Below are positions 1 to 64,000 of a stretch of 64,000 nt of DNA, piece by piece. The notes under the pieces are model-generated. The model searched no databases and was not told where the DNA came from. It saw only the letters and a list, made by a program, of their open reading frames with translations. This DNA comes from Clostridia bacterium (GTDB taxonomy: Bacteria > Bacillota > Clostridia > UMGS1883). The translations under genes and the position numbers were made by a program. Every line of letters begins with the position of its first letter. Within the stretch, counting starts at the first letter, position 1. The stretch covers positions 20,150 to 84,149 of the forward strand of contig JAZNSQ010000003.1 in the NCBI GenBank assembly GCA_045591265.1, read 5' to 3'.

Positions 1-182
1 TTGTAATTGATGTTGGAATGGACCGTGACGAAAACGGAAAGCTTTGCGGTGATGTTGACTATGAAAATGTTAAAGAGGTTGCTTCAGCTATAACCCCCGT
101 TCCCGGAGGAGTTGGACCAATGACTATTGCAATGCTTATGAAAAATGCAATAAAAGCCGCGCAAATACAAAACAATCTGTAA
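1..182 (+). CDS. folD: Bifunctional methylenetetrahydrofolate dehydrogenase/cyclohydrolase FolD, 3' end (partial, starts before the window).
   Basis: The frame ending at TAA 180-182 translates to [53 protein letters not shown], the characteristic FolD C-terminus. Confidence 0.8.
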
Positions 183-197
183 ACGGAGGATGCCATA

Positions 198-2183
198 ATG
201 GCTAAAAAAACATACGATAACGAAAGTATAACCTCGCTTAAAGGCGCGGACAGAGTCCGTAAAAGGCCCGGCGTAATTTTTGGTTCAGACGGTCTTGAGG
301 GATGCGAACACAGTGTATTTGAAATTATTTCAAACTCTATTGATGAGGCGAAGGAAGGCTACGGCAGTGTTATAGAAATAACACGCTATAGCGATATGTC
401 AATAGAAGTAAAGGACCATGGTCGCGGAATTCCGCTTGACTGGAACCCCAAAGAAGAAAAATACAACTGGGAGCTTGTGTTTTGTGAGCTTTATGCAGGC
501 GGAAAGTATGACAAGGGCGAGGGTGAAAACTATCTTTACTCACTCGGCTTAAACGGACTTGGCCTTTGTGCAACGCAGTACAGTGCTGAGTATATGGACG
601 TTACAGTTTGCCGTGACGGATATGAAAACAAGCTCTATTTTGAAAAGGGCGAAAACGTGGGCGGTCTTTTTAAGGAAGAAAAAAATTACCGTTCAACAAG
701 TACTACAATAAAGTGGCGCCCTGACCTTGACGTGTTTACAGACATAAATATTCCGCTTGAATTTTTTGAGGATGTACTAAAGCGTCAAGCCGTTGTAAAT
801 GATAAAATTACATTTAAGCTTAATTACCACCACTCTGACGGGCAAATCACAAAGCGTGAATACCGCTATGATAATGGTATTATAGATTACATTAACGAAA
901 TGTGCCCGGAGGATGAAAAACGTCTTAACCAGACGGCATTTTTTGAAGGCGAAAGAACAGGTCGTGACCGTGAGGATATGCGCGACTACAAGGTGAAAAT
1001 AAGCTTTGCATTCGCGTTTTCAAATAATGTCCAGTGCATTGAATACTACCATAACTCAAGCTATCTTGAGCATGGCGGTGCGCCTGACAAAGCGGCAAGA
1101 AGTGCATTTGTAAGTGCGATAGATTCATACATCAGGCAAAATAACAAATATACAAAAAATGAATCAAAGATTACCTTTGCCGATGTTGCGGATAGTTTAA
1201 TTCTTGTTACTAACTGTTTTTCAACGGTTGTAAGCTATGAAAATCAGACGAAAAAAAGTATAACTAACAAGTTCATTCAAGAGGCTATGACGGATTTTCT
1301 CCGTAAGAATATTGAGGTTTATTTAATTGAAAATAAGCCTGAAGCGGAAAAGATTTCTAATCAGGTTTTATTAAATAAGCGCAGCCGTGAATCTGCAGAA
1401 AAAACGAGGACAAACATTAAAAAGAAGCTTATGGGAAGCTTGGATGTCACAAACAGAGTGCAAAAGTTTGTCGACTGCAGGTCAAAAGACATTTCAGAGC
1501 GTGAGCTTTATATAGTTGAGGGTGACAGTGCGCTTGGTGCTTGTAAACTTGGAAGAGATGCCAATTTCCAGGCAATCATCCCCGTTCGCGGTAAAATTTT
1601 AAACTGTCTCAAAGCAGATTACGATAAGATTTTTAAAAGCGAAATTATTACAGACCTTATAAAAGTTATGGGTTGCGGTGTGGAAATAAAAACGAAGCAC
1701 AATAAGGATATGGCTTCCTTTGATTTAGGCAATCTTCGCTGGAATAAAATTATTATCTGTACCGATGCCGATGTTGACGGTTTCCAGATAAGAACACTTA
1801 TTTTAACGATGCTTTACCGCCTTGTCCCCACTCTTATTGACGAGGGTAAGGTTTATATTGCAGAGTCTCCCCTGTTTGAAATTACCCATAAGGATAAATC
1901 CTTTTTTGCCTACACTGAAAGAGAAAAAGCCGAAATACTTGCAACACTTCCCGAAAAAGGCGTTACAATTCAGCGCAGTAAAGGTCTTGGTGAAAACCAG
2001 CCCGATATGATGTGGCAAACCACTATGAACCCAGAAACGCGCAGACTGATTAAAGTTATGGCAGAGGATGCCCAGAAAACTGCAGAGGTTTTTGATTTGC
2101 TTCTTGGCGATAACCTTCAAGGCAGAAAAGAACATATTGCGCAAAGGGGCAAGGATTATATTGAGCTCACTGACATTAGCTAA
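198..2183 (+). CDS. Type IIA DNA topoisomerase subunit B, ParE/GyrB-like, 661 aa.
   Basis: GGAGGA ribosome-binding site upstream. GHKL ATPase motifs EIISNSIDE and VKDHGRGIP, a QTK loop, Toprim EGDSALG, PVRGKILN and DADVDGFQI. No A-subunit gene is adjacent. Confidence 0.85.
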   Translation: MAKKTYDNESITSLKGADRVRKRPGVIFGSDGLEGCEHSVFEIISNSIDEAKEGYGSVIEITRYSDMSIEVKDHGRGIPLDWNPKEEKYNWELVFCELYAGGKYDKGEGENYLYSLGLNGLGLCATQYSAEYMDVTVCRDGYENKLYFEKGENVGGLFKEEKNYRSTSTTIKWRPDLDVFTDINIPLEFFEDVLKRQAVVNDKITFKLNYHHSDGQITKREYRYDNGIIDYINEMCPEDEKRLNQTAFFEGERTGRDREDMRDYKVKISFAFAFSNNVQCIEYYHNSSYLEHGGAPDKAARSAFVSAIDSYIRQNNKYTKNESKITFADVADSLILVTNCFSTVVSYENQTKKSITNKFIQEAMTDFLRKNIEVYLIENKPEAEKISNQVLLNKRSRESAEKTRTNIKKKLMGSLDVTNRVQKFVDCRSKDISERELYIVEGDSALGACKLGRDANFQAIIPVRGKILNCLKADYDKIFKSEIITDLIKVMGCGVEIKTKHNKDMASFDLGNLRWNKIIICTDADVDGFQIRTLILTMLYRLVPTLIDEGKVYIAESPLFEITHKDKSFFAYTEREKAEILATLPEKGVTIQRSKGLGENQPDMMWQTTMNPETRRLIKVMAEDAQKTAEVFDLLLGDNLQGRKEHIAQRGKDYIELTDIS

Positions 2184-2204
2184 AAAACGAATAATTTTAA
2201 AAAA

Positions 2205-2231
2205 GAAATTCCAATTGGAATTTCTTTTTTT
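2205..2231 (+). terminator. Rho-independent terminator after the topoisomerase gene.
   Basis: Perfect hairpin gaaattccaattggaatttc followed by a T7 run. Confidence 0.65.
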
Positions 2232-2254
2232 ATTATAGAAATAATAGCTATGAG

Positions 2255-2932
2255 GTGATTTTTTTGGGAATTTCATTTATAAGAACAATTATTCTCTATT
2301 TTTGCGTTGTATTAGCACTTCGTATTATGGGAAAAAGGCAGCTTGGCGAGCTTCAACCCTCCGAGCTTGTTGTTGCAATTATGATTTCCGACTTGGCAAG
2401 CGTTCCCATGCAATCAAAAAACATTCCATTAGTTGACGGAATTGTGCCGATATTTTCGCTTGTAATCATTGAACTTATATTTTCGCTTATTGTTTTAAAA
2501 AGTGATAAATTTCGAAAAATCATAACAGGCAGACCAACACAAATTATAAAAAACGGAAAAATCTTAAAAGAAAAGCTTTCCGAGCTTCGCATTTGCATAG
2601 ACGATATTGTTGAGCAAGCACGGATTGCGGGATATCCCGATATTTCGGAAATCTACAGTGCATATATAGAAACGAACGGGCAACTGTCTATTATTCCTTT
2701 TGAAAGCGAAAAGGCGGCAACTCTTAAAAGTCTTAAAATAAAAGAAAAACAAACAAAAATTCCTTACATCATAATTGCAGACGGAAAATTAAGAAAAAAC
2801 AATCTTAAAAATGCCAACATAACTGAAAAATGGATAGAAAAAAAGCTTTCGGAGAATAATATCAAGACAATTAAGGATGTTTTTTTCATGAGTGTAAATG
2901 AGGATAAGGAGGTGTTCATTCAAAAAATATGA
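2255..2932 (+). CDS. DUF421 (YetF-like) membrane protein.
   Basis: N-terminal transmembrane helices, then the conserved GKRQLGELQPSELVVAIMISDLAS motif typical of DUF421/YetF proteins. GTG start. Confidence 0.7.
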   Translation: MIFLGISFIRTIILYFCVVLALRIMGKRQLGELQPSELVVAIMISDLASVPMQSKNIPLVDGIVPIFSLVIIELIFSLIVLKSDKFRKIITGRPTQIIKNGKILKEKLSELRICIDDIVEQARIAGYPDISEIYSAYIETNGQLSIIPFESEKAATLKSLKIKEKQTKIPYIIIADGKLRKNNLKNANITEKWIEKKLSENNIKTIKDVFFMSVNEDKEVFIQKI

Positions 2933-3306
2933 AAAAAAGCATAATACTCATTTTAATTATCGGACTTATACTTTTTTGGGGAACATTTCGGCAAACCTCA
3001 CTTTTAAAGGAAGCGTCCTCAGAGGCTACGCATTTATTGACAGATATCTCGAATTCATTGGATTCTCCGGAGGATGCAAAAAAAATTTTTCAGGATTATA
3101 AAAACAAGTGGAAAAAGGTTAAAGAATCGCTTTCTCTTATTATTGCTCACGATGAAATTGACCAAATCGCACTTCATAATAACAGGCTTTATTATTTCCT
3201 TTGGGAGGGTGTAAGAGCTGACTCTCTTGCAGAAATCGGTGAGCTTAAGAGCATTTATACAGAGCTTTACGAAAAATTTAAAATCAGCTTTAAAAACATT
3301 TTATAA
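2929..3306 (+). CDS. DUF4363-like small membrane-anchored protein.
   Basis: N-terminal transmembrane segment. Four-bp overlap with, and classic adjacency to, the DUF421 gene. Confidence 0.5.
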   Translation: MKKSIILILIIGLILFWGTFRQTSLLKEASSEATHLLTDISNSLDSPEDAKKIFQDYKNKWKKVKESLSLIIAHDEIDQIALHNNRLYYFLWEGVRADSLAEIGELKSIYTELYEKFKISFKNIL

Positions 3307-3318
3307 GGAGTAATTACA

Positions 3319-5676
3319 TTGAAAGCAATAATTTTAAATGACGGCGAGGGCACCCGTCTGCGCCCTGCTACCTGCACAATGCCAAAATCCATGCTCCCTG
3401 TTGTGGGAAGACCGATTTGTGAGCATATTATAAGACTTCTACGAAGAAACAAAATCTCTGATATCTATATTGTTTCTGACTATATGGAAAGCTCCATTAA
3501 AAACCATTTGTTAAAAAGCAATATACAAGGTGTAAGGCTTTCATTTATATCAACAGAAGACATTTCGTCTGTAATGCTCGAGGATGACGTGTTTATCATA
3601 AACGGAAGCACAATAACAGATATAGATATTTTAAAAATACTAAAGGAGCTTGAAAACAAAAACGCTGATGCACTCCTTGTCACCCGCACCCACCCCGACT
3701 ATCTTGAATACGGCATTGTTACAATGGATGAGGACAAAAATATCATTGACTATAACAGGGCAACCTACCCCGTTTTTTCCTCCATGGAATCATGCTTTAT
3801 GGGTATGATGCTGATTAAAAAGGGATTTAATCTGATTGATAAAAAGAATTTTTGCGCTATGGCGGAAAGCATCTGTAAATCAGGAAAAAAGGTTTCTTCT
3901 TATTCTACGAGAGAGTACATTTGTGATGTAAATGATATGGATAGCTATTTCCGTGTTAACAGAGATTTTTTAGACAAAAAAATTGACCTTCCCTTTCCCT
4001 GTGACGAAAAAGAGCCCGGTGTATGGATTGACGAAGGCGCTAAAGTTATGCGCGGAAGTGTAATTATGCCACCGGTATATATAGGAAAAAATACTGTAAT
4101 TGACCGAGGCGCAAGAATTGAAGACCACACAGTAATAGGAGATGACTGCACCGTTAAGCTCATGGCAAGTATTAAAAGAGCCGTGATTATGAATAACTCA
4201 AAAATTTGTACTGCAAGCAGTGTGCGTGGTTCTTTAATATGCACAGGATGCGAAGTTGGAAGCCACAGTGCAATTTACGAGTCAGCGGTTTTAGCGGAAG
4301 GCTCAATTTTAGGGCAGCGCACAACAGTAAAACCGTCTGTGAGAATCTGGCCAAAAAAATATATTAACGATGAAAGTGTTATATCTTCAAATGTTGTTTG
4401 GGAAAATGTTTCTTGCAGGTCACTCTTTTTTGACGGTTGTGCTTCAGGCGTAATTAACACAGATATAACGCCTGAATTTGCATCTTTTCTTGCAGGCAGT
4501 GTCACAACGCTTTTAGGAAAAAAGATTGGCGTGTCTACCTCTGAATCTGCGCAAGGCAATATGATTAAAAATGCGCTTATATCGGGAATTCTCTCATGCG
4601 GAGGAGCTGTCTATGATTTTGGAGAAGAGCCACTTCCAATTACAAGAAGCGGTGTTCGTTTCTACAATCTTGACGGGGGACTTTCAATAAGCACGTATAC
4701 AAAGGACGATGAATGCTTTTTAGCTATTAATATAATTAATGGCGGAGGTGCAGATGTTGAGGATGAAACCTTGTTTTTAATTGAAGGAATGGTCCAGTCA
4801 GGAGAAGTTAAGCGTGCGCAATCTCTTGAAATAAAGGAAACAATCTATCTTTTTGAATATAAGCTCTATTACCTGCGAAAGCTTATTAACTCTGTAGAAA
4901 AATGTGAAAAGAACATTAAAATTTTGGTAAATGCATCTTCAATGTGGGCAAAAAGACTTCTTGAAAGTGCGGCGTCTGACCTTTCATTTACAATAGAATT
5001 TACAAATACCTCTTCCCCTTATGAGTTTGCAAGTGAAGTAACAAAGGGCGGATATAACTTTGGTGCAATTATAGATTATAAATGCGAAAAGCTAACTCTT
5101 GTAGCTTCCTCGGGTTATCTTCTTTCAGAATTTGATTACAGTGCGCTTATTTCTCTTCTCATTATGAAGTCACACCCCGCACCCGTAATTTATACTCCTC
5201 TTTACTCTCCTGACAGTATTGACTCTTTGGCGCAAAAGTATAATGCAAAAGTAGTAAGGACAAAAATAAGTCCGCCAAACCTTATGAACGAACTTACAAA
5301 ACACAGTGAAGAGCCATTCACAAAACAATTTATCTTTAATTTTGACGCTGTGGGTTCATTAATATTTCTTGCTTCCCATTCAGCTAATTTAACATCGATT
5401 GATGACTTACTCACAGAGATACCAAAAACCTATACAAAGGAAAGCTTTGTCAGTTGTAATTACAATGAGCAAAATGAAAAAATCAGAAATTTAACCAAGA
5501 AGCATAACCTAAATAACTTAACTTCTGATAAGGGTGTGAAAGTACCGTTTGAAAACGGCTGGGCAATCATTATTCCCAAAAAGGAAGATAGCTCAATCAA
5601 AGTCATTTCTCACTCATATAAAGAAGAATATGCAAGTGAGATTGCAGATATCTGTACGGATGAAATTATAAAATAA
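3319..5676 (+). CDS. 785-aa fusion protein: sugar-phosphate nucleotidyltransferase, left-handed beta-helix (hexapeptide) region and phosphohexomutase-like C-terminal domain.
   Basis: N-terminal LNDGEGTRLRPAT (GxGTRL) motif of NTP-transferases. Hexapeptide repeats in the middle. The C-terminal region begins FFDGCASGVINTDITPE, which resembles the N-terminus of PGM/PMM enzymes. Confidence 0.75.
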   Translation: MKAIILNDGEGTRLRPATCTMPKSMLPVVGRPICEHIIRLLRRNKISDIYIVSDYMESSIKNHLLKSNIQGVRLSFISTEDISSVMLEDDVFIINGSTITDIDILKILKELENKNADALLVTRTHPDYLEYGIVTMDEDKNIIDYNRATYPVFSSMESCFMGMMLIKKGFNLIDKKNFCAMAESICKSGKKVSSYSTREYICDVNDMDSYFRVNRDFLDKKIDLPFPCDEKEPGVWIDEGAKVMRGSVIMPPVYIGKNTVIDRGARIEDHTVIGDDCTVKLMASIKRAVIMNNSKICTASSVRGSLICTGCEVGSHSAIYESAVLAEGSILGQRTTVKPSVRIWPKKYINDESVISSNVVWENVSCRSLFFDGCASGVINTDITPEFASFLAGSVTTLLGKKIGVSTSESAQGNMIKNALISGILSCGGAVYDFGEEPLPITRSGVRFYNLDGGLSISTYTKDDECFLAINIINGGGADVEDETLFLIEGMVQSGEVKRAQSLEIKETIYLFEYKLYYLRKLINSVEKCEKNIKILVNASSMWAKRLLESAASDLSFTIEFTNTSSPYEFASEVTKGGYNFGAIIDYKCEKLTLVASSGYLLSEFDYSALISLLIMKSHPAPVIYTPLYSPDSIDSLAQKYNAKVVRTKISPPNLMNELTKHSEEPFTKQFIFNFDAVGSLIFLASHSANLTSIDDLLTEIPKTYTKESFVSCNYNEQNEKIRNLTKKHNLNNLTSDKGVKVPFENGWAIIIPKKEDSSIKVISHSYKEEYASEIADICTDEIIK

Positions 5677-5701
5677 AAAAGGGGTGTCCACCCCTTTTTT
5701 T
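5675..5701. terminator. Bidirectional Rho-independent terminator between convergent genes.
   Basis: aaaaaaggggtgtccacccctttttttatttt: a GC hairpin flanked by A and T runs on both sides. Confidence 0.75.
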
Positions 5702-7421
5702 ATTTTATAATTTCCACTATTTTTTCTGTGAGCATTTTATGTGTTTCCTTTGCTTCGCACTCATTCATATCGCTGTAACCAATGTAAAGCTTAAGCTTTG
5801 GTTCAGTACCGCTGGGACGAAGTGCAATCCACCCTTTGTTATCATCAAGCTCAAGATAAAGCATATTGTTTTTAGGAAGTTCTGTACTCTTTGTACTGCC
5901 GTCTTTGTATGATATTGTACCTTCCTGATAGTCACGTATCGCACTTACTTTGCATTTACCTATAGACTCGGGACAATCTGTGCGGATCTTTTCTATCATA
6001 TTACGGATTTTTTCAGGACCCTCTATTCCCTTTTCCACAATATTTACAGTACCCTCACAGTATGTGCCGAATTTTTTATAAAGAGAATTAAGTGCATCAA
6101 AAAGCGTTTTTCCCTGCTTTTTATACCACGCTGCCATTTCAACAATGAGCATTGATGCTACAACAGCATCCTTGTCATGTGCATACGTTCCGCTTAAGTA
6201 TCCGTAGCTTTCTTCAAAGCCGAAAACAAATGAGTGGGAATTATCCTTATTATACAAATCTATCTTTTCGCCGATAAACTTAAAGCCCGTAAGAACTTCC
6301 ACCAAAGTTACATTATAGTATGCTGCTATTGCCCTTACAATTTCAGTTGAAACAACCGATTTTATTACTACGGGATTATGTGGCATTGTGCCTTTCTCTT
6401 TATGCTGTGAAAGAATGTAATCTACCAAAAGTGCGCCGACCTGATTTCCCGTAAACGCAACGTATTCACCGCGTGAGTCTCTTACTACAATTCCGACTCT
6501 GTCACTGTCAGGGTCTGTACCGATGATAAGATCTGTATCATTCTTTTTTGCAAGCTCTATCGCAAGAGTAAAGCCTTCCTTATCCTCGGGATTGGGGCTT
6601 TTAACTGTGGGGAAATTCCCATCAGGCAGTTCCTGCTCTTTAACAACTAAAAGCTTTTTAAGTCCTGCCATAGAAAGAATTTTCTGAACAAGTAAATTTC
6701 CGCTTCCGTGGAAAGGCGTATATACAACGCTGAAATCATCACTTACCTCTGAAATGATTTCTTTATTAACGCTTTGCTCAAATACATTTTTTAAGTATTC
6801 TTTGTCAATTTCTTCACCGATGTAAACTAAAAGTCCGTCCTTTTGTGCCTGCTTTTCATCCATTACTTTAGCGCCGGTGAGAATATCTGTCTTTAAAATT
6901 TCATCGGTTACATTGTTTGCAACTTCAAGTCCTATTTGTCCGCCGTCTTCACCATATACTTTATATCCGTTATATTCCTTTGGATTATGGCTTGCAGTTA
7001 TCACAATACCCGCAACACACTTAAGATGAAGCACTGCAAAGCTAAGCTCCGGTGTAGGGCGAAGCGAGTCAAAAAGGTATGTCTTTATCCCATTTGCGCA
7101 AAGCACCTTTGCTGCTTCGAGCGAGAAAATATCACTGTAATTTCTCGAGTCATACGCGATAACTACGCCTTTATCCATTTTGCCCGTTTTTTTAATGTAT
7201 TCACTAAGTCCCTGTGTTGCCTGACGAACGGTGTATACATTCATTCGGTTTGTTCCTGCGCCGATTATTCCGCGAAGACCAGCAGTTCCAAACTCAAGGC
7301 TCTTAAAAAATCTTTCTTTAATCTCCTGTGTCTTTCCCTCTATATCGAAAAGCTCTTCTTTAAGTTCACTTTCGGGCATATCAAAACTTTTCCATTTTTC
7401 GTATTCCTTTAAAAAATCCAT
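5700..7421 (-). CDS. pgcA: Phosphoglucomutase/phosphomannomutase-family phospho-sugar mutase.
   Basis: GTAGLRG N-terminal motif, TASHNPKEYNGYKVY active-site serine loop, 573 aa. Confidence 0.85.
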   Translation of the reverse strand: MDFLKEYEKWKSFDMPESELKEELFDIEGKTQEIKERFFKSLEFGTAGLRGIIGAGTNRMNVYTVRQATQGLSEYIKKTGKMDKGVVIAYDSRNYSDIFSLEAAKVLCANGIKTYLFDSLRPTPELSFAVLHLKCVAGIVITASHNPKEYNGYKVYGEDGGQIGLEVANNVTDEILKTDILTGAKVMDEKQAQKDGLLVYIGEEIDKEYLKNVFEQSVNKEIISEVSDDFSVVYTPFHGSGNLLVQKILSMAGLKKLLVVKEQELPDGNFPTVKSPNPEDKEGFTLAIELAKKNDTDLIIGTDPDSDRVGIVVRDSRGEYVAFTGNQVGALLVDYILSQHKEKGTMPHNPVVIKSVVSTEIVRAIAAYYNVTLVEVLTGFKFIGEKIDLYNKDNSHSFVFGFEESYGYLSGTYAHDKDAVVASMLIVEMAAWYKKQGKTLFDALNSLYKKFGTYCEGTVNIVEKGIEGPEKIRNMIEKIRTDCPESIGKCKVSAIRDYQEGTISYKDGSTKSTELPKNNMLYLELDDNKGWIALRPSGTEPKLKLYIGYSDMNECEAKETHKMLTEKIVEIIK

Positions 7422-7422
7422 A

Positions 7423-7893
7423 TCATACCTTTCCTTTCTTTAAACTTTTAAAAATATGAATTATAAATATTGCAAATACACTTCCAAGGATTGCGCCAAG
7501 TGTATCTATACAAACATCTCTTATTTCGCCTGAACGCCCTTTTACAAAAAGCTGGTGTATTTCATCCGTGCAGGCATACAAAAATGAGTAAATTGTACTT
7601 TTTAAAATTACAAGTCTGTAGGTGTTTTTGTATTCAAAAAGAAGCAATGCTATTAAAAATGATAGAAGCGCGTAAACTAAAAGATGTGCCGTCTTCCGCA
7701 CGAAATAATCAAGCTTTTTGGAGAGCTCTATGGCGGCAGTATCTGAAAGTGAATCATTAAAATCAAAGAAATTTATTATTTTAACTATAAATCCCTTGCT
7801 TGTCCCTCCTGAGACGTGCGCCTCCTGCGCGGAAAAGAAATAGATTGTGCACATACAGATAATAATAAGAACAATCAGTATTTTCTTATACAT
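7423..7893 (-). CDS. VanZ-family membrane protein.
   Basis: Four transmembrane segments with the conserved RKTAHLLVYALL and DEIHQLFVKGRSGEIRDV motifs. Confidence 0.7.
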   Translation of the reverse strand: MYKKILIVLIIICMCTIYFFSAQEAHVSGGTSKGFIVKIINFFDFNDSLSDTAAIELSKKLDYFVRKTAHLLVYALLSFLIALLLFEYKNTYRLVILKSTIYSFLYACTDEIHQLFVKGRSGEIRDVCIDTLGAILGSVFAIFIIHIFKSLKKGKV

Positions 7894-7909
7894 ATTATAA
7901 CTCCAAAAT

Positions 7910-8605
7910 TTAGTTAGACTTTTGTTGTTTTAAAATTTTTTCTTTTTCGTCTTTTGTTATATATTTGTTAGTCACCATAGTGTCGAGCACCTTTTCCTGC
8001 CTTTTATGTGCAAGGTTAATGTTGTTATCAGGTGAATACACACTTGGTGCATTTACAACACCTGCAAGAAGTGTTGCTTCGTAGTCACTTAACTTATCAG
8101 GAGTCTTGTTAAAATATCCTTTTGAAGCATCATATATATTATAGTGTCCGCTTCCGTAATATATTACATTTATATATAATTCTAAAATTTCTTCTTTAGT
8201 ATAGTTTTTTTCTATTTCGATTGCCGTAAACATCTCGGCAATTTTACGCGTAATGGTATCTTCCCCGATAAAGTAAATATTTTTTGCAAGCTGCTGGGTT
8301 ATGGTGCTTCCGCCCTCTGATATTTTCTTGTCCTTAACGTTTTTTATAAAGGCGCGCGCCATCGAGAAAACGTCTACCCCTTTATGCTTGTAAAAGCGCC
8401 TATCCTCTACAGAGCAGATTGCCTCCAAAAAAGTACTGCTTACGTTTTCTATTTTAGTAAAGTCCTCACCCGCGCGGATAGACTCTACCTTCTCTGTGAT
8501 TGGAACAGTTGTAGCACTTTCGTACTTTTTCCATCCGCTATAGACAAAAAATGCGATAATTAAGATAACAATAATTAAAATAAATGTAAACAACTTTTTT
8601 ATCAA
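7910..8605 (-). CDS. Monofunctional peptidoglycan glycosyltransferase (GT51 transglycosylase domain).
   Basis: N-terminal transmembrane anchor, EDRRFYKHKGVD and GGSTITQQLAKN motifs of GT51. Confidence 0.8.
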   Translation of the reverse strand: MIKKLFTFILIIVILIIAFFVYSGWKKYESATTVPITEKVESIRAGEDFTKIENVSSTFLEAICSVEDRRFYKHKGVDVFSMARAFIKNVKDKKISEGGSTITQQLAKNIYFIGEDTITRKIAEMFTAIEIEKNYTKEEILELYINVIYYGSGHYNIYDASKGYFNKTPDKLSDYEATLLAGVVNAPSVYSPDNNINLAHKRQEKVLDTMVTNKYITKDEKEKILKQQKSN

Positions 8606-8610
8606 TTATC

Positions 8611-10257
8611 TCACTTCCTTTTAAAATCGCACGTTACACAAATAAGCTCTTCTGAAAGCTTATCGAACATATATACTCCGCCAAAAAGTTGTTCAAATCT
8701 TAATTTTTTATAGATAATTTTGGGCGGCAGCTTTATATACTTAGGTAAATATTTTTTTACGTTTGCTTCATTTTTCAGAAAACAAAAACACTCATCCTTA
8801 AACCTAGGATCCAAGTCATAGCTTATTTTTGCCTTTTTATTTGTAAGAAGGTCAGCTTTGGCGTAGTCCTCCACATCGTCCTTCCCAAACACTTTTACAA
8901 GGATTTCCTGCCTTTTTTCAAGTGAAAGCGCGGCATCCAAAAGGTTGTTTTCTAAATAAAAGTCATAAATTCTTTCAAAAACCTCGAAGGGAGACTGGTA
9001 CTTTTTAAATAAAAATTCCATACTCCTTTTAAAATCACCGCTGTTATAATACTTTTCAAGCAAATCCTCAATGTATTTCAGCTTAATTATTTCATCAAAC
9101 GAAATAAAGTCATTTTCAATTACTTCATAGGGTGCCTGTGTTTTAAATTTATAGTTAAACTTACTTGCTTCATTTCTTATTTTTGAGCCTTTGAGCATTT
9201 TTAAAAATCCAAGCTGTAAAACATTGGGAAAAAGGCTTATTACATCATCAAACGACCTTTTAAAGCTTTCATAATTTTCATAAGGAAGACCTGCAATAAG
9301 GTCGAGGTGAATATGAATATTTGAAAGATTTATAAGCTTTCTTACGTTTTCTTTGATTTTATCAAAATCTATGTTTCGCCCGATTGCCTTTAGCGTTTCC
9401 TTGTTTGTCGACTGAACACCTATCTCAAATTGGATATGCCCTTTTTTAGCGCCTTTTAAAATATCTATCATTTCATCATCTATAAGACTTCCCGAAAGTT
9501 CAAAGTGAAATGTTGTATTCTTATTATTTTCAATTATAAACTTAAAAATTTCACATGCACGCTTTTTATCGGCATTAAAGGTCCTGTCAACAAATTTTAC
9601 TAAAGGTACGTTATTAGTAATAAAAAACATAAGCTCTTTTTTTACGCGTTCAAGCTCAAGATATCTTACTTTATTATTTCTTCCCGACAAGCAATATGTG
9701 CATCCAAACGGGCAACCTCTTGAGCTTTCGTAGTAAATTATTTTACTCTTGCAGTCTTCTATGCTTTCGTAAGGAAAGGGATACTCATTTATGTCGCTTT
9801 CCTCTAAAATTTCGTTTTCTATGATTTGGGCATCTTTTCTGTATGAAAGAGACGGAACGAACGAAAAATCTGTGTTATTTAACAGTGCATCAAAAAGCAT
9901 ATAACAAGGTTTTTCCCCTTCACCGCGCACTATAAAATCAATATAATTATTATTTAAAAGAATGTCGCGCGCGTCATACGTCACCTCATGCCCGCCGAGA
10001 ATAATTTTAAGAGACGGGCAAACGCTTTTAAGCGTTTTTGATATATAAAGAATTCTATCAATATTCCAGATATAGCACGAAAAGGCAATTACATCTGCCT
10101 TTTCTTTGTAAAGGCTTGCTATTATTGAGTCAATACTGTCATTAATCGTATATTCCTTTATTGTGGGATAAAAGCTCTCACAATACTTTTTAATAGACCT
10201 GACGGCTAAATTTGTATGTATGAATTTGGCGTTTAGCGCGCAAAGAACGATTTTCAT
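8611..10257 (-). CDS. B12-binding domain-containing radical SAM protein (DUF4080 type).
   Basis: N-terminal B12-binding fold and a CPFGCTYC radical-SAM cysteine motif. Confidence 0.8.
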   Translation of the reverse strand: MKIVLCALNAKFIHTNLAVRSIKKYCESFYPTIKEYTINDSIDSIIASLYKEKADVIAFSCYIWNIDRILYISKTLKSVCPSLKIILGGHEVTYDARDILLNNNYIDFIVRGEGEKPCYMLFDALLNNTDFSFVPSLSYRKDAQIIENEILEESDINEYPFPYESIEDCKSKIIYYESSRGCPFGCTYCLSGRNNKVRYLELERVKKELMFFITNNVPLVKFVDRTFNADKKRACEIFKFIIENNKNTTFHFELSGSLIDDEMIDILKGAKKGHIQFEIGVQSTNKETLKAIGRNIDFDKIKENVRKLINLSNIHIHLDLIAGLPYENYESFKRSFDDVISLFPNVLQLGFLKMLKGSKIRNEASKFNYKFKTQAPYEVIENDFISFDEIIKLKYIEDLLEKYYNSGDFKRSMEFLFKKYQSPFEVFERIYDFYLENNLLDAALSLEKRQEILVKVFGKDDVEDYAKADLLTNKKAKISYDLDPRFKDECFCFLKNEANVKKYLPKYIKLPPKIIYKKLRFEQLFGGVYMFDKLSEELICVTCDFKRK

Positions 10258-10268
10258 ATAATCACCAT

Positions 10269-10766
10269 TTAATCTATAATCCCGTAAAGATAGTCTGACT
10301 CCTTTGAAAGACTTTCAAAACCCATCTGGCGAAGCGCCTCATAAACTACAATTGCAACTGAATTGGAAAGATTAAGGCACCTTGCCTCACTAATCATTGG
10401 AATTCGTACACACCTTTCGGGGTTTCTTATAAGAAGGCTTTCAGGAAGGCCCCTTGTTTCTTTTCCAAAAAGCAAATAATCGTTATCCGTAAATGAGACT
10501 TCACTATAAGATGCGGGAGCTTTTGAGCTTAAGTAAAAATATCTTCCGCCTTGTGTTTTTGAAAAAAAATCCTCAAGATTTTCATAGTATTTTATATTCA
10601 TAAAATGCCAGTAATCAAGTCCTGCCCTTTTTAACTTTTTGTCATCTATCTGAAAACCCATCGGTTTTATTATGTGAAGATGCGTCCCGGTTGCAGCGCA
10701 CGTTCTTACGATATTTCCCGTGTTTTGCGGAATTTCCGGTTCAAATAGTACAACGTTTAAACTCAT
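10269..10766 (-). CDS. trmL: tRNA (cytidine34/cmnm5U34-2'-O)-methyltransferase TrmL (SpoU class).
   Basis: NTGNIVRTCAATGTHLHII and GLDYWH motifs, 165 aa. Confidence 0.85.
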   Translation of the reverse strand: MSLNVVLFEPEIPQNTGNIVRTCAATGTHLHIIKPMGFQIDDKKLKRAGLDYWHFMNIKYYENLEDFFSKTQGGRYFYLSSKAPASYSEVSFTDNDYLLFGKETRGLPESLLIRNPERCVRIPMISEARCLNLSNSVAIVVYEALRQMGFESLSKESDYLYGIID

Positions 10767-11689
10767 TTATTATTCTCCCTGCATTTTTTAGCCATCTCGT
10801 CTTTCATGCGAAATAAAATACCTTCCTTAACACCTGCACTGCAAACGATAAGGGATTTACTTCCTGTCATATCCATTAAAACCTTAAGCGGAGTAAGCCC
10901 TGAAAGTATAATATCTGCACGCGATTTATCCATTCCCTTTATGTCTTTTCTTTTTTCTTTCTTTGTGTTAAAGATGCTCTGATATATCTTGGCAACCGAA
11001 GAGTATGGGATTTTTAAATTATTTGTATCTTTAGTTGAAAGCTCTTTTTTCTTATAAATCATTGAAAGAGTACGCACGCTGCCCCCAATTCCGTATAAAT
11101 CGAAGCTTTCGCACTTATCAAGCCAGTTAAGTGAACCAATATAGGAAGAAACATAGCGGTAAAGCTGCATCTGACTTGAGTTTTTCATTCTTTCAGTGAG
11201 CACCACTGCCCCGAGCGGAAGGCTTGCACATTCCTTAATTTCGCCATTTTCGACATATATTATTTCGGTACTTCCGCCACCTGTGTCAAATATAATTCCG
11301 TTTTTTATCCCCACGGTTTCTTTAACTGCAAGAAAGCTGTAGTATGCCTCATCGTAGCCTGAAATCACCTCAAGCTTGATGCCCGTTTCTTCTTCTACAC
11401 GCGATAAGAAAAGATGCTTATTTGCCGCATTTCTTACTGCGGCAGTGCATACTGCCGCAACGGATAGACACCTGTACTTTTTAATTATTTCCGAAAATGA
11501 CTTTAAGGCTTTTATAACGCGCGTCATCGCCTGCTCTTTAAGGTAGTTATCCTTACTCATATTTTCACTTAAACGCACAGTTTCCCTGATATTTTCAATT
11601 TCAGCAAATTCGCCTTTTTCATTTATGGCGCTTATCGTCATTCTCACCGAATTTGACCCAAGGTCGATTACTGCAAAATAACATTGCAT
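10763..11689 (-). CDS. Ppx/GppA-family phosphatase.
   Basis: N-terminal AVIDLGSNSVRM and DTGGGSTE actin-like ATPase motifs. Confidence 0.8.
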   Translation of the reverse strand: MQCYFAVIDLGSNSVRMTISAINEKGEFAEIENIRETVRLSENMSKDNYLKEQAMTRVIKALKSFSEIIKKYRCLSVAAVCTAAVRNAANKHLFLSRVEEETGIKLEVISGYDEAYYSFLAVKETVGIKNGIIFDTGGGSTEIIYVENGEIKECASLPLGAVVLTERMKNSSQMQLYRYVSSYIGSLNWLDKCESFDLYGIGGSVRTLSMIYKKKELSTKDTNNLKIPYSSVAKIYQSIFNTKKEKRKDIKGMDKSRADIILSGLTPLKVLMDMTGSKSLIVCSAGVKEGILFRMKDEMAKKCRENNK

Positions 11690-11703
11690 AAGGATACCTC
11701 CTT

Positions 11704-12207
11704 TTAAAATTCATCAAAAAGTCTGCTTTGTGCATACATAAATTCTCTGCACTCCCTAACCTTCATACAAAGGGAAAGTGCTTTACTAACCCTTTTTACA
11801 AAGAGCTTGTCCAAATCCTTTATGTCCATAACAGACGCAAGCGGACAAAGCCCCTTTGCGCGTGGGTCAATTATAATGTTAAATTCATTGTCTTTTGAAA
11901 CATATGGTGCAAGCGGAAAAATTCTGCAGGAAAGGGGGCGCTTTTCTCTCTCACATTTACCTGTGCAGGTAAAAAGGAGTACCTCTTTCCCTTTTTTATA
12001 ACAAAAATCCGTATCATATATTTTTCCCCAAGAGGGCATATTAATATATTTTACCTCTTCAAAGGGGAATAAATACATTCCCGTAATTTCATCGGTAACC
12101 TCACAACAAGCACCATTACAGATTTTTCCGCAATCTATTTTAAGTGGTGTACTGTCGCCGATAATTTTATATATAGAACTATAAAATTTTTCCGCATTTA
12201 TTTTCAT
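11704..12207 (-). CDS. YkgJ/UPF0153-family cysteine-cluster (zinc/iron-chelating) protein.
   Basis: CGKICNGACC motif and a second Cys cluster, CTGKCEREKRPLSC. Confidence 0.55.
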   Translation of the reverse strand: MKINAEKFYSSIYKIIGDSTPLKIDCGKICNGACCEVTDEITGMYLFPFEEVKYINMPSWGKIYDTDFCYKKGKEVLLFTCTGKCEREKRPLSCRIFPLAPYVSKDNEFNIIIDPRAKGLCPLASVMDIKDLDKLFVKRVSKALSLCMKVRECREFMYAQSRLFDEF

Positions 12208-12217
12208 AACGATACCT

Positions 12218-13558
12218 TTAGTTTTCTTTACTCTTGTTTAAAAGATTATGTCTGCGGTTCTTAACCTCTTCAGGAATAGGTGTAATTTCTCCCGCTGCAC
12301 TAAGTGCCATTTTGGTAAACATAGGTCCAAAGAGTTCATATATCAAAACAGCAAAAAGAGTGATGTTTCTTATAAGGTTACCTTGCTCACCAAGTTGCAT
12401 TGCAGTTGTGCACATTCCAAGCGCAACCCCCGCCTGAGGAAGAAGCGTTATACCAAGGTATTTACAAATACCGGGGGAGCATTTTGTAGCTTTTGCACTG
12501 AAGAATGAACCAAAGTACTTTCCGAGAGAACGGAAAAGGATATAAATAACACCAATTAAAATAATTGCGCCATCTGTAAATACATTCATTTCAAGTGCGG
12601 CACCGCTCATTACAAAAAACACTGCAAAAAGAGGTGAAGTCCATTTGTCAGACGCCTGCATCAAATTATCAGCAAGCGGACAGATGTTACAAAATACAGT
12701 TCCAAGCATCATACATGTAAGAAGCGATGAAAATGCAATATGTACAGGTCCAATCTCTGCTTTTATGCCTGATAGAGCAACTGTTAAAAGAACGAGTGCA
12801 ATAGTAAGGTTAAGCCTGTTCGTATTTGAATTAAAGAGCTTTTCAAGATAAGTTAAGATATATCCCATAAGTGCACCTAATGCAAGTGAAAGCACAATTT
12901 CAATTAAGGGGTTAACAATAATTGAAACCATATCCACACTTCCAACGATTATGCTTTTTGCAATTCCAAAGGACACCGCAAAAATGATAAGTCCCACAGC
13001 GTCATCAAGTGCAACAATCGGAAGAAGAAGCTTTGTAAGAGGACCATTAGCCTTATACTGCTTAACAACCATCAATGTTGCTGCAGGTGCTGTTGCGGTA
13101 GCGATAGCGCCAAGTGTAAGAATCTGCGGAACAGAAATCTTTCCAGGCATTAAAAGGAAAAATCCCCAAAGTGCAAGGTCAACAAAAATTGTTGCAGTTA
13201 TTGCCTGCAGTATACCTATAACAAATGCCTGACGACCTGTTTTCTTAAGCTCCTCTTTTTTAAATTCACTGCCGATTGAAAAAGCAATAAAGCCAAGTGC
13301 AACTTCTGAAAGCATGGCAAGTGAGTTTACTTCATCAGCATTATGAAAGCCAAAGCTTGGTATATTAAGCGCACCTAAGCAGTAAGGGCCAATTAAAACT
13401 CCTGCTACAAGGTAAGAAGTTACCGCAGGAAGCTTAAACACCTTAAATGCCCTTGTCATAAGAAGGCCTACTAATAATGCAATTGATACTGATAAAATTC
13501 CGTTCACGACTGATTCTTCTTTCTTTTTATATTTTTGTATGTTCAAGGGATTATCCAA
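12218..13558 (-). CDS. Cation:proton antiporter (CPA family) membrane protein.
   Basis: Roughly 12 predicted transmembrane helices and the typical Na+/H+ exchanger sequence character. Confidence 0.75.
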   Translation of the reverse strand: MDNPLNIQKYKKKEESVVNGILSVSIALLVGLLMTRAFKVFKLPAVTSYLVAGVLIGPYCLGALNIPSFGFHNADEVNSLAMLSEVALGFIAFSIGSEFKKEELKKTGRQAFVIGILQAITATIFVDLALWGFFLLMPGKISVPQILTLGAIATATAPAATLMVVKQYKANGPLTKLLLPIVALDDAVGLIIFAVSFGIAKSIIVGSVDMVSIIVNPLIEIVLSLALGALMGYILTYLEKLFNSNTNRLNLTIALVLLTVALSGIKAEIGPVHIAFSSLLTCMMLGTVFCNICPLADNLMQASDKWTSPLFAVFFVMSGAALEMNVFTDGAIILIGVIYILFRSLGKYFGSFFSAKATKCSPGICKYLGITLLPQAGVALGMCTTAMQLGEQGNLIRNITLFAVLIYELFGPMFTKMALSAAGEITPIPEEVKNRRHNLLNKSKEN

Positions 13559-14090
13559 CAGTAATGCTATCTTTAATTTTTTGATATTTCGATGAACCTA
13601 TCCCTGTTATTTTTGTTAAGTCTTTAGTACTTTTAAAATTTCCGTGCTTTTTTCTATATTCTATTATCTCATTTGCCGTTGACTCACCTATACCTTCAAG
13701 CATGCACAACTCTTTAGCATCGGCAGTGTTTATGTTAATAAGTTTTTTGGAGCCTGAAGTTTTATTTTGGGTGCTTTTGGCAGGAATAATAACTTCCTCT
13801 CCGTCAATTAGCTTTTGCGCAAGATTGATTGACGATATGTCAGAAAGCGCCGTCTCCCCGCCTGCAATTTTAATCGCATCTTTTATACGGCTGCCGTAAG
13901 GAAGCTCATAATATCCCTCGTTTTTAACTTCACCCTTTATGTGAACGCCAACTATCCTCTTTGCTGCATTCTCTATTTCCTGCACACTTTTTGCCTTATC
14001 CGTCTGTATCTTTCCTACAACACATCCAATTACTATTAAAAGAATAACAACAAAAAAGATTATATCCTTTATTGAAAGTTTATCATTCAA
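13551..14090 (-). CDS. comEA: ComEA-family DNA-binding competence protein (SLBB plus helix-hairpin-helix).
   Basis: N-terminal transmembrane anchor and C-terminal ININTADAKELCMLEGIGESTANEIIEYR HhH motif. Confidence 0.8.
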   Translation of the reverse strand: MNDKLSIKDIIFFVVILLIVIGCVVGKIQTDKAKSVQEIENAAKRIVGVHIKGEVKNEGYYELPYGSRIKDAIKIAGGETALSDISSINLAQKLIDGEEVIIPAKSTQNKTSGSKKLININTADAKELCMLEGIGESTANEIIEYRKKHGNFKSTKDLTKITGIGSSKYQKIKDSITVG

Positions 14091-15774
14091 CGTAAAGAAC
14101 CCCTTTGGTATATTTTATAGCCTTATCAGCAATATCGTTAATCTTTTCCTTGCAATCAAGATTTGCTGTTTTTTCCGAAATGGCAATTATTTCATTATAT
14201 ACGTTTTTAGCATCCTCACTTCCCTGCTCTTTTTCTTTTAATATCTTATAGTAGACTTTGGCAAGCTTTATCTTATAATTGTCGTTAAAAGGAGCTATTT
14301 TACATACATACTTTAAGCATGAAGCACTTTCTTCGTATAACTTCGCATAATTATATATTTCTGCTTTTTCTGTGGTGTTTTGGATTGACATTTTATTTCT
14401 CTTTTCAGCTTTTTCGATAAAGCTAAATGCCTCGGTATAATCTCCCTGCGTTTTTCTTATGCACTGGGAAGCTTTAACGCAGCTTTCATCATCTGAAGGA
14501 TTTATATTTAAGGCATATTTATATAAGGGAAGTGCTTTAGCATATTCCTTTTTACTAAATAAGCCGTCAGCCCTTAAAGTTACAAAAGAATGTACTGCAA
14601 GATATATGCATAAAGCCGAAAGCACACTTAACACCGAAACGATTTTCGCAAGCTTTGCCTTTGGCATAATTTTTTGTTTTATAAGTGAGTAATACTCATT
14701 ATACGTAATCGGCACACAAAGAAGCATTATCATAGAAAATGCATTTTTTACAGGTATGACAAAAATGAAAATAACAAGCATAAGTGTCATATAGGAAAAC
14801 TGCGTTTTTCTTTTTAGAAAGAGATAAAAGCATCTTGCTATAAGAAAAACCACAAACAAAAGCCCTGCAATGCCTGATGATGAAATAACAGTTTCCATAA
14901 GGCCGATTGATTCTGACGGCGGATAGAAAGTCGTTTGATACATTTCCTGAGCCTTTAAAAAGCCACCTCCGCCAAGACCTGTAATCCTTGAAAGTCCGCT
15001 TATAAGAGCATCCTTTTTTATCGGTGAATGATACTTAAAAAGTGTAAATACACTCATAACCACACTCGAAAAAACCATAAACCAAAGATAAAGCCTGGGT
15101 GCTTTCTTTTTAATCAGCACTCCCAACAGAAGTACCATTCCCAAAATATATGGCAAAATGCTTCTTGAAAATAAAAGCACTGCTAAAACGGGAAGCTGAC
15201 TTATTAAAAGAAGATTTCTTGTCTTTTTTGAGTTTTTATACATAAGTCTTGCCGCACACCAAATTGATGCCAGCATATAAAGACCAAGCAGTTCATTCTG
15301 CCCCGAAATGTAGCATAGCGCCTCCTTATTTCCAACCGGAAGGCATACAAATATGTAATAAAATATGTTTGCGATGCTACTTACAAAGCCCGATATAACA
15401 AACAAATACATAATCCTTCTCGGACGCTTTTGGTCAGTGTTTTCTTTATAATAATCACAAAGAAGACACGTAAACACAAAAAGAAGAAACATCTGCGCTA
15501 TATATTTAATCTGCCCTATACCGCTTCTTGTAAAGGGTGTAAAAATAAGTGTAAAAAGAATAAGGAAAGCAATTCCAACAAGAAATGTTGATATATACAC
15601 AGTTGATTTTTTCATTATTCTGATAGATAAAACGATAGTAAATATAAAAAGTAATATGTAAGTTGACGCATCAATTGTCAAAAGCTGTATAAGTAAAGGC
15701 CCAAGAGTAATAAAAAGAGCTATAAGTGCTTTTAATATCTGCGTACTTTTATTTTGTCTGTCTGAAAAAAGCAT
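14083..15774 (-). CDS. Polytopic O-antigen-ligase-like membrane protein with a C-terminal TPR-like repeat region.
   Basis: More than ten transmembrane segments, then a soluble C-terminus with TPR-like repeats (AKALPLYKYALNINPSD...). Confidence 0.55.
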   Translation of the reverse strand: MLFSDRQNKSTQILKALIALFITLGPLLIQLLTIDASTYILLFIFTIVLSIRIMKKSTVYISTFLVGIAFLILFTLIFTPFTRSGIGQIKYIAQMFLLFVFTCLLCDYYKENTDQKRPRRIMYLFVISGFVSSIANIFYYIFVCLPVGNKEALCYISGQNELLGLYMLASIWCAARLMYKNSKKTRNLLLISQLPVLAVLLFSRSILPYILGMVLLLGVLIKKKAPRLYLWFMVFSSVVMSVFTLFKYHSPIKKDALISGLSRITGLGGGGFLKAQEMYQTTFYPPSESIGLMETVISSSGIAGLLFVVFLIARCFYLFLKRKTQFSYMTLMLVIFIFVIPVKNAFSMIMLLCVPITYNEYYSLIKQKIMPKAKLAKIVSVLSVLSALCIYLAVHSFVTLRADGLFSKKEYAKALPLYKYALNINPSDDESCVKASQCIRKTQGDYTEAFSFIEKAEKRNKMSIQNTTEKAEIYNYAKLYEESASCLKYVCKIAPFNDNYKIKLAKVYYKILKEKEQGSEDAKNVYNEIIAISEKTANLDCKEKINDIADKAIKYTKGVLYVE

Positions 15775-15792
15775 ATGTTCACCATTTTTCTT

Positions 15793-16596
15793 TTATTTTG
15801 CGTTCTCGTGACTTTCGTCTACGAGTAAATCTATTTTCTCTGTAAAGTCTTTAATTTCAAAATCGGTTTGTTTTTTAGCGTGCATCAGGTATTCAATATT
15901 CCCTTCCGGTCCTCTTATCGGGGAAAAATCGATACCTAACACATTAAATCCGTTATTTTGTGCAAAAGAGGTTATTTCGCTGACAACTTCTTTGTGAACG
16001 GCGCTATCTCGTACTACTCCTTTTTTGCCAACCTTTTCGCGCCCTGCTTCAAATTGAGGCTTGATAAGAGCGACTACCTCTCCTCTGTCTTTTAAAAGCT
16101 CATGCGCAACGGGAAGAACAAGCTTTAAGGAGATAAAAGAAACATCAATAGAGGCAAAATCAAGTTTTTCACCAATATCCTCCTTTTTAACGTAGCGGAT
16201 ATTGGTTCTTTCCATATTTGTTACGCGCTCATCAGTGCGAAGCTTCCACGCAAGCTGACCGTAGCCAACGTCAACAGAATAAACTTTTTTTGCACCGTTT
16301 TGAAGCATACAGTCAGTAAAGCCACCCGTTGATGCGCCGATATCCATACAAACGCATCCACCTAATTCTATCGGGAAGGACTGCATTGCTTTTTCAAGCT
16401 TCAATCCTCCACGGCTTACGTATTTAAGCGTTTCACCGCGAACCTCAACCTTATCTTTTTCGCCGACCTGATCTCCTGCCTTGTCGGACTTTTGGTTATT
16501 TACAAATACCTTGCCCTCCATTATAAGGCTTTTGGCTAAATCTCTTCCGCTTACAAGCCCATTTTCAACAAGGTACACATCAAGTCTTTTTTTCAA
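15793..16596 (-). CDS. tlyA: TlyA-family rRNA 2'-O-methyltransferase (hemolysin A-like).
   Basis: S4 domain RLDVYLVENGL and FtsJ-like DIGASTGGFTD motif. Confidence 0.85.
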   Translation of the reverse strand: MKKRLDVYLVENGLVSGRDLAKSLIMEGKVFVNNQKSDKAGDQVGEKDKVEVRGETLKYVSRGGLKLEKAMQSFPIELGGCVCMDIGASTGGFTDCMLQNGAKKVYSVDVGYGQLAWKLRTDERVTNMERTNIRYVKKEDIGEKLDFASIDVSFISLKLVLPVAHELLKDRGEVVALIKPQFEAGREKVGKKGVVRDSAVHKEVVSEITSFAQNNGFNVLGIDFSPIRGPEGNIEYLMHAKKQTDFEIKDFTEKIDLLVDESHENAK

Positions 16597-18449
16597 GAAT
16601 TAAACATCCTTTCAATGTCTTCTGCGATTTTTTCGGGAGTAAATGCGTATTTATTCATCAATTCTTCCTCGCTTGCGTGAGGCACAAATTCATCAGGGAT
16701 TGAATGGATTTTTATGTCAAAATCCATTTTTCTTATTTTAGCTTCTGCTAAAAGCATCTCACCCATTCCACCCTTGGCTACATTTTCTTCAAGGGTGTAA
16801 AGCTTTTTAGTTTTACACGCCGAGTCAAAGATTGTATCAAAGTCAAGTGGCTTTACTGTGCGCACATCTATAACCGTTGCGCTTATGCCTTTTTCTTTAA
16901 GAATTTCTGCAGATTTTAAAGCATTTGACAAAAGTCTTCCTTCTGATGCGATTGTAACGTCTTTTCCTTCTCTTATAATTTTGGCTTTTGAAAGGAAAAA
17001 TTCACCGTTATCAATGCTTTCAATTTCTCCTCCGCGTGGATAACGAACTGCTATCGGTCCGTTATGAACATTTACTGCATAATCAAGCATCTTTTCAAGC
17101 TCACTAAATGAGCTTGGTGCAAGAATTGTCATATTGGGAACAGACGAAAGGTAGCTGATATCAAATATTCCCTGATGTGTTGCCCCGTCCCCCGGGACAA
17201 GTCCTGCACGGTCAATCGCAAACACAACGTGGTAATTTCCAAGGCATACATCATGAATAACATTATCGTATGCACGTTGTAAAAATGTTGAATAAATAGA
17301 AACTACGGGTACGCTTCCTCCTATAAAAAGGCCAGATGAAAATGTAACAGCGTGTCCCTCCGCAATACCGACATCATAAATTCGGTCAGGATATTTTTGG
17401 GAAAATTCACTAAGCCCGCTTCCTGAAATCATAGCGGGGCAAACGACTGCTATATTTTTATTATCTTTGGCAAGAGCGCAAAGCTTTTTACCAAAAACAG
17501 TCGAAAAGGTTTCCTTTTTACTTGGCGCTTCCCCACTATCTTTATCAAATGGCCCTATCCCGTGAAAACGCTGAGGATTGTTTTCCGCATGGATATAACC
17601 TTTCCCCTTTTTTGTTATGACATGAACCAAAACAGGTTCGTTGAGCCTCAGTGCACGATTAAACATTTCCTCCATATCTTTTATGTTATGCCCGTCAACA
17701 GGGCCAAGATATGTAAGCCCAAACTGTTCAAAAAATAAATTCGGGGTAAGTATTCTTTTAAGATTATTCTTTATTCTTCTTAAGCCTTTATATATCCCGT
17801 CACCCTCAGGCATACGGTTTACATACATCGTTACCTTATTTTTAAGTCGGGTATACTTTGGGTTTGTTCTTGCCTTTGCCAGGTACGTTGAAAACGCACC
17901 AACATTTTTTTCAATTGACATTTCGTTGTCATTTAAAACAATCATCATCTTAGACTTATTATGTCCAATATTATTAAGCGCCTCAATACTTAATCCGCCT
18001 GAAAGTGCGCCGTCACCGATTACGGCAACTACATCATAGCTTTCCTTTAAATGAAGACGCGATTCTGCTATTCCTTGTGCAACAGAAAGCGAAGCAGAAG
18101 CATGTCCCGTAAATGTTACGTCATACTCACTTTCATTAGGGCTGCAAAACCCGCAAAGACCGCCCTCACGCCTTAATGAATTCATCCTTTTGTATCTGCC
18201 TGTAAGCATTTTGTGAACATAGCTCTGGTGTCCTACGTCCCATATTATTTTGTCCTTGGGTGCATTTAAAACCCTGTGAAGTGCGACGGTAAGCTCAACT
18301 GCACCAAGGTTACTTGCAAGATGACCGCCCGTTTCAGAGACAGTTTCTACAAGCTCTGTGCGGATTTGGGCACAAAGAGAGTCTAACTCTTTATAGTCAA
18401 GAGTTTTTAAAAACTCGGGGCTATTTATATTTTCAAGATAATTACTCAT
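16593..18449 (-). CDS. dxs: 1-deoxy-D-xylulose-5-phosphate synthase.
   Basis: GHQSYVHKMLTGR and GDGALSGG thiamine-diphosphate motifs, 618 aa. Confidence 0.95.
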   Translation of the reverse strand: MSNYLENINSPEFLKTLDYKELDSLCAQIRTELVETVSETGGHLASNLGAVELTVALHRVLNAPKDKIIWDVGHQSYVHKMLTGRYKRMNSLRREGGLCGFCSPNESEYDVTFTGHASASLSVAQGIAESRLHLKESYDVVAVIGDGALSGGLSIEALNNIGHNKSKMMIVLNDNEMSIEKNVGAFSTYLAKARTNPKYTRLKNKVTMYVNRMPEGDGIYKGLRRIKNNLKRILTPNLFFEQFGLTYLGPVDGHNIKDMEEMFNRALRLNEPVLVHVITKKGKGYIHAENNPQRFHGIGPFDKDSGEAPSKKETFSTVFGKKLCALAKDNKNIAVVCPAMISGSGLSEFSQKYPDRIYDVGIAEGHAVTFSSGLFIGGSVPVVSIYSTFLQRAYDNVIHDVCLGNYHVVFAIDRAGLVPGDGATHQGIFDISYLSSVPNMTILAPSSFSELEKMLDYAVNVHNGPIAVRYPRGGEIESIDNGEFFLSKAKIIREGKDVTIASEGRLLSNALKSAEILKEKGISATVIDVRTVKPLDFDTIFDSACKTKKLYTLEENVAKGGMGEMLLAEAKIRKMDFDIKIHSIPDEFVPHASEEELMNKYAFTPEKIAEDIERMFNS

Positions 18450-18453
18450 AAAA

Positions 18454-20217
18454 TCATTTCCTTAATTTTTCTGCAAGCTCTTCATCGGGGTTTACGAGTG
18501 CAGTATTATATCCTTCGTATATAACCATACCGCTTTTGGCGCCAGATGGCTTTCTCACATGGCTTACAGGACAATAATCAACCTCAACATAGCTTGAATT
18601 TTTGCCTTTTGAATAAAATGCAGCAAGCTTTGCCGCAGATTCTATAACGTTGTTTGGAAAATCCTCACCCATATATTTTACTAAAACGTGTGAGCCCGGA
18701 ATATTTTTTGTATGAAGCCATAAATCGCGGCTTTTTCCAATACGAAGTGTTAAATAATCATTTTGTGTATTATTTTTTCCAACAAAAATGGTGTAACCAT
18801 CACACTCAAACTCCATTGGCTTTGACTGTGTTTGTTTTTCCTTGTGCTTTTTGGTGTTATCATTTTTTATATAGCCAAATTTTATAAGCTCTTCCCTTAT
18901 TTCGGTTAAATCTGACGGGGATTGTGAGTTCGTTACACTATATAAAACAGATTCAAGATATTTAATTTCCTCAACAGTTTTTTCAATCTGGACTGTTGCA
19001 TTTATCTGTGTATTTTTCGCCTTCTTGTACTTTTTGTAATAGCTTTGGGCATTTTGTGACGGCGTTTTTACGGTGTCAAGCGTTATAACGCACTCGGGCG
19101 CGTTTTCTTCATAGAAATTTTGGCAGACAAGCTCTCTATCACCTTTTTTTATTCTGTGCAGATTTGCAGAGATAAGGTCACCCCAGATTCTATATTCTTC
19201 GCGTTTTTCTGAAAGTGCGAGTTCTTTTTGAAGAATATCAAGCTTTTTTTGAGCGCGATTAAGGTTGTTATTTATTACTTTTATGATATTACTGCTTCTG
19301 TTTTTTATATGCGCTTGAAGGTCACGAAGATGATAAAATTCATACAAAGCTTCATTTAGGCTTTCTTTTATAACAACACTGTCTTCTCCATACTGCATAA
19401 GTAAAAACGGAGCAAAATCCACTGCGCGATTCTGTGTTTTATCTATTATAATGCAAGGGGTTATTTCACCGTTTTTAGCTTTTTTGAACATTTTTTCAAG
19501 CTCTTCGGCGCAAAGATGCATCTTTTCATCATCAAGCTCACCTGCAAGGACTTTTCTCTCCCCTACGGCGCGATAAACACATTCACCTGCAAGAAGAGGA
19601 CTTATTCCCATAACTCCTGAAACTATTTCCTTTTCAGGTTCACGCCCTTCATGGGCATTCTTTATAAGATTATAGTAATCATCTTTTGTTGAAAAATCAG
19701 GATTAAGCCTTTCTTTATTGTCAGGAGGAAGCATATACTTAAGTCCCGGCAAAATATTTCTAACAGTGCTTACCGTAAGGTCAACATGCTTTATGGAATC
19801 AATTATTTTTTCGTTTTCATCAAGGAGTATTATATTACTGTTTCTTCCCATTATTTCACATATTAAATGACGGGTGGTGATATCGCCCAATTCATTACGG
19901 GTAAGAAAATTAATGTCAACTGCCCTCTCAAAGCCCATACGGGTAATGGAGTTAATCTTTGCACCCGTCAGGTGCTTTCGAAGAAGCATACAAAACATAG
20001 GTGGTGCGATGGGATTTTCTTTTAAGTCCTTTGTAATATGAATTCTCGGATGCTCACTGCTTGCACTTATCACAAGCCTTTGTGCGCCACCACTAGTTTT
20101 AAGGAGCAAGACGATTTCGTCTTTTTCAGGCTGATGCACCTTTTCTATTCTTGCACCACAAAGAAGCGTATTAAGTTCGTCTGAAACTGCACCAAGCGTC
20201 ACTGCATCAAGAGGCAT
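18454..20217 (-). CDS. rqcH: RqcH/FbpA NFACT-family ribosome quality-control protein.
   Basis: NFACT-N start MPLDAVTLGAVSDELNTLL, a coiled-coil middle and a NFACT-R C-terminus. Confidence 0.85.
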   Translation of the reverse strand: MPLDAVTLGAVSDELNTLLCGARIEKVHQPEKDEIVLLLKTSGGAQRLVISASSEHPRIHITKDLKENPIAPPMFCMLLRKHLTGAKINSITRMGFERAVDINFLTRNELGDITTRHLICEIMGRNSNIILLDENEKIIDSIKHVDLTVSTVRNILPGLKYMLPPDNKERLNPDFSTKDDYYNLIKNAHEGREPEKEIVSGVMGISPLLAGECVYRAVGERKVLAGELDDEKMHLCAEELEKMFKKAKNGEITPCIIIDKTQNRAVDFAPFLLMQYGEDSVVIKESLNEALYEFYHLRDLQAHIKNRSSNIIKVINNNLNRAQKKLDILQKELALSEKREEYRIWGDLISANLHRIKKGDRELVCQNFYEENAPECVITLDTVKTPSQNAQSYYKKYKKAKNTQINATVQIEKTVEEIKYLESVLYSVTNSQSPSDLTEIREELIKFGYIKNDNTKKHKEKQTQSKPMEFECDGYTIFVGKNNTQNDYLTLRIGKSRDLWLHTKNIPGSHVLVKYMGEDFPNNVIESAAKLAAFYSKGKNSSYVEVDYCPVSHVRKPSGAKSGMVIYEGYNTALVNPDEELAEKLRK

Positions 20218-20265
20218 AGCCTTTCTCCTTTAATGTTATTTCTCTTTCTTTATATCTATTTTACT

Positions 20266-21060
20266 TTACTCCGCACCAAATATATCATTATATATTTTAA
20301 TAATACCTTTAAGAAATGTTTTCCATTCGGTAGGGTCTACAAAAGGATTAAATTCATCTGTCATTCTTTCGCTTTTTCCTATAGTATCATTATTCCAAAC
20401 GTGGTTACCGAGCAAAATATCGACCTTTTCATCTATGATGGACTCAATTGCGGGAATAAATTTTTCACGTGTCTCGGTTGAGAGATTATACCTTTCGAGA
20501 AATTCTGTCATCATTGAATTCATACCTACTCCGCCGTGCATTGCTGCCCTGTAGGTGTTTTTCCCATCTGTAACATCAAAGAAGAATGCTTTTGTGCCGG
20601 GTGTATGGCCTGGTGCATCCTTACAGAGAATTTTTGTATTTCCAAGCTCTATTATATCCCCATCGGAAATTAACACATCAGGTTCAAAGGCTTCATAATA
20701 CTCTTCCCCAAGTTCCTTTGCCCATGTTAAGTCTTCCTCACCGTTTGCATAGGTTCTGTCTTCTTTTCCAATAAATGTTTTTGCGCCTGTAAGCAGCTGT
20801 AGTGCCTTTACCGCGCCGAGGTGATCATAATGCCCGTGAGTTACGATAATGTACTTAATGTCTTTAATTTTAAAACCAAGTTCACAGATGTTATTTATTA
20901 CTAAATAAAGGCTTTGCTGGTATCCCGGGTCAATTATTATAAGTCCGTCACCTGTATCAATTAAATGGGTTGATGCCGGCTCGGTGCCTACATAATAAAG
21001 GTTACCGAAAATCTTAAACGGTTTTACATAACCCTCCCACGGGTGTTTTAAATTCGCCAT
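20266..21060 (-). CDS. Metallo-beta-lactamase-fold hydrolase.
   Basis: THGHYDHLGA metal-binding motif. Confidence 0.8.
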   Translation of the reverse strand: MANLKHPWEGYVKPFKIFGNLYYVGTEPASTHLIDTGDGLIIIDPGYQQSLYLVINNICELGFKIKDIKYIIVTHGHYDHLGAVKALQLLTGAKTFIGKEDRTYANGEEDLTWAKELGEEYYEAFEPDVLISDGDIIELGNTKILCKDAPGHTPGTKAFFFDVTDGKNTYRAAMHGGVGMNSMMTEFLERYNLSTETREKFIPAIESIIDEKVDILLGNHVWNNDTIGKSERMTDEFNPFVDPTEWKTFLKGIIKIYNDIFGAE

Positions 21061-21070
21061 ATCAATTACC

Positions 21071-22435
21071 TCATTTCATCATTTTTTGTTCTAATTCCAT
21101 ATTTCTTTTCTGTCGGTTTTCACGCCTTTTTTCGCGGAGCTTTCTTCTCCTTCTGCGTTCAATGTTGACATAAACTATTAAGGCGATAATTATAACAACA
21201 AAAATCCAGACTGAGGTAAAAAACCATACTACTTTGTTAACAAGAAATTTGAGCGGGTCAAAGTTATAGTCTTTATCGGCTACAAGCTCTACCATTCCCG
21301 CCTCCTTGCCATTTACAAAGTAGGTCCTCTCTCCTAATTTTTCCCCTTTTTTTACGGGAGCTTTCACACTGTCAACTACATTATCTTCAAAGGTGACTTT
21401 AATCTCACCGTCTTCTTTATGGCGAAGTACGTCTAACCTTTTTTGAGTCTGTAATATGACCTTTTCTGTTCGGCGTGCATTTAAGAGCTTTGTTTGTGAC
21501 ACTATCTCGCCCTCTTTTACGATGAGGCGCGCGGTATAGTTATTAAAAACAAATTCAAATAAATTTATGCAGTCAGAAAAGCTGAGAATTTCCTTTTCCT
21601 CTGTTTCTGCTTTAAAAACAAGGCACAAAAGCTCTTTCCCATTTTTTTGTGCAGTTGCTGCAATACAGCTTTTCGCTTCCTTGGTGTAACCCGTTTTAAA
21701 GCCCGTTGCATATTTATAGTAATAATCATTTCTTATGCCAGTGCTTACAAGATAGTTTTTGTTGATTATCTTTCTTTCCTTATCACATTTTTCCGTCGCA
21801 GGAATGATATATGAAGGCGTTTTTACAATTTCTCTTAAGCTCTCATTTTTAAACGCATACATACAAAGCTTTGCCATATCGTTTGCAGTTGTAAAGTGTC
21901 TTTCATCGTGATTTCCGATAGGATTCGTAAAGTTTGTATTTTTCATTCCAAGCTCTTTGGCTTTTTCATTCATTTTTTGAGTAAATTTTTCAATGCTTCC
22001 CCCAATATGCTCCGCCAAAACGTTTGCTGCATCTGAAGAAGATGTAAGCATCATTGCATAAAGAAGCTGCCTTACCGAAAGTCTTTCATCTTTTATAATT
22101 CCAAGCTTGCTTTCCCCTTGCTTTACATTTGAAAGTGCAGTTTCTTTTGCGGTGACAACCTCTTCTATATTTCCATTTTCAAGTGTGAGGATGGCTGTCA
22201 TTATTGTTGTAAGATTTGCGGGATAAACCTTTTCATTAGGCTTTCTCTTAAATAAAACAGTGCCTGTTTTCATATCAAGCAAAAGCACATTTGGAGAACG
22301 TGCAGTGAGTTTATCCTCTACCACAATTTCCTCTTTTTTCTCCTCTTCTACACTAAAAGCAGGAACTGTGGCAGAAAAGAAGGTAAGCACCACCAAAGTG
22401 AAAATTATTAAATTTTTAAGTAATTTCTTCAGCAT
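21071..22435 (-). CDS. Serine-type D-alanyl-D-alanine carboxypeptidase (PBP5/DacB-like).
   Basis: Signal peptide, SxxK-containing N-terminal S11 peptidase region, and a C-terminal transmembrane segment plus Arg/Lys-rich tail. Confidence 0.8.
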   Translation of the reverse strand: MLKKLLKNLIIFTLVVLTFFSATVPAFSVEEEKKEEIVVEDKLTARSPNVLLLDMKTGTVLFKRKPNEKVYPANLTTIMTAILTLENGNIEEVVTAKETALSNVKQGESKLGIIKDERLSVRQLLYAMMLTSSSDAANVLAEHIGGSIEKFTQKMNEKAKELGMKNTNFTNPIGNHDERHFTTANDMAKLCMYAFKNESLREIVKTPSYIIPATEKCDKERKIINKNYLVSTGIRNDYYYKYATGFKTGYTKEAKSCIAATAQKNGKELLCLVFKAETEEKEILSFSDCINLFEFVFNNYTARLIVKEGEIVSQTKLLNARRTEKVILQTQKRLDVLRHKEDGEIKVTFEDNVVDSVKAPVKKGEKLGERTYFVNGKEAGMVELVADKDYNFDPLKFLVNKVVWFFTSVWIFVVIIIALIVYVNIERRRRRKLREKRRENRQKRNMELEQKMMK

Positions 22436-22440
22436 ACCAT

Positions 22441-23607
22441 CTAATCCTTTAATAATATTTCTATTGCTTTTTCTAAAGCTTCATCTGCCGTGGTTGTTTC
22501 GTCATCCTTTATTTCATAGTCGGGAATTATCTTTTCATTTATCCATCTGCCGTTCGGAGTATAATTCTTTAGGGTCGTAATCTTTATTACTCCATCTTTT
22601 TCATCAACTGAGTTTATGTTAATTACAGCCTGACTTACTCCCTTGCCATATGTTTTTTCACCAACTATGACTGCTCTTTTGTTATCCTTAAGTGACCCTG
22701 CAAATATTTCTGTTGCACTTGCACTTGAAGAATCAACCAGTAGCGCCAAAGGAATACCGTAGCTTCCTTTTTCTGCGGTGTAGACAGTTTTATTGTCTTT
22801 TTTATCAAGAGTATACATTATTGTTCCGCTATCTAAAAACATATCTGTCACTCTTATTGCCGAGTCAAAATCCCCGCCGGGATTTGCACGAACATCTATA
22901 ACAAGACCTTTTACATTTTTCTTAATAAGGTCATCTATTGCTTTTTTCAGGTTTTTTTCGGAGGTTTGTGTAAAACCCTTATACTTTACAACTCCTATAT
23001 TTTCTTTAGTTATCTCATATTCAACCTTGTAAAGGTCAATTCTTTCTCTTTTAACTGTGAAATCTAATTCCTCTCCGTTTCTTAAGACGGTAAGTCTGAC
23101 CTGTGTTCCTTCAACATTTTTATCTTTATCTCCGCGCATATAGGCGGATGCTTTGTTTACATCCTCTGCAGTATACAATGTATCATCTATTTTGAGAATC
23201 AGATCGCCTTGTTTTATACCTGACTTAAAAGACGGTCCGTCATTGTATACACTCGCAACCTCAATTCTATCTTTTTCTGTGTTTGCAAATATCTCAAGAC
23301 CGACGCCTACATAGTATCCGTTTATGATTTCAAACACTTCGCCTGCTTCACTTTCAGTGTAGTATGACGCGTATTTGTCATTGGTGCTTAAAAGAAGTGC
23401 GCGGATAGCTTCATCCTCTGCTTTTTCGGGGTTAAAATCTCCAATATAGCTCTCTTTTATTATTTTCTGAGCGCGCATAAGCCTTTTATATCCGCCATTA
23501 AATTTTCCGATTACAAGCACAGTGGCAGCAACCGTTATTATACAGGTTGCTGCACACGCTTTAATAATTCTTTTTAAGTTGTTGTGATTTTCCTCCAAGA
23601 GTTTCAC
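22441..23607 (-). CDS. ctpA: S41-family C-terminal processing protease.
   Basis: N-terminal transmembrane segment, a PDZ region, and the TYGKG/SASATEIFAG S41 catalytic region. Confidence 0.85.
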   Translation of the reverse strand: MKLLEENHNNLKRIIKACAATCIITVAATVLVIGKFNGGYKRLMRAQKIIKESYIGDFNPEKAEDEAIRALLLSTNDKYASYYTESEAGEVFEIINGYYVGVGLEIFANTEKDRIEVASVYNDGPSFKSGIKQGDLILKIDDTLYTAEDVNKASAYMRGDKDKNVEGTQVRLTVLRNGEELDFTVKRERIDLYKVEYEITKENIGVVKYKGFTQTSEKNLKKAIDDLIKKNVKGLVIDVRANPGGDFDSAIRVTDMFLDSGTIMYTLDKKDNKTVYTAEKGSYGIPLALLVDSSSASATEIFAGSLKDNKRAVIVGEKTYGKGVSQAVININSVDEKDGVIKITTLKNYTPNGRWINEKIIPDYEIKDDETTTADEALEKAIEILLKD

Positions 23608-24765
23608 CTACTTAAGATATTGAATGGGATTTGTCGTAGAGCCGTTTACGCGCACCTCAAAATGAAGGTGCGGACCCGTAGACACACCCGTAGAGCCTGC
23701 CTTTGCAATGACTTGCCCTTTTGTAACCTTCTGCCCTTTACTAACCAGAAGCACACTGTTATGACCATAAAGAGTCGAGATACCGCTTCCGTGGTTAATT
23801 ATAAGGCATTTTCCGTAACCGCCGTTATCGGCAGAAAGTGTTACTGTGCCGTCTGCCGCAGCAACGATGTCAACACCGTATCCCGCGGCAATATCTATTC
23901 CCGAATGAAATTTTTTAGAGCCGTAAACGGGGTGAATTCTGTATCCATACTCACTTGTTATTCTTTTACTTGAGGGCACTGGCCAAGCCATCACACCGCC
24001 TGAATACTTAACGGGGTTAGCACCGTAACTCATCGCACTTTGGTTTTCACGGATAAGCTGTGCTTCTGCTGCTTCTGCCGCTTCATATATTGCTTTATAC
24101 TTTTCGACATCTTTTTCAAGCTCATTTAAAAGCTTTTGCTTTTCTGCGAGGCTCGTTTCAAGCGTTTGTTTTTTTAAAGTGAGTGCCTCTGCACTTTCTT
24201 TTTGACGCTTCAGGATATCCTCCATCTCTTTTTTTGCATCTTCAATGGTCTTTTTAATTTTTCCAAGCTCATCTAATATATTCTTATCATATGACATAAG
24301 CTGGGAAACTATCTCAATCTTTGAAAGTAAATCACTAAAAGACTCTGCCCCGAAGATAATTTCAAGATATCCTGTAGAGCTGTTTTCATACATAACACGG
24401 GCACGTGTAAGAAATGTACCTTTTTGCTCCTGATACCTCTCTTCTGCAACCTTAAGCTCTTCTTCTTTTGTCTGAAGATCTTTTTGAGTCTGCTCAATCT
24501 GCTTTTCTATCATACCGATTTCATCCTCGGTATTTGCAATCTGGCGATCAAGTGCATTATACTGATTGACTGCCTGCTTCCTTTTTTCCTCTGCCTTTGA
24601 AACATCCTTCTTTGCGCTTTCCGTTTTCTTTTTCGCATCATTAAGCTGCTGCTGTGTGGGAGCAGCACTTACCGCAGGGCCTATTATGCTTATAAAAAAG
24701 GCAAAAACAACTAATGCAGCACAGAAGATTGCCGCTATTCTTTTGATTTTATTTTTTTCATTCAT
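23608..24765 (-). CDS. M23-family peptidoglycan metalloendopeptidase with an N-terminal coiled coil (EnvC-like).
   Basis: Long coiled-coil region followed by HSGIDIAA...GSTGVSTGPHLHFE M23 motifs. Confidence 0.8.
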   Translation of the reverse strand: MNEKNKIKRIAAIFCAALVVFAFFISIIGPAVSAAPTQQQLNDAKKKTESAKKDVSKAEEKRKQAVNQYNALDRQIANTEDEIGMIEKQIEQTQKDLQTKEEELKVAEERYQEQKGTFLTRARVMYENSSTGYLEIIFGAESFSDLLSKIEIVSQLMSYDKNILDELGKIKKTIEDAKKEMEDILKRQKESAEALTLKKQTLETSLAEKQKLLNELEKDVEKYKAIYEAAEAAEAQLIRENQSAMSYGANPVKYSGGVMAWPVPSSKRITSEYGYRIHPVYGSKKFHSGIDIAAGYGVDIVAAADGTVTLSADNGGYGKCLIINHGSGISTLYGHNSVLLVSKGQKVTKGQVIAKAGSTGVSTGPHLHFEVRVNGSTTNPIQYLK

Positions 24766-24778
24766 AAAGACACCTCAA

Positions 24779-25714
24779 TCAGACTTTAAGATGGCGTTTA
24801 AGCGAAAGTGCACTTCCGGCAGCCCCCATAAACACACCAAAGATTGCCATTGCAATACCGAGCGGAATAGCGCAAAGCTCAATCGGTAAAAATTCAAAGA
24901 GGGCAATGAGGCTCTTTACTGCACCGATAACTGCATTATATCCCATAAGAATGACTACATACGAAAATACAAATCCGAGTGCACCGATTATAACACCCTC
25001 AATAACAAATGGCATACGGATAAATCGGTCTGTCGCGCCAACGAATTTCATAATATGTACTTCTTCTTCACGAGCGTAAACGCTTAATTTAATGGTATTT
25101 TGAATAATGAATACCGCTATTAAAAGAAGAATAAGCATTGTAAGAAGGCTTCCGCGTTCAACAACGCCCGTGAATTTTATAACCTTGTCTACAATGTCTT
25201 GCCTGTTTTTTACTGTTTCAATACCGGAAATCTTTTTAATTTCCTCGGCAGTTACTTTAGAGTTTCTTATGTCCTTTAAAGACACTTTGATTGAGCTTCT
25301 TAAAAAATCATTAGCCTCTATTCCCTCTAAAACATCGGCATTTTCACCAAGCATCTCTTTGTAATTTGAAAGTGCCTGCTCCTTTGTTTCAATTGTTGCG
25401 TCCGAAACATTTTCTAAGGCAAGTATGTTATTATAGGCGTTTTGCTGAACATCAGCATCTGCCTCCATATTAAGATACGCCTGAATTTCACATTGAGATT
25501 CTATCTGCTTGCTTATATAGTTTAAGTTTACCGTAAAAAGTAAAAATGCACCAAAAAGAAAGAGGCAGCACGTTACTGTTATGAAAGAAGCAAACGTCAT
25601 TATACCGTTGCGGACAAATGAGCTTGCCGCACTTTTTATATAATATCTTAAATTCCTAAATACCAAGATTATACACCCCGTTTTCTTCGTCACGAACGAT
25701 ACTTCCGCCCTCAA
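24779..25714 (-). CDS. ftsX: Cell-division permease FtsX.
   Basis: NLRYYIKSAASSFVRNGIMTFASFITVT N-terminal region matches the FtsX family, with four C-terminal transmembrane segments. The annotated ATG overlaps ftsE by 59 nt, and an in-frame GTG near 25693 is an alternative start. Confidence 0.8.
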   Translation of the reverse strand: MRAEVSFVTKKTGCIILVFRNLRYYIKSAASSFVRNGIMTFASFITVTCCLFLFGAFLLFTVNLNYISKQIESQCEIQAYLNMEADADVQQNAYNNILALENVSDATIETKEQALSNYKEMLGENADVLEGIEANDFLRSSIKVSLKDIRNSKVTAEEIKKISGIETVKNRQDIVDKVIKFTGVVERGSLLTMLILLLIAVFIIQNTIKLSVYAREEEVHIMKFVGATDRFIRMPFVIEGVIIGALGFVFSYVVILMGYNAVIGAVKSLIALFEFLPIELCAIPLGIAMAIFGVFMGAAGSALSLKRHLKV

Positions 25715-26342
25715 GCTGAATTACGCGTTTACACATATCGTTTACGATTTTTTCTGAATGGGTTACCATAACAATTGTTGTGCCCATTTTATTTATATCG
25801 TCAAAAAGCTTCATAACATCGGAAGAAGTTTCAACGTCAAGATTACCTGTCGGCTCATCTGCGATGATTAATGACGGGCTGTTTACAAGCGCCCTTGCAA
25901 TGCTTACGCGCTGCTGTTCGCCGCCCGAGATTTCGTTGGGGTAATTGTTTGCCCTTTCGGCTAATCCTACAAGAGCAAGAATTTTAGGAACTTTACGGCG
26001 GATTTCCTTTCTGCTCTTTCCTATGATTTCCATAGCAAAAGCAACATTTTCAAAAACTGTTTTATTCGGAAGAAGTCTAAAATCCTGAAAAACTACACCC
26101 TGCGCTCTTCTTAAATAAGGAATTTTTGACCTTCGGAGTGAATTCACAATAATTCCGTCAATCGTAACATCACCCGACTTTGGCTTTATTTCTCCCGTGA
26201 GCAGTTTAATCGCGGAGCTTTTGCCCGCACCTGTCTTACCAACTAAAAAGACAAATTCACCGTCTTCTATTTTAAATGAAACATTATCAAGAGCAACGAC
26301 ATTGTTGTCGTACGTAACGGTAACGTTTTTAAATTCTATCAC
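25656..26342 (-). CDS. ftsE: Cell-division ATP-binding protein FtsE.
   Basis: Walker [13 protein letters not shown] signature [15 protein letters not shown] and Walker [12 protein letters not shown], 228 aa. Confidence 0.9.
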
Positions 26343-26364
26343 TTAAAATCTTCCTTTCGTATTT

Positions 26365-27453
26365 TCATATACGCATTGGTTTTGAAACAAGATACTTCTT
26401 AACCATAAGTGCAACCTTAAACACAATTGCATGCTCAAAATTACGAAGGTCAAGCTCTGTAATCTTGCGAACCTTATCAAGTCTGTAAACCAAGGTATTT
26501 CTATGTATAAACAGCTGACGCGACGTTTCGGAAACATTTAAGTTGTTTTCAAAAAACTTCTGTATTGTAAGAAGTGTTTCTGAATCGAGAGAATCAAGTG
26601 TGCCTTTCTTAAAGACCTCTGACAAAAAGAGTTCACAAAGCGTTGTAGGAAGCTGATAAATCAGCCTTGCAATTCCGAGATTGTCATAGCTTATTATATA
26701 CTTATCCTCGTCAAATACCTTTCCTACTTCAAGAGAAATTCTGGCTTCTTTATAGCTTTTTGCAATATCCTTAAGATTATCTGCAACAGAACCTATACCA
26801 ACTCTTACATTAACCATTGCCTCAGACATAATGGTATCTGCATACTGATGAGCAATCTTTTCAAGCTCCTGACTTGTTAATTCCTTTTCAAACTCATGCA
26901 CGATAACAACAATATTGTTATCCATATCCAAAACGAAATTCTTGTTATTTTCTGAAAAAAGCTCATTTACCATTTCGTAGACGTCAACACTTTGATTTTC
27001 GTCATACAAAATTGCAAAAGCAACTCTCACCGCATCGTAACTGAGCCTCAGCTCCCTGCTTTTAACAAAAACCTCTCCGGGAAGTATACTGTCTGTAAGA
27101 ATATTTTTAATAAAGTTTGACTTATCAAACTTATCATTATGCATAAGACGAATTCCGTTTGCACTGGAAGAAAGCATCATAACATATTTTGCAGCATTTT
27201 CATCAACAGATTCTACAAAAGTAACATAATCAATCTTTCCCCTTGTTACGCTTGCATAAAACGTGTAGCCAAGATGCTGTACGATATGGCTTTTTTCTGC
27301 AAGGCACAGAGCAAAAATCTCTTCATACTTTTCTTCCAAAACGGAGGCAGACGAAGAAGAAACGACTATTCCGCTTCTTTCGATTACGCCAACCTTAAAG
27401 CCTAAAATTTTGCTTGTCTGAACAAGCATATTGTTAAGGTATTTATTAATCAA
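26365..27453 (-). CDS. PucR/CdaR-family transcriptional regulator.
   Basis: C-terminal PucR-type helix-turn-helix (FIHRNTLVYRLDKVRKITELDLRN). Confidence 0.7.
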   Translation of the reverse strand: MINKYLNNMLVQTSKILGFKVGVIERSGIVVSSSSASVLEEKYEEIFALCLAEKSHIVQHLGYTFYASVTRGKIDYVTFVESVDENAAKYVMMLSSSANGIRLMHNDKFDKSNFIKNILTDSILPGEVFVKSRELRLSYDAVRVAFAILYDENQSVDVYEMVNELFSENNKNFVLDMDNNIVVIVHEFEKELTSQELEKIAHQYADTIMSEAMVNVRVGIGSVADNLKDIAKSYKEARISLEVGKVFDEDKYIISYDNLGIARLIYQLPTTLCELFLSEVFKKGTLDSLDSETLLTIQKFFENNLNVSETSRQLFIHRNTLVYRLDKVRKITELDLRNFEHAIVFKVALMVKKYLVSKPMRI

Positions 27454-27640
27454 AAATTTACCCTTCTTCCCATTTTGTATTCTTTAATATGATACCATTA
27501 AACAAAAGATTTTTCAACATATTTTTGTTATTCTTTACAAAATAATTACAATTTTAACGCATCTTCTCTATAATCACTGACAAAAGAGTATCGATAAGCA
27601 TAAAATATTAATGTAAAACTATAATGAAAGGAAAATCCGA

Positions 27641-27853
27641 ATGCTTGCTACTGTAGCTTCCATTACTTCAGCAAACAGAATAAAAAAACGTGCAACAGAA
27701 TATGGAATTGATGTCAGGGTAATGCAGACCCCCTCACATCTTACAAAGGAAGGTTGCGGCTACAGTCTCCGTTTTGAAGATTGTTATAAAGATATGATAA
27801 GTGAAATTGCCACAGATTTGAAAATAAAAATAAGGTCATACCATATAGTTTAG
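27641..27853 (+). CDS. DUF3343-like small protein (putative sulfur/selenium carrier-like).
   Basis: A 70-aa ORF immediately upstream of a class V aminotransferase, the usual DUF3343 arrangement. GGAAA ribosome-binding site. Confidence 0.5.
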   Translation: MLATVASITSANRIKKRATEYGIDVRVMQTPSHLTKEGCGYSLRFEDCYKDMISEIATDLKIKIRSYHIV

Positions 27854-27869
27854 TTTTAAGGAGAAGTAA

Positions 27870-28979
27870 ATGATATATCTTGATAATGCAGCTACCACCT
27901 TTCCAAAACCGCCCGAAGTAATTAATGAGGTAACAAATCTTATAGAGAATTTCGGCGGGAATCCGGGCCGCGGCGGACATAGAATTTCAAGAATGTGCGC
28001 TGAAAAGGTATACAGTTGCAGAGAAAACCTCTCAAAGCTTATAAATAATGACAATCCTGAAAGGATAGTCTTTACGAAAAACACTACCGAAGCTCTGAAC
28101 TTGGCAATAAAGGGATGCTTAAAAGAAGGTGACGAAGTAATCATTTCTTCTATGGAGCATAACAGTGTACTTCGAAGCGTAATTTCTCTTGAAAAATTGG
28201 GAGTAAGCGCAAAAATTGCCCGTGCAGACAGCAAAGGATACGTTAGTGCGGAATGCATAAAAAGCCTTATTACTCCAAAAACAAAGCTTGTTTGCGTTGT
28301 TCATTCTTCAAACGTTGTGGGTACAGTAAATCCAATAGATGAAATATGCAAAATGGCAAGAGAAAAGGGCGTTTATACACTTGTTGACTGCGCGCAATCA
28401 GGGGGCATTATCCCAATAGAGTGTAAATACCTCGATATGGCAGCATTTGCAGGACATAAAGGGTTATTCGGTCCGTTCGGGACAGGTGCGCTTTATATTC
28501 GCGAAGGAATAGAGCTTGATCCTCTTTTATATGGTGGCACGGGAAGTATGTCAGAAAGCGCCACAATGCCTTCTCACCTTCCTGACAGATTTGAAGCAGG
28601 TACTTTAAATGCTGCGGGGATTGCAGGACTTAACGAGGGTATAAAATTTGTTATGCGTGAAGGAGTTTATGAAAAAGAAACCCTTCTTACAAAAAGATTG
28701 GTTGAAAATTTGTCCGTAATAAAAGGGGTAAAGGTACTTGGAATTCCCCATGCGGGTGCAGTGGGAGTGTTATTATCAAAGCATGACCCGGTTGATATTT
28801 CTTCGCGTCTTGACTCAGAATACGATATTGCGGTACGTTCAGGGCTTCACTGCTCGCCCCTTGCCCACAGGACTTTAGGCACTATTACAAGCGGACTTCT
28901 ACGCTTTTCTCCGTCATTTTTTAATACAATTGAAGAAATTGACTATGCTTCAGGCGCACTGAATAAAGTTATAAACTAA
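27870..28979 (+). CDS. Cysteine desulfurase-family class V aminotransferase.
   Basis: IYLDNAATTFPKP N-terminus, an HK(G) PLP-lysine region (AFAGHKGLFGP) and a C-terminal SGLHCSP. Confidence 0.85.
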   Translation: MIYLDNAATTFPKPPEVINEVTNLIENFGGNPGRGGHRISRMCAEKVYSCRENLSKLINNDNPERIVFTKNTTEALNLAIKGCLKEGDEVIISSMEHNSVLRSVISLEKLGVSAKIARADSKGYVSAECIKSLITPKTKLVCVVHSSNVVGTVNPIDEICKMAREKGVYTLVDCAQSGGIIPIECKYLDMAAFAGHKGLFGPFGTGALYIREGIELDPLLYGGTGSMSESATMPSHLPDRFEAGTLNAAGIAGLNEGIKFVMREGVYEKETLLTKRLVENLSVIKGVKVLGIPHAGAVGVLLSKHDPVDISSRLDSEYDIAVRSGLHCSPLAHRTLGTITSGLLRFSPSFFNTIEEIDYASGALNKVIN

Positions 28980-29069
28980 AAATTTGAAAATATTTTAAAA
29001 AAACACTTTAACTGCCTTTGTTTTTATAGTATAATTAAAATAGATTAGTTTATTGTAAAGGCGGTTAGA

Positions 29070-29918
29070 GTGGTGTTTCAGGATTTTTTATACAGCTTGC
29101 CCGAATTCATTATGACACTTCGGATAACAGACATACTTGATATTATCATTGTAGCTTATCTTTTCTACAAGCTTGGCTCAATCGTTCGCGAAACAAGGGC
29201 CGGCACTCTTATAAAGGGTATAATTTTACTTCTTGTTTTTACGTGGATAAGCACGATAATGCAATTAAATACCATTAATTACATATTAAGAAACGTAATG
29301 CAGTTTGGTGTTATTGCCTTTTTGGTTGTATTTCAGCCTGAGCTTAGGCGCGCACTTGAAAAAGTGGGAAGAACTAACCTTTCTACATTCTTTTCCTCTG
29401 AAAAGGATTATGTTGAGGATTTGGCAACGCAGGTTGCATCCGCTGCTTCTGCAATGAGTGCGAGGCGTATTGGTGCTCTTATCGTTTTAGAGCGTGGCAC
29501 CAAAATTGGAGACATCGTAAGAACAGGCTCTCTTATAGATTCAAATGTATCGAGTGAGCTTCTGGTAAACATTTTTATCCCCAACACACCTCTTCATGAC
29601 GGTGCGGTAATAATCCGCGAAAACAGAATTTTAGCGGCTGGATGCATTCTCCCCCTTACTCATAACGAAACGCTCAGTCAGGAGTTCGGGACAAGGCACA
29701 GGGCTGCACTTGGTCTTTCAGAAAGTTCTGATTCCGCTGTAATTGTAGTAAGTGAAGAAACGGGGAAAATCAGCTTTACAATGAATGGTAATATGAGCCG
29801 TAATTATACTGAAGATACACTGAAAAAGGCTATTATAAAGGCGCTTTCTCCTGATGCAACTCAATCTAAAAAGAAAGAGTCATCATTTATAACAAAATGG
29901 AAGGAGCGCTTAAAATGA
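29070..29918 (+). CDS. cdaA: Diadenylate cyclase CdaA (c-di-AMP synthase).
   Basis: Three N-terminal transmembrane segments and DisA_N motifs DGAVIIRENRILAAGCILPLT and RHRAALGLSE..SDSAVIVVSEETG. Confidence 0.9.
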   Translation: MVFQDFLYSLPEFIMTLRITDILDIIIVAYLFYKLGSIVRETRAGTLIKGIILLLVFTWISTIMQLNTINYILRNVMQFGVIAFLVVFQPELRRALEKVGRTNLSTFFSSEKDYVEDLATQVASAASAMSARRIGALIVLERGTKIGDIVRTGSLIDSNVSSELLVNIFIPNTPLHDGAVIIRENRILAAGCILPLTHNETLSQEFGTRHRAALGLSESSDSAVIVVSEETGKISFTMNGNMSRNYTEDTLKKAIIKALSPDATQSKKKESSFITKWKERLK

Positions 29919-30841
29919 ATATATTTGGCAAAAACAAACTAACACTTAAAATCGTCTGCACAATATTTGCCGTGATGATGTGGTTTTACGTTTCCTATCA
30001 GGAAAACCCAACAATGTCAAAAACCGTTAAAAACGTTCCTTTGGCAATTACAGGAGAGCAGGCGCTTAAAGAAAATGGATTTGCAGTATATAAAATTTCA
30101 GATACAAGCGTTGATGTTAAAGTAACTGCAAAAAGAACAACGCTTGGAAAAAACTCAAAGAAAACACTTTCTGCCGTAATAAACGTTTCTTCAATAAACG
30201 AAGAAGGAGAATATGAGCTTTCCCCTACCGTAAATGCGGCAACTTCAGATGCAACATACTACGTTAAAGGTAAGGATATAAGGGTTATTGTTGAACCTAT
30301 TGTTGAAAAATCAATTAAAATAAGGGCAGATATTGCAGAAAGCCCCAATCCTGAACTTATCATAAAAGAGAGCAGGACAATTCCTGAAAAAGTCACAGTT
30401 TCAGCGCCAAAAAGCATTGCTAACGATATTTTAGAAGTCAGGACAGAGCAGATTGTTCCTGAAAATGATAAGGTCACGGAAATAAAAGACGTAAATCTTA
30501 TTGCAATCGGTAAAAACGGAAAACCGCTTGAATGGGCAGAATGTACTCCTTCATCGGTAGATGTGAAATACAGCTTTTATGATGTTAAGACCGTTCCCGT
30601 TGTACTTAAAACATCTGACGGGAATACACATTCGCTTTCTTCTGACTACACGGTAAAAATATACGGCTCCGGCGAGAAATTTGAAAGAATTGAAAATGTC
30701 AAAACAGAGGTTCTTAACCTATCACAGTACTCCCCTTCTGATTCCGTGAGAGTTAAGCTGTCTCTTCCCGAATCGGTATATCTTGCAAGTGATGTAAACG
30801 AAATTGAAATAAAACTTTCAAAAAACTTATTTTCTAAATAA
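29897..30841 (+). CDS. cdaR: CdaR (YbbR-domain) regulator of CdaA.
   Basis: N-terminal transmembrane segment followed by repeated YbbR-like beta domains. Overlaps cdaA in operon fashion. Confidence 0.8.
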   Translation: MEGALKMNIFGKNKLTLKIVCTIFAVMMWFYVSYQENPTMSKTVKNVPLAITGEQALKENGFAVYKISDTSVDVKVTAKRTTLGKNSKKTLSAVINVSSINEEGEYELSPTVNAATSDATYYVKGKDIRVIVEPIVEKSIKIRADIAESPNPELIIKESRTIPEKVTVSAPKSIANDILEVRTEQIVPENDKVTEIKDVNLIAIGKNGKPLEWAECTPSSVDVKYSFYDVKTVPVVLKTSDGNTHSLSSDYTVKIYGSGEKFERIENVKTEVLNLSQYSPSDSVRVKLSLPESVYLASDVNEIEIKLSKNLFSK

Positions 30842-30868
30842 AAAAAGCCCGTGAGGGCTTTTTTTATT
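30841..30868. terminator. Bidirectional Rho-independent terminator.
   Basis: aaaaaagcccgtgagggcttttttt between convergent cdaR (+) and the cysteine-rich ORF (-). Confidence 0.75.
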
Positions 30869-31259
30869 CATCTTCACAACAAGAAGCACATCTTTGTTTA
30901 TCGTCTTCAAGGCAATCTTCTACCGGAGGGAAAAATTCATCTACCGGGAAGTTAATATTTGCAAACATTTCGCACGGGTCATCAGGAGTAGAAGCCACAC
31001 ATTCTTTTTCAGGAATGCAGAAGTCGTATGCAGGAATAAGAAGCTGAACATTTCTTTCAAGCTTAATAATTGTGAAAAGACCGATTGTAACGTAAATTTT
31101 ACGCTGATTTTCGCGGTTTCCTACGAAGCGGTCTTCATACACTCTGCGAACACAATCGGGGATATTGCAGATGTCTATTTCTTCGTCAGAGTATCTGCAG
31201 CATTTGTCATTAGGCTCTGCAAGCTTCGCACCGAGGCAAATCGGGTCAACTACTTCCAC
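30864..31259 (-). CDS. Uncharacterised cysteine-rich acidic small protein (131 aa), paralogous to the ORF at 43039-43533.
   Basis: About 13 Cys residues, including CC..C-x4-CVRRVY and a C-terminal CASCCEDE. GTG start only 16 nt after the recombinase stop, with no independent Shine-Dalgarno sequence, so it is probably translationally coupled. No recognisable family. Confidence 0.5.
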   Translation of the reverse strand: MEVVDPICLGAKLAEPNDKCCRYSDEEIDICNIPDCVRRVYEDRFVGNRENQRKIYVTIGLFTIIKLERNVQLLIPAYDFCIPEKECVASTPDDPCEMFANINFPVDEFFPPVEDCLEDDKQRCASCCEDE

Positions 31260-31275
31260 TGCAGACTACAAAATG

Positions 31276-32703
31276 TCACTTCCAGATTATTTTTACACTT
31301 TCGTCTTCACAAATAATTTTATCTATTACTTCTTTTAAAAAGGCGTTTGCATACTCTGTGTTTAGTGCATTTAATATAGACTGAAAAAGTGTTTTTTGTG
31401 ATATTTCTTTATCCTCGAAATTAGAAGCGCGACCATAAGAAAGGGAATTTATCTCTTTCTCTAATTTTTTGATGTGGTTTTTAAGTGATGAAAGGTCAAT
31501 TATTTCGTTTATATACATATTCATATATTTTTCTTTTTTATCGTTAAGATTTTTAATTTTTATATTTGCACCCTTATCAATGCACCGATTTTTACAGTTA
31601 ATTTCTTTTAAAAAGGACTTCTTATCTTCAATCTTTTTATATAAAAAATCGGCTATTTCATAAATCAATTCGTCTTCATTTATTTTAGAAGAATTTGAAC
31701 AAAATCTCTGACTGTTATTATTTCTTCCCGAGCATTGCCAAATGGCTTTTTTCCCTTCCTTTTTCTTTCTTATTCTTCTTGTAAATGAATAGTTGCATCT
31801 CCCACATTTTATAAGGGTGCTTAAGGGATATGCTCCGCTTTTTCGCGCAGTGCGGGATTTGTATATCTCTCTATTTTTCTCAAGAAGCATTTGTGCTTTG
31901 TTAAAGGTTTCTTCATCAATTATCTTAAGCTCAGGCTTTTTAAAAGTGAATTCAGAAACATCCTCAAGCATTTTTGTTTTTCCCGTAAGGTAGTTTGTAA
32001 CCTCACTTTTCTTTGAGATAAGAATGCCCGCATAAAGCTTATTTTCAAGTATTCTTCTGACAGTTTTCGGAGTCCATTTATCCTTATTTTTAAAAGTGGA
32101 AATATTATTTTGGGTAAGTGTGTCTGAAATTTTTCTTGTGCCCATATTTTTATTTACATACATATCAAATATTTCCTTAATGACCTTTGATTGCTCTTTA
32201 TTAATTTCAAGCGTAAAATTATCTATTCTGTCGTATCCATAAATAAAATTCGGTACTTTACCTTTTTTTGCATTTACTTTTTTCCCAAACTTCACCCTTT
32301 CAGAAAGATTTGCACTTTCCTCCTGCGCAAGCGCAGAAAACATAGTAAGCACAAACTCACTTGCACCGAGCACTGTCTGATTGGTGGATAAAAAAAGCAC
32401 GTCAACATTAAGCTCTTTAAGCTTTCTTATCGAAATTAGAAAATCAACTGTATTTCTTGCAAATCTTGAAACATCCTTTACGGCAACCAGATCAAACAAG
32501 CCAATTTTCGCATCCTCCATAAGCTTTAAAAACTCTTTTCTGTTCTTCATTTGTTTTCCGCTTATGCCTTCATCAGAATACATTTTTATAAGCGTGTGAT
32601 TGTTTCTTTTGGCAAACTCCTCAAAAAATGCTTTTTGATTTTCAAGCGATTCTAACTGTTCATCTTTATTAGTAGATACTCTGCAGTATGCTACTAATCT
32701 CAT
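31276..32703 (-). CDS. Large serine recombinase (resolvase N-domain, recombinase domain and zinc ribbon).
   Basis: N-terminal VAYCRVSTNKDEQLESLENQ with catalytic Ser and VAVKDVSRFARN. C-terminal zinc ribbon CGRCNYSF...WQCSGRNNNSQRFC, 475 aa. AAGGAGG ribosome-binding site. Confidence 0.9.
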   Translation of the reverse strand: MRLVAYCRVSTNKDEQLESLENQKAFFEEFAKRNNHTLIKMYSDEGISGKQMKNRKEFLKLMEDAKIGLFDLVAVKDVSRFARNTVDFLISIRKLKELNVDVLFLSTNQTVLGASEFVLTMFSALAQEESANLSERVKFGKKVNAKKGKVPNFIYGYDRIDNFTLEINKEQSKVIKEIFDMYVNKNMGTRKISDTLTQNNISTFKNKDKWTPKTVRRILENKLYAGILISKKSEVTNYLTGKTKMLEDVSEFTFKKPELKIIDEETFNKAQMLLEKNREIYKSRTARKSGAYPLSTLIKCGRCNYSFTRRIRKKKEGKKAIWQCSGRNNNSQRFCSNSSKINEDELIYEIADFLYKKIEDKKSFLKEINCKNRCIDKGANIKIKNLNDKKEKYMNMYINEIIDLSSLKNHIKKLEKEINSLSYGRASNFEDKEISQKTLFQSILNALNTEYANAFLKEVIDKIICEDESVKIIWK

Positions 32704-32723
32704 TTACATTCCTCCTTAAAAAA

Positions 32724-32758
32724 ACCATAATCCCATGTTTGGGGATTATGGTCTTTTA
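32724..32758 (-). terminator. Hairpin plus T-run directly upstream of the recombinase ribosome-binding site; terminator of the SGNH esterase gene and possible attenuator.
   Basis: accataatccc/gggattatggt 11-bp perfect inverted repeat with a 7-nt loop. On the minus strand it is followed by T7 and then AAGGAGG-N7-ATG of the recombinase. Confidence 0.5.
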
Positions 32759-32900
32759 TTAGAAATTATCAATTTAATTAATAGCTTTTCTATCTCTTTT
32801 CCAGAAAGCATACATTCTTTTGTAATGTGAATATATTTGACTTTCATATCTATTCCCCTTTGCTTCATTTTATTAGGGGGATTTTTAATTATTCATATTT

Positions 32901-33881
32901 TTAAAAGAAAGCTTCCTTTAATATTGGGACAAGATTTTTTGAAACGGTTTTATGCCCCTCTCTTGTGGGGTGGATTGGGTCTTTGGGAATCCATCCATCA
33001 GTATCGACAAATAAAACGCTGTCATCATTTTCCTTATTGTACTTTTTAACCATTTCACCAAGTGCCTTATTGTATCTGTAGATATAAGCAGACAGAGCCA
33101 CAATTTCCGCATCGGGGTTAATTTTTCTTACAAGCTTTATAAATTCCTCGTATGCGGTTATATATTCTTCCTCGGTTGCATCATAGTCATTTGCACCGTG
33201 ATTTATTACAATGATTTCTGCGCCTGAAGGAACCCTCTCCACATTATTAAATATATACGGATATGCTTCATATACTCTCGGCACACCGCCACTTCCGCCT
33301 TTCGTAAGACCTACTGCACCATAACCCATAGTGTAAGGCTTCATACCGAGTGCTTCTGCTGTGAGGCAGGCATAGGTTGCGGTTGAGTCATTCTGAAAGA
33401 CCATATTGTTGTGGTTATTATAACCCCCGGGAAATGGCGCCCTTTCTTCATTTGCCCATGTGCCCTCTGTTATAGAGTCACCGATAAATTCAATGATTTT
33501 ACGATTATCTTCAGGGAGTACGCCTTCACCATCTGCTTCAAAACCCGTAAAGGAAATCTTGCCTACAAGAGGTTCAAACCACCTTTGCTGGTCCTCCATA
33601 GCAGATTTGTATGTTATTTTTACAACGTGATTACCTTCTTGGGGTGTTTCGATACGGATAAAAGGCTCTACCCTTACTTCTGTCTTTGCACCGCCGTCCA
33701 CCTGAATATAGAGGTGGGGATAAGGTTCACTATTAAGTTTTGTATCAAAGGAAAGGTCACACCATTTTCCTGTGAATGCTAATTCTAAATATGAGCCGAG
33801 AGCTGTTGTTACTAAAGCGTCTTCCCTTTTTGCCCAGCGGCCAAAACTTCTTACAGAATTACTTAAATGACTTACTTTCAT
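32901..33881 (-). CDS. SGNH/GDSL-family carbohydrate esterase with an N-terminal beta-sandwich domain (CE2-like), cytoplasmic.
   Basis: GDSITEG block I with catalytic Ser, INHGANDY block III and HPTREGH block V. An N-terminal domain of about 130 aa. No signal peptide. Confidence 0.75.
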   Translation of the reverse strand: MKVSHLSNSVRSFGRWAKREDALVTTALGSYLELAFTGKWCDLSFDTKLNSEPYPHLYIQVDGGAKTEVRVEPFIRIETPQEGNHVVKITYKSAMEDQQRWFEPLVGKISFTGFEADGEGVLPEDNRKIIEFIGDSITEGTWANEERAPFPGGYNNHNNMVFQNDSTATYACLTAEALGMKPYTMGYGAVGLTKGGSGGVPRVYEAYPYIFNNVERVPSGAEIIVINHGANDYDATEEEYITAYEEFIKLVRKINPDAEIVALSAYIYRYNKALGEMVKKYNKENDDSVLFVDTDGWIPKDPIHPTREGHKTVSKNLVPILKEAFF

Positions 33882-33897
33882 AGTTCTCTCTCCTGTT

Positions 33898-34718
33898 TTA
33901 CTTTGCGTTAGTATATTTTTTTACATACTCTGTGGGCGTAATACCCATATATTCTTTATAGGCATTATTAAATGTGCGAATACTTTGAAATCCACTTTCT
34001 ATTGCGGCTTCAGTTACAAGTTTGCCTTCACCGAGCAGTTGATTTGCATTCTTTATTCGGAGTGCATTTATATACTCATTAAGACCCGTGCCCGCATATT
34101 TTGAAAAGAGAGATGCAAGTCTTCCGCGAGACATATAAAGCTTATTAGCTATAATCGAGATATTGATTTCCTCTTTAAAATGCTCATTGACATATTCAGC
34201 AATTTTGTAAAAATCTTTTCTGTCATTCTTTTTTGTTGCACTTCCCTCTTCTGCAGGGAAATACCTCATTAAAAGAAAATATATGGATGATATTACTGAC
34301 TGGAGATATGGATTATCCTGCGCTTTTTGAGCACTGTACTCTTTATCTGTAATCTCAATCAAGGCATTAAGCTCCTGCCTGAGATTTTTGACAGAGTCTA
34401 TCTCTTCAGCTAAAATATATGTTTTTAGGGGTTTATTCTTTTTTCTACACCTAAAAGAATCTTAACCGGGAATTGAATTATTCTTGCATCCACTTTTTCG
34501 CTCTTAACGAGCAAGCTATGAACAGACCTCTCACGGATTGCTATGATATCCCCTTCTTTGACTTCCGTAAGCTTTCCGTCAATGAGAAAAGAGCATTTAC
34601 CTTTAACGGGCATACATAATTCGTAGTTTTCATGCCAGTGAAAAGGATATTCTCCTTCTTTATAGGATCCAATATGCGAAATCAATTCTGCTCTGGTGAT
34701 TTCTTGTGTAATTTCCAT
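33898..34718 (-). pseudogene. AraC-family regulator split by a frameshift: cupin N-domain ORF 34425-34718 plus HTH ORF 33898-34362.
   Basis: The 97-aa cupin ORF (HWHENYEL) ends at 34425. The HTH ORF's frame is open upstream to 34461 in the +1 frame. The junction lies in homopolymer runs (T5 at 34422-26 and T6 at 34439-44 on the plus strand). The combined length of about 270 aa matches intact AraC regulators. Confidence 0.6.
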
Positions 34719-34751
34719 AATAAATCCCCCCCTGTCTGAGAAAATTTATTT

Positions 34752-36896
34752 TTAAGCGCGTTTTAATACAATTCTGAAGCTGTATTTCTGAGTGCTGTCA
34801 GGAAGATATGAAAGCTTAAGAATATTTCCAGTTTTTTCTGTCTTTTCAAAGCCTGTGTATTCCTTAAGCACATATCCATCGGGCACAAAAACACCTACTG
34901 TATACAAATCATTTTTAATAAGATTTGCACTGAAGGTAATTTTTCCGTCTTCCGTTGCCATATCCGTAATTTCCAGTGCGCCTTGTGAAATATGACGTGA
35001 TGTTGTAATTATCTGCGGTGCGCCCGTAAGCTTTCTTACGGAAAGAATACGACACTCATACGGCTTAATTGTAAGATTTATCGAATCATCAAATATGCCT
35101 AAAAATTCATCGCGGTAGTAGTCATAAACAAGATACTTCCCGTCAGCAAGATGAAGGTCTTCTGAAAGGCTTACTGTTTTAACTATTTCCTTATCCGTGG
35201 TATTAAATATACCTGTAATAAGATAATTTTCATAATCCTCATTGATATTTAAGTTAATGATAAAGTTTTCCTTATCAACACAAGGATTTACCAAATCCAT
35301 CGGATGAATGTCAAGCACGGGAATACTACGCTTTATAAGGTCAATCTTCTCTTCTGAAAGAGCATCAAATTCATCACCGAAATTCATCGGGAGTCCAAGA
35401 AGAGAAAAGAGTGCCAGCCTTGATTTAGCCTGTTCAAAGTCGCTAAACTCATCACGAAGTACAACATTATCAGGGTCATTATAAAACTGAATGTTGTGAA
35501 GCGGGTAAAACATTTCAAGCCTTTTTAAATTGCTCATATGCTCCTCCCATGTAAAGACGTCATTACCTATTCGAGCTGCATCAAATACATCGGAAGCCCA
35601 GAGAATATCACCCATAAATACACCTGCGCAAGAAAGCATATACATATCCTTTCCAAGTATTTCACGGGTTTTCTTCATAACATTTTTAATAGCATCCTTC
35701 GTTGAAAGAGTTGGGTCATACATATTTGCATGGTACTTATTATGCATAAGCATACTAATCGGAATTGTATCAAACTTAATTGCATCATAACCCCACTCAA
35801 GAACATTCTTTACCGCTACAGGAAGATACTCATTTAAGTAATGAGGATTTGAAAAATCGTAATAATATCTTCCGCACCAGGAAACCTCATCAACCAAAAG
35901 TATGTCAGGATATTTTTCTATAAACTCATTTTTGCTGGGTTCATTTGTATATCCAATCCAGATGGCAGGGATAAGCCCCAATTCCTTGATTTTATCTGCA
36001 ACGTACTTCATTCCGTTGGGATATTTTACAGGGTCAGGCTTTAATGAGTTAACGCCGTCAGTTCGTTCCGGAATTTCACCTTTAACACCATAGAAAAGAT
36101 GATGATACCATTCAAAATCCACCCATACGGCATTTGCACCGAAATCCTTAAGATTTTCAGCCTGCCACTTTGCATTTTTAAGTACTTTCTCCTCACAGGC
36201 ATCGAATTTAACGGCGTACCATGTCATCCAGCCAACAGGAGGATTGGTAAATGTAGAATTTCTGTTTATTGGCGAAAAATCAATGTGATACTTTTTAGCG
36301 AGATAGTTCTCCAAAACCTTAAATTCGAAATTCTCACCTTCTGATATTTCAGCTTCAAAGCTGTAACTATCATTGTTTTTAGAAAGCTGTGTCTTTCCTG
36401 ACTTTCCAAGAACTACTGCATTGTCTGTTTTTCGATTATAAATCGCATTATCTACAGTAGATATAGCATTCCCAACTGCGCAGCGGAAATCGGTTGCATT
36501 TCTTTCTACGCTAACCGGGAAAACATCCATATTTACGTCAAGCGAAATATCACCGACTATCTTAATAGTCTGTTTTTCCTTTGAAGCATCTTCTACAATT
36601 ATGCTTTCATTTCCAGCAGAAAACTTAAAGGATAAAACGTTTTCCTCTTCCTTGTCATTTTTAAAGTCGAGTGTAAGAAAAACAAGCTGTACCTCTTCAC
36701 TCGGAACGCAAACTGCTTCACTTACTGAAAAGTCTTTTACGTGGTTAAATTTATTCTCTTTTTTATCAAACCACTCTATATGCGCGTTTGACACTATTTC
36801 TTTTTTATCATAGAAGATACTGAAGGTATGATTTTGGGTATCATACCATACAGTATATTTATCAAATCCGCAATATCTTTTTATGTTCTGCGTCAT
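34752..36896 (-). CDS. Large cytoplasmic glycoside hydrolase, probably alpha-galactosidase-like (GH36-like TIM-barrel family).
   Basis: 714 aa. N-terminal beta-sandwich, a central barrel with WVDFEWY and AIKFDTIP (a KxD-type nucleophile motif) and C-terminal beta domains. No signal peptide. Family assignment is tentative. Confidence 0.5.
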   Translation of the reverse strand: MTQNIKRYCGFDKYTVWYDTQNHTFSIFYDKKEIVSNAHIEWFDKKENKFNHVKDFSVSEAVCVPSEEVQLVFLTLDFKNDKEEENVLSFKFSAGNESIIVEDASKEKQTIKIVGDISLDVNMDVFPVSVERNATDFRCAVGNAISTVDNAIYNRKTDNAVVLGKSGKTQLSKNNDSYSFEAEISEGENFEFKVLENYLAKKYHIDFSPINRNSTFTNPPVGWMTWYAVKFDACEEKVLKNAKWQAENLKDFGANAVWVDFEWYHHLFYGVKGEIPERTDGVNSLKPDPVKYPNGMKYVADKIKELGLIPAIWIGYTNEPSKNEFIEKYPDILLVDEVSWCGRYYYDFSNPHYLNEYLPVAVKNVLEWGYDAIKFDTIPISMLMHNKYHANMYDPTLSTKDAIKNVMKKTREILGKDMYMLSCAGVFMGDILWASDVFDAARIGNDVFTWEEHMSNLKRLEMFYPLHNIQFYNDPDNVVLRDEFSDFEQAKSRLALFSLLGLPMNFGDEFDALSEEKIDLIKRSIPVLDIHPMDLVNPCVDKENFIINLNINEDYENYLITGIFNTTDKEIVKTVSLSEDLHLADGKYLVYDYYRDEFLGIFDDSINLTIKPYECRILSVRKLTGAPQIITTSRHISQGALEITDMATEDGKITFSANLIKNDLYTVGVFVPDGYVLKEYTGFEKTEKTGNILKLSYLPDSTQKYSFRIVLKRA

Positions 36897-36918
36897 AAGA
36901 ATACTCCGTTTCTTTTAA

Positions 36919-38310
36919 TTAGAAAACTTTAACCTCAATATTAAGATACTTTTCAAATGCTTCCTTAACTGCATCCTTACAGTCGCAAAGTGCAATAGCA
37001 ATATGGTGCTTGTATCCGTTTTCTGCCATATATACGCAGATATCGTTGATGCCTTCCTTCTTAACAACCTTACCTGAGCCAAAGAATTCCTTGTCAAATG
37101 AATCCTCTGTAAACTCACCGTCAGATACAAATGCCATCATCTTGCCGTTCTCTGTCTTAAAGCTACCGAAAGTGATGGCGCCCGGAAGAATTCTTGCCTT
37201 GTTTACGCCAACGCCTGTTCCGTCACCATATGTTTTCTTAAACATAAGATGCTCTACAGTTTCGCCTTTTCCATCCATCATATTCATCGGAAGAGGACCG
37301 CAGTGGAACATTATTGCTTTATCCTTTTCGTCGCCATAGTTATTGTTAAAGTCAAGAAGTGCAACACCGTCATCTACTGCAAGTGAAAGTGCACGCATCA
37401 TTATTGCATTGTATATATCAAGCTCACATGCGGCTGCAATACCTTTTTTGTTAAGTATACCAAGGTTTGTGCAGGGCGCAAATGCAAACTCTGTCTGGAA
37501 TTCTGACCAACATCTGATAGCGATTGACTGAAGGTTGTATTCTTTAATTATATCCTCGAGTACAATCTGAAGCTTTGCAATATTGTCAAGCTTTTCTTCA
37601 GGCCAGGAGCCAAAGTCTGTAGTTTTAAGTATTTCTTCTTTTACTTTCGGAAGAAGTGCGGTGTCAACATTTCTCATACGAGCAAAAACTTCACTTAAGT
37701 CGATAGACTCAACATTAATTCCTGCTCTTTCAAGAGTTGTTTCATCAACACGTACTGTCTTAAAGGCAGTTGTTCTTGCACCGATTGCGCCGATGTTAAA
37801 ATTCTTCATTCCATCTACTATACGACAGATTCTCTCAAAGTTTAAGAGGTCCTTTTTAAAGGATTCACTGCTTGGCTTTGATACAAAATCTGTTGTCTGT
37901 GTAAACTTGATGCCTGCCTGACGAAGAAGGTTACACATAGCAAACTTTCCGCACATTGCATCACGACGGTGAGCAAAGTCCATTTTGCCGAGTTCATCAG
38001 AATATGCCTGAACAAGTATCGGCACATTTGCATTACGAAGTGCTACAACAGCACCATTTTCGTCACCAAAGTTAGGAAGTGAAAGAATAATGCCCTGGAA
38101 TTTGCCTTCGTTTTCTTTTAAGAACTGGGCAAAAAGCTCACCTTCCTCGCGAGTTTCAATCGCACCATATCTGGTCTTTGACTCATCCATACAGATGTAG
38201 TCATTTCCTGATTCTTTAATTACCTCAAAAAGCTCCTTGCGTGCCCCATCAATTACTTCACCGGGGAAGAATCCGCGATTTCCGATATAAAGCGCAAATG
38301 TCATTTTCAT
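36919..38310 (-). CDS. L-fucose/L-arabinose isomerase-family sugar isomerase.
   Basis: The FALYIGNRGFFPGEV...GIILSLPNFGDE N-terminal region is typical of the FucI/AraA fold family. The start was moved to MKMTFAL, which has an AAAGGAG ribosome-binding site. Confidence 0.7.
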   Translation of the reverse strand: MKMTFALYIGNRGFFPGEVIDGARKELFEVIKESGNDYICMDESKTRYGAIETREEGELFAQFLKENEGKFQGIILSLPNFGDENGAVVALRNANVPILVQAYSDELGKMDFAHRRDAMCGKFAMCNLLRQAGIKFTQTTDFVSKPSSESFKKDLLNFERICRIVDGMKNFNIGAIGARTTAFKTVRVDETTLERAGINVESIDLSEVFARMRNVDTALLPKVKEEILKTTDFGSWPEEKLDNIAKLQIVLEDIIKEYNLQSIAIRCWSEFQTEFAFAPCTNLGILNKKGIAAACELDIYNAIMMRALSLAVDDGVALLDFNNNYGDEKDKAIMFHCGPLPMNMMDGKGETVEHLMFKKTYGDGTGVGVNKARILPGAITFGSFKTENGKMMAFVSDGEFTEDSFDKEFFGSGKVVKKEGINDICVYMAENGYKHHIAIALCDCKDAVKEAFEKYLNIEVKVF

Positions 38311-38443
38311 AATTTCCAATCTCCTTTTTAATATACTGGTATTACCCATCTAATAACATTTTACTTTTCTTTCTTTTTCAAAAATAGTCAAATTCTTCTC
38401 TAAAAATTAGTAAAATTGTTTTATGCGTTCACAAATTTACAAT

Positions 38444-39295
38444 TTATTTCTCCAAAATAAAAGGAAATTTCTTACGATACTCACTCGGTGAGCATCCGTA
38501 ATACCTTTTAAATAGCTTTGAAAAATAATTATAATCGGGAATTCCTGATTTCACACTGATTTTCTGAATTTTCTCATCACTGTTTGTAAGAAGAGTCTTT
38601 GCCATTTCCATACGCAATTTCAGGATATAATCACCTATTGTTATATCAAAATGCTTTTTCCACAGTAAATAGAGTTTGTTTTTTGAAATCTGGAATCTTT
38701 TGCATATAATTGGGATTGATAATTCATTTTGAATATTGTTTATCAAAAATTCATTAACTTCCTCTATAAAATCGTCTTCTGTCAGCTCGATGCTTTTGCT
38801 TGTAAAAAACTGCATAATTGCTGCACGAAGGATATTTGCCGTAGACTGTATAGCCTCGTGCTTCATAATTCTTACATTTTTGTATGCCTTACTCAGCTTT
38901 TCGTAATCTAAGTCTAAATCATTACTTAAACCTAAAAGCTCATCATTACTGTCCCTTTCCGTTTCGTCCTCTCTTATTTGTCCAAAAAGAACGAAGGCTA
39001 CCACCTTTTCCTTGTAAATAATCGGCACTGCAGTATCAATAAGCTTCGCATGGCATCTATGCCTTGTGGGAAGATGCGTTATATTACATTCTTCAATGAG
39101 CTTTTTATCGCACATCAGACATCTTTTTTTCCCAATTTTGCTTTCTTTAATGAGCTTGCAAAACTGTGGCATCTCCTGCGGAGCGTAAGCAAGCTGATTC
39201 ATCTCCTTATCCCAAAAGCTTACGGTAAGGCCTGTCATATTATAAAAGTCAGACAAAAATGATTTTATTTTTTCAACATCATACTTTATAACCAT
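38444..39295 (-). CDS. PocR sensory domain plus AraC-type HTH transcriptional regulator.
   Basis: PocR-like N-terminal region (MTGLTVSFWDKEMNQLAY...CLMCDKK) and a C-terminal AraC HTH (DYNYFSKLFKRYYGCSPSEYRKK). The start was moved to MVIKYD, which has a GGAAGAGG ribosome-binding site. Confidence 0.75.
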   Translation of the reverse strand: MVIKYDVEKIKSFLSDFYNMTGLTVSFWDKEMNQLAYAPQEMPQFCKLIKESKIGKKRCLMCDKKLIEECNITHLPTRHRCHAKLIDTAVPIIYKEKVVAFVLFGQIREDETERDSNDELLGLSNDLDLDYEKLSKAYKNVRIMKHEAIQSTANILRAAIMQFFTSKSIELTEDDFIEEVNEFLINNIQNELSIPIICKRFQISKNKLYLLWKKHFDITIGDYILKLRMEMAKTLLTNSDEKIQKISVKSGIPDYNYFSKLFKRYYGCSPSEYRKKFPFILEK

Positions 39296-39373
39296 ATCTA
39301 AATACCTCTTCCTACACATTAGGCAATATATCCACGTGGGACATATTGCCTAATATTATAAGATATTTAATTA

Positions 39374-40261
39374 TTATTTCATATACTTTTTAAGCATATT
39401 CTTCTCAAATTCAAGAAGATATTTTGCTTCTGCGTCAATTCTCTCCTCTGTGGGATTTTCTACGAGGTTGCGGTATACGTGGATATCACGGCCAACCTCT
39501 CCGCCTTCCATAACAAAAGGTTCAGACACAATTCTGCCTTTATAGTTAATGTCAGCGAGAGCGCCAAAGATTTCATCCCAGTCAAGATGACCTCTGCCGG
39601 GAGCTGTACGGTTGTTTTCACCTGTGTGGAAGCTTGTGAGCTTGTCACCTACAAGGCGGATTGCATCACCGATATTATTTTCTTCAATATTCATATGGTA
39701 AGTGTCAAGAAGTACGCCGATATTTGGGCTGTCAATTTCCTCTGAATAACGAAGAGCTTCCTCTGCCGTATTTATAAGGCAGGTTTCAAAACGGTTTACT
39801 GCTTCAACACAATATGTAACTCCGCATTCTTCTGCAACCTTAATAATTTCGCGCATACTTTTTATGCTCTGTTCCCAGTAAGGACGCTTGTCCCCGAGGA
39901 AATTATCAGGTGTTCCCCATCCTGCATAGCTTACACCACTAAGAAGTGTGCCGCCGCCAACATGCATCTTGCGAACGATATTTGAAAGGTACTCTACTCC
40001 GCCTTTTCTGATGCCTTCGTCAAGAGAAGAAACATCATACGCTCTGTCAAGACCAAGACTGTATGTAAGCTCAATACCTACCTCGTCTGCAAGTGCCTTT
40101 AAAGAACGGATTTTGTCATCTGACATTTCAAGAAGTGGCTGCGCCTGAAATTCAAGCACGTCAAAGCCAATCTCTTTTGCCTTTCTTATATACTTTGCAT
40201 GGTCTGCATCCCAGTTTTTTTCCCAAAAATTCATAAAAATTCCAAGTTTATTCATTTTCAT
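39374..40261 (-). CDS. Xylose-isomerase-like TIM-barrel sugar (phosphate) isomerase/epimerase (IolE/IolI/tagatose-epimerase-like).
   Basis: 295 aa. Conserved Glu/His/Asp metal-binding pattern (CVEAVNRFE, LDTYHMNIEE). Confidence 0.8.
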   Translation of the reverse strand: MKMNKLGIFMNFWEKNWDADHAKYIRKAKEIGFDVLEFQAQPLLEMSDDKIRSLKALADEVGIELTYSLGLDRAYDVSSLDEGIRKGGVEYLSNIVRKMHVGGGTLLSGVSYAGWGTPDNFLGDKRPYWEQSIKSMREIIKVAEECGVTYCVEAVNRFETCLINTAEEALRYSEEIDSPNIGVLLDTYHMNIEENNIGDAIRLVGDKLTSFHTGENNRTAPGRGHLDWDEIFGALADINYKGRIVSEPFVMEGGEVGRDIHVYRNLVENPTEERIDAEAKYLLEFEKNMLKKYMK

Positions 40262-40370
40262 TTTCCTTTCATATTTTTGTTAATTTCAAGATATCATTTT
40301 TTTTAAATTTAGTAAATACATCTTGGAAATGTTACGACATTTTTGCCAAAACCGGCTACATTTTTTCTTT

Positions 40371-40407
40371 TCAAAAAAAGAACCGCAGAAATTTTATTCT
40401 GCGGTTC
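40371..40407 (-). terminator. Rho-independent terminator after the DegT gene.
   Basis: gaaccgcagaa-attttat-tctgcggttc hairpin, followed on the minus strand by a T7 run. Confidence 0.65.
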
Positions 40408-40418
40408 TTTAGTTATTT

Positions 40419-41726
40419 TTATCTGCCTTCCTGCATTTCCTTTACTGATTCAAGCACTGCGTCAGCCATATACCGGAGCTGCTCATCACTTAAGCCGTAA
40501 AGCGGAAGATGAGTAAATCTCTTATAGAATACTTCTTCACAGTTGGGGCATGTTTTAGCGATTTCATCTGAATCGTATCCCATATCGGAAACAACCTTAA
40601 AGCGATAAAGAGGTCCAAAGTGTGCTATCTGGGTAACACCCTTTTCTTCAAGCTTTTTCTTAAGAACCTGAACATCTCCACCAGCCTTTGCGGGGTCAAT
40701 CTGAAGAAGATAAAGATGGAATGTGGGCTTAATGTCCTCCCCACCTAAATCCTGCGCAATAATAGCATCATTTTCTTTAAAGCGGTTTGTAAGATACTGG
40801 GCAGCTTTTCTTCTTATTTCAATAATCTCTTCATTTCTTTCAACCTGAAGCTTAAGTCCGAGACCCTGAATTTCAGTTGTTGAGTGATTTCCTGCAACGA
40901 AAGGCTTTTCTTTTCCTGGGATAGGAGTTATATTATAAAGCCAATCTTTAATGGGACATGTAAAGTCAAGTCCAAGGAATCTTGCTCTCTTCATTTCATC
41001 GCCAAATCCGGGAACATTAGTTGTAACAATTCCACCCTCACCGAATGAAGTGATGTTTTTAACCTCATGCATACTAAATGATGCAAAGTCACCGATTGTA
41101 CCGATTTTTCTGCCTTTATACATTGCACCAAAAGCGTGCGCAGCATCTTCAAGAACAAGGATATTGTGCTTTTTAGCAAGCTCCATAATCGGGTCAAGGT
41201 CAACGGGGTATCCGCCGATATGTACGGGAACAATCATCTTTGTCTTAGGTGTGATTTTACGTGCAACGTCAGCGGGATCCATATTGATTGTTTTGGGATC
41301 AACGTCTGCAAAAACAAGCTTACAGCCAATAGATAAAGGATAAGCCATTGTGGCAACGAATGTGATTGCAGGAACAATTACTTCGTCTCCTTCTTTAAGA
41401 TTTGCATACTTGTATGCGATTTCAAAGCCTGCAGTAGCGTTTGTAACGAATGTTGATGTTTCTGTGCCGAGGTATTCATTACAAGCCTTTTCAGCAGCTT
41501 CTACCTGACTGCCCAAAGAAAGCTTTCCCGGAGGAGTTGAAACTGCATCAAGCTTTTTAATCTGCTTGTATACTTCGTTTATTGCGTCATCATATTCCTT
41601 TCCCTCACCCTGCATAAGAAAGCGGATGATTTCCATAAGGTCATGTGCATTATAGTTTTCGCCTACTGCTGCCCACGGAACCTTTGTCGCACCTGTGTTG
41701 TAACGAAAGTCTGTCGTCTTTTTCAT
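40419..41726 (-). CDS. DegT/DnrJ/EryC1/StrS-family PLP-dependent aminotransferase with an N-terminal extension of about 60 aa.
   Basis: 435 aa. SFSMHEVKNITS PLP-lysine motif and DAAHAFGA. AGGAGG ribosome-binding site. Confidence 0.85.
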   Translation of the reverse strand: MKKTTDFRYNTGATKVPWAAVGENYNAHDLMEIIRFLMQGEGKEYDDAINEVYKQIKKLDAVSTPPGKLSLGSQVEAAEKACNEYLGTETSTFVTNATAGFEIAYKYANLKEGDEVIVPAITFVATMAYPLSIGCKLVFADVDPKTINMDPADVARKITPKTKMIVPVHIGGYPVDLDPIMELAKKHNILVLEDAAHAFGAMYKGRKIGTIGDFASFSMHEVKNITSFGEGGIVTTNVPGFGDEMKRARFLGLDFTCPIKDWLYNITPIPGKEKPFVAGNHSTTEIQGLGLKLQVERNEEIIEIRRKAAQYLTNRFKENDAIIAQDLGGEDIKPTFHLYLLQIDPAKAGGDVQVLKKKLEEKGVTQIAHFGPLYRFKVVSDMGYDSDEIAKTCPNCEEVFYKRFTHLPLYGLSDEQLRYMADAVLESVKEMQEGR

Positions 41727-41743
41727 AAATTTTCCTCCTGTTT

Positions 41744-41778
41744 GCTATAATTAATTTATTGCTTAAATTAATTATAGC
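41744..41778. promoter_or_regulatory. 35-bp perfect palindromic operator in the divergent DegT/ROK promoter region.
   Basis: gctataattaattta-ttgct-taaattaattatagc: 15-bp perfect inverted arms separated by a 5-bp spacer. Confidence 0.55.
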
Positions 41779-41813
41779 ATTACTCTCATTTCTTGTCAAT
41801 ACTCTATAGCCGA

Positions 41814-41842
41814 AGTTGACATTTTTTCTATGTAATGTTATA
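41814..41842 (+). promoter_or_regulatory. Sigma-A-type promoter for the ROK regulator gene.
   Basis: TTGACA, 17-bp spacer, TATAAT; consensus -35 and -10 elements about 35 bp upstream of the ATG at 41876. Confidence 0.55.
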
Positions 41843-41875
41843 ATTTTTCCATAATGATGAAAAGGATTACATTCT

Positions 41876-43042
41876 ATGAAAAAACAAGTGGCAAACGTGC
41901 AATTAATGCAAAAAATGAATAGGATAAGAGTACTGAATTTAGTAAGAAAAAATCCCGATATTTCGCGTCCGCTGATTGCTGAAATGACGGGGCTTTCACT
42001 TGCTTCCATTACGAATATAACCTCGTACCTTCTTGAAAAAGGATTGCTTACCGAATGCGGGATTGAGGATGTGGCGCGCGTTGGAAGAAAAAGCACACTC
42101 TTAAGATTCGGGAAAGATGCCTACAATATGATATGCGTAGTTATTGGTGCAGATAATATATATATCGCACTCACTAATCTTGAAGGAAAAATAAGTGTTT
42201 CACTAAAAGCGGATTCTGCCTCTCTTTCCCCGCAGGAGGTTATGGCTCTTGTTTGCGCGCAGGTAAAAAAATTAGTGAATGACTATGGAAAAGAAAAAAT
42301 TTTGGGTATTGAAATTGCAATTTCCGGCATAGTGCTTGACCACAGCAGATTTATCGTGTCGGCGCATCTTAAATGGAAGTCGTTTGACATAAAAAGAATA
42401 CTTGAGGAAGAAACCGGCGTAAGTGTTTTTGTAAATAACATTACATTTTTGCGTGCCGTGGGATACTTTTGTGTAAATAAATCATTTGAAAAAGGAAATA
42501 TGCTTCTTGTTGATATGGAAAGCGGTATAGGTGCAGTTCAGTTTTACGAGGGAGAGATAAGCCAGGGAACTTTAGGGGAAATCGGACATACCACGGTATC
42601 AAGAGATGGTGAGCCGTGTTTTTGCGGAAATCGGGGTTGCCTTGAAGCTATGTGTTCAAAGAAAAGAATTCTCTCGCTTTATGAGGCATATGAAGGAAAA
42701 CGCCTTTCCTCTTTAAGCGAAATAGAAGCTCTCTTCAGAAAAAACGATAAAAACGCCGTATCTGCCGTAGTGGAATGCGGAAAATACCTTGGAATAGGTC
42801 TTGCCAATCTTGTTAATCTCTTTAATCCGTCCGTAATTGTCATTAATACAAGCGAATTTTCGCAATGCCCGTCAATTCTTGAAGAGGCGGAAAAGGAGCT
42901 TAAGGCACGTGCAAATTCAGCGCTTACAGAAAATCTGACTATAAAAAAGATAAACCAGACTTATGAGGATACAATATCTGCAAGCGCATTTGATTTGTGT
43001 AATCATATTTTTGATATTTCATCTGAACAAAACATTATTTAA
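41876..43042 (+). CDS. ROK-family transcriptional regulator (NagC/XylR type).
   Basis: N-terminal winged HTH (NRIRVLNLVRKNPDISRPLIAEMTGLS), a sugar-kinase-like fold and the ROK zinc motif CFCGNRGCLE. Confidence 0.85.
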   Translation: MKKQVANVQLMQKMNRIRVLNLVRKNPDISRPLIAEMTGLSLASITNITSYLLEKGLLTECGIEDVARVGRKSTLLRFGKDAYNMICVVIGADNIYIALTNLEGKISVSLKADSASLSPQEVMALVCAQVKKLVNDYGKEKILGIEIAISGIVLDHSRFIVSAHLKWKSFDIKRILEEETGVSVFVNNITFLRAVGYFCVNKSFEKGNMLLVDMESGIGAVQFYEGEISQGTLGEIGHTTVSRDGEPCFCGNRGCLEAMCSKKRILSLYEAYEGKRLSSLSEIEALFRKNDKNAVSAVVECGKYLGIGLANLVNLFNPSVIVINTSEFSQCPSILEEAEKELKARANSALTENLTIKKINQTYEDTISASAFDLCNHIFDISSEQNII

Positions 43043-43533
43043 AGCGAGGGGAACCCCCCTCGCTTTTTTGACATTTTGCAGTCTGTTATTTCCACGATAG
43101 CCTTTGGCATATTTGTCTTTTGCCAGAGCTGTGGGTCAAAGCTGTCCTGTTTATACTTTGATGTAAATATTTTTGCGCTCCCTTCGCTGCCGAAAAGAAC
43201 AACCTTTTTGTTAAAGGTTGAAACGCCCTCGATAGTTACAGGCCTTGCAACGCCCGTGTAAACATCGAGCGTAATTTTGAAAAAGAAATTAAGGTCAACG
43301 GTGTAGTAACCGCGGTTAAACGGCATTTTTTCAACATCGCTGAATACCCATATTACCTCTGCCTTTCTACAGCGGATTTCAACCGCGCGGTCAACCACCT
43401 CCTGACCTGTTTCAGTTAAGTACACTCTCATACATTCTATGCATTCTTTACTTCTGCACGAATCGTATATTTTATCGGTCTGAATACACACCTTTTCCTT
43501 ACAGCCGAAGGAACCGGTAAGTTTTTCTTCCAT
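43039..43533 (-). CDS. Uncharacterised cysteine-rich small protein (164 aa), paralogous to the ORF at 30864-31259.
   Basis: Strong AGGAGGA ribosome-binding site. N-terminal CKEKVC...CRSKECIECMRVY cluster resembling C..CNIPDCVRRVY of the 131-aa ORF, and YYTVDLNFFFKITL resembling IYVTIGLFTIIKL. No recognisable family. Confidence 0.5.
   Translation of the reverse strand: MEEKLTGSFGCKEKVCIQTDKIYDSCRSKECIECMRVYLTETGQEVVDRAVEIRCRKAEVIWVFSDVEKMPFNRGYYTVDLNFFFKITLDVYTGVARPVTIEGVSTFNKKVVLFGSEGSAKIFTSKYKQDSFDPQLWQKTNMPKAIVEITDCKMSKKRGGFPSL
43043..43069. terminator. Rho-independent terminator of the ROK gene; it also encodes the last 10 codons of the convergent 164-aa ORF.
   Basis: agcgaggggaacccccctcgct followed by a T6 run. 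Confidence 0.7.
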
Positions 43534-43542
43534 TAAAAATCC

Positions 43543-43601
43543 TCCTTCATAATATAGCTAGGTAGAACCCTAATACTATATTATGAAGAAGGATTTTTTT
43601 T
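43543..43601. other. Imperfect 17-bp inverted-repeat hairpin plus T8 run. It sequesters the ribosome-binding site of the 164-aa ORF and may also terminate the upstream SDR gene.
   Basis: tccttcataatatag ... ctatattatgaagaagga. The arm on the minus-strand mRNA contains the AGGAGGA Shine-Dalgarno sequence. Confidence 0.4.
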
Positions 43602-43610
43602 GTGACTTTC

Positions 43611-44333
43611 TTATATTACTATTCCGCCATCACAGCTGATTATCTGTCCTGTGATAAAGCGTGCACCACTTGACGCTAAAAAGAGTGCGAGCGCAGAAAC
43701 ATCCTCGGGCGTGCCGATAGAGGCAAGCGGGGTTTGGTTTATAAATTCTTCTTTATCCTCACTTGTTATATTTTTATTCATATCAGTATCGATAAATCCG
43801 GGGGCAATGGCATTAACCCTGATATTTGAGGGAGCAAGCTCTTTAGAAAGCGCTTTCGTAAAGGCATTTACTGCACCCTTACTTGCACTGTAACAACTCT
43901 CGCAAGAAGCACCCGTTATTCCCCACATTGAAGAAATGTTTATAATACACCCGCTTTTTTTATTTATCATTTCACGCGATGCAAACTTGCTTACTAAAAA
44001 TGTGCCCGTGATATTTGTTTTAAACACTCTTTCCCATTCTGAAAGGGCGATGTCACCTAAAATATTAAATGAGCTTACGCCTGCATTATTTATAAGCACA
44101 TCCAAAGTGCCGAAGTGAGAAATTGTTTCTTCAACAATTCTTTGTGCATCAAATTCATCTGACACATCACCCTTAACTAAAAGACTGCCCGAAAGCTCAC
44201 TTAAAAGCGCTTGCGCTTCTTTTTCACTTTTATTGTAGTTTATCGCAACATTATATCCGTTTTCGTAAAAAGTGCGCGCAATAGAGGCCCCTATTCCCCG
44301 TGATGCGCCAGTAATAAGTACAGTTTTTTTCAT
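43611..44333 (-). CDS. Short-chain dehydrogenase/reductase, FabG-like 3-oxoacyl-ACP reductase family.
   Basis: TGASRGIG Rossmann motif and YSASKGA catalytic motif, 240 aa. Confidence 0.85.
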   Translation of the reverse strand: MKKTVLITGASRGIGASIARTFYENGYNVAINYNKSEKEAQALLSELSGSLLVKGDVSDEFDAQRIVEETISHFGTLDVLINNAGVSSFNILGDIALSEWERVFKTNITGTFLVSKFASREMINKKSGCIINISSMWGITGASCESCYSASKGAVNAFTKALSKELAPSNIRVNAIAPGFIDTDMNKNITSEDKEEFINQTPLASIGTPEDVSALALFLASSGARFITGQIISCDGGIVI

Positions 44334-44338
44334 TTTGG

Positions 44339-45694
44339 TTACCCCTCATTTTTTATATACTGAAGTGCATCCCCTATTGAGCGCACGGCAATAAGCTCAA
44401 TTCCCTCACACTTATCGATTGCGCCTAATGAATCAAACGGGAGCATACATTTTTTAAATCCCATTTTCTTTATTTCATTTACTCTGCGCATTGCCCCCGT
44501 AACAGTTCTTATTTCGCCAGTAAGCCCGATTTCGCCAAAGAATGCCATATCGGAAGGAAGTGGTGTGTTTCTGAAGCTTGAGGCAATCGCAAGTGCTATC
44601 GCAAGGTCAGTTGCCGTTTCCTCTAATTTTATTCCGCCCGTTACATTGACGTAGGCATCGTATCCACCGAGATTGAGTCCTGCACGCTTTTCAAGCACAG
44701 TCATAAGAAGTGTTACTCTGTTATAATCAACACCGTTTGCCATTCTTCTTGGTATATTAAAGCTTGTCTGCGCTGTAAGTGCCTGAATTTCGGCTAAGAT
44801 TGGGCGCGTACCCTCAACGGAGCAAACTATCGCAGAGCCCGGTGAATCAACGGGTCTTCCTGAAAGCAGCATAAGTGATGGATTTACTACATCAATTAAT
44901 CCCTTATCCGTCATTTCAAAAACGCCCACCTCATTAGTTGAGCCAAAACGGTTTTTAACTGCCCTTATAATTCTGTAGCTCTGATGTCTTTCCCCCTCAA
45001 AGTAAAGCACGCAGTCAACCATATGCTCAAGCACCCTCGGGCCTGCTATTGCTCCTTCCTTTGTGACATGCCCTACGATAAAGAACGTAATCTGGTTCTT
45101 TTTAGCAATCTCCATAAATTTCATTGTGCATTCTCTTACCTGCCCAACGCTACCGGGGGCAGAAGAAAGAGAGTCCGAGTAAAGAGTCTGGATAGAGTCA
45201 ATTATTACATACTCGGGCTTTTCATTTTCAATTACCGAGAGGATTACGCTTAAATCGGTTTCGTTTAACACATAAAGGTTTTCCCCTTTTGCGCCAAGTC
45301 TTTCGGCACGGATTTTTATTTGTTTATCTGATTCCTCACCTGAAATGTAAAGAACCTTTTTATCCCCTGAAATATTATGTGCAATCTGGAGGAGAAGTGT
45401 GGATTTCCCTATTCCCGGCTCACCCCCGCACAAAATAAGAGACCCGCGCACTATTCCGCCGCCAAGCACTCTGTCAAGCTCTGCGCTTTTTGAGCTTTCG
45501 CGCTCTGCTTCATTGGTCGATATCTCCAAAATTGGTGTCGGCTTCGTGTTTTTGCGCACATCAAAAGAAGAGGAGGTTTTTGAAATCGTCTCCTCAACCA
45601 TTGAATTCCATGTATTGCATGCGGGGCATTTTCCTACCCATTTTACGGATTCATACCCACATTCATTACAAACAAAAACCGTTTTGTTTTTCAC
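44339..45694 (-). CDS. radA: DNA repair protein RadA/Sms.
   Basis: N-terminal zinc finger CNECGYESVKWVGKCPAC, Walker A GEPGIGKST, KNRFG motif and Lon-like C-terminus. Confidence 0.95.
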   Translation of the reverse strand: MKNKTVFVCNECGYESVKWVGKCPACNTWNSMVEETISKTSSSFDVRKNTKPTPILEISTNEAERESSKSAELDRVLGGGIVRGSLILCGGEPGIGKSTLLLQIAHNISGDKKVLYISGEESDKQIKIRAERLGAKGENLYVLNETDLSVILSVIENEKPEYVIIDSIQTLYSDSLSSAPGSVGQVRECTMKFMEIAKKNQITFFIVGHVTKEGAIAGPRVLEHMVDCVLYFEGERHQSYRIIRAVKNRFGSTNEVGVFEMTDKGLIDVVNPSLMLLSGRPVDSPGSAIVCSVEGTRPILAEIQALTAQTSFNIPRRMANGVDYNRVTLLMTVLEKRAGLNLGGYDAYVNVTGGIKLEETATDLAIALAIASSFRNTPLPSDMAFFGEIGLTGEIRTVTGAMRRVNEIKKMGFKKCMLPFDSLGAIDKCEGIELIAVRSIGDALQYIKNEG

Positions 45695-45724
45695 AATCTC
45701 ACTCCCCGAGAATTTATGAAGTTA

Positions 45725-46270
45725 TCAGTCCTTAAAAACTTCGATGTTTTCAAAGATGTATGCAACCCAGCTTGCAAGTGTAAAGATAGCTGATATCCAG
45801 ATAACGATTTCTGATGCAAGCGGGAAGGTATTAAAGAAGGCAATCGCAAAAATGAGAGAAAACATCTGTACATTTGTTTTTACCTTTCCCCACCAGCTTG
45901 CCGGGATAACCTTTCCCTTATCTACCGCTACAACGCGCATACTTGTTACAAAGAATTCGCGCGCAATAATTATAATTGCGGGCCACACAAATGAAGGTGC
46001 TTTTGCTACAAAGCAAATAAGTGCACCGAATGTCAAAAGCTTATCTGCAAGCGGGTCCATAATTTTTCCAAAGGATGAAACAAGGTTATTTTTTCTTGCA
46101 ATGTAGCCGTCAAGAAAATCTGTAATGCTTGCAAGCGCAAATACAATTGCGGCTGTTATGTTAAAGCCTAAAAGTATAAGCGCCATACATACAGGTACCA
46201 TAACCATTCTTATAAGTGTAAGTTTGTTTGGTAAGTTCATATTATTACTCCTCTTCTCCATATAAATCAT
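45725..46270 (-). CDS. pgsA: CDP-diacylglycerol--glycerol-3-phosphate 3-phosphatidyltransferase.
   Basis: PNKLTLIRM..DFLDGYIARK...DPLADK CDP-alcohol phosphatidyltransferase motif. Confidence 0.9.
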   Translation of the reverse strand: MIYMEKRSNNMNLPNKLTLIRMVMVPVCMALILLGFNITAAIVFALASITDFLDGYIARKNNLVSSFGKIMDPLADKLLTFGALICFVAKAPSFVWPAIIIIAREFFVTSMRVVAVDKGKVIPASWWGKVKTNVQMFSLIFAIAFFNTFPLASEIVIWISAIFTLASWVAYIFENIEVFKD

Positions 46271-47582
46271 ACGCTTCCGCGCTTTTTATAACTACATTTA
46301 CAAAGTCGCCGGGTGAAAGGTCACGCTTTGCACCAAAATATATTTTGGGGTCAATTTCTATGCTTTCGCCTTCGCTTCTGCCAAAGTAAAGATTATCTTC
46401 AAACCCTTCTGTTATAACCTTAAGGGTTTTTCCAATTAAGCTTTCATTTCTCTTAAGAGAAATCTCTTCTGCTATATTCATCACAATTTCTCTTCGCTTT
46501 TCACCTATTTCTTCACTGACTCGGTTTGGTAGCTTTTCGGCAGGGGTGCCTTCCTCTAAAGAGTATCTGAATGCACCAAGTCTGTCAAACTTTACGTTTC
46601 GAAGAAAATCGCAAAGGTGCAAAAACTCCTCTTCTGTTTCTCCGGGGAAGCCCGTGATGATACTTGTGCGAAGCGTGATAGAGGGGATTTCTCGCCTTAA
46701 AGTTGATATCAGCTTTTCTAAGCTTTCTCTATCTGTGTGCCTTCCCATTCTTTTAAGTGTGGCATCGCATCCATGCTGAACAGGAATATCTAAATATTTT
46801 ACTATTTTTTCTTCGTTTTTGATTGTATCAATTAGTTCACTGTCGATTTCTTCGGGATAAGAATAGTGAAGCCTTATCCATTTTAATTTTTCTATTTTAC
46901 AAAGCTCTTTTAACAGAGGGCTTATCATTTTTTTATGGTAAAGGTCAAGCCCGTACCTTGTTGTATCCTGCGCTACCACAATAAGCTCACGCACGCCGTT
47001 TTCTGAAAGTGCGCGCGCCTCGGCGAGTATGCTTTCCATACTTCTGCTTCGCATCTTTCCCCTTATTTTAGGAATCGCGCAGTATGTGCAGTGGTTGTCG
47101 CACCCTTCCGCAATTTTTATGTATGCAACGTATGATGGCGTTGTTATTATTCTTGGAAGATTTGCTGATATTTCTTCATTTATATCATTTATGTATGACT
47201 CTTTCTTGCCCTCAAGCCCATTTTTTATAGCCTCACATATATCTTCTATGGCAGTTGTACCCACTAAAACATCAAGCTCGGGAAGTTCAGTTTTTATTTC
47301 CTTTGCGTAGCGCTGAACAAGGCATCCACAGCCTACAAGAAGTTTACATTTACCCTTTTTATACTCTGCCATTTCCAAAATTGTATCTATTGACTCTTGC
47401 TTGGCGCTATCTATAAACCCACAGGTATTTACAACAATTACATCGGCGTTTTCGCTTTCAGGCGTGATTTCATATCCGTTTTCTGAAAGAATCCCTAACA
47501 TATTTTCAGTATCGCACAAATTTTTATTGCACCCAAGCGACACAAACCCTATTTTTATATTCAACCGTTTCACCTCAATCAT
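46245..47582 (-). CDS. rimO: MiaB-family methylthiotransferase, most likely ribosomal protein S12 methylthiotransferase RimO.
   Basis: N-terminal MTTase domain (IGFVSLGCNKN), radical SAM CDNHCTYC and C-terminal TRAM. Start placed at MIEVKR. The RimO versus MtaB assignment is tentative. Confidence 0.7.
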   Translation of the reverse strand: MIEVKRLNIKIGFVSLGCNKNLCDTENMLGILSENGYEITPESENADVIVVNTCGFIDSAKQESIDTILEMAEYKKGKCKLLVGCGCLVQRYAKEIKTELPELDVLVGTTAIEDICEAIKNGLEGKKESYINDINEEISANLPRIITTPSYVAYIKIAEGCDNHCTYCAIPKIRGKMRSRSMESILAEARALSENGVRELIVVAQDTTRYGLDLYHKKMISPLLKELCKIEKLKWIRLHYSYPEEIDSELIDTIKNEEKIVKYLDIPVQHGCDATLKRMGRHTDRESLEKLISTLRREIPSITLRTSIITGFPGETEEEFLHLCDFLRNVKFDRLGAFRYSLEEGTPAEKLPNRVSEEIGEKRREIVMNIAEEISLKRNESLIGKTLKVITEGFEDNLYFGRSEGESIEIDPKIYFGAKRDLSPGDFVNVVIKSAEAYDLYGEEE

Positions 47583-48042
47583 CTGGCAAAATATCTTCAA
47601 ATGAGCAAGCTCTGTTTATCGCACCCTTAATTTCCGAAGGCGAAAACCCACGCCTTGCAAAGTAGCCGAAAATCCGTGCGCGCTCCTTTTCGTTTGAAAG
47701 GTCAGAGTTTTTAAATCTTTTTTGTATTTCGATATCTAAAATCTCTTCCTCATCCGTGCAAAACTCATCTGTTACACTTTGCGCAGTTTCTTTGTCTATG
47801 CCCTTGCGGGATAGCTCAAATATAATTTTTGATTTGCCCCATTTTTTTAAATTCTGGGCATCTCTTGTAAATTTTTGTGCATAGGAAAAGTCGTCAATAT
47901 ATTTATATTCCTTCAAAAAAAGGATTACCTCTTCAATTTCCTCTTCCCTGTAGCCTTTTTCCTTTAGCTTATCTGTAAGCTCTTTTTGTGTTCTGTCTTT
48001 AATTGTAATAAGCTTTAATGCGCGTTCTTTACAACTAATCAT
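47575..48042 (-). CDS. recX: Regulatory protein RecX.
   Basis: Three tandem RecX helical repeats (ALKLITIKDRTQKELTDKLKEKGY...). Confidence 0.8.
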   Translation of the reverse strand: MISCKERALKLITIKDRTQKELTDKLKEKGYREEEIEEVILFLKEYKYIDDFSYAQKFTRDAQNLKKWGKSKIIFELSRKGIDKETAQSVTDEFCTDEEEILDIEIQKRFKNSDLSNEKERARIFGYFARRGFSPSEIKGAINRACSFEDILPDD

Positions 48043-49096
48043 CTAAAAACTCCATAAAAACAAGGTTTGCCAAATCTGTTCCTCTTTCGGTAAGCATAAG
48101 CCTATCTTTCTCTATTTTAAGAAGGCCCTTTTTTATGAGGGGATTTACTCTCTCAGGAAACTCACCATTATATAAAACGCCTTTCGTCATACGAAGTCCA
48201 AGCATAAAAAGTTCAAGCTCTCTTTCCCGCTTTGAAATATCCAAAACACCTGTTTTTATGCCTTTTCCCTCTATGTAATTATCAACATCAGGCTCATTAT
48301 AAAATCTCTGTCCGTTACAGTAAGAATGTGCACCCGCGCCAAGCCCTATGTACTCATAATCCTGCCAGTAGCGCATATTGTGTTTGCTTTCAAACCCTTT
48401 TTTTGCAAAGTTTGATATTTCGTATCTAAAAAGCCCCATCCCAGATAGCTTTTCTGTCGCAAAATAGTACATTTCGCGCTCAATTTCTTCTGTGGGTAAG
48501 TCAAGCTCCATATCATAAAATGGAGTGTTTTCTTCAATTATTAACGAATAGCACGAAATATGCGGTGCACCGATTTTTTCGATGGCATCAAGGGATTGTG
48601 AAAGGCTTTCTATAGTTTGATTAGGCGTTGCAAGCATTAAGTCAATGTTATAGTTTTCAAATCCCGCTTTTTTTATTTCTTCAACTGTTTTATAGATTTG
48701 CGCGCTTGTGTGAATTCTGCCAAGAGCGCGAAGCTCATCATCATTAAAGGATTGCGCGCCAAGGCTTATTCTGTTTACGCCACAATCTTTAAGGCTTTTA
48801 AAGATTGTCCCATTTTCTATGCCCGGGTTTGCCTCAACAGTAAATTCGTAACCTTCTTTAAAAGAAAAGTGTTTTCCTACTTCTTCGCAAATCCTTAAAA
48901 GGTCATTTCCTATAGCGGTGGGAGTGCCACCGCCAATGTAGATGGTTTCTATTTCTTTTTTTTCGCAATTCTTTATTTCTTCTATGACTTTATCGGTATA
49001 GTCCTTTGCCTTTTCTAAATCACAAATGGAATAAAAGTCACAGTAAAGGCACTTTTTTTTACAAAACGGAATGTGAATATAAATCATATCAGTCAT
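48035..49096 (-). CDS. hemW: Radical SAM heme chaperone HemW.
   Basis: [19 protein letters not shown] radical-SAM start and a HemN C-terminal domain. Confidence 0.9.
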
Positions 49097-50888
49097 CCAG
49101 CTTAAGCACGCTCATAAACGCCTCCTGCGGAAGCTCAACACTTCCGACCTGGCGCATACGCTTTTTACCTTCCTTCTGTTTTTCAAGAAGCTTTTTCTTA
49201 CGGGTAATATCACCGCCGTAGCATTTCGCAAGCACGTCCTTACGCATAGCCCTTACAGTTTCACGTGCAATAACCTTACCGCCGATTGCCGCCTGAATAG
49301 GCACTTCAAAAAGCTGACGCGGGATTGTCTCTTTAAGTTTTTCTGCAATTTTTCTTCCGCGCGCATAGCTCTTTGAAGAGTGCACGATAAAGCTAAGGGC
49401 ATCCACAACATCACCGTTTAAAAGGATATCAAGCTTTACAAGGTCGCTTTTAACATACTGACTCATTTCATAGTCAAATGAAGCATAACCACGGCTACGG
49501 CTCTTTATTGCATCGAAAAAGTCATAGATAATTTCATTGAGCGGAAGCTCATAATGAAGATTTGTTCTCTCTGAATCAAGGTATGTCATACCCTTATATA
49601 TACCGCGCCTTTCCTGACAAAGCTCCATAATCGCGCCCACATACTCACCGGGAACGAAAATGTCAGCATTTACAAAAGGCTCTTCCATATACTCTATCTC
49701 GCTTGCGGGGGGAAGATTTGTGGGGTTAGACACCCATTCCTCCTCGCCTGAGGTTTTTACAACTTTATACACAACACTTGGCGCAGTGGTAACAAGGTCA
49801 AAATTAAACTCACGCTCAAGTCTTTCTTGTATAATTTCCATATGAAGAAGTCCCAAAAATCCACAGCGGTAGCCAAAGCCGAGCGCTGCAGAGGTTTCAG
49901 GCTCAAACGAAAGTGACGCATCGTTAAGCTGAAGCTTTTCAAGTGCTTCACGAAGGTCAGAATACTTTGACCCGTCAGCAGGATAAATTCCGCAAAAGAC
50001 CATCGGGTTTACTTTTCTGTAGCCAGAAAGAGGCTCATCTGCAGGATTATCTGCATCAGTTACAGTGTCGCCCACCTGAGTGTCGCGGACTGTTTTAATG
50101 CTTGCAGCAATATAGCCTACCTCACCTGCTTTAATTTCACCTGACGGAATAAAGCTTTTAGCAGAAAGATAGCCTGTTTCAACAACCTCAAACTCCTTAC
50201 CTGTCGCCATAAAACGTATCTTCATACCCTGACGGATTACGCCCTCTTTCATACGCACATATACAATGACGCCCTTGTACGCATCATAGTAAGAGTCAAA
50301 GATAAGCGCACGGGGCTTAGCGTTAACATCCCCTTTAGGTGCAGGTATGTTTTTTACAATATATTCAGGAATTTCCTCAATATTAAGACCTGTTTTTGCA
50401 GAGATTTTTGGTGCATCCTCTGCGGGAATTCCTATAACATCTTCTATTTCCTTTATAACCTCATCTGCCCTTGCACTGGGAAGGTCAATTTTATTTATTA
50501 CGGGCAAAATCTCAAGCTCGTGGTCAAGCGCAAGGTAGGTGTTTGCAAGTGTCTGCGCCTCAATCCCCTGCGATGCATCAACGACTAAAAGCGCTCCCTC
50601 GCACGCAGCCAGTGAACGCGAAACCTCATAGTTAAAGTCAACGTGGCCTGGGGTATCGATAAGGTTTAAGACGTAATCTTTTCCATCCTCCGCCTTATAG
50701 TTAAGTCTTACGGCGCGTGCCTTTATGGTAATTCCCCTCTCGCGCTCAAGCTCCATATTGTCAAGCAGCTGATCTGACATATCGCGCTTTTCTACGCTGC
50801 CGGTAAGCTCAAGCAGTCTGTCCGCCAGAGTGCTTTTACCATGGTCTATATGTGCAATAATACAAAAATTTCTTATATTTTCCTGCAT
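49089..50888 (-). CDS. lepA: Elongation factor 4 (LepA).
   Basis: [19 protein letters not shown]-domain and the LepA-specific C-terminal domain, 599 aa. Confidence 0.95.
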
Positions 50889-50967
50889 ACTTTACTTTAG
50901 AAACTCCCTTCAGTATGGGTTAATACTAAATATAACACATTTTAAAATAAAATGGAATAGTTTTTTA

Positions 50968-51828
50968 TTATCCTTTGTAATTTTCGCGGAGAAACTTGAT
51001 TTCCTCCATATATCCGTCAAGCTCGTTGGGCGTTTCAAGTAATACGGGAATGCCACGAAGCCTTGGATTATTTATGACATTTACCATAGCCTCTTTCCCT
51101 AAAAATCCCTCTCCAAGTTTTTCGTGTCTGTCCTTATGGCTTTCAAAGGGATTTTTTGTGTCATTTAAATGAATTGCACGAAGCTTATCAAGGCCGATTA
51201 TTCTGTCAAATTCATCTAAAACAGAGTCGAGGTTATTTTGAATTTCATACCCTGCGTCAAACACATGGCAGGTATCTAGGCATACACCCACATACTCGTT
51301 TAAATCTGTAAGGTCGATTATTGCTTTTAATTCCTCAAAGCTTCTTCCTATTTCGCTTCCCTTGCCTGACATTGTTTCAAGTAAAACAAATGTGCTCTGC
51401 CCTTTTTTTATAACTTTATTAAGAAGGCTTGCTGTAAGCTCAATTCCCTTTTGTGCCCCCTGCCCTACGTGGCTTCCGGGGTGGAAATTATAGAGATTTC
51501 CGGGGACGCGCTCAAGCCTTTCTAAGTCATCCTCCATAATACGAAGCGCCAAATCCCTTACCTTTTCATCTGCCGATGACGGATTTAAGGTGTATGGGGC
51601 ATGAGCAAGAATTTGAGAAAATCCGTTTTCCTTTGAAATGGAAAGAAACTCTTTTATATCATTTTCGTCAAGGTCCTTTGCTGCAAATCCGCGCGGATTT
51701 CTTGTAAAGAACTGAAATGTGTTTGCGTTAATCTGTATGGCTTCCTTCGCCATATGGGAAAATCCCTTTGACATAGAAAGATGGCATCCTACGTTAAGCA
51801 TCATATTTCCTCCTTGATTTTTTTTCAA
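50968..51828 (-). CDS. nfo: Endonuclease IV (apurinic/apyrimidinic endonuclease).
   Basis: TIM-barrel AP endonuclease-2 family motifs ([21 protein letters not shown]). Confidence 0.9.
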
Positions 51829-51871
51829 ATTTGACGTATAATTACTATATTAAAATTAACGGAGAACCATT

Positions 51872-52726
51872 ATGGATAAAATTTCAAAAAAAGCATTTGC
51901 AAAAATAAATTTAACACTGGACGTGCTTGGCACCCGTGATGACGGCTATCATCTTATAAAAATGATTATGCAAAGCGTGTCTCTCTACGATATTGTTACG
52001 GTTTCCCGCGCTGAAGAAGGTATTAATTTAAAGACAAATCTTTCTTACCTTCCTTGTAATTCTGATAATATTGCTTATAAAGCTGCCAAACTCTTTTTTG
52101 AATATACAAATATAAAAGACTATGGCGTTGATATTGAAATTTCAAAGCGCATCCCTGTTGGGGCAGGACTTGCGGGCGGCAGCAGTAATGCCGCGGCAAC
52201 GCTTAAGGCATTGAATTCGCTTTATAAAACACATCTTTCAAAAAGGGAGCTTTGCTCTCTTGGTGAAAAGCTTGGGGCTGACGTTCCTTACTGCATTTTA
52301 GGAAAAACCCGTCTTGCCGAGGGAATCGGTGAAAAGCTTTCCCTTCTGCACAAAATGCCCGAATGCACAATTCTGCTTGTTAAGCCTTCTTTTTCAATAA
52401 GCACGCCTTCAGTTTATAAAAAAATTGATTTGTGCGAAAGCTTTCCAAGACCTGACACACCTAAGGTTATTCGCGGACTTGAAAGCGAGGATTTAAGCCT
52501 TATGGCAGACGGAATGGCAAACTCACTTGAGGAGGTTTGCCTGCATGAACATCCCATTTTACAAAGAATAAAGGATGAACTTATTTCTCTTGGCGCAATC
52601 AAGGCGCAGATGAGCGGAAGCGGACCTACAATGTTTGGCATTTTTAAATCTTGCGAGGATGCTTTCCACGCAAAAGAAATTCTTCGCAAGGAATACAAAA
52701 CAGTATATATTTGCTTCCCTGTATAA
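51872..52726 (+). CDS. ispE: 4-diphosphocytidyl-2-C-methyl-D-erythritol kinase.
   Basis: AKINLTLDVLGTRDDGYH and GHMP-kinase motif PVGAGLAGGSSNAAA. Confidence 0.9.
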   Translation: MDKISKKAFAKINLTLDVLGTRDDGYHLIKMIMQSVSLYDIVTVSRAEEGINLKTNLSYLPCNSDNIAYKAAKLFFEYTNIKDYGVDIEISKRIPVGAGLAGGSSNAAATLKALNSLYKTHLSKRELCSLGEKLGADVPYCILGKTRLAEGIGEKLSLLHKMPECTILLVKPSFSISTPSVYKKIDLCESFPRPDTPKVIRGLESEDLSLMADGMANSLEEVCLHEHPILQRIKDELISLGAIKAQMSGSGPTMFGIFKSCEDAFHAKEILRKEYKTVYICFPV

Positions 52727-52768
52727 AATTTTCACCATAAGTCAATACTTTTATTGAGGTGTTGATTT

Positions 52769-53383
52769 GTGAAAAAAATTACATTATTTGTTTTACTAAT
52801 AACTATTATTTCATTTTTACTTGCTTTTTACAGCATAAATGTTAATTCAAGCCTTTCATCGCCAATTGTAAGGCTTCATGTTATAGCTAACAGTAACAGT
52901 GACGGGGACCAGCTTTTAAAATATCAGGTCCGCGATGCGATACTTGAAAAATCAAAAGCTGATTTTACAAAAAAAGATGAAGTTATCGGGAGTCTGTCAT
53001 CTTATAAGGAAATTGCCGAGGAAGTTATAGCCAAATATGGTTGTGATTATAGCGTAAACGTTCAGTATGGGAATTTTCACTTTCCTACAAAGCATTACGA
53101 AAACATCTCCCTCCCTGCAGGCAAATATGACGCTGTGCGCGTTGTAATAGGTGAAGGAAAGGGAGAAAACTGGTGGTGTGTTCTATTCCCTCCGCTTTGC
53201 TTTGTTGATGGAACAACTGACGCATCTTCTGCTGAAGAAAAAATGCAGGCAATGCTCGGTGAAGAAGGCTATAACCTTATTAGTAAAGACTCACAAAAAG
53301 AGCTTCCAGTTAATATAAAATTTAAAATTGTTGAGCTTTACGGAAAGCTCAACACAAAAGAAAAGATTTATGCAAAATCATAA
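52769..53383 (+). CDS. spoIIR: Stage II sporulation protein R.
   Basis: Signal/transmembrane N-terminus, conserved RLHVIANSNSDGDQ and WWCVLFPPLCF motifs. Confidence 0.85.
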   Translation: MKKITLFVLLITIISFLLAFYSINVNSSLSSPIVRLHVIANSNSDGDQLLKYQVRDAILEKSKADFTKKDEVIGSLSSYKEIAEEVIAKYGCDYSVNVQYGNFHFPTKHYENISLPAGKYDAVRVVIGEGKGENWWCVLFPPLCFVDGTTDASSAEEKMQAMLGEEGYNLISKDSQKELPVNIKFKIVELYGKLNTKEKIYAKS

Positions 53384-53394
53384 GGAGTACTGCT

Positions 53395-54012
53395 ATGCGA
53401 ATGAGAAACCGTGCGCATCTTGAAGAAAGACTTGATGCATGCCGTGATATTACACTTAATGACCTTACTATCACCGAAGGTAAAAAAGGAAAGCCCCTCC
53501 ACATCGAAATAGGATGCGGAAAAGGAGGCTTTATAACACAAACTGCAATTAAAAATCCGTCTATTGAGCATATCGCTGTTGAAAAGGTTGCAAACGTCAT
53601 CGTGCTTGCCATGGAAAAGGCAAAAGCGCTTGAAATAAAAAACCTTTCTTTCATATGCGGTGACTTCCGCTTTTTAAGCGAAAGCATAAAGGATGGCTCA
53701 GTTGATCGCATTTACTTAAACTTTAGCGACCCGTGGCCTAAAAAAGGGTACGCTAAAAGAAGACTTACGCATGACGGATTTTTAGAAATCTATAAAAGAA
53801 TACTTGCGCCGGGTGGAGAAATCTGGTTTAAGACAGACAACCGCATTCTTTTTGACTTCTCACTCGAAAGCTTTCAAAACGGCGGATTTAGTGTATCCTC
53901 CGTTACATACGACCTACACAACTCGGACTTTAAGGACAATATAATGACCGAATACGAGGAGCGTTTTTCCTCTATAGGCACGCCGATTTGCAGACTTGTC
54001 GCACGCCTTTAG
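53395..54012 (+). CDS. trmB: tRNA (guanine46-N7)-methyltransferase.
   Basis: LHIEIGCGKGGF SAM-binding motif and NFSDPWPKK motif. Confidence 0.9.
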   Translation: MRMRNRAHLEERLDACRDITLNDLTITEGKKGKPLHIEIGCGKGGFITQTAIKNPSIEHIAVEKVANVIVLAMEKAKALEIKNLSFICGDFRFLSESIKDGSVDRIYLNFSDPWPKKGYAKRRLTHDGFLEIYKRILAPGGEIWFKTDNRILFDFSLESFQNGGFSVSSVTYDLHNSDFKDNIMTEYEERFSSIGTPICRLVARL

Positions 54013-54305
54013 ATTTCGTTATCTACCTCAAGCATATTTTCGCAAACACCGTTTATGAAATCTACAATCGCAAGGTGTGTGGGGTGCTTCTTATACACCT
54101 CAAGCGCGTCAAAATCATCAAAAAGCTCAACCAACACGGCATCATACTTACCTTTTTGAGGATTTTCCTGATAGTTGTAGCCCTTGATTTCCTTTATATC
54201 GCGCGGAAGCTTCTGTAATTCTTTTTCAAGAAGAACAAGGTTTTCACCCCTGTTTTTTCCGAGCGCGTAGGGTTTCATTTTAAAACATACTGTATGTGAA
54301 ATCAT
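54009..54305 (-). CDS. Dabb-family stress-responsive alpha/beta-barrel protein.
   Basis: About 98 aa with MISHTVCFKMK...HPTHL motifs. The start was moved to MISH, which has an AAGAGG ribosome-binding site. Confidence 0.6.
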   Translation of the reverse strand: MISHTVCFKMKPYALGKNRGENLVLLEKELQKLPRDIKEIKGYNYQENPQKGKYDAVLVELFDDFDALEVYKKHPTHLAIVDFINGVCENMLEVDNEI

Positions 54306-54375
54306 TTTATCAACCTCTTTTCGCACAGATTATATCATAAAGCGTTAAATTTTTCAATACATTTTTGGAGGAATT

Positions 54376-55449
54376 ATGTCAATAAAAATTTTGCATTGTT
54401 CAGATTTTCATATTGGGGCTTCTTTTTCGGGTTTAGACCGAAAAAGGGCAAACATAAGGCGTGATGAAATTTTGTCCGGCTTTTCCCTTGTGATAGATTA
54501 TTTTAAGGAAAAAAGCTTTGACGCCCTAATTATTTCGGGTGATCTTTTTGACACGCCTTATCCGTCAAAAAAGGATGCAGATTTTGTGAGGGAAAGGCTT
54601 TTAAGCATTTCTGATTTCCCCGTATTTATTGTGTGCGGAAATCATGATTTTCTTTCGCCTGACAGTATTTATTCAAAAGAAGACTTTTGGGGTGAAAACA
54701 CACATATCTTCTCCCCCGAAGGCGAAAGCGTTTACATAGAAAAGCTAAATACACTTTTTCACGGAATTTCCTATAAAACAAAGCTCCCTCCTGAAAATAA
54801 ATGTGATTTTAATTTAGAAGAGGGGAAGATAAATATTTTGTGCATTCATGGTGACATCACAAAAGGCAGTGAATATTTTATATGCGACCAAGAAAGCATT
54901 AAAAATTCCTCTTATGATTATGTGGCACTTGGACACATTCATGACTCGGAAATTTTCTCTATCGGAGATACTGTTTGCGCTTATGCAGGTACTCCTGAAG
55001 GGCACAGCTTTGCTGACTCTAAAAACGTGGGGTTTGTAAGTGTAGAAATCGGCGAAAAGACAAAAGCAAGCCGTATTTCTCTTACAAAAAGGCGTTATGA
55101 GCATATTGACGTAAACACAGATTCGGCTAAAAATAACGATGAAATTGCACAGAAAATTAAAGAAGTTTTAGAGGCCCCTAACCTTTACAAAATAAGGCTT
55201 GTGGGAAGTCCTGACTGCACGGTGGCGCTTTCTTACATTAAAGAAAAAACCCAGGATTGCGCATTTTACATTGAGCTTACGGATGACACGAATTCATATT
55301 TTGATATTGAAGCAATTTTAAATTCCCAAACCTTCAAGGGCGAATTTTTAAGAGAAGTAAAATCACGCGCATTTGATGATGAGATTTTTGAGCTTTCTGC
55401 AAAAATCGGACTTGATGCGCTTGACGGCAAAAAGCCTAAAATGAGGTAA
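54376..55449 (+). CDS. SbcD/Mre11-like calcineurin-family DNA repair exonuclease (YhaO-like).
   Basis: ILHCSDFHIG, GDLFD, GNHD and GHIH metallophosphoesterase motifs. Confidence 0.8.
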   Translation: MSIKILHCSDFHIGASFSGLDRKRANIRRDEILSGFSLVIDYFKEKSFDALIISGDLFDTPYPSKKDADFVRERLLSISDFPVFIVCGNHDFLSPDSIYSKEDFWGENTHIFSPEGESVYIEKLNTLFHGISYKTKLPPENKCDFNLEEGKINILCIHGDITKGSEYFICDQESIKNSSYDYVALGHIHDSEIFSIGDTVCAYAGTPEGHSFADSKNVGFVSVEIGEKTKASRISLTKRRYEHIDVNTDSAKNNDEIAQKIKEVLEAPNLYKIRLVGSPDCTVALSYIKEKTQDCAFYIELTDDTNSYFDIEAILNSQTFKGEFLREVKSRAFDDEIFELSAKIGLDALDGKKPKMR

Positions 55450-55453
55450 ATGT

Positions 55454-57046
55454 ATGATTATTAACAAGCTTGAAATTATAAATTTTGGTAAATTTAAAGA
55501 CAAGACGATAGAGTTTTGTGACGGTTTTAATACCATTTCAGGAAATAACGAAGCGGGAAAAAGCACAATTATTGACTTTATCTATATGATGCTTTACGGT
55601 TTTGGCGAAAAGAGGGGTACTCTTCCCCTTCGCGAAAAATATATTCCTTGGGATTCTTCTTACTGCGAGGGAAAGATTTTTTTAACCTTGGATGACGGCG
55701 AAAAAATCTGTGTGTATCGCAGAACAGGTGAAACAAAAAAAAGCGATACATTTAAGGTTTTTGATGAAGTTACGGGAACGGAATTAAATCTTTCCGAAGA
55801 AAAAATTGCTCCGCTTTCTTCGGGTGCATTTTTGCGCACACTTTGTATAAAACAGCTCTCAAGCGTGATTGACGGCTCTGACGAGGATATTATGCAAAGG
55901 CTTTCCGATATGGCAGTATCCGGAGAAGACGGAATTAGCTGTGACAAGGCAATTAAAATTCTTAAGGATTATAAAAGAGAGCTTGCCCCCAGAGGTAGCG
56001 GCGGCGTTTTAGGTGAGCTTAAAAGACGTTATGATGAGCTTTTGATAAAAAGTGAAAAGGAAGAAGAAAAAAGAAAAAGTCAGTACATAACAGAAAATAA
56101 ACTTAAAGCCGAAAAGGAAATACTGAAAAAAACAGAAGCAGAGTATGAAAGCTTTAAAGGCTCTGACGCATCAAGCGAAATTGCAGATATCAAAGCAAGA
56201 ATTGATGAAAAACAAAAGCAGTTAGATGCACTTTCTAAAGAAAAACCCAAAAATTTAAGACCATTGTTTGTTGGTTTAGCCGTGCTTTTCGGAGCTTTCT
56301 CTTTTATTCATTATGCCTTTTTATTTGGAGTGGCAGTTTTTGTATTCCTTGCAATTTTCTTAAAGCCAAAAAATAGCAACGGCGAAAGAGAAGCACTTTT
56401 TGGGGAAATTGACAAGCTTGAAGAGAGCCTTGGTGCGATAGAAGAAAATGCTCACAAATCAGAAAGCACGAAAAAATTGCTTTTTGAAAGATATGCCTCC
56501 TCTCAAAAAGAGGTTTACCGCCTTGAAGCATATTTAAACGAGCTTTACCGCGAAGATGAAAATGCAGATTATAAAGAGGAGCTTATGGAAGTTACAAAGG
56601 AGCTTTCAGAAGCTCAAAATATGCTTACGGCACTGAATATATCTATTGAGTCGCTTGAAAAAGCAAAAGAATATATGCATAAAAGCTTTACTCCAAAGCT
56701 AAATGAAATTGCATCAAATTATCTGTCCTTCCTTACAAATTCAAAGTACGAGCATCTTTCTGCCGATGAAAACTTCAATATACTTATAACAAGCACCATC
56801 CCCCGCAAGGGAGAGCTTTTTTCAGGCGGAACAATTGACCAGATGCATTTTTCGCTTCGCCTTGCAATAATTGATATGCTCTTTGGCGATAATAAAATAT
56901 TTTTTATTTTAGACCAGCCTTTTATGCAGTATGATGAAGAAAGAAAATCGAGCGCGCTTAACCTTTTAAAAGAGCTTTCACAAAAAAGACAAATTCTTCT
57001 TTTCGGAGAAAAGTGTGATACGGCAGATTGTAGTTTGAATTTATAA
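55454..57046 (+). CDS. SbcC/YhaN-like AAA ATPase with a coiled coil and an internal membrane hairpin.
   Basis: Walker A GNNEAGKST at the N-terminus, a coiled-coil middle, two hydrophobic segments (LFVGLAVLFGAFSFIHYAFLFGVAVFVFLAIF) and a C-terminal ABC-like signature and D-loop region. Confidence 0.75.
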   Translation: MIINKLEIINFGKFKDKTIEFCDGFNTISGNNEAGKSTIIDFIYMMLYGFGEKRGTLPLREKYIPWDSSYCEGKIFLTLDDGEKICVYRRTGETKKSDTFKVFDEVTGTELNLSEEKIAPLSSGAFLRTLCIKQLSSVIDGSDEDIMQRLSDMAVSGEDGISCDKAIKILKDYKRELAPRGSGGVLGELKRRYDELLIKSEKEEEKRKSQYITENKLKAEKEILKKTEAEYESFKGSDASSEIADIKARIDEKQKQLDALSKEKPKNLRPLFVGLAVLFGAFSFIHYAFLFGVAVFVFLAIFLKPKNSNGEREALFGEIDKLEESLGAIEENAHKSESTKKLLFERYASSQKEVYRLEAYLNELYREDENADYKEELMEVTKELSEAQNMLTALNISIESLEKAKEYMHKSFTPKLNEIASNYLSFLTNSKYEHLSADENFNILITSTIPRKGELFSGGTIDQMHFSLRLAIIDMLFGDNKIFFILDQPFMQYDEERKSSALNLLKELSQKRQILLFGEKCDTADCSLNL

Positions 57047-57107
57047 TTATTGACATTTCTTATTATTTTAGGGTATACTATAAATTAGATTACAAGGGGG
57101 TATATAT

Positions 57108-57467
57108 ATGGCAACAAAAACAGATAACAAAAACGGAAGCATTGTTATATCAAATAATGTTATTGCCAATGCAGCCGGAATAATTGCTACAAGTTGCTAC
57201 GGTGTTGTCGGAATGGCAGTTCGCAGCCCGAAAGACGGCATTGTAAGTCTTCTTAAACCTTCAAATTATTCTAAAGGAATTAAAGTTTCTGTAAGTGAAA
57301 ATGAGATAACCGTCGATATGTATATCGTGGTTGAATATGGTATGAATATAAACGCTATTTGTGAAAGTATAATGCACAGCGTTAAGTACAGACTTTCTGA
57401 AATTATCGGAATGGAAGTTAAGGCTGTTAATATTTTTGTGGAAAGCATAAGGGTTAATAACGCTTAA
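57108..57467 (+). CDS. Asp23/Gls24-family alkaline-shock/envelope stress protein.
   Basis: 119 aa with the typical Asp23-family fold sequence. Confidence 0.85.
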   Translation: MATKTDNKNGSIVISNNVIANAAGIIATSCYGVVGMAVRSPKDGIVSLLKPSNYSKGIKVSVSENEITVDMYIVVEYGMNINAICESIMHSVKYRLSEIIGMEVKAVNIFVESIRVNNA

Positions 57468-57483
57468 TTTCGGAGGCTATTTT

Positions 57484-59097
57484 ATGACAAATAATATTAA
57501 TGCACCGCTTCTTATCAATATGATAATTTCAGGTGCGAATAACTTAAGTAATAACAGAGATTATGTGGATTCCTTAAATGTCTTCCCCGTTCCTGACGGA
57601 GATACAGGAACTAATATGTCTCTTACTTTTATAAATGCATCACGCAGTGTTGAAAACACTGACTTAAACAGAGTGTGTGATGTTTTAGATGCCGTTTCAA
57701 AGGCAACGCTTCGCGGTGCACGCGGAAACTCGGGCGTAATTTTATCACAGATTTTTCGTGGCTTTGCAAAAGCCGTTACGGACTGCGAAACGCTTGATGT
57801 TCCTACAATTAAAAAGATGCTTCGCGGAGGAAGTGACACTGCCTACCGCGCGGTTATGAAGCCGACTGAAGGTACAATCCTTACAGTTATAAGAAGTATT
57901 GCCGAGGCAGGCGAGGAATGCGAAAAGGAAGATATTACAGAGTTTTTTACCTTTGTGATGGAAAAGGCGCATGCTGCGCTTAAATCTACACAACAAATGC
58001 TTCCCCAGCTTAAGCAGGCAGGCGTTGTAGATGCGGGCGGTCAGGGACTTACTTTTATCTTTGACGGATTTTTAAGTGCTATAAAGGGTGAGGTAATTAC
58101 TCTTGAAGGTCCATCCCCCGCGCCAAGTAATGCACCTGCACAGCAAAGCATTAAAACTGAAGAAATTAAGTTTACCTACTGCACTGAATTTATAATCAAT
58201 AAATACAGCGCAAAAGCTACTGCGGCAAAACTTCGCGCGTCAATCGAAACAAAGGGCGACTGTATGATTGTTATTGATGATGAAGACATCGTTAAGGTTC
58301 ACATCCATACAAATCATCCGGGTTTTGTGCTTGAACAGGCAGTTAAGCTTGGTGAACTTATAAATATCAAGATTGAAAATATGAAAGAGCAGCACACCCA
58401 GATTATTGAAGAAGCTCCGAAAAAAGAAAAGGAACCTCAAAAAGAGATTGCTTTTGTTGCGGTTTGTAATGGTGACGGTCTTGAAAAAACCTTTCTCGAG
58501 CTTGGAGTAAATAAAATAATTTCAGGCGGACAAACCATGAACCCAAGCACCGAAGATATTTTAAAAGTTGTTGAAGAGGTTAATGCAAAAAATGTTTTCA
58601 TTCTTCCAAACAATAAAAACATTATTCTTGCTGCACAGCAGGTTACAGATATTGCAGAATGCAATGTAATAGTTCTTGAAACCAAAACAATTCCTGAGGG
58701 GATTTCGGCAATGATGGCGTCTTCTTCTGACGCTTCGGTTGAGGAAAACACAAAGAAAATGACAAAAGCTATCGGCAAAGTTTCTTCAGGCAACGTGACC
58801 TATGCTGTAAAAGACACGTCTCTTGACGGAAAAGCCATTTCCAAAGGTGATATAATAGGTGTTTCAGGCGGAAAAATCCTTTCTGTAGATAAAGATATAA
58901 ACGCCTCTACTCTTTCACTTATAAATGAAATTGCAGATGAGGACAGTGAAATTATCACCCTTTATTACGGAGAGGGAATCAAAGAGAGCGAGGCAGTCTC
59001 ATTATCAGAAAAAATTGAATCCTCCTTCCCCGATGCAGACGTTTACTTGGTGCATGGCGGACAAAGTGTTTACTACTATATTATTTCTGTAGAATAA
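57484..59097 (+). CDS. yloV: DAK2-domain fusion protein YloV.
   Basis: N-terminal Dak2 domain (DGDTGTNM) plus a C-terminal DegV-like/YloV domain. Conserved asp23-yloV-recG order. Confidence 0.9.
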   Translation: MTNNINAPLLINMIISGANNLSNNRDYVDSLNVFPVPDGDTGTNMSLTFINASRSVENTDLNRVCDVLDAVSKATLRGARGNSGVILSQIFRGFAKAVTDCETLDVPTIKKMLRGGSDTAYRAVMKPTEGTILTVIRSIAEAGEECEKEDITEFFTFVMEKAHAALKSTQQMLPQLKQAGVVDAGGQGLTFIFDGFLSAIKGEVITLEGPSPAPSNAPAQQSIKTEEIKFTYCTEFIINKYSAKATAAKLRASIETKGDCMIVIDDEDIVKVHIHTNHPGFVLEQAVKLGELINIKIENMKEQHTQIIEEAPKKEKEPQKEIAFVAVCNGDGLEKTFLELGVNKIISGGQTMNPSTEDILKVVEEVNAKNVFILPNNKNIILAAQQVTDIAECNVIVLETKTIPEGISAMMASSSDASVEENTKKMTKAIGKVSSGNVTYAVKDTSLDGKAISKGDIIGVSGGKILSVDKDINASTLSLINEIADEDSEIITLYYGEGIKESEAVSLSEKIESSFPDADVYLVHGGQSVYYYIISVE

Positions 59098-59100
59098 GGT

Positions 59101-61152
59101 ATGATAAAAATGATGAAACCTGATATAGTTAAAATTGAATCTATAAAGGGAATCGGTAGTGCCAGGGCGAAACAACTTAATCGCCTTGGCATTTATACTA
59201 TTTATGATTTGCTTACCTATTTTCCAAGAGATTTTGAGGACCGAAGAAAGGTGTCTTCAATTTTCTCTCTTGAAAACGGTGACATAGCGTGCGTAAACGG
59301 AATTGTTGTATCTCCTCCGAAGGAGTACCATGTGTCAAAAGCTATGACATACTATAAGCTCCAAATCCGCGATGACTCTGGCTTAATGACTTGTACTTTC
59401 TTTAATAACAAGTACATAAAGGATGCATTTCGTGTAGGGCTTTCTTATACATTTTATGGGAAAGTAAATGTAACAAGGGGCAAAAAGGATATGACAAGCC
59501 CTGTGTTTGAAATTTCATCACAATTTGAGTTTACAAAGCGTATTGTGCCGGTATATCCCCTTACAAGCGGGATTACGCAAAAATTCCTGGCACGGATTAT
59601 AAAAGACGCATACACAAAGTACGCACACCTTTTAACTGACCCTATTCCCACAAGCATTTTAAGGGAGCATAATCTTTGCCCCCTTGACTTTGCAATAAAG
59701 AACATTCATTTTCCGCAGGACGAAAAAAGTCTTGAGATTGCAAAAAAACGGCTTGTTTTTGAGGAGTTCTTTTTGCTTTGCACCTCTCTTCAAAAAATGA
59801 AGTCATCGGCTTCGGATTACAAAGGCATTATTATTAAAGATACCGATTTAGATGATTTCCTTTCACTTCTCCCCTTTTCTCTTACAAATGCGCAGAAAAG
59901 GGTGCTTGATGAGATAAAACAAGACATTTCGTCAGGCAAAATGATGAACAGGCTCGTACAAGGTGATGTTGGCAGCGGAAAAACAATTCTTGCAGCAGCG
60001 TGTATGCACCTTTGTGCTAAAAACAATTTTCAGTCTGCTATGATGGCACCCACAGAAGTCCTTGCAAAACAGCACTATAACTCACTTTCCCCTATTTTTG
60101 AAAAATTGAATATTAGATGTGCACTTCTTACGGGAAGTACGCCCCAGAAAGAGAAAAAGCTTATCTACGAAGGTCTTTCTGATGGAAGCATACATATAAT
60201 TTTCGGCACACATGCACTTATTACAGATAAAGTGGTATTTTCAAACCTTGCTCTGGCAATAACGGATGAACAACACCGCTTCGGTGTAAGGCAACGTGGT
60301 ATGCTGACAGAAAAAGGTAAGCACGCACACACCCTTGTTATGACCGCAACACCCATTCCAAGAAGTCTTGCACTTATTCTTTACGGGGATATGGATATAT
60401 CGATTGTTGACGAGCTTCCTCCCGGAAGAAAGGAAATAGATACCTTCTGTGTCGGCGAGGATATGCGTGATAGAATAAATAATTTTATAAGGCGTGAGGT
60501 TTCGGAGGAAAATCAGGTCTATATTGTATGCCCTGCAGTTGAGGAAGGCGAAACGCCATCTATAAAAAGCGCGCAGGAGGTTTATAAAGAACTTTCCGAA
60601 AAGGTATTCCCCGATATTTCTATGGGACTTATCTTTGGTAAAATGAAGCCAAAAGAAAAGGAAAGCGTTATGGCTGATTTTGCGGGCGGAAAAACTAAGA
60701 TTTTAGTTTCCACAACAGTTATTGAGGTTGGGGTAAATGTCCCAAACGCGACCTTAATGATTATAGAAAACGCGGAGAGATTTGGACTTAGTCAGCTTCA
60801 CCAGCTTCGCGGACGCGTTGGAAGAGGAAAAGAAAAAAGCTACTGCATTTTGTTTTGTTCTTCTTTTTCCGATGAAATAAAAAAACGTATGGAAATAATG
60901 ATAAAAAGCGAAAACGGATTTGAAATATCTGAAGTTGACCTGTCACTTCGCGGACCGGGTGACTTTTTTGGCACGCGTCAGCACGGCATTCTTACTTTTA
61001 AAATAGCGAGTCTTGCCAATGATATGAACGTTTTAAAGGAGAGCTTGAAAGCTTCTGAAAAGCTCTTTTCAGAGGACAAAAACCTTGAAAAAGAAGAAAA
61101 CTTTTATATTTGCCAGTATGTTAATGAGACGATAGATAAACTAAATTTATAA
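59101..61152 (+). CDS. recG: ATP-dependent DNA helicase RecG.
   Basis: Wedge domain and helicase motifs GDVGSGKT, DEQHRFG and QLRGRVGRG, 683 aa. Confidence 0.95.
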   Translation: MIKMMKPDIVKIESIKGIGSARAKQLNRLGIYTIYDLLTYFPRDFEDRRKVSSIFSLENGDIACVNGIVVSPPKEYHVSKAMTYYKLQIRDDSGLMTCTFFNNKYIKDAFRVGLSYTFYGKVNVTRGKKDMTSPVFEISSQFEFTKRIVPVYPLTSGITQKFLARIIKDAYTKYAHLLTDPIPTSILREHNLCPLDFAIKNIHFPQDEKSLEIAKKRLVFEEFFLLCTSLQKMKSSASDYKGIIIKDTDLDDFLSLLPFSLTNAQKRVLDEIKQDISSGKMMNRLVQGDVGSGKTILAAACMHLCAKNNFQSAMMAPTEVLAKQHYNSLSPIFEKLNIRCALLTGSTPQKEKKLIYEGLSDGSIHIIFGTHALITDKVVFSNLALAITDEQHRFGVRQRGMLTEKGKHAHTLVMTATPIPRSLALILYGDMDISIVDELPPGRKEIDTFCVGEDMRDRINNFIRREVSEENQVYIVCPAVEEGETPSIKSAQEVYKELSEKVFPDISMGLIFGKMKPKEKESVMADFAGGKTKILVSTTVIEVGVNVPNATLMIIENAERFGLSQLHQLRGRVGRGKEKSYCILFCSSFSDEIKKRMEIMIKSENGFEISEVDLSLRGPGDFFGTRQHGILTFKIASLANDMNVLKESLKASEKLFSEDKNLEKEENFYICQYVNETIDKLNL

Positions 61153-61168
61153 TCATTATACTTACAAT

Positions 61169-61197
61169 AAATGGAGCATCTGCTCCATTTATTTTTT
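61169..61197 (+). terminator. Rho-independent terminator after recG.
   Basis: aatggagcatctgctccatt hairpin followed by attttttat. Confidence 0.65.
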
Positions 61198-61250
61198 ATG
61201 GACAAATTTATAATCCTATTGTATAATAAAAATATAAATGAGGTGTTATT

Positions 61251-64000
61251 ATGAAAAAAAGGTTTCTTTCCTGTTTCATTTTAATATTGATATTTTTAAG
61301 TTTCTTTTCTTTAAGCGCCTTTTCCGAGACGGCTTTGTTTTACTATGGCTTTGAATATGAGGATGAGGCTTTTTTATGGAACGGCGCTTTTTATGACGAA
61401 AGTGCCGCGTTTAGCGGGGAAAGCGGCATCATTGTTCAAAACCCGCTTGGCGAGGTTAAGGACGGAAAAGTTACAAACGTATTGGAGTATAACGATAAAA
61501 TCACGCTTGAGGCAGGGAAATTCTACACCCTCTCGGGCTATGTTTTAAACCCCGAGGAAGAGCATTTTTCAAGCATCAGATGTAATACCTCGCTTGGCGC
61601 AGGCAACTCATCTGTTTTTATAACCGTTTCTGGTGCAAATTCCGAGTGGGCTGAATTTAATGTTACTTTCTATGCAACGCACAGCGGGGAGTTTGATCTT
61701 TCCATTTACTTTGAAAATACGTCAGACGTAATCGGTGCATTTGTAGATGAAATCGTGCTTTATGAGGAAGACTGCTTTATCTCTTCGATAGGGCTTATCG
61801 GTGCTGAAAAAATAACTATTCCGTCATATGACTCCGTTACGGAAAACTATACTCCATATATTTTAACTTCAAATTCAAAAAAGGCACTGCTTCTTTCAAA
61901 TGATGTACTTATAAGCTCTGTCGATAACTATGAAGGTGTTTATTTTAATCCGTCAAATATGACGCTTACAGTTTCTCCAAATGCCCCCGCAAACACACAG
62001 ATAAATATTAATTTTGCGCTGGTTGATGGAGGTTACCCACACCCTCATTCATTTGAAGTTTTTCTTACAAATAATCTGATTTTGGATTCAGCGCTTGACG
62101 GGGATATTTTAAGTGACTGGTCAGGCACAAATTTAGAAGCTTATTATACGGAGGAAAACAATTATCTTTCAGTAGATGCCAACGAATACACCGATTCAGG
62201 CTATGTTGCGCTTCTTGAGTACAACACTCCCCAGCTTTTGATTGAGGGAAGTATGTATGTTTTGCACGCTAAAGTCAAAAGCACCTCTCCTGAAGCAACT
62301 ACAGTTTTCGAGGTTAACTCCTCCCTTGAGGGTGACGGCTCTGTTTTTTATATGGTAAATAACAGTGCGGGAGAAAACTGGCATGATGTTTTTGCATCCT
62401 TCATTCCCGATGTAAGCGGAATTTATACGATAGACGTTCTTTTTAAGTCCAATTATGACTGCACAATTTATGTAGACGACATTATGCTTTGCGCAGAATC
62501 CCTTATGCCTACACAGGTAACTTTGCATGCACCCGGAAACATCACCATTCCGGATGAAAAAACTCTCTATCCTGCTATGGCATATGTACGTGACCAGCTT
62601 GGGGATATAATCTCGGAGGATTTGGATATATCGCTTTCGATTGAGAACGAATCGGTGTACTATGATTACAATTCCTCTTCAATTGTTGTTATGCCCGATG
62701 CTATTGAGGGTGAATATATCTTAAGTGCCAGATATGAAAATCTCTATTCCGAAATAGCAATATCTCTAAGCCACGACTTTATAGGTGATGGCACTTTTGA
62801 GAAAAAAGCAGTTAACGAATGGTGGGTTGCATCCTCCCCTTATATGCTTAATTTCAGGATTGCAGATAACGGCAATAAATACGCGCACGTTGACTGTGCA
62901 GGTGAGTATTTTGCACTTCTTAATAACTCTTACATTCATTTAATGGAAAAGGGCGCTTATGTTTTCAGGGGCAATTTTTCAGCATCGCGCAATGTAACAG
63001 TTACCGTATTTTTAGATACTCTTCAAAATGAGGTTATTCCCCTCGCGCAGTTTAGCGTGCAGGGTGGAGAAACACTTGATATGACTACCCTTCCCCAGCT
63101 TTTCCTTTCCGAATCAAATTCTGTCGGTAGACTTATGTTTTACTGCCAGTCAGACAGCGGGGATGATTTCTCGGTTTCCTTTGATAATTTAGTTATGAAA
63201 AAGGCTTCCATACTCGTTTCCGCGCCATATATAAGCGGTGACCTTTACGTAAACGGTGCAGGATACGCCAATTTTGGTTTTTATAACAGTGTATCGGGAA
63301 ACAGTGACACTTCTTCATGCGTTATAAACTGGTATGTGTCAGATAACCCCTATGGTGAATGGACACAGCTTTCTGAAAGCAGCCGCTACATTTATTTTGA
63401 CACTTCTTTTAAAGATAAATATGTTTATTTTGACGTGACACCCGTTTGTCCGATAACCGGCTTTTCGGGAGACACATTAAAATCAGGCGCTGTAAAAATT
63501 ATGGTTTATGATGAAGAATATCCCCCTGAAGAAAGCGTCCCGCCTTCTCTTGAAGACACCACAAACAAATATCCCTTCAGCGATATACAAACCCATTGGG
63601 CAAAGGATTATATTTTGTATCTTTATGATGAAGGTATTGTAAACGGAAAGTATGAAAATGCTTTTGCACCGCAGGACTTTGTTACACGCGCTGAAATTGC
63701 AAAGCTTATCTGCACCGCGTTTAAAATTCCTTTAAACATTACTGACAACTACTTTAATGATGTTAATAAAGACGACTGGTTTTCGCCTTATGTAAATGCA
63801 CTTTATAAATATTCCATAACAAAAGGCGCGGGAGACGGCATGTATCTTCCCAATCAGCCTATCACGAGGGAGGAGCTTTCTACACTTCTAATAAGACTAT
63901 ACGAAAAGGAATACGGGGTTATCTCCGATTTTAATGATTCTTCCTTTTACGATTTTCACCTCATAAGCTCATGGGCGCAGGAGGCGGTCAATAAAGCCGT
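61251..64000 (+). CDS. Large secreted cell-surface protein with three CBM-like (galactose-binding-like) modules and C-terminal SLH domains; 3'-partial, continuing beyond the window.
   Basis: My own translation from ATG 61251 shows an open frame to the window end. It is absent from the ORF track because there is no stop in the window. Signal peptide MKKRFLSCFILILIFLSFFSLSAFS. Three repeats of about 150 aa, each ending in a ...IYVDDIML-like motif. SLH motifs FSDIQTHWAKDYILYLYDEGIVNG...FVTRAEIAKLI, FNDVNKDDWFSPYVNAL...ITREELSTLL and FYDFHLISSWAQEAVNKA. Confidence 0.75.
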   Translation, partial: MKKRFLSCFILILIFLSFFSLSAFSETALFYYGFEYEDEAFLWNGAFYDESAAFSGESGIIVQNPLGEVKDGKVTNVLEYNDKITLEAGKFYTLSGYVLNPEEEHFSSIRCNTSLGAGNSSVFITVSGANSEWAEFNVTFYATHSGEFDLSIYFENTSDVIGAFVDEIVLYEEDCFISSIGLIGAEKITIPSYDSVTENYTPYILTSNSKKALLLSNDVLISSVDNYEGVYFNPSNMTLTVSPNAPANTQININFALVDGGYPHPHSFEVFLTNNLILDSALDGDILSDWSGTNLEAYYTEENNYLSVDANEYTDSGYVALLEYNTPQLLIEGSMYVLHAKVKSTSPEATTVFEVNSSLEGDGSVFYMVNNSAGENWHDVFASFIPDVSGIYTIDVLFKSNYDCTIYVDDIMLCAESLMPTQVTLHAPGNITIPDEKTLYPAMAYVRDQLGDIISEDLDISLSIENESVYYDYNSSSIVVMPDAIEGEYILSARYENLYSEIAISLSHDFIGDGTFEKKAVNEWWVASSPYMLNFRIADNGNKYAHVDCAGEYFALLNNSYIHLMEKGAYVFRGNFSASRNVTVTVFLDTLQNEVIPLAQFSVQGGETLDMTTLPQLFLSESNSVGRLMFYCQSDSGDDFSVSFDNLVMKKASILVSAPYISGDLYVNGAGYANFGFYNSVSGNSDTSSCVINWYVSDNPYGEWTQLSESSRYIYFDTSFKDKYVYFDVTPVCPITGFSGDTLKSGAVKIMVYDEEYPPEESVPPSLEDTTNKYPFSDIQTHWAKDYILYLYDEGIVNGKYENAFAPQDFVTRAEIAKLICTAFKIPLNITDNYFNDVNKDDWFSPYVNALYKYSITKGAGDGMYLPNQPITREELSTLLIRLYEKEYGVISDFNDSSFYDFHLISSWAQEAVNKA

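Follow-up and report, generated by a model that had tools for sequence, protein, structure and literature searches.

Every serine-recombinase element characterised within a mother-cell sporulation gene is excised as the cell sporulates (PMC5595907; PMC10747680). The gin element, described by Abe et al. (2017; PMC5595907), interrupts gerE in Bacillus cereus ATCC 10987. The skin elements (sigK; B. subtilis and C. difficile) and SPbeta (spsM) are prophages or remnants with RDFs (SprB, Skr, CD1234) under sporulation control, and their targets are expressed late in the mother cell. SPbeta shows that one site can serve active phages as well as defective derivatives. The yin element (yabG, Clostridium botulinum) is prophage-like, has a 14-bp repeat and is unique to one strain, and its circularisation was shown experimentally (PMC10747680). 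Site-specific recombination units consisting of int, RDF and att are exchanged between mobile elements, according to Suzuki et al. (2020; PMC6957869).

The window analysed here is a 64,000-nucleotide stretch of a Clostridia bacterium contig (JAZNSQ010000003.1, assembly GCA_045591265.1). It contains 11,836 bp of accessory DNA (31260-43095) that belong to the known class of gene-intervening elements and are not a glmM replacement. A preliminary description had recognised an accessory island at 30842-43610. The block is indeed accessory, but its anatomy is different: the earlier boundaries overshoot by about 0.9 kb, the ORFs at both edges are halves of one conserved core gene, and the element lies inside this cysteine-rich gene, interrupting it at codon 148 (Table 1).

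Table 1. Positions of the element, its cargo and the flanking genes in the window.
Feature	Position	Strand	Remarks
cdaA	29070-29918	+	Pfam DAC and CdaA_N; syntenic in L006-L012
cdaR	29897-30841	+	Pfam YbbR; syntenic in L006-L012
Bidirectional terminator-like hairpin	30840-30863		AAAAAA-GCCC-GTGA-GGGC-TTTTTTT; between cdaR and 3' end of split gene
Split gene, 3' half	30864-31259	-	Codons 147-277 and stop; 86-89% identity to C-terminal part of intact L006/L007 gene
Core copy 1	31254-31259		TTCCAC on + strand (GTGGAA in gene orientation); integrase-proximal junction
attP-derived arm P	31262-31278	-	TGACATTTTGTAGTCTG; begins with the integrase stop codon
Large serine recombinase/integrase	31276-32703	-	475 aa; Pfam Resolvase, Recombinase and Zn_ribbon_recom
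Terminator-like perfect 11-bp hairpin, then T7	32717-32752	-	ACCATAATCCC/GGGATTATGGT; immediately 5' of int RBS
Conserved micro-ORF upstream of int	32746-32868	-	40 aa (ATG 32868) or 33 aa (ATG 32847)
Cargo block overall	32901-43042		Regulator-rich sugar-enzyme genes
GDSL esterase	32901-33881	-	
AraC	33898-34718	-	Frameshifted
GH36-like	34752-36896	-	714 aa
Fucose_iso_C-like	36919-38349	-	
PocR-AraC	38444-39319	-	
D-psicose-3-epimerase-like	39374-40261	-	
DegT aminotransferase	40419-41726	-	
Divergent perfect sigma-70-type promoters	41771-41844		
ROK regulator	41876-43042	+	
attP-derived arm P'	43069-43085	+	TGACATTTTGCAGTCTG; inverted copy of arm P, 16/17
Core copy 2	43090-43095		TTCCAC; integrase-distal junction
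Split gene, 5' half	43096-43533	-	Codons 1-146, ATG at 43533; 91-93% identity to N-terminal part of L006/L007 gene
Sigma-K-type promoter of split gene	43577-43603	-	AC-N16-CATAATATA; among only five strict matches on both window strands
SDR (YmfI-like reductase)	43611-44333	-	Start of right conserved flank; syntenic in L006, L007 and L173
spoIIR	52769-53383		

In the two closest relatives (L006 and L007; cdaA identity 85% and 82%, respectively), one convergent gene, intact and about 277 aa long, lies directly 3' of cdaR and is followed by SDR-radA-pgsA-rimO-recX. Among L006-L012, these are the genomes that share the downstream synteny and lack the element, and they provide the empty-site allele that the preliminary description had proposed to look for. 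Both window edge ORFs align to contiguous portions of this one gene; the program-listed ORF of the 5' half (43039-43533) runs into the element down to 43039, and the 3' half was listed as a 131-aa GTG ORF. Joining the flanks in silico gives an in-frame ORF of 277 aa that shares 92.7% identity with L007 and 89.1% with L006. It has only 3 lineage-specific substitutions, fewer than the uninterrupted orthologues (4 and 9), and departs from conserved residues in 4 of 126 conserved columns. The undecayed state of the split gene could just reflect recent insertion. A conspecific empty-site allele was not found; in the protein database, the identity of full-length homologues reached 85% at most. The target protein gave no match in Pfam-A and NCBIfam searches (nor did the 3' half in Pfam) and neither a sequence nor a fold match in the PDB; its AF2 model is mediocre (pLDDT 64). 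The bidirectional terminator at which cdaR was said to end is confirmed as a short A-run/T-run hairpin before the convergent ORF, and the alignment shows it in L007 as well.

Direct repeats flanking the region had escaped the preliminary description, but the element is bounded by the 6-bp repeat TTCCAC and carries 17-nt inverted arms. The window has exactly two copies of this 17-nt arm, in inverted orientation and confined to the element ends; by chance, 0 would be expected. Joining the element ends in silico yields TGACATTTTGTAGTCTG-CAGTG-GA-AATAA-CAGACTGCAAAATGTCA, symmetric about GA, which is a textbook large-serine-recombinase attP with GA as central dinucleotide; the att-like imperfect inverted repeats with a shared dinucleotide that had been suggested as a search target are thus present. 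The crossover GA corresponds to bases 1-2 of an invariant Glu codon in the target family. attL and attR each pair an arm from the element with an arm from the gene, and recombining them in silico returns an intact, undecayed ORF and the symmetric attP. These reconstructions identify the insertion as an attP x attB product with crossover at the GA dinucleotide. The predicted reconstituted attB junction contains GGCTATCGTGGAAGTAGTTGAC and the predicted circular attP junction GTCTGCAGTGGAAATAACAGAC; the circular junction gave 0 matches in scans of metagenome and viral contigs.

The large serine recombinase reported earlier is present with its three domains. Its N-terminus reads YCRVST with catalytic Ser10, it matches the PHROG 95 integrase (E = 1e-110), and its nearest relatives are phage integrases (51-62% identity) on phage contigs L002-L005, where the same arms lie right behind int. 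Arm P is found downstream of int in L002-L005, L088 and L090. Prophage L088/L089 and contig L090 abut homologues of the cysteine-rich gene at the same codon; two of the integrase's nearest phage relatives are thus seen integrated at that codon of the target gene. Orthology to XisF, CcrB or CcrC was rejected because the NCBIfam scores were far below the cut-offs, and SpoIVCA/SprA models were absent among the integrase's NCBIfam matches.

The micro-ORF upstream of int has an AAGGGG RBS at its shorter start (ATG 32847). Immediately 5' of int, L173, L088, L002, L003, L090 and L176 encode homologous peptides, with pN/pS values of 0.26-0.80 across 21/21 pairs, and PHROG and Pfam searches returned no family match. 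The micro-ORF is a candidate RDF or regulator; at 33-40 aa it is shorter than the published RDFs compared (CD1234, 72 aa; yin candidate, 53 aa; PMC10747680). The same micro-ORF, int and att module is used at the same site by a second cargo island of 5,575 bp (L173; HMA/GAF/GH31/AraC) inside the same cysteine-rich gene. The cargo of this island is non-homologous to that of the window, and its junctions have only GA in common.

Domain annotation of the window cargo agrees with the regulator-rich sugar-enzyme cluster described earlier. The block had been said not to be a prophage, and the domain search likewise found neither phage structural nor conjugation domains in it. The cargo is missing from L006 and L007 at the equivalent site.

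A link to sporulation comes from the promoter of the target gene. Of 60 unique family members, 31 have the motif CATAnAnT[AG] upstream, compared with 3.5% of shuffles, and a -35 'AC' emerges independently at 16-bp spacing (A 26/31, C 29/31), in agreement with the described sigma-K consensus (PMC3789822). These motifs show that the family carries a conserved sigma-K-type (late mother-cell) promoter and, judged by the promoter motif only, the target is plausibly a sporulation-type gene. The host also has spoIIR, located within the window (Table 1), and SpoVAD is adjacent in L173.

Like gin, the window element is gene-intervening, lacks phage structural genes, splits a small late mother-cell gene (in the window classed so by the sigma-K-type promoter only) and uses serine recombinase(s); each of its two junctions has a short direct repeat, and recombination restores the frame (PMC5595907). 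It differs from gin (PMC5595907) in size (11.8 versus 28.6 kb), in having one integrase of clear phage ancestry rather than three recombinases, in carrying carbohydrate-metabolism cargo instead of an R-M system and recJ, in its 6-bp direct repeat compared with a 9-bp overlap, and in its uncharacterised target gene as opposed to gerE. Whereas excision of gin and its factor GirX were shown experimentally (PMC5595907), the window element is known from sequence alone. With skin and SPbeta it shares a large serine recombinase at one end, beside a gene half, attL and attR sites made of inverted arms and a short common core, and a target that resembles theirs by its predicted sigma-K-type promoter. 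In contrast to them, its int module is the only phage part, and an RDF and a sporulation promoter were not found. As in yin, a single Resolvase, Recombinase and Zn_ribbon integrase lies beside a gene half, and each end carries a repeat together with an inverted repeat (PMC10747680); unlike that of yin, the window site serves several phages as well as at least two distinct cargo islands. As with the exchanged recombination units (PMC6957869), phages and non-phage islands have the micro-ORF, int and attP in common while the remainder differs; unlike there, the RDF role of the micro-ORF is a presumed one.

The 11,836-bp stretch is an integrative cargo element that a micro-ORF, int and attP module of phage origin inserted at codon 148, and we consider it moderately probable that it is excised in a skin-like manner to restore the gene in the mother cell. 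The genome of vegetative cells and of the forespore would carry the element silently, as with skin, SPbeta, gin and yin, and its sugar-utilisation cargo would be expressible while it is integrated. Int and a directionality factor would then excise it precisely, so that the cysteine-rich gene is whole again at the time the terminal mother cell requires it; this factor may be the conserved micro-ORF, or a related phage may provide it in trans. Developmental excision is plausible from the sequence, and among the three options offered in the preliminary description, the minimal integrative or skin-like one fits best, given the exact CDS restoration and the sigma-K-type promoter.

Selection on int bears on a second, rather unlikely explanation, a single attP x attB event after which the lack of an RDF and poor expression of int would prevent excision, leaving the gene permanently inactivated in this lineage and the element a fixed genomic island. 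Relative to a strain contig with the same integrase-proximal junction (L001; 98.6% identical), int has 19 synonymous and 12 non-synonymous changes (dN/dS (omega) 0.145), and is still under purifying selection after insertion, contrary to what stranding predicts. Stranding would, on the other hand, fit the expression signals: no recognisable RDF was found in the element, the window motif scan found no sigma-E/sigma-K-type promoter ahead of int or the micro-ORF, and no recognisable sigma-70-type promoter was found for int, which sits directly behind the hairpin and T7 where related phages have a longer palindrome containing a TTGACA -35 box. The frameshifted AraC cargo gene also favours it, as do L176-L178, in which an orphan int beside a truncated fragment of the cysteine-rich gene marks decayed relics of this integrase lineage. 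However, the two att sites and the two halves of the gene have stayed intact and free of excess substitutions, and exactly the micro-ORF, int and att module is kept in two independent cargo elements, which is hard to explain for a module that is useless after integration.

Considerably less probable is a mobile but non-developmental island that hitch-hikes on related temperate phages and receives an RDF in trans upon phage induction, with the sporulation-type gene merely a convenient conserved attB. Phage and prophage contigs with the same integrase lineage and attP arms do come from similar samples, and the cargo islands retain the recombination module only, but packaging and replication functions were not found in the element, and repeated targeting of a sigma-K-type gene is the pattern of developmentally excised elements. 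The core cargo cassette recurs in L171 and L172 at 55-56% identity and travels in L172 with an unrelated serine recombinase and a RepA_N module, in line with hitch-hiking. Such mobility is compatible with developmental excision; SPbeta does both (PMC4191935).

The original framing, a 12.7-kb island between cdaR and SDR that replaces glmM and breaks a cdaA-cdaR-glmM operon, is highly improbable: more distant Clostridia do carry glmM behind cdaR (directly in L019, two genes later in L014 and L016) and the neighbourhood of cdaR in the window has no bona fide glmM, but glmM is missing after cdaR in 7/7 closest relatives (L006-L012), the junctions are inside a gene and not intergenic, and the empty-site comparison refutes it, since the intact cysteine-rich gene follows cdaR in L006 and L007, the kind of genome in which the preliminary description had suggested looking for contiguous cdaR-glmM. 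Because glmM is missing there across the whole clade, nothing displaced it. A 573-aa phosphoglucomutase-family gene at 5700-7421 was rejected as glmM, its score being far below the glmM cut-off. Beyond the split gene, the conserved core resumes in the window as SDR-radA-pgsA-rimO-recX, as had been stated.

All window ORFs were run by tblastn against 80 loci obtained from a CdaA scan of one genome per species. The two closest relatives, L006 and L007 (CdaA 85% and 82% identical; uncultured Oscillospiraceae/Clostridia MAGs), have an intact gene for a cysteine-rich protein of about 276 aa at the site and lack the element, as expected if the block is an insertion. The order in L007 is cdaA, cdaR, homologues of the 131-aa and 164-aa edge ORFs, SDR, radA, pgsA, rimO, recX, hemW and lepA; L006, a 5.1-kb contig, matches it up to radA, where the contig ends. 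Because the two edge-ORF homologues abut on the same strand with a 15-nt overlap, they represent one gene, and L007 indeed has a single ORF there. The window halves correspond to residues 1-146 and 147-277 of the gene that is intact in L006 and L007. This empty-site allele places the insertion within a gene, not in an intergenic slot.

The preliminary description had taken the block to interrupt a cdaA-cdaR-glmM operon, regarded as the norm in Firmicutes. That order holds for more distant loci with cdaA 54-60% identical to that of the window: glmM (TIGR01455, above cut-off) immediately follows cdaR in L019 and is separated from it by two genes in L014 and L016. It does not hold for L006-L012, where the genes after cdaR are convergent and unrelated. 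In L006 and L007, which share the downstream synteny of the window, the cdaR neighbour is the intact cysteine-rich gene, so glmM was not displaced by the element. Elsewhere in the window, a 785-aa protein in which a sugar-1-phosphate nucleotidyltransferase is fused to a phosphohexomutase-like C-terminus (3319-5676, +) is convergent with a 573-aa phosphoglucomutase-family protein (5700-7421, -). Both score far below the glmM cut-offs, so that no bona fide glmM was recognised in the window ORFs that were scanned.

Gene content agreed with the preliminary description in the ORF listing and in Pfam/NCBIfam scans (table). The cdaR stop is followed by a hairpin flanked by A- and T-runs. Beyond the large serine integrase lie ten kb of sugar-related genes including three regulators: a GDSL esterase, AraC, a GH36-like 714-aa protein, a Fucose_iso_C-like protein, PocR-AraC, a D-psicose-3-epimerase-like TIM barrel, a DegT aminotransferase and ROK. 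To their right follow SDR, RadA, PgsA, RimO and RecX in that order. At 246.7 bits, the SDR (43611-44333, -) exceeds the 238-bit NCBIfam cut-off of YmfI, the EF-P 5-aminopentanone reductase. The element is not a prophage, as had been proposed, since its ORFs gave zero structural, packaging, lysis or replication matches in Pfam/NCBIfam; relaxase, coupling protein, T4SS and RepA_N-type genes were likewise not found in 31260-43095. A prophage elsewhere in the window was rejected, the remainder consisting of housekeeping genes, and an Rfam scan of the window found no RNA family.

Features at the left and right edges of the element, in window coordinates
Feature	Position	Strand	Remark	Basis
cdaA	29070-29918			ORF listing, Pfam/NCBIfam scans
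cdaR (YbbR)	29897-30841			ORF listing, Pfam/NCBIfam scans
Edge ORF, 131 aa	30864-31259	-	without family match	
Large serine recombinase (integrase), 475 aa	31276-32703	-		ORF listing, Pfam/NCBIfam scans
Micro-ORF, 33-40 aa	32746-32868	-	directly upstream of the integrase gene	
Edge ORF, 164 aa	43039-43533	-	without family match	

Junctions were placed by nucleotide alignment of both window edges with the intact genes and by direct inspection. The breaks fall at a 6-bp direct repeat, GTGGAA in gene orientation and TTCCAC on the + strand (31254-31259 and 43090-43095), a flanking repeat that the preliminary description had not found by eye. With one core counted, the element (31260-43095) measures 11,836 bp. 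The occupied junctions read GTAGTCTGCAGTGGAAGTAGTTGAC and GGCTATCGTGGAAATAACAGAC, and joining the flanks reconstitutes the attB sequence AAGGCTATCGTGGAAGTAGTTGACCC. This in silico joining gives CCA AAG GCT ATC GTG GAA GTA GTT GAC CCG within an in-frame 277-aa ORF that starts at 43533 and has its stop ending at 30864. Joining the element ends gives the circular attP junction GTAGTCTGCAGTGGAAATAACAGACTGC, arranged as TGACATTTTGTAGTCTG-CAGTGGAAATAA-CAGACTGCAAAATGTCA, with 17-nt arms that are complementary at 16/17 positions and centre on GA inside the shared core. The att-like inverted repeats about a central dinucleotide that the preliminary description had suggested looking for at the edges are therefore present.

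Exactly two copies of the 17-mer arm occur in the 64-kb window, inverted and one per element end, with 0 expected by chance; they were recovered by a targeted search and were not among the 25 longest pairs of a generic repeat finder. The left arm begins with the integrase stop codon, which lies 16 bp from the core. The attP sites of large serine recombinases span about 40-50 bp, with imperfect dyad symmetry and a non-palindromic central dinucleotide common with attB, and the reconstructed site has these properties, being 46 bp long and centred on GA. This GA forms the first two bases of the codon for Glu148, which is invariant in the family, and the motif around it, PKAVVEVVDP, varies little or not at all. 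Exact attP-junction scans of metagenome_contigs and viral_contigs gave 0 matches, as did a gapped attP-arm pattern in viral_contigs.

The integrase contains PF00239 (residues 4-149), PF07508 (170-277) and PF13408 (293-352), with the YCRVST motif of a Ser-nucleophile catalytic domain at residues 6-11. It matches the PHROG 95 integrase (E=1e-110) and scores far below the NCBIfam cut-offs for XisF, CcrB and CcrC. Its nearest relative (97%) is on L001, a 3.1-kb strain contig of SRR24653631 with the same GDSL-integrase-half-gene order and integrase-proximal junction as the window; the next relatives, 51-62% identical, occur in phage contexts. These contigs (L002-L004) encode a lysin amidase, a tail-fibre repeat protein, NrdD, dUTPase and a 3D domain, and L088 and L090 are similar. 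Directly downstream of their integrase genes, the related phages have palindromic sites with arms as in the window (CATTTTGTAGTC…GACTACAAAATG), i.e., attP. In L088/L089 and L090, the join between an arm and a cysteine-rich gene homologue falls at the identical codon, e.g., …ACATTTTGTAGTCTATG|GTGGAA|GTGGTAGATCC…. Searches with the integrase gave only 28%-identical matches in IMG/VR and, in a cultured-phage database, a best identity of 42% to an unannotated faecal contig.

The same gene is also the target of a second non-phage element, the 5,575-bp insertion in L173. The order there is SDR, 5' half, HMA, GAF, GH31, AraC, micro-ORF, integrase (55% identical), 3' half and SpoVAD, with the SDR placed before the cysteine-rich gene as in the window. 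By tblastx, L173 and the window have only the split gene, the micro-ORF and the integrase in common, the cargo being unrelated. GA is the only identity between the two L173 junctions and agrees with the symmetry centre of the window attP, which identifies GA as the crossover dinucleotide. In L176-L178, an integrase lies beside a truncated gene fragment and a type I R-M system, which looks like a decayed or rearranged insertion. The L176 integrase (10001-11485; same lineage, 51% identical, with micro-ORF) is flanked by a ribosomal-protein/citrate-synthase region and by the gene fragment (11542-11808, -; residues 66-154, opposite orientation), followed by a type I R-M and Abi island. We regard an integrase-made insertion into the cysteine-rich gene as essentially shown.

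The window differs from L001 by 1.4% without gaps. Of the differences in the integrase gene, 19 are synonymous and 12 non-synonymous; the resulting omega of 0.145 points to purifying selection after the insertion that the two have in common. The reconstructed host protein is off-consensus at 4/126 conserved columns, as is typical of intact members. Its 3 lineage-specific substitutions compare with 4 for L007, 9 for L006 and 21 for both L091 and L092. Together, these values argue against decay of the integrase or the split gene. The related phages have a long palindrome with TTGACA as -35 inside it ahead of the integrase gene; in the window, the micro-ORF is followed by a tight perfect 11-bp hairpin with a T7 run (32717-32752) and then by the integrase RBS, and no promoter for the integrase is evident there. 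The GC content of the integrase module (31001-33000) is 0.33, against 0.36-0.41 for the cargo and 0.38-0.43 for the flanks, consistent with a separate, phage origin of the module. As evidence for foreign cargo, composition was rejected because the cargo resembles the flanks and only the integrase module is lower.

Homologues of the micro-ORF precede the integrase gene in L173, L088, L002, L003, L090 and L176, with a core like KIIHxTK…IEKWLIELL. Translation is supported by pN/pS values below 1 in 21/21 pairs (0.26-0.80), with synonymous sites near saturation. As read from the sequences, several copies have an apparent ATA or ATC start behind a good RBS. No match was found in PHROG or among protein families. 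Besides the integrase and att, the micro-ORF is the only thing that the phages and cargo islands have in common, and it is the only candidate in the element for a recombination directionality factor (RDF). We therefore propose that its product may be an RDF or a regulator of the integrase.

The cysteine-rich family has 2,655 matches at E<=0.001, typically of 270-290 aa and named 'hypothetical' wherever a source names them, with many invariant Cys, Phe and Pro residues. The protein had no match in Pfam-A, NCBIfam, PDB sequences or Foldseek. Petroclostridium (P0183, P0237) is one cultured carrier of the gene. We retrieved 80 metagenomic loci of the family and examined 60 unique upstream regions. 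CATAnAnT[AG] occurred within 140 nt of the start in 31/60, against background rates of 3.5% in shuffles and 2.3% in random genomic 140-mers. Alignment of these 31 regions on the motif brought out an unconstrained '(C/A)AC' at 16 bp upstream of it, with A in 26/31 and C in 29/31. Compared with the sigma-K consensus (PMC3789822), the motif and its -35 AC make the family promoter sigma-K-type. Counting both strands, the window has only five strict matches, among them the copy at the split gene, AC-N16-CATAATATA (43603-43577). Sporulation machinery is present in the host, as shown by spoIIR (52769-53383, +; Spore_II_R E=9e-44), whose neighbours are a GHMP kinase gene and a tRNA methyltransferase-like gene. 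The cysteine-rich gene is likely to be a sporulation gene, and its product, if made late in the mother cell, may belong to the coat or envelope.

The -10 region of the split-gene promoter and the RBS region form the two arms of a 23-nt inverted repeat (43535-43557 / 43576-43598; 96% complementary) with an 18-nt spacer, and L006 has a matching inverted pair. The only other window match to the family-derived sigma-K-type motif, AC-N17-CATAAAATA at 27580-27607 (+), may be due to chance; the class-V aminotransferase gene before cdaA begins about 260 nt downstream of it.

Elements removed from sporulation genes by serine recombinases form an established class, with skin/sigK, SPbeta/spsM, vfbin/spoVFB, gin/gerE and yin/yabG as examples (PMC5595907, PMC10747680); gin illustrates that a gene-intervening element need not be a prophage (PMC5595907). 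The window element resembles this class in its intragenic position, the integrase at its edge, the core with inverted arms and the in silico restoration of the ORF. It differs from the known members in target gene, integrase lineage and host clade, and in that one module and one site are common to phages and two unrelated cargo islands. A member of the class is expected to carry an RDF gene of its own, as a rule controlled by sigma-E or sigma-K, and the motif search of the window found no sigma-E/K motif upstream of the micro-ORF. The sigma-E/K matches within the element were rejected as evidence of sporulation promoters, since all lie inside coding regions on the antisense strand. By analogy with the class, developmentally timed excision is plausible, at slightly less than even chances.

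A wider reading, which we consider unlikely to be correct in its entirety, would join these elements into one system. A compact, portable cassette, consisting of attP, a large serine integrase and a micro-protein of 33-43 aa, would be common to temperate phages and to small islands with metabolic cargo in gut and rumen-type Clostridia. The target of every carrier would be the GA in an invariant Glu codon of a cysteine-rich, sigma-K-controlled spore-envelope gene that had gone unrecognised, with the micro-protein as RDF. If true, the micro-protein would be the smallest known RDF, and the islands would carry 'germ-line-only' cargo, lost from the mother-cell chromosome at every sporulation. Apart from this wider reading, the element probably brings a new target gene and a new integrase lineage to the short list of sigK, spsM, spoVFB, gerE and yabG, in uncultured Oscillospiraceae-type Clostridia, where sporulation has hardly been studied. 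A widespread family with more than 2,600 homologues is flagged as a likely late mother-cell (coat/envelope) gene. Use of the att site by phages and at least two unrelated cargo islands is direct evidence for module exchange between element types. If validated, the defined attP/attB pair with its GA core and the candidate minimal RDF would be of interest for genome engineering.

The cargo has relatives of its own. The best non-self homologues of the GH36-like protein are 56% identical, and the cassette of TIM-epimerase, PocR-AraC, Fucose_iso_C-like and GH36-like genes recurs as a block in L171 and L172. In L172 (1765-9525) its neighbour is a 514-aa serine recombinase different from that of the window, accompanied by RepA_N and DUF6017, so this metabolic cassette is found in a mobile-element context at least twice. 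This suggests that it moves on more than one kind of element. The cargo AraC gene next to GDSL (33898-34718, -) has a frameshift in an A-run (…GTAGAAAAAAGAATAAACCCC…) that separates a cupin ORF (97 aa) from an HTH ORF (154 aa). Possible explanations are a pseudogene, an error in sequencing the homopolymer and a slippery tract. Perfect divergent sigma-70-type promoters lie between DegT and ROK.
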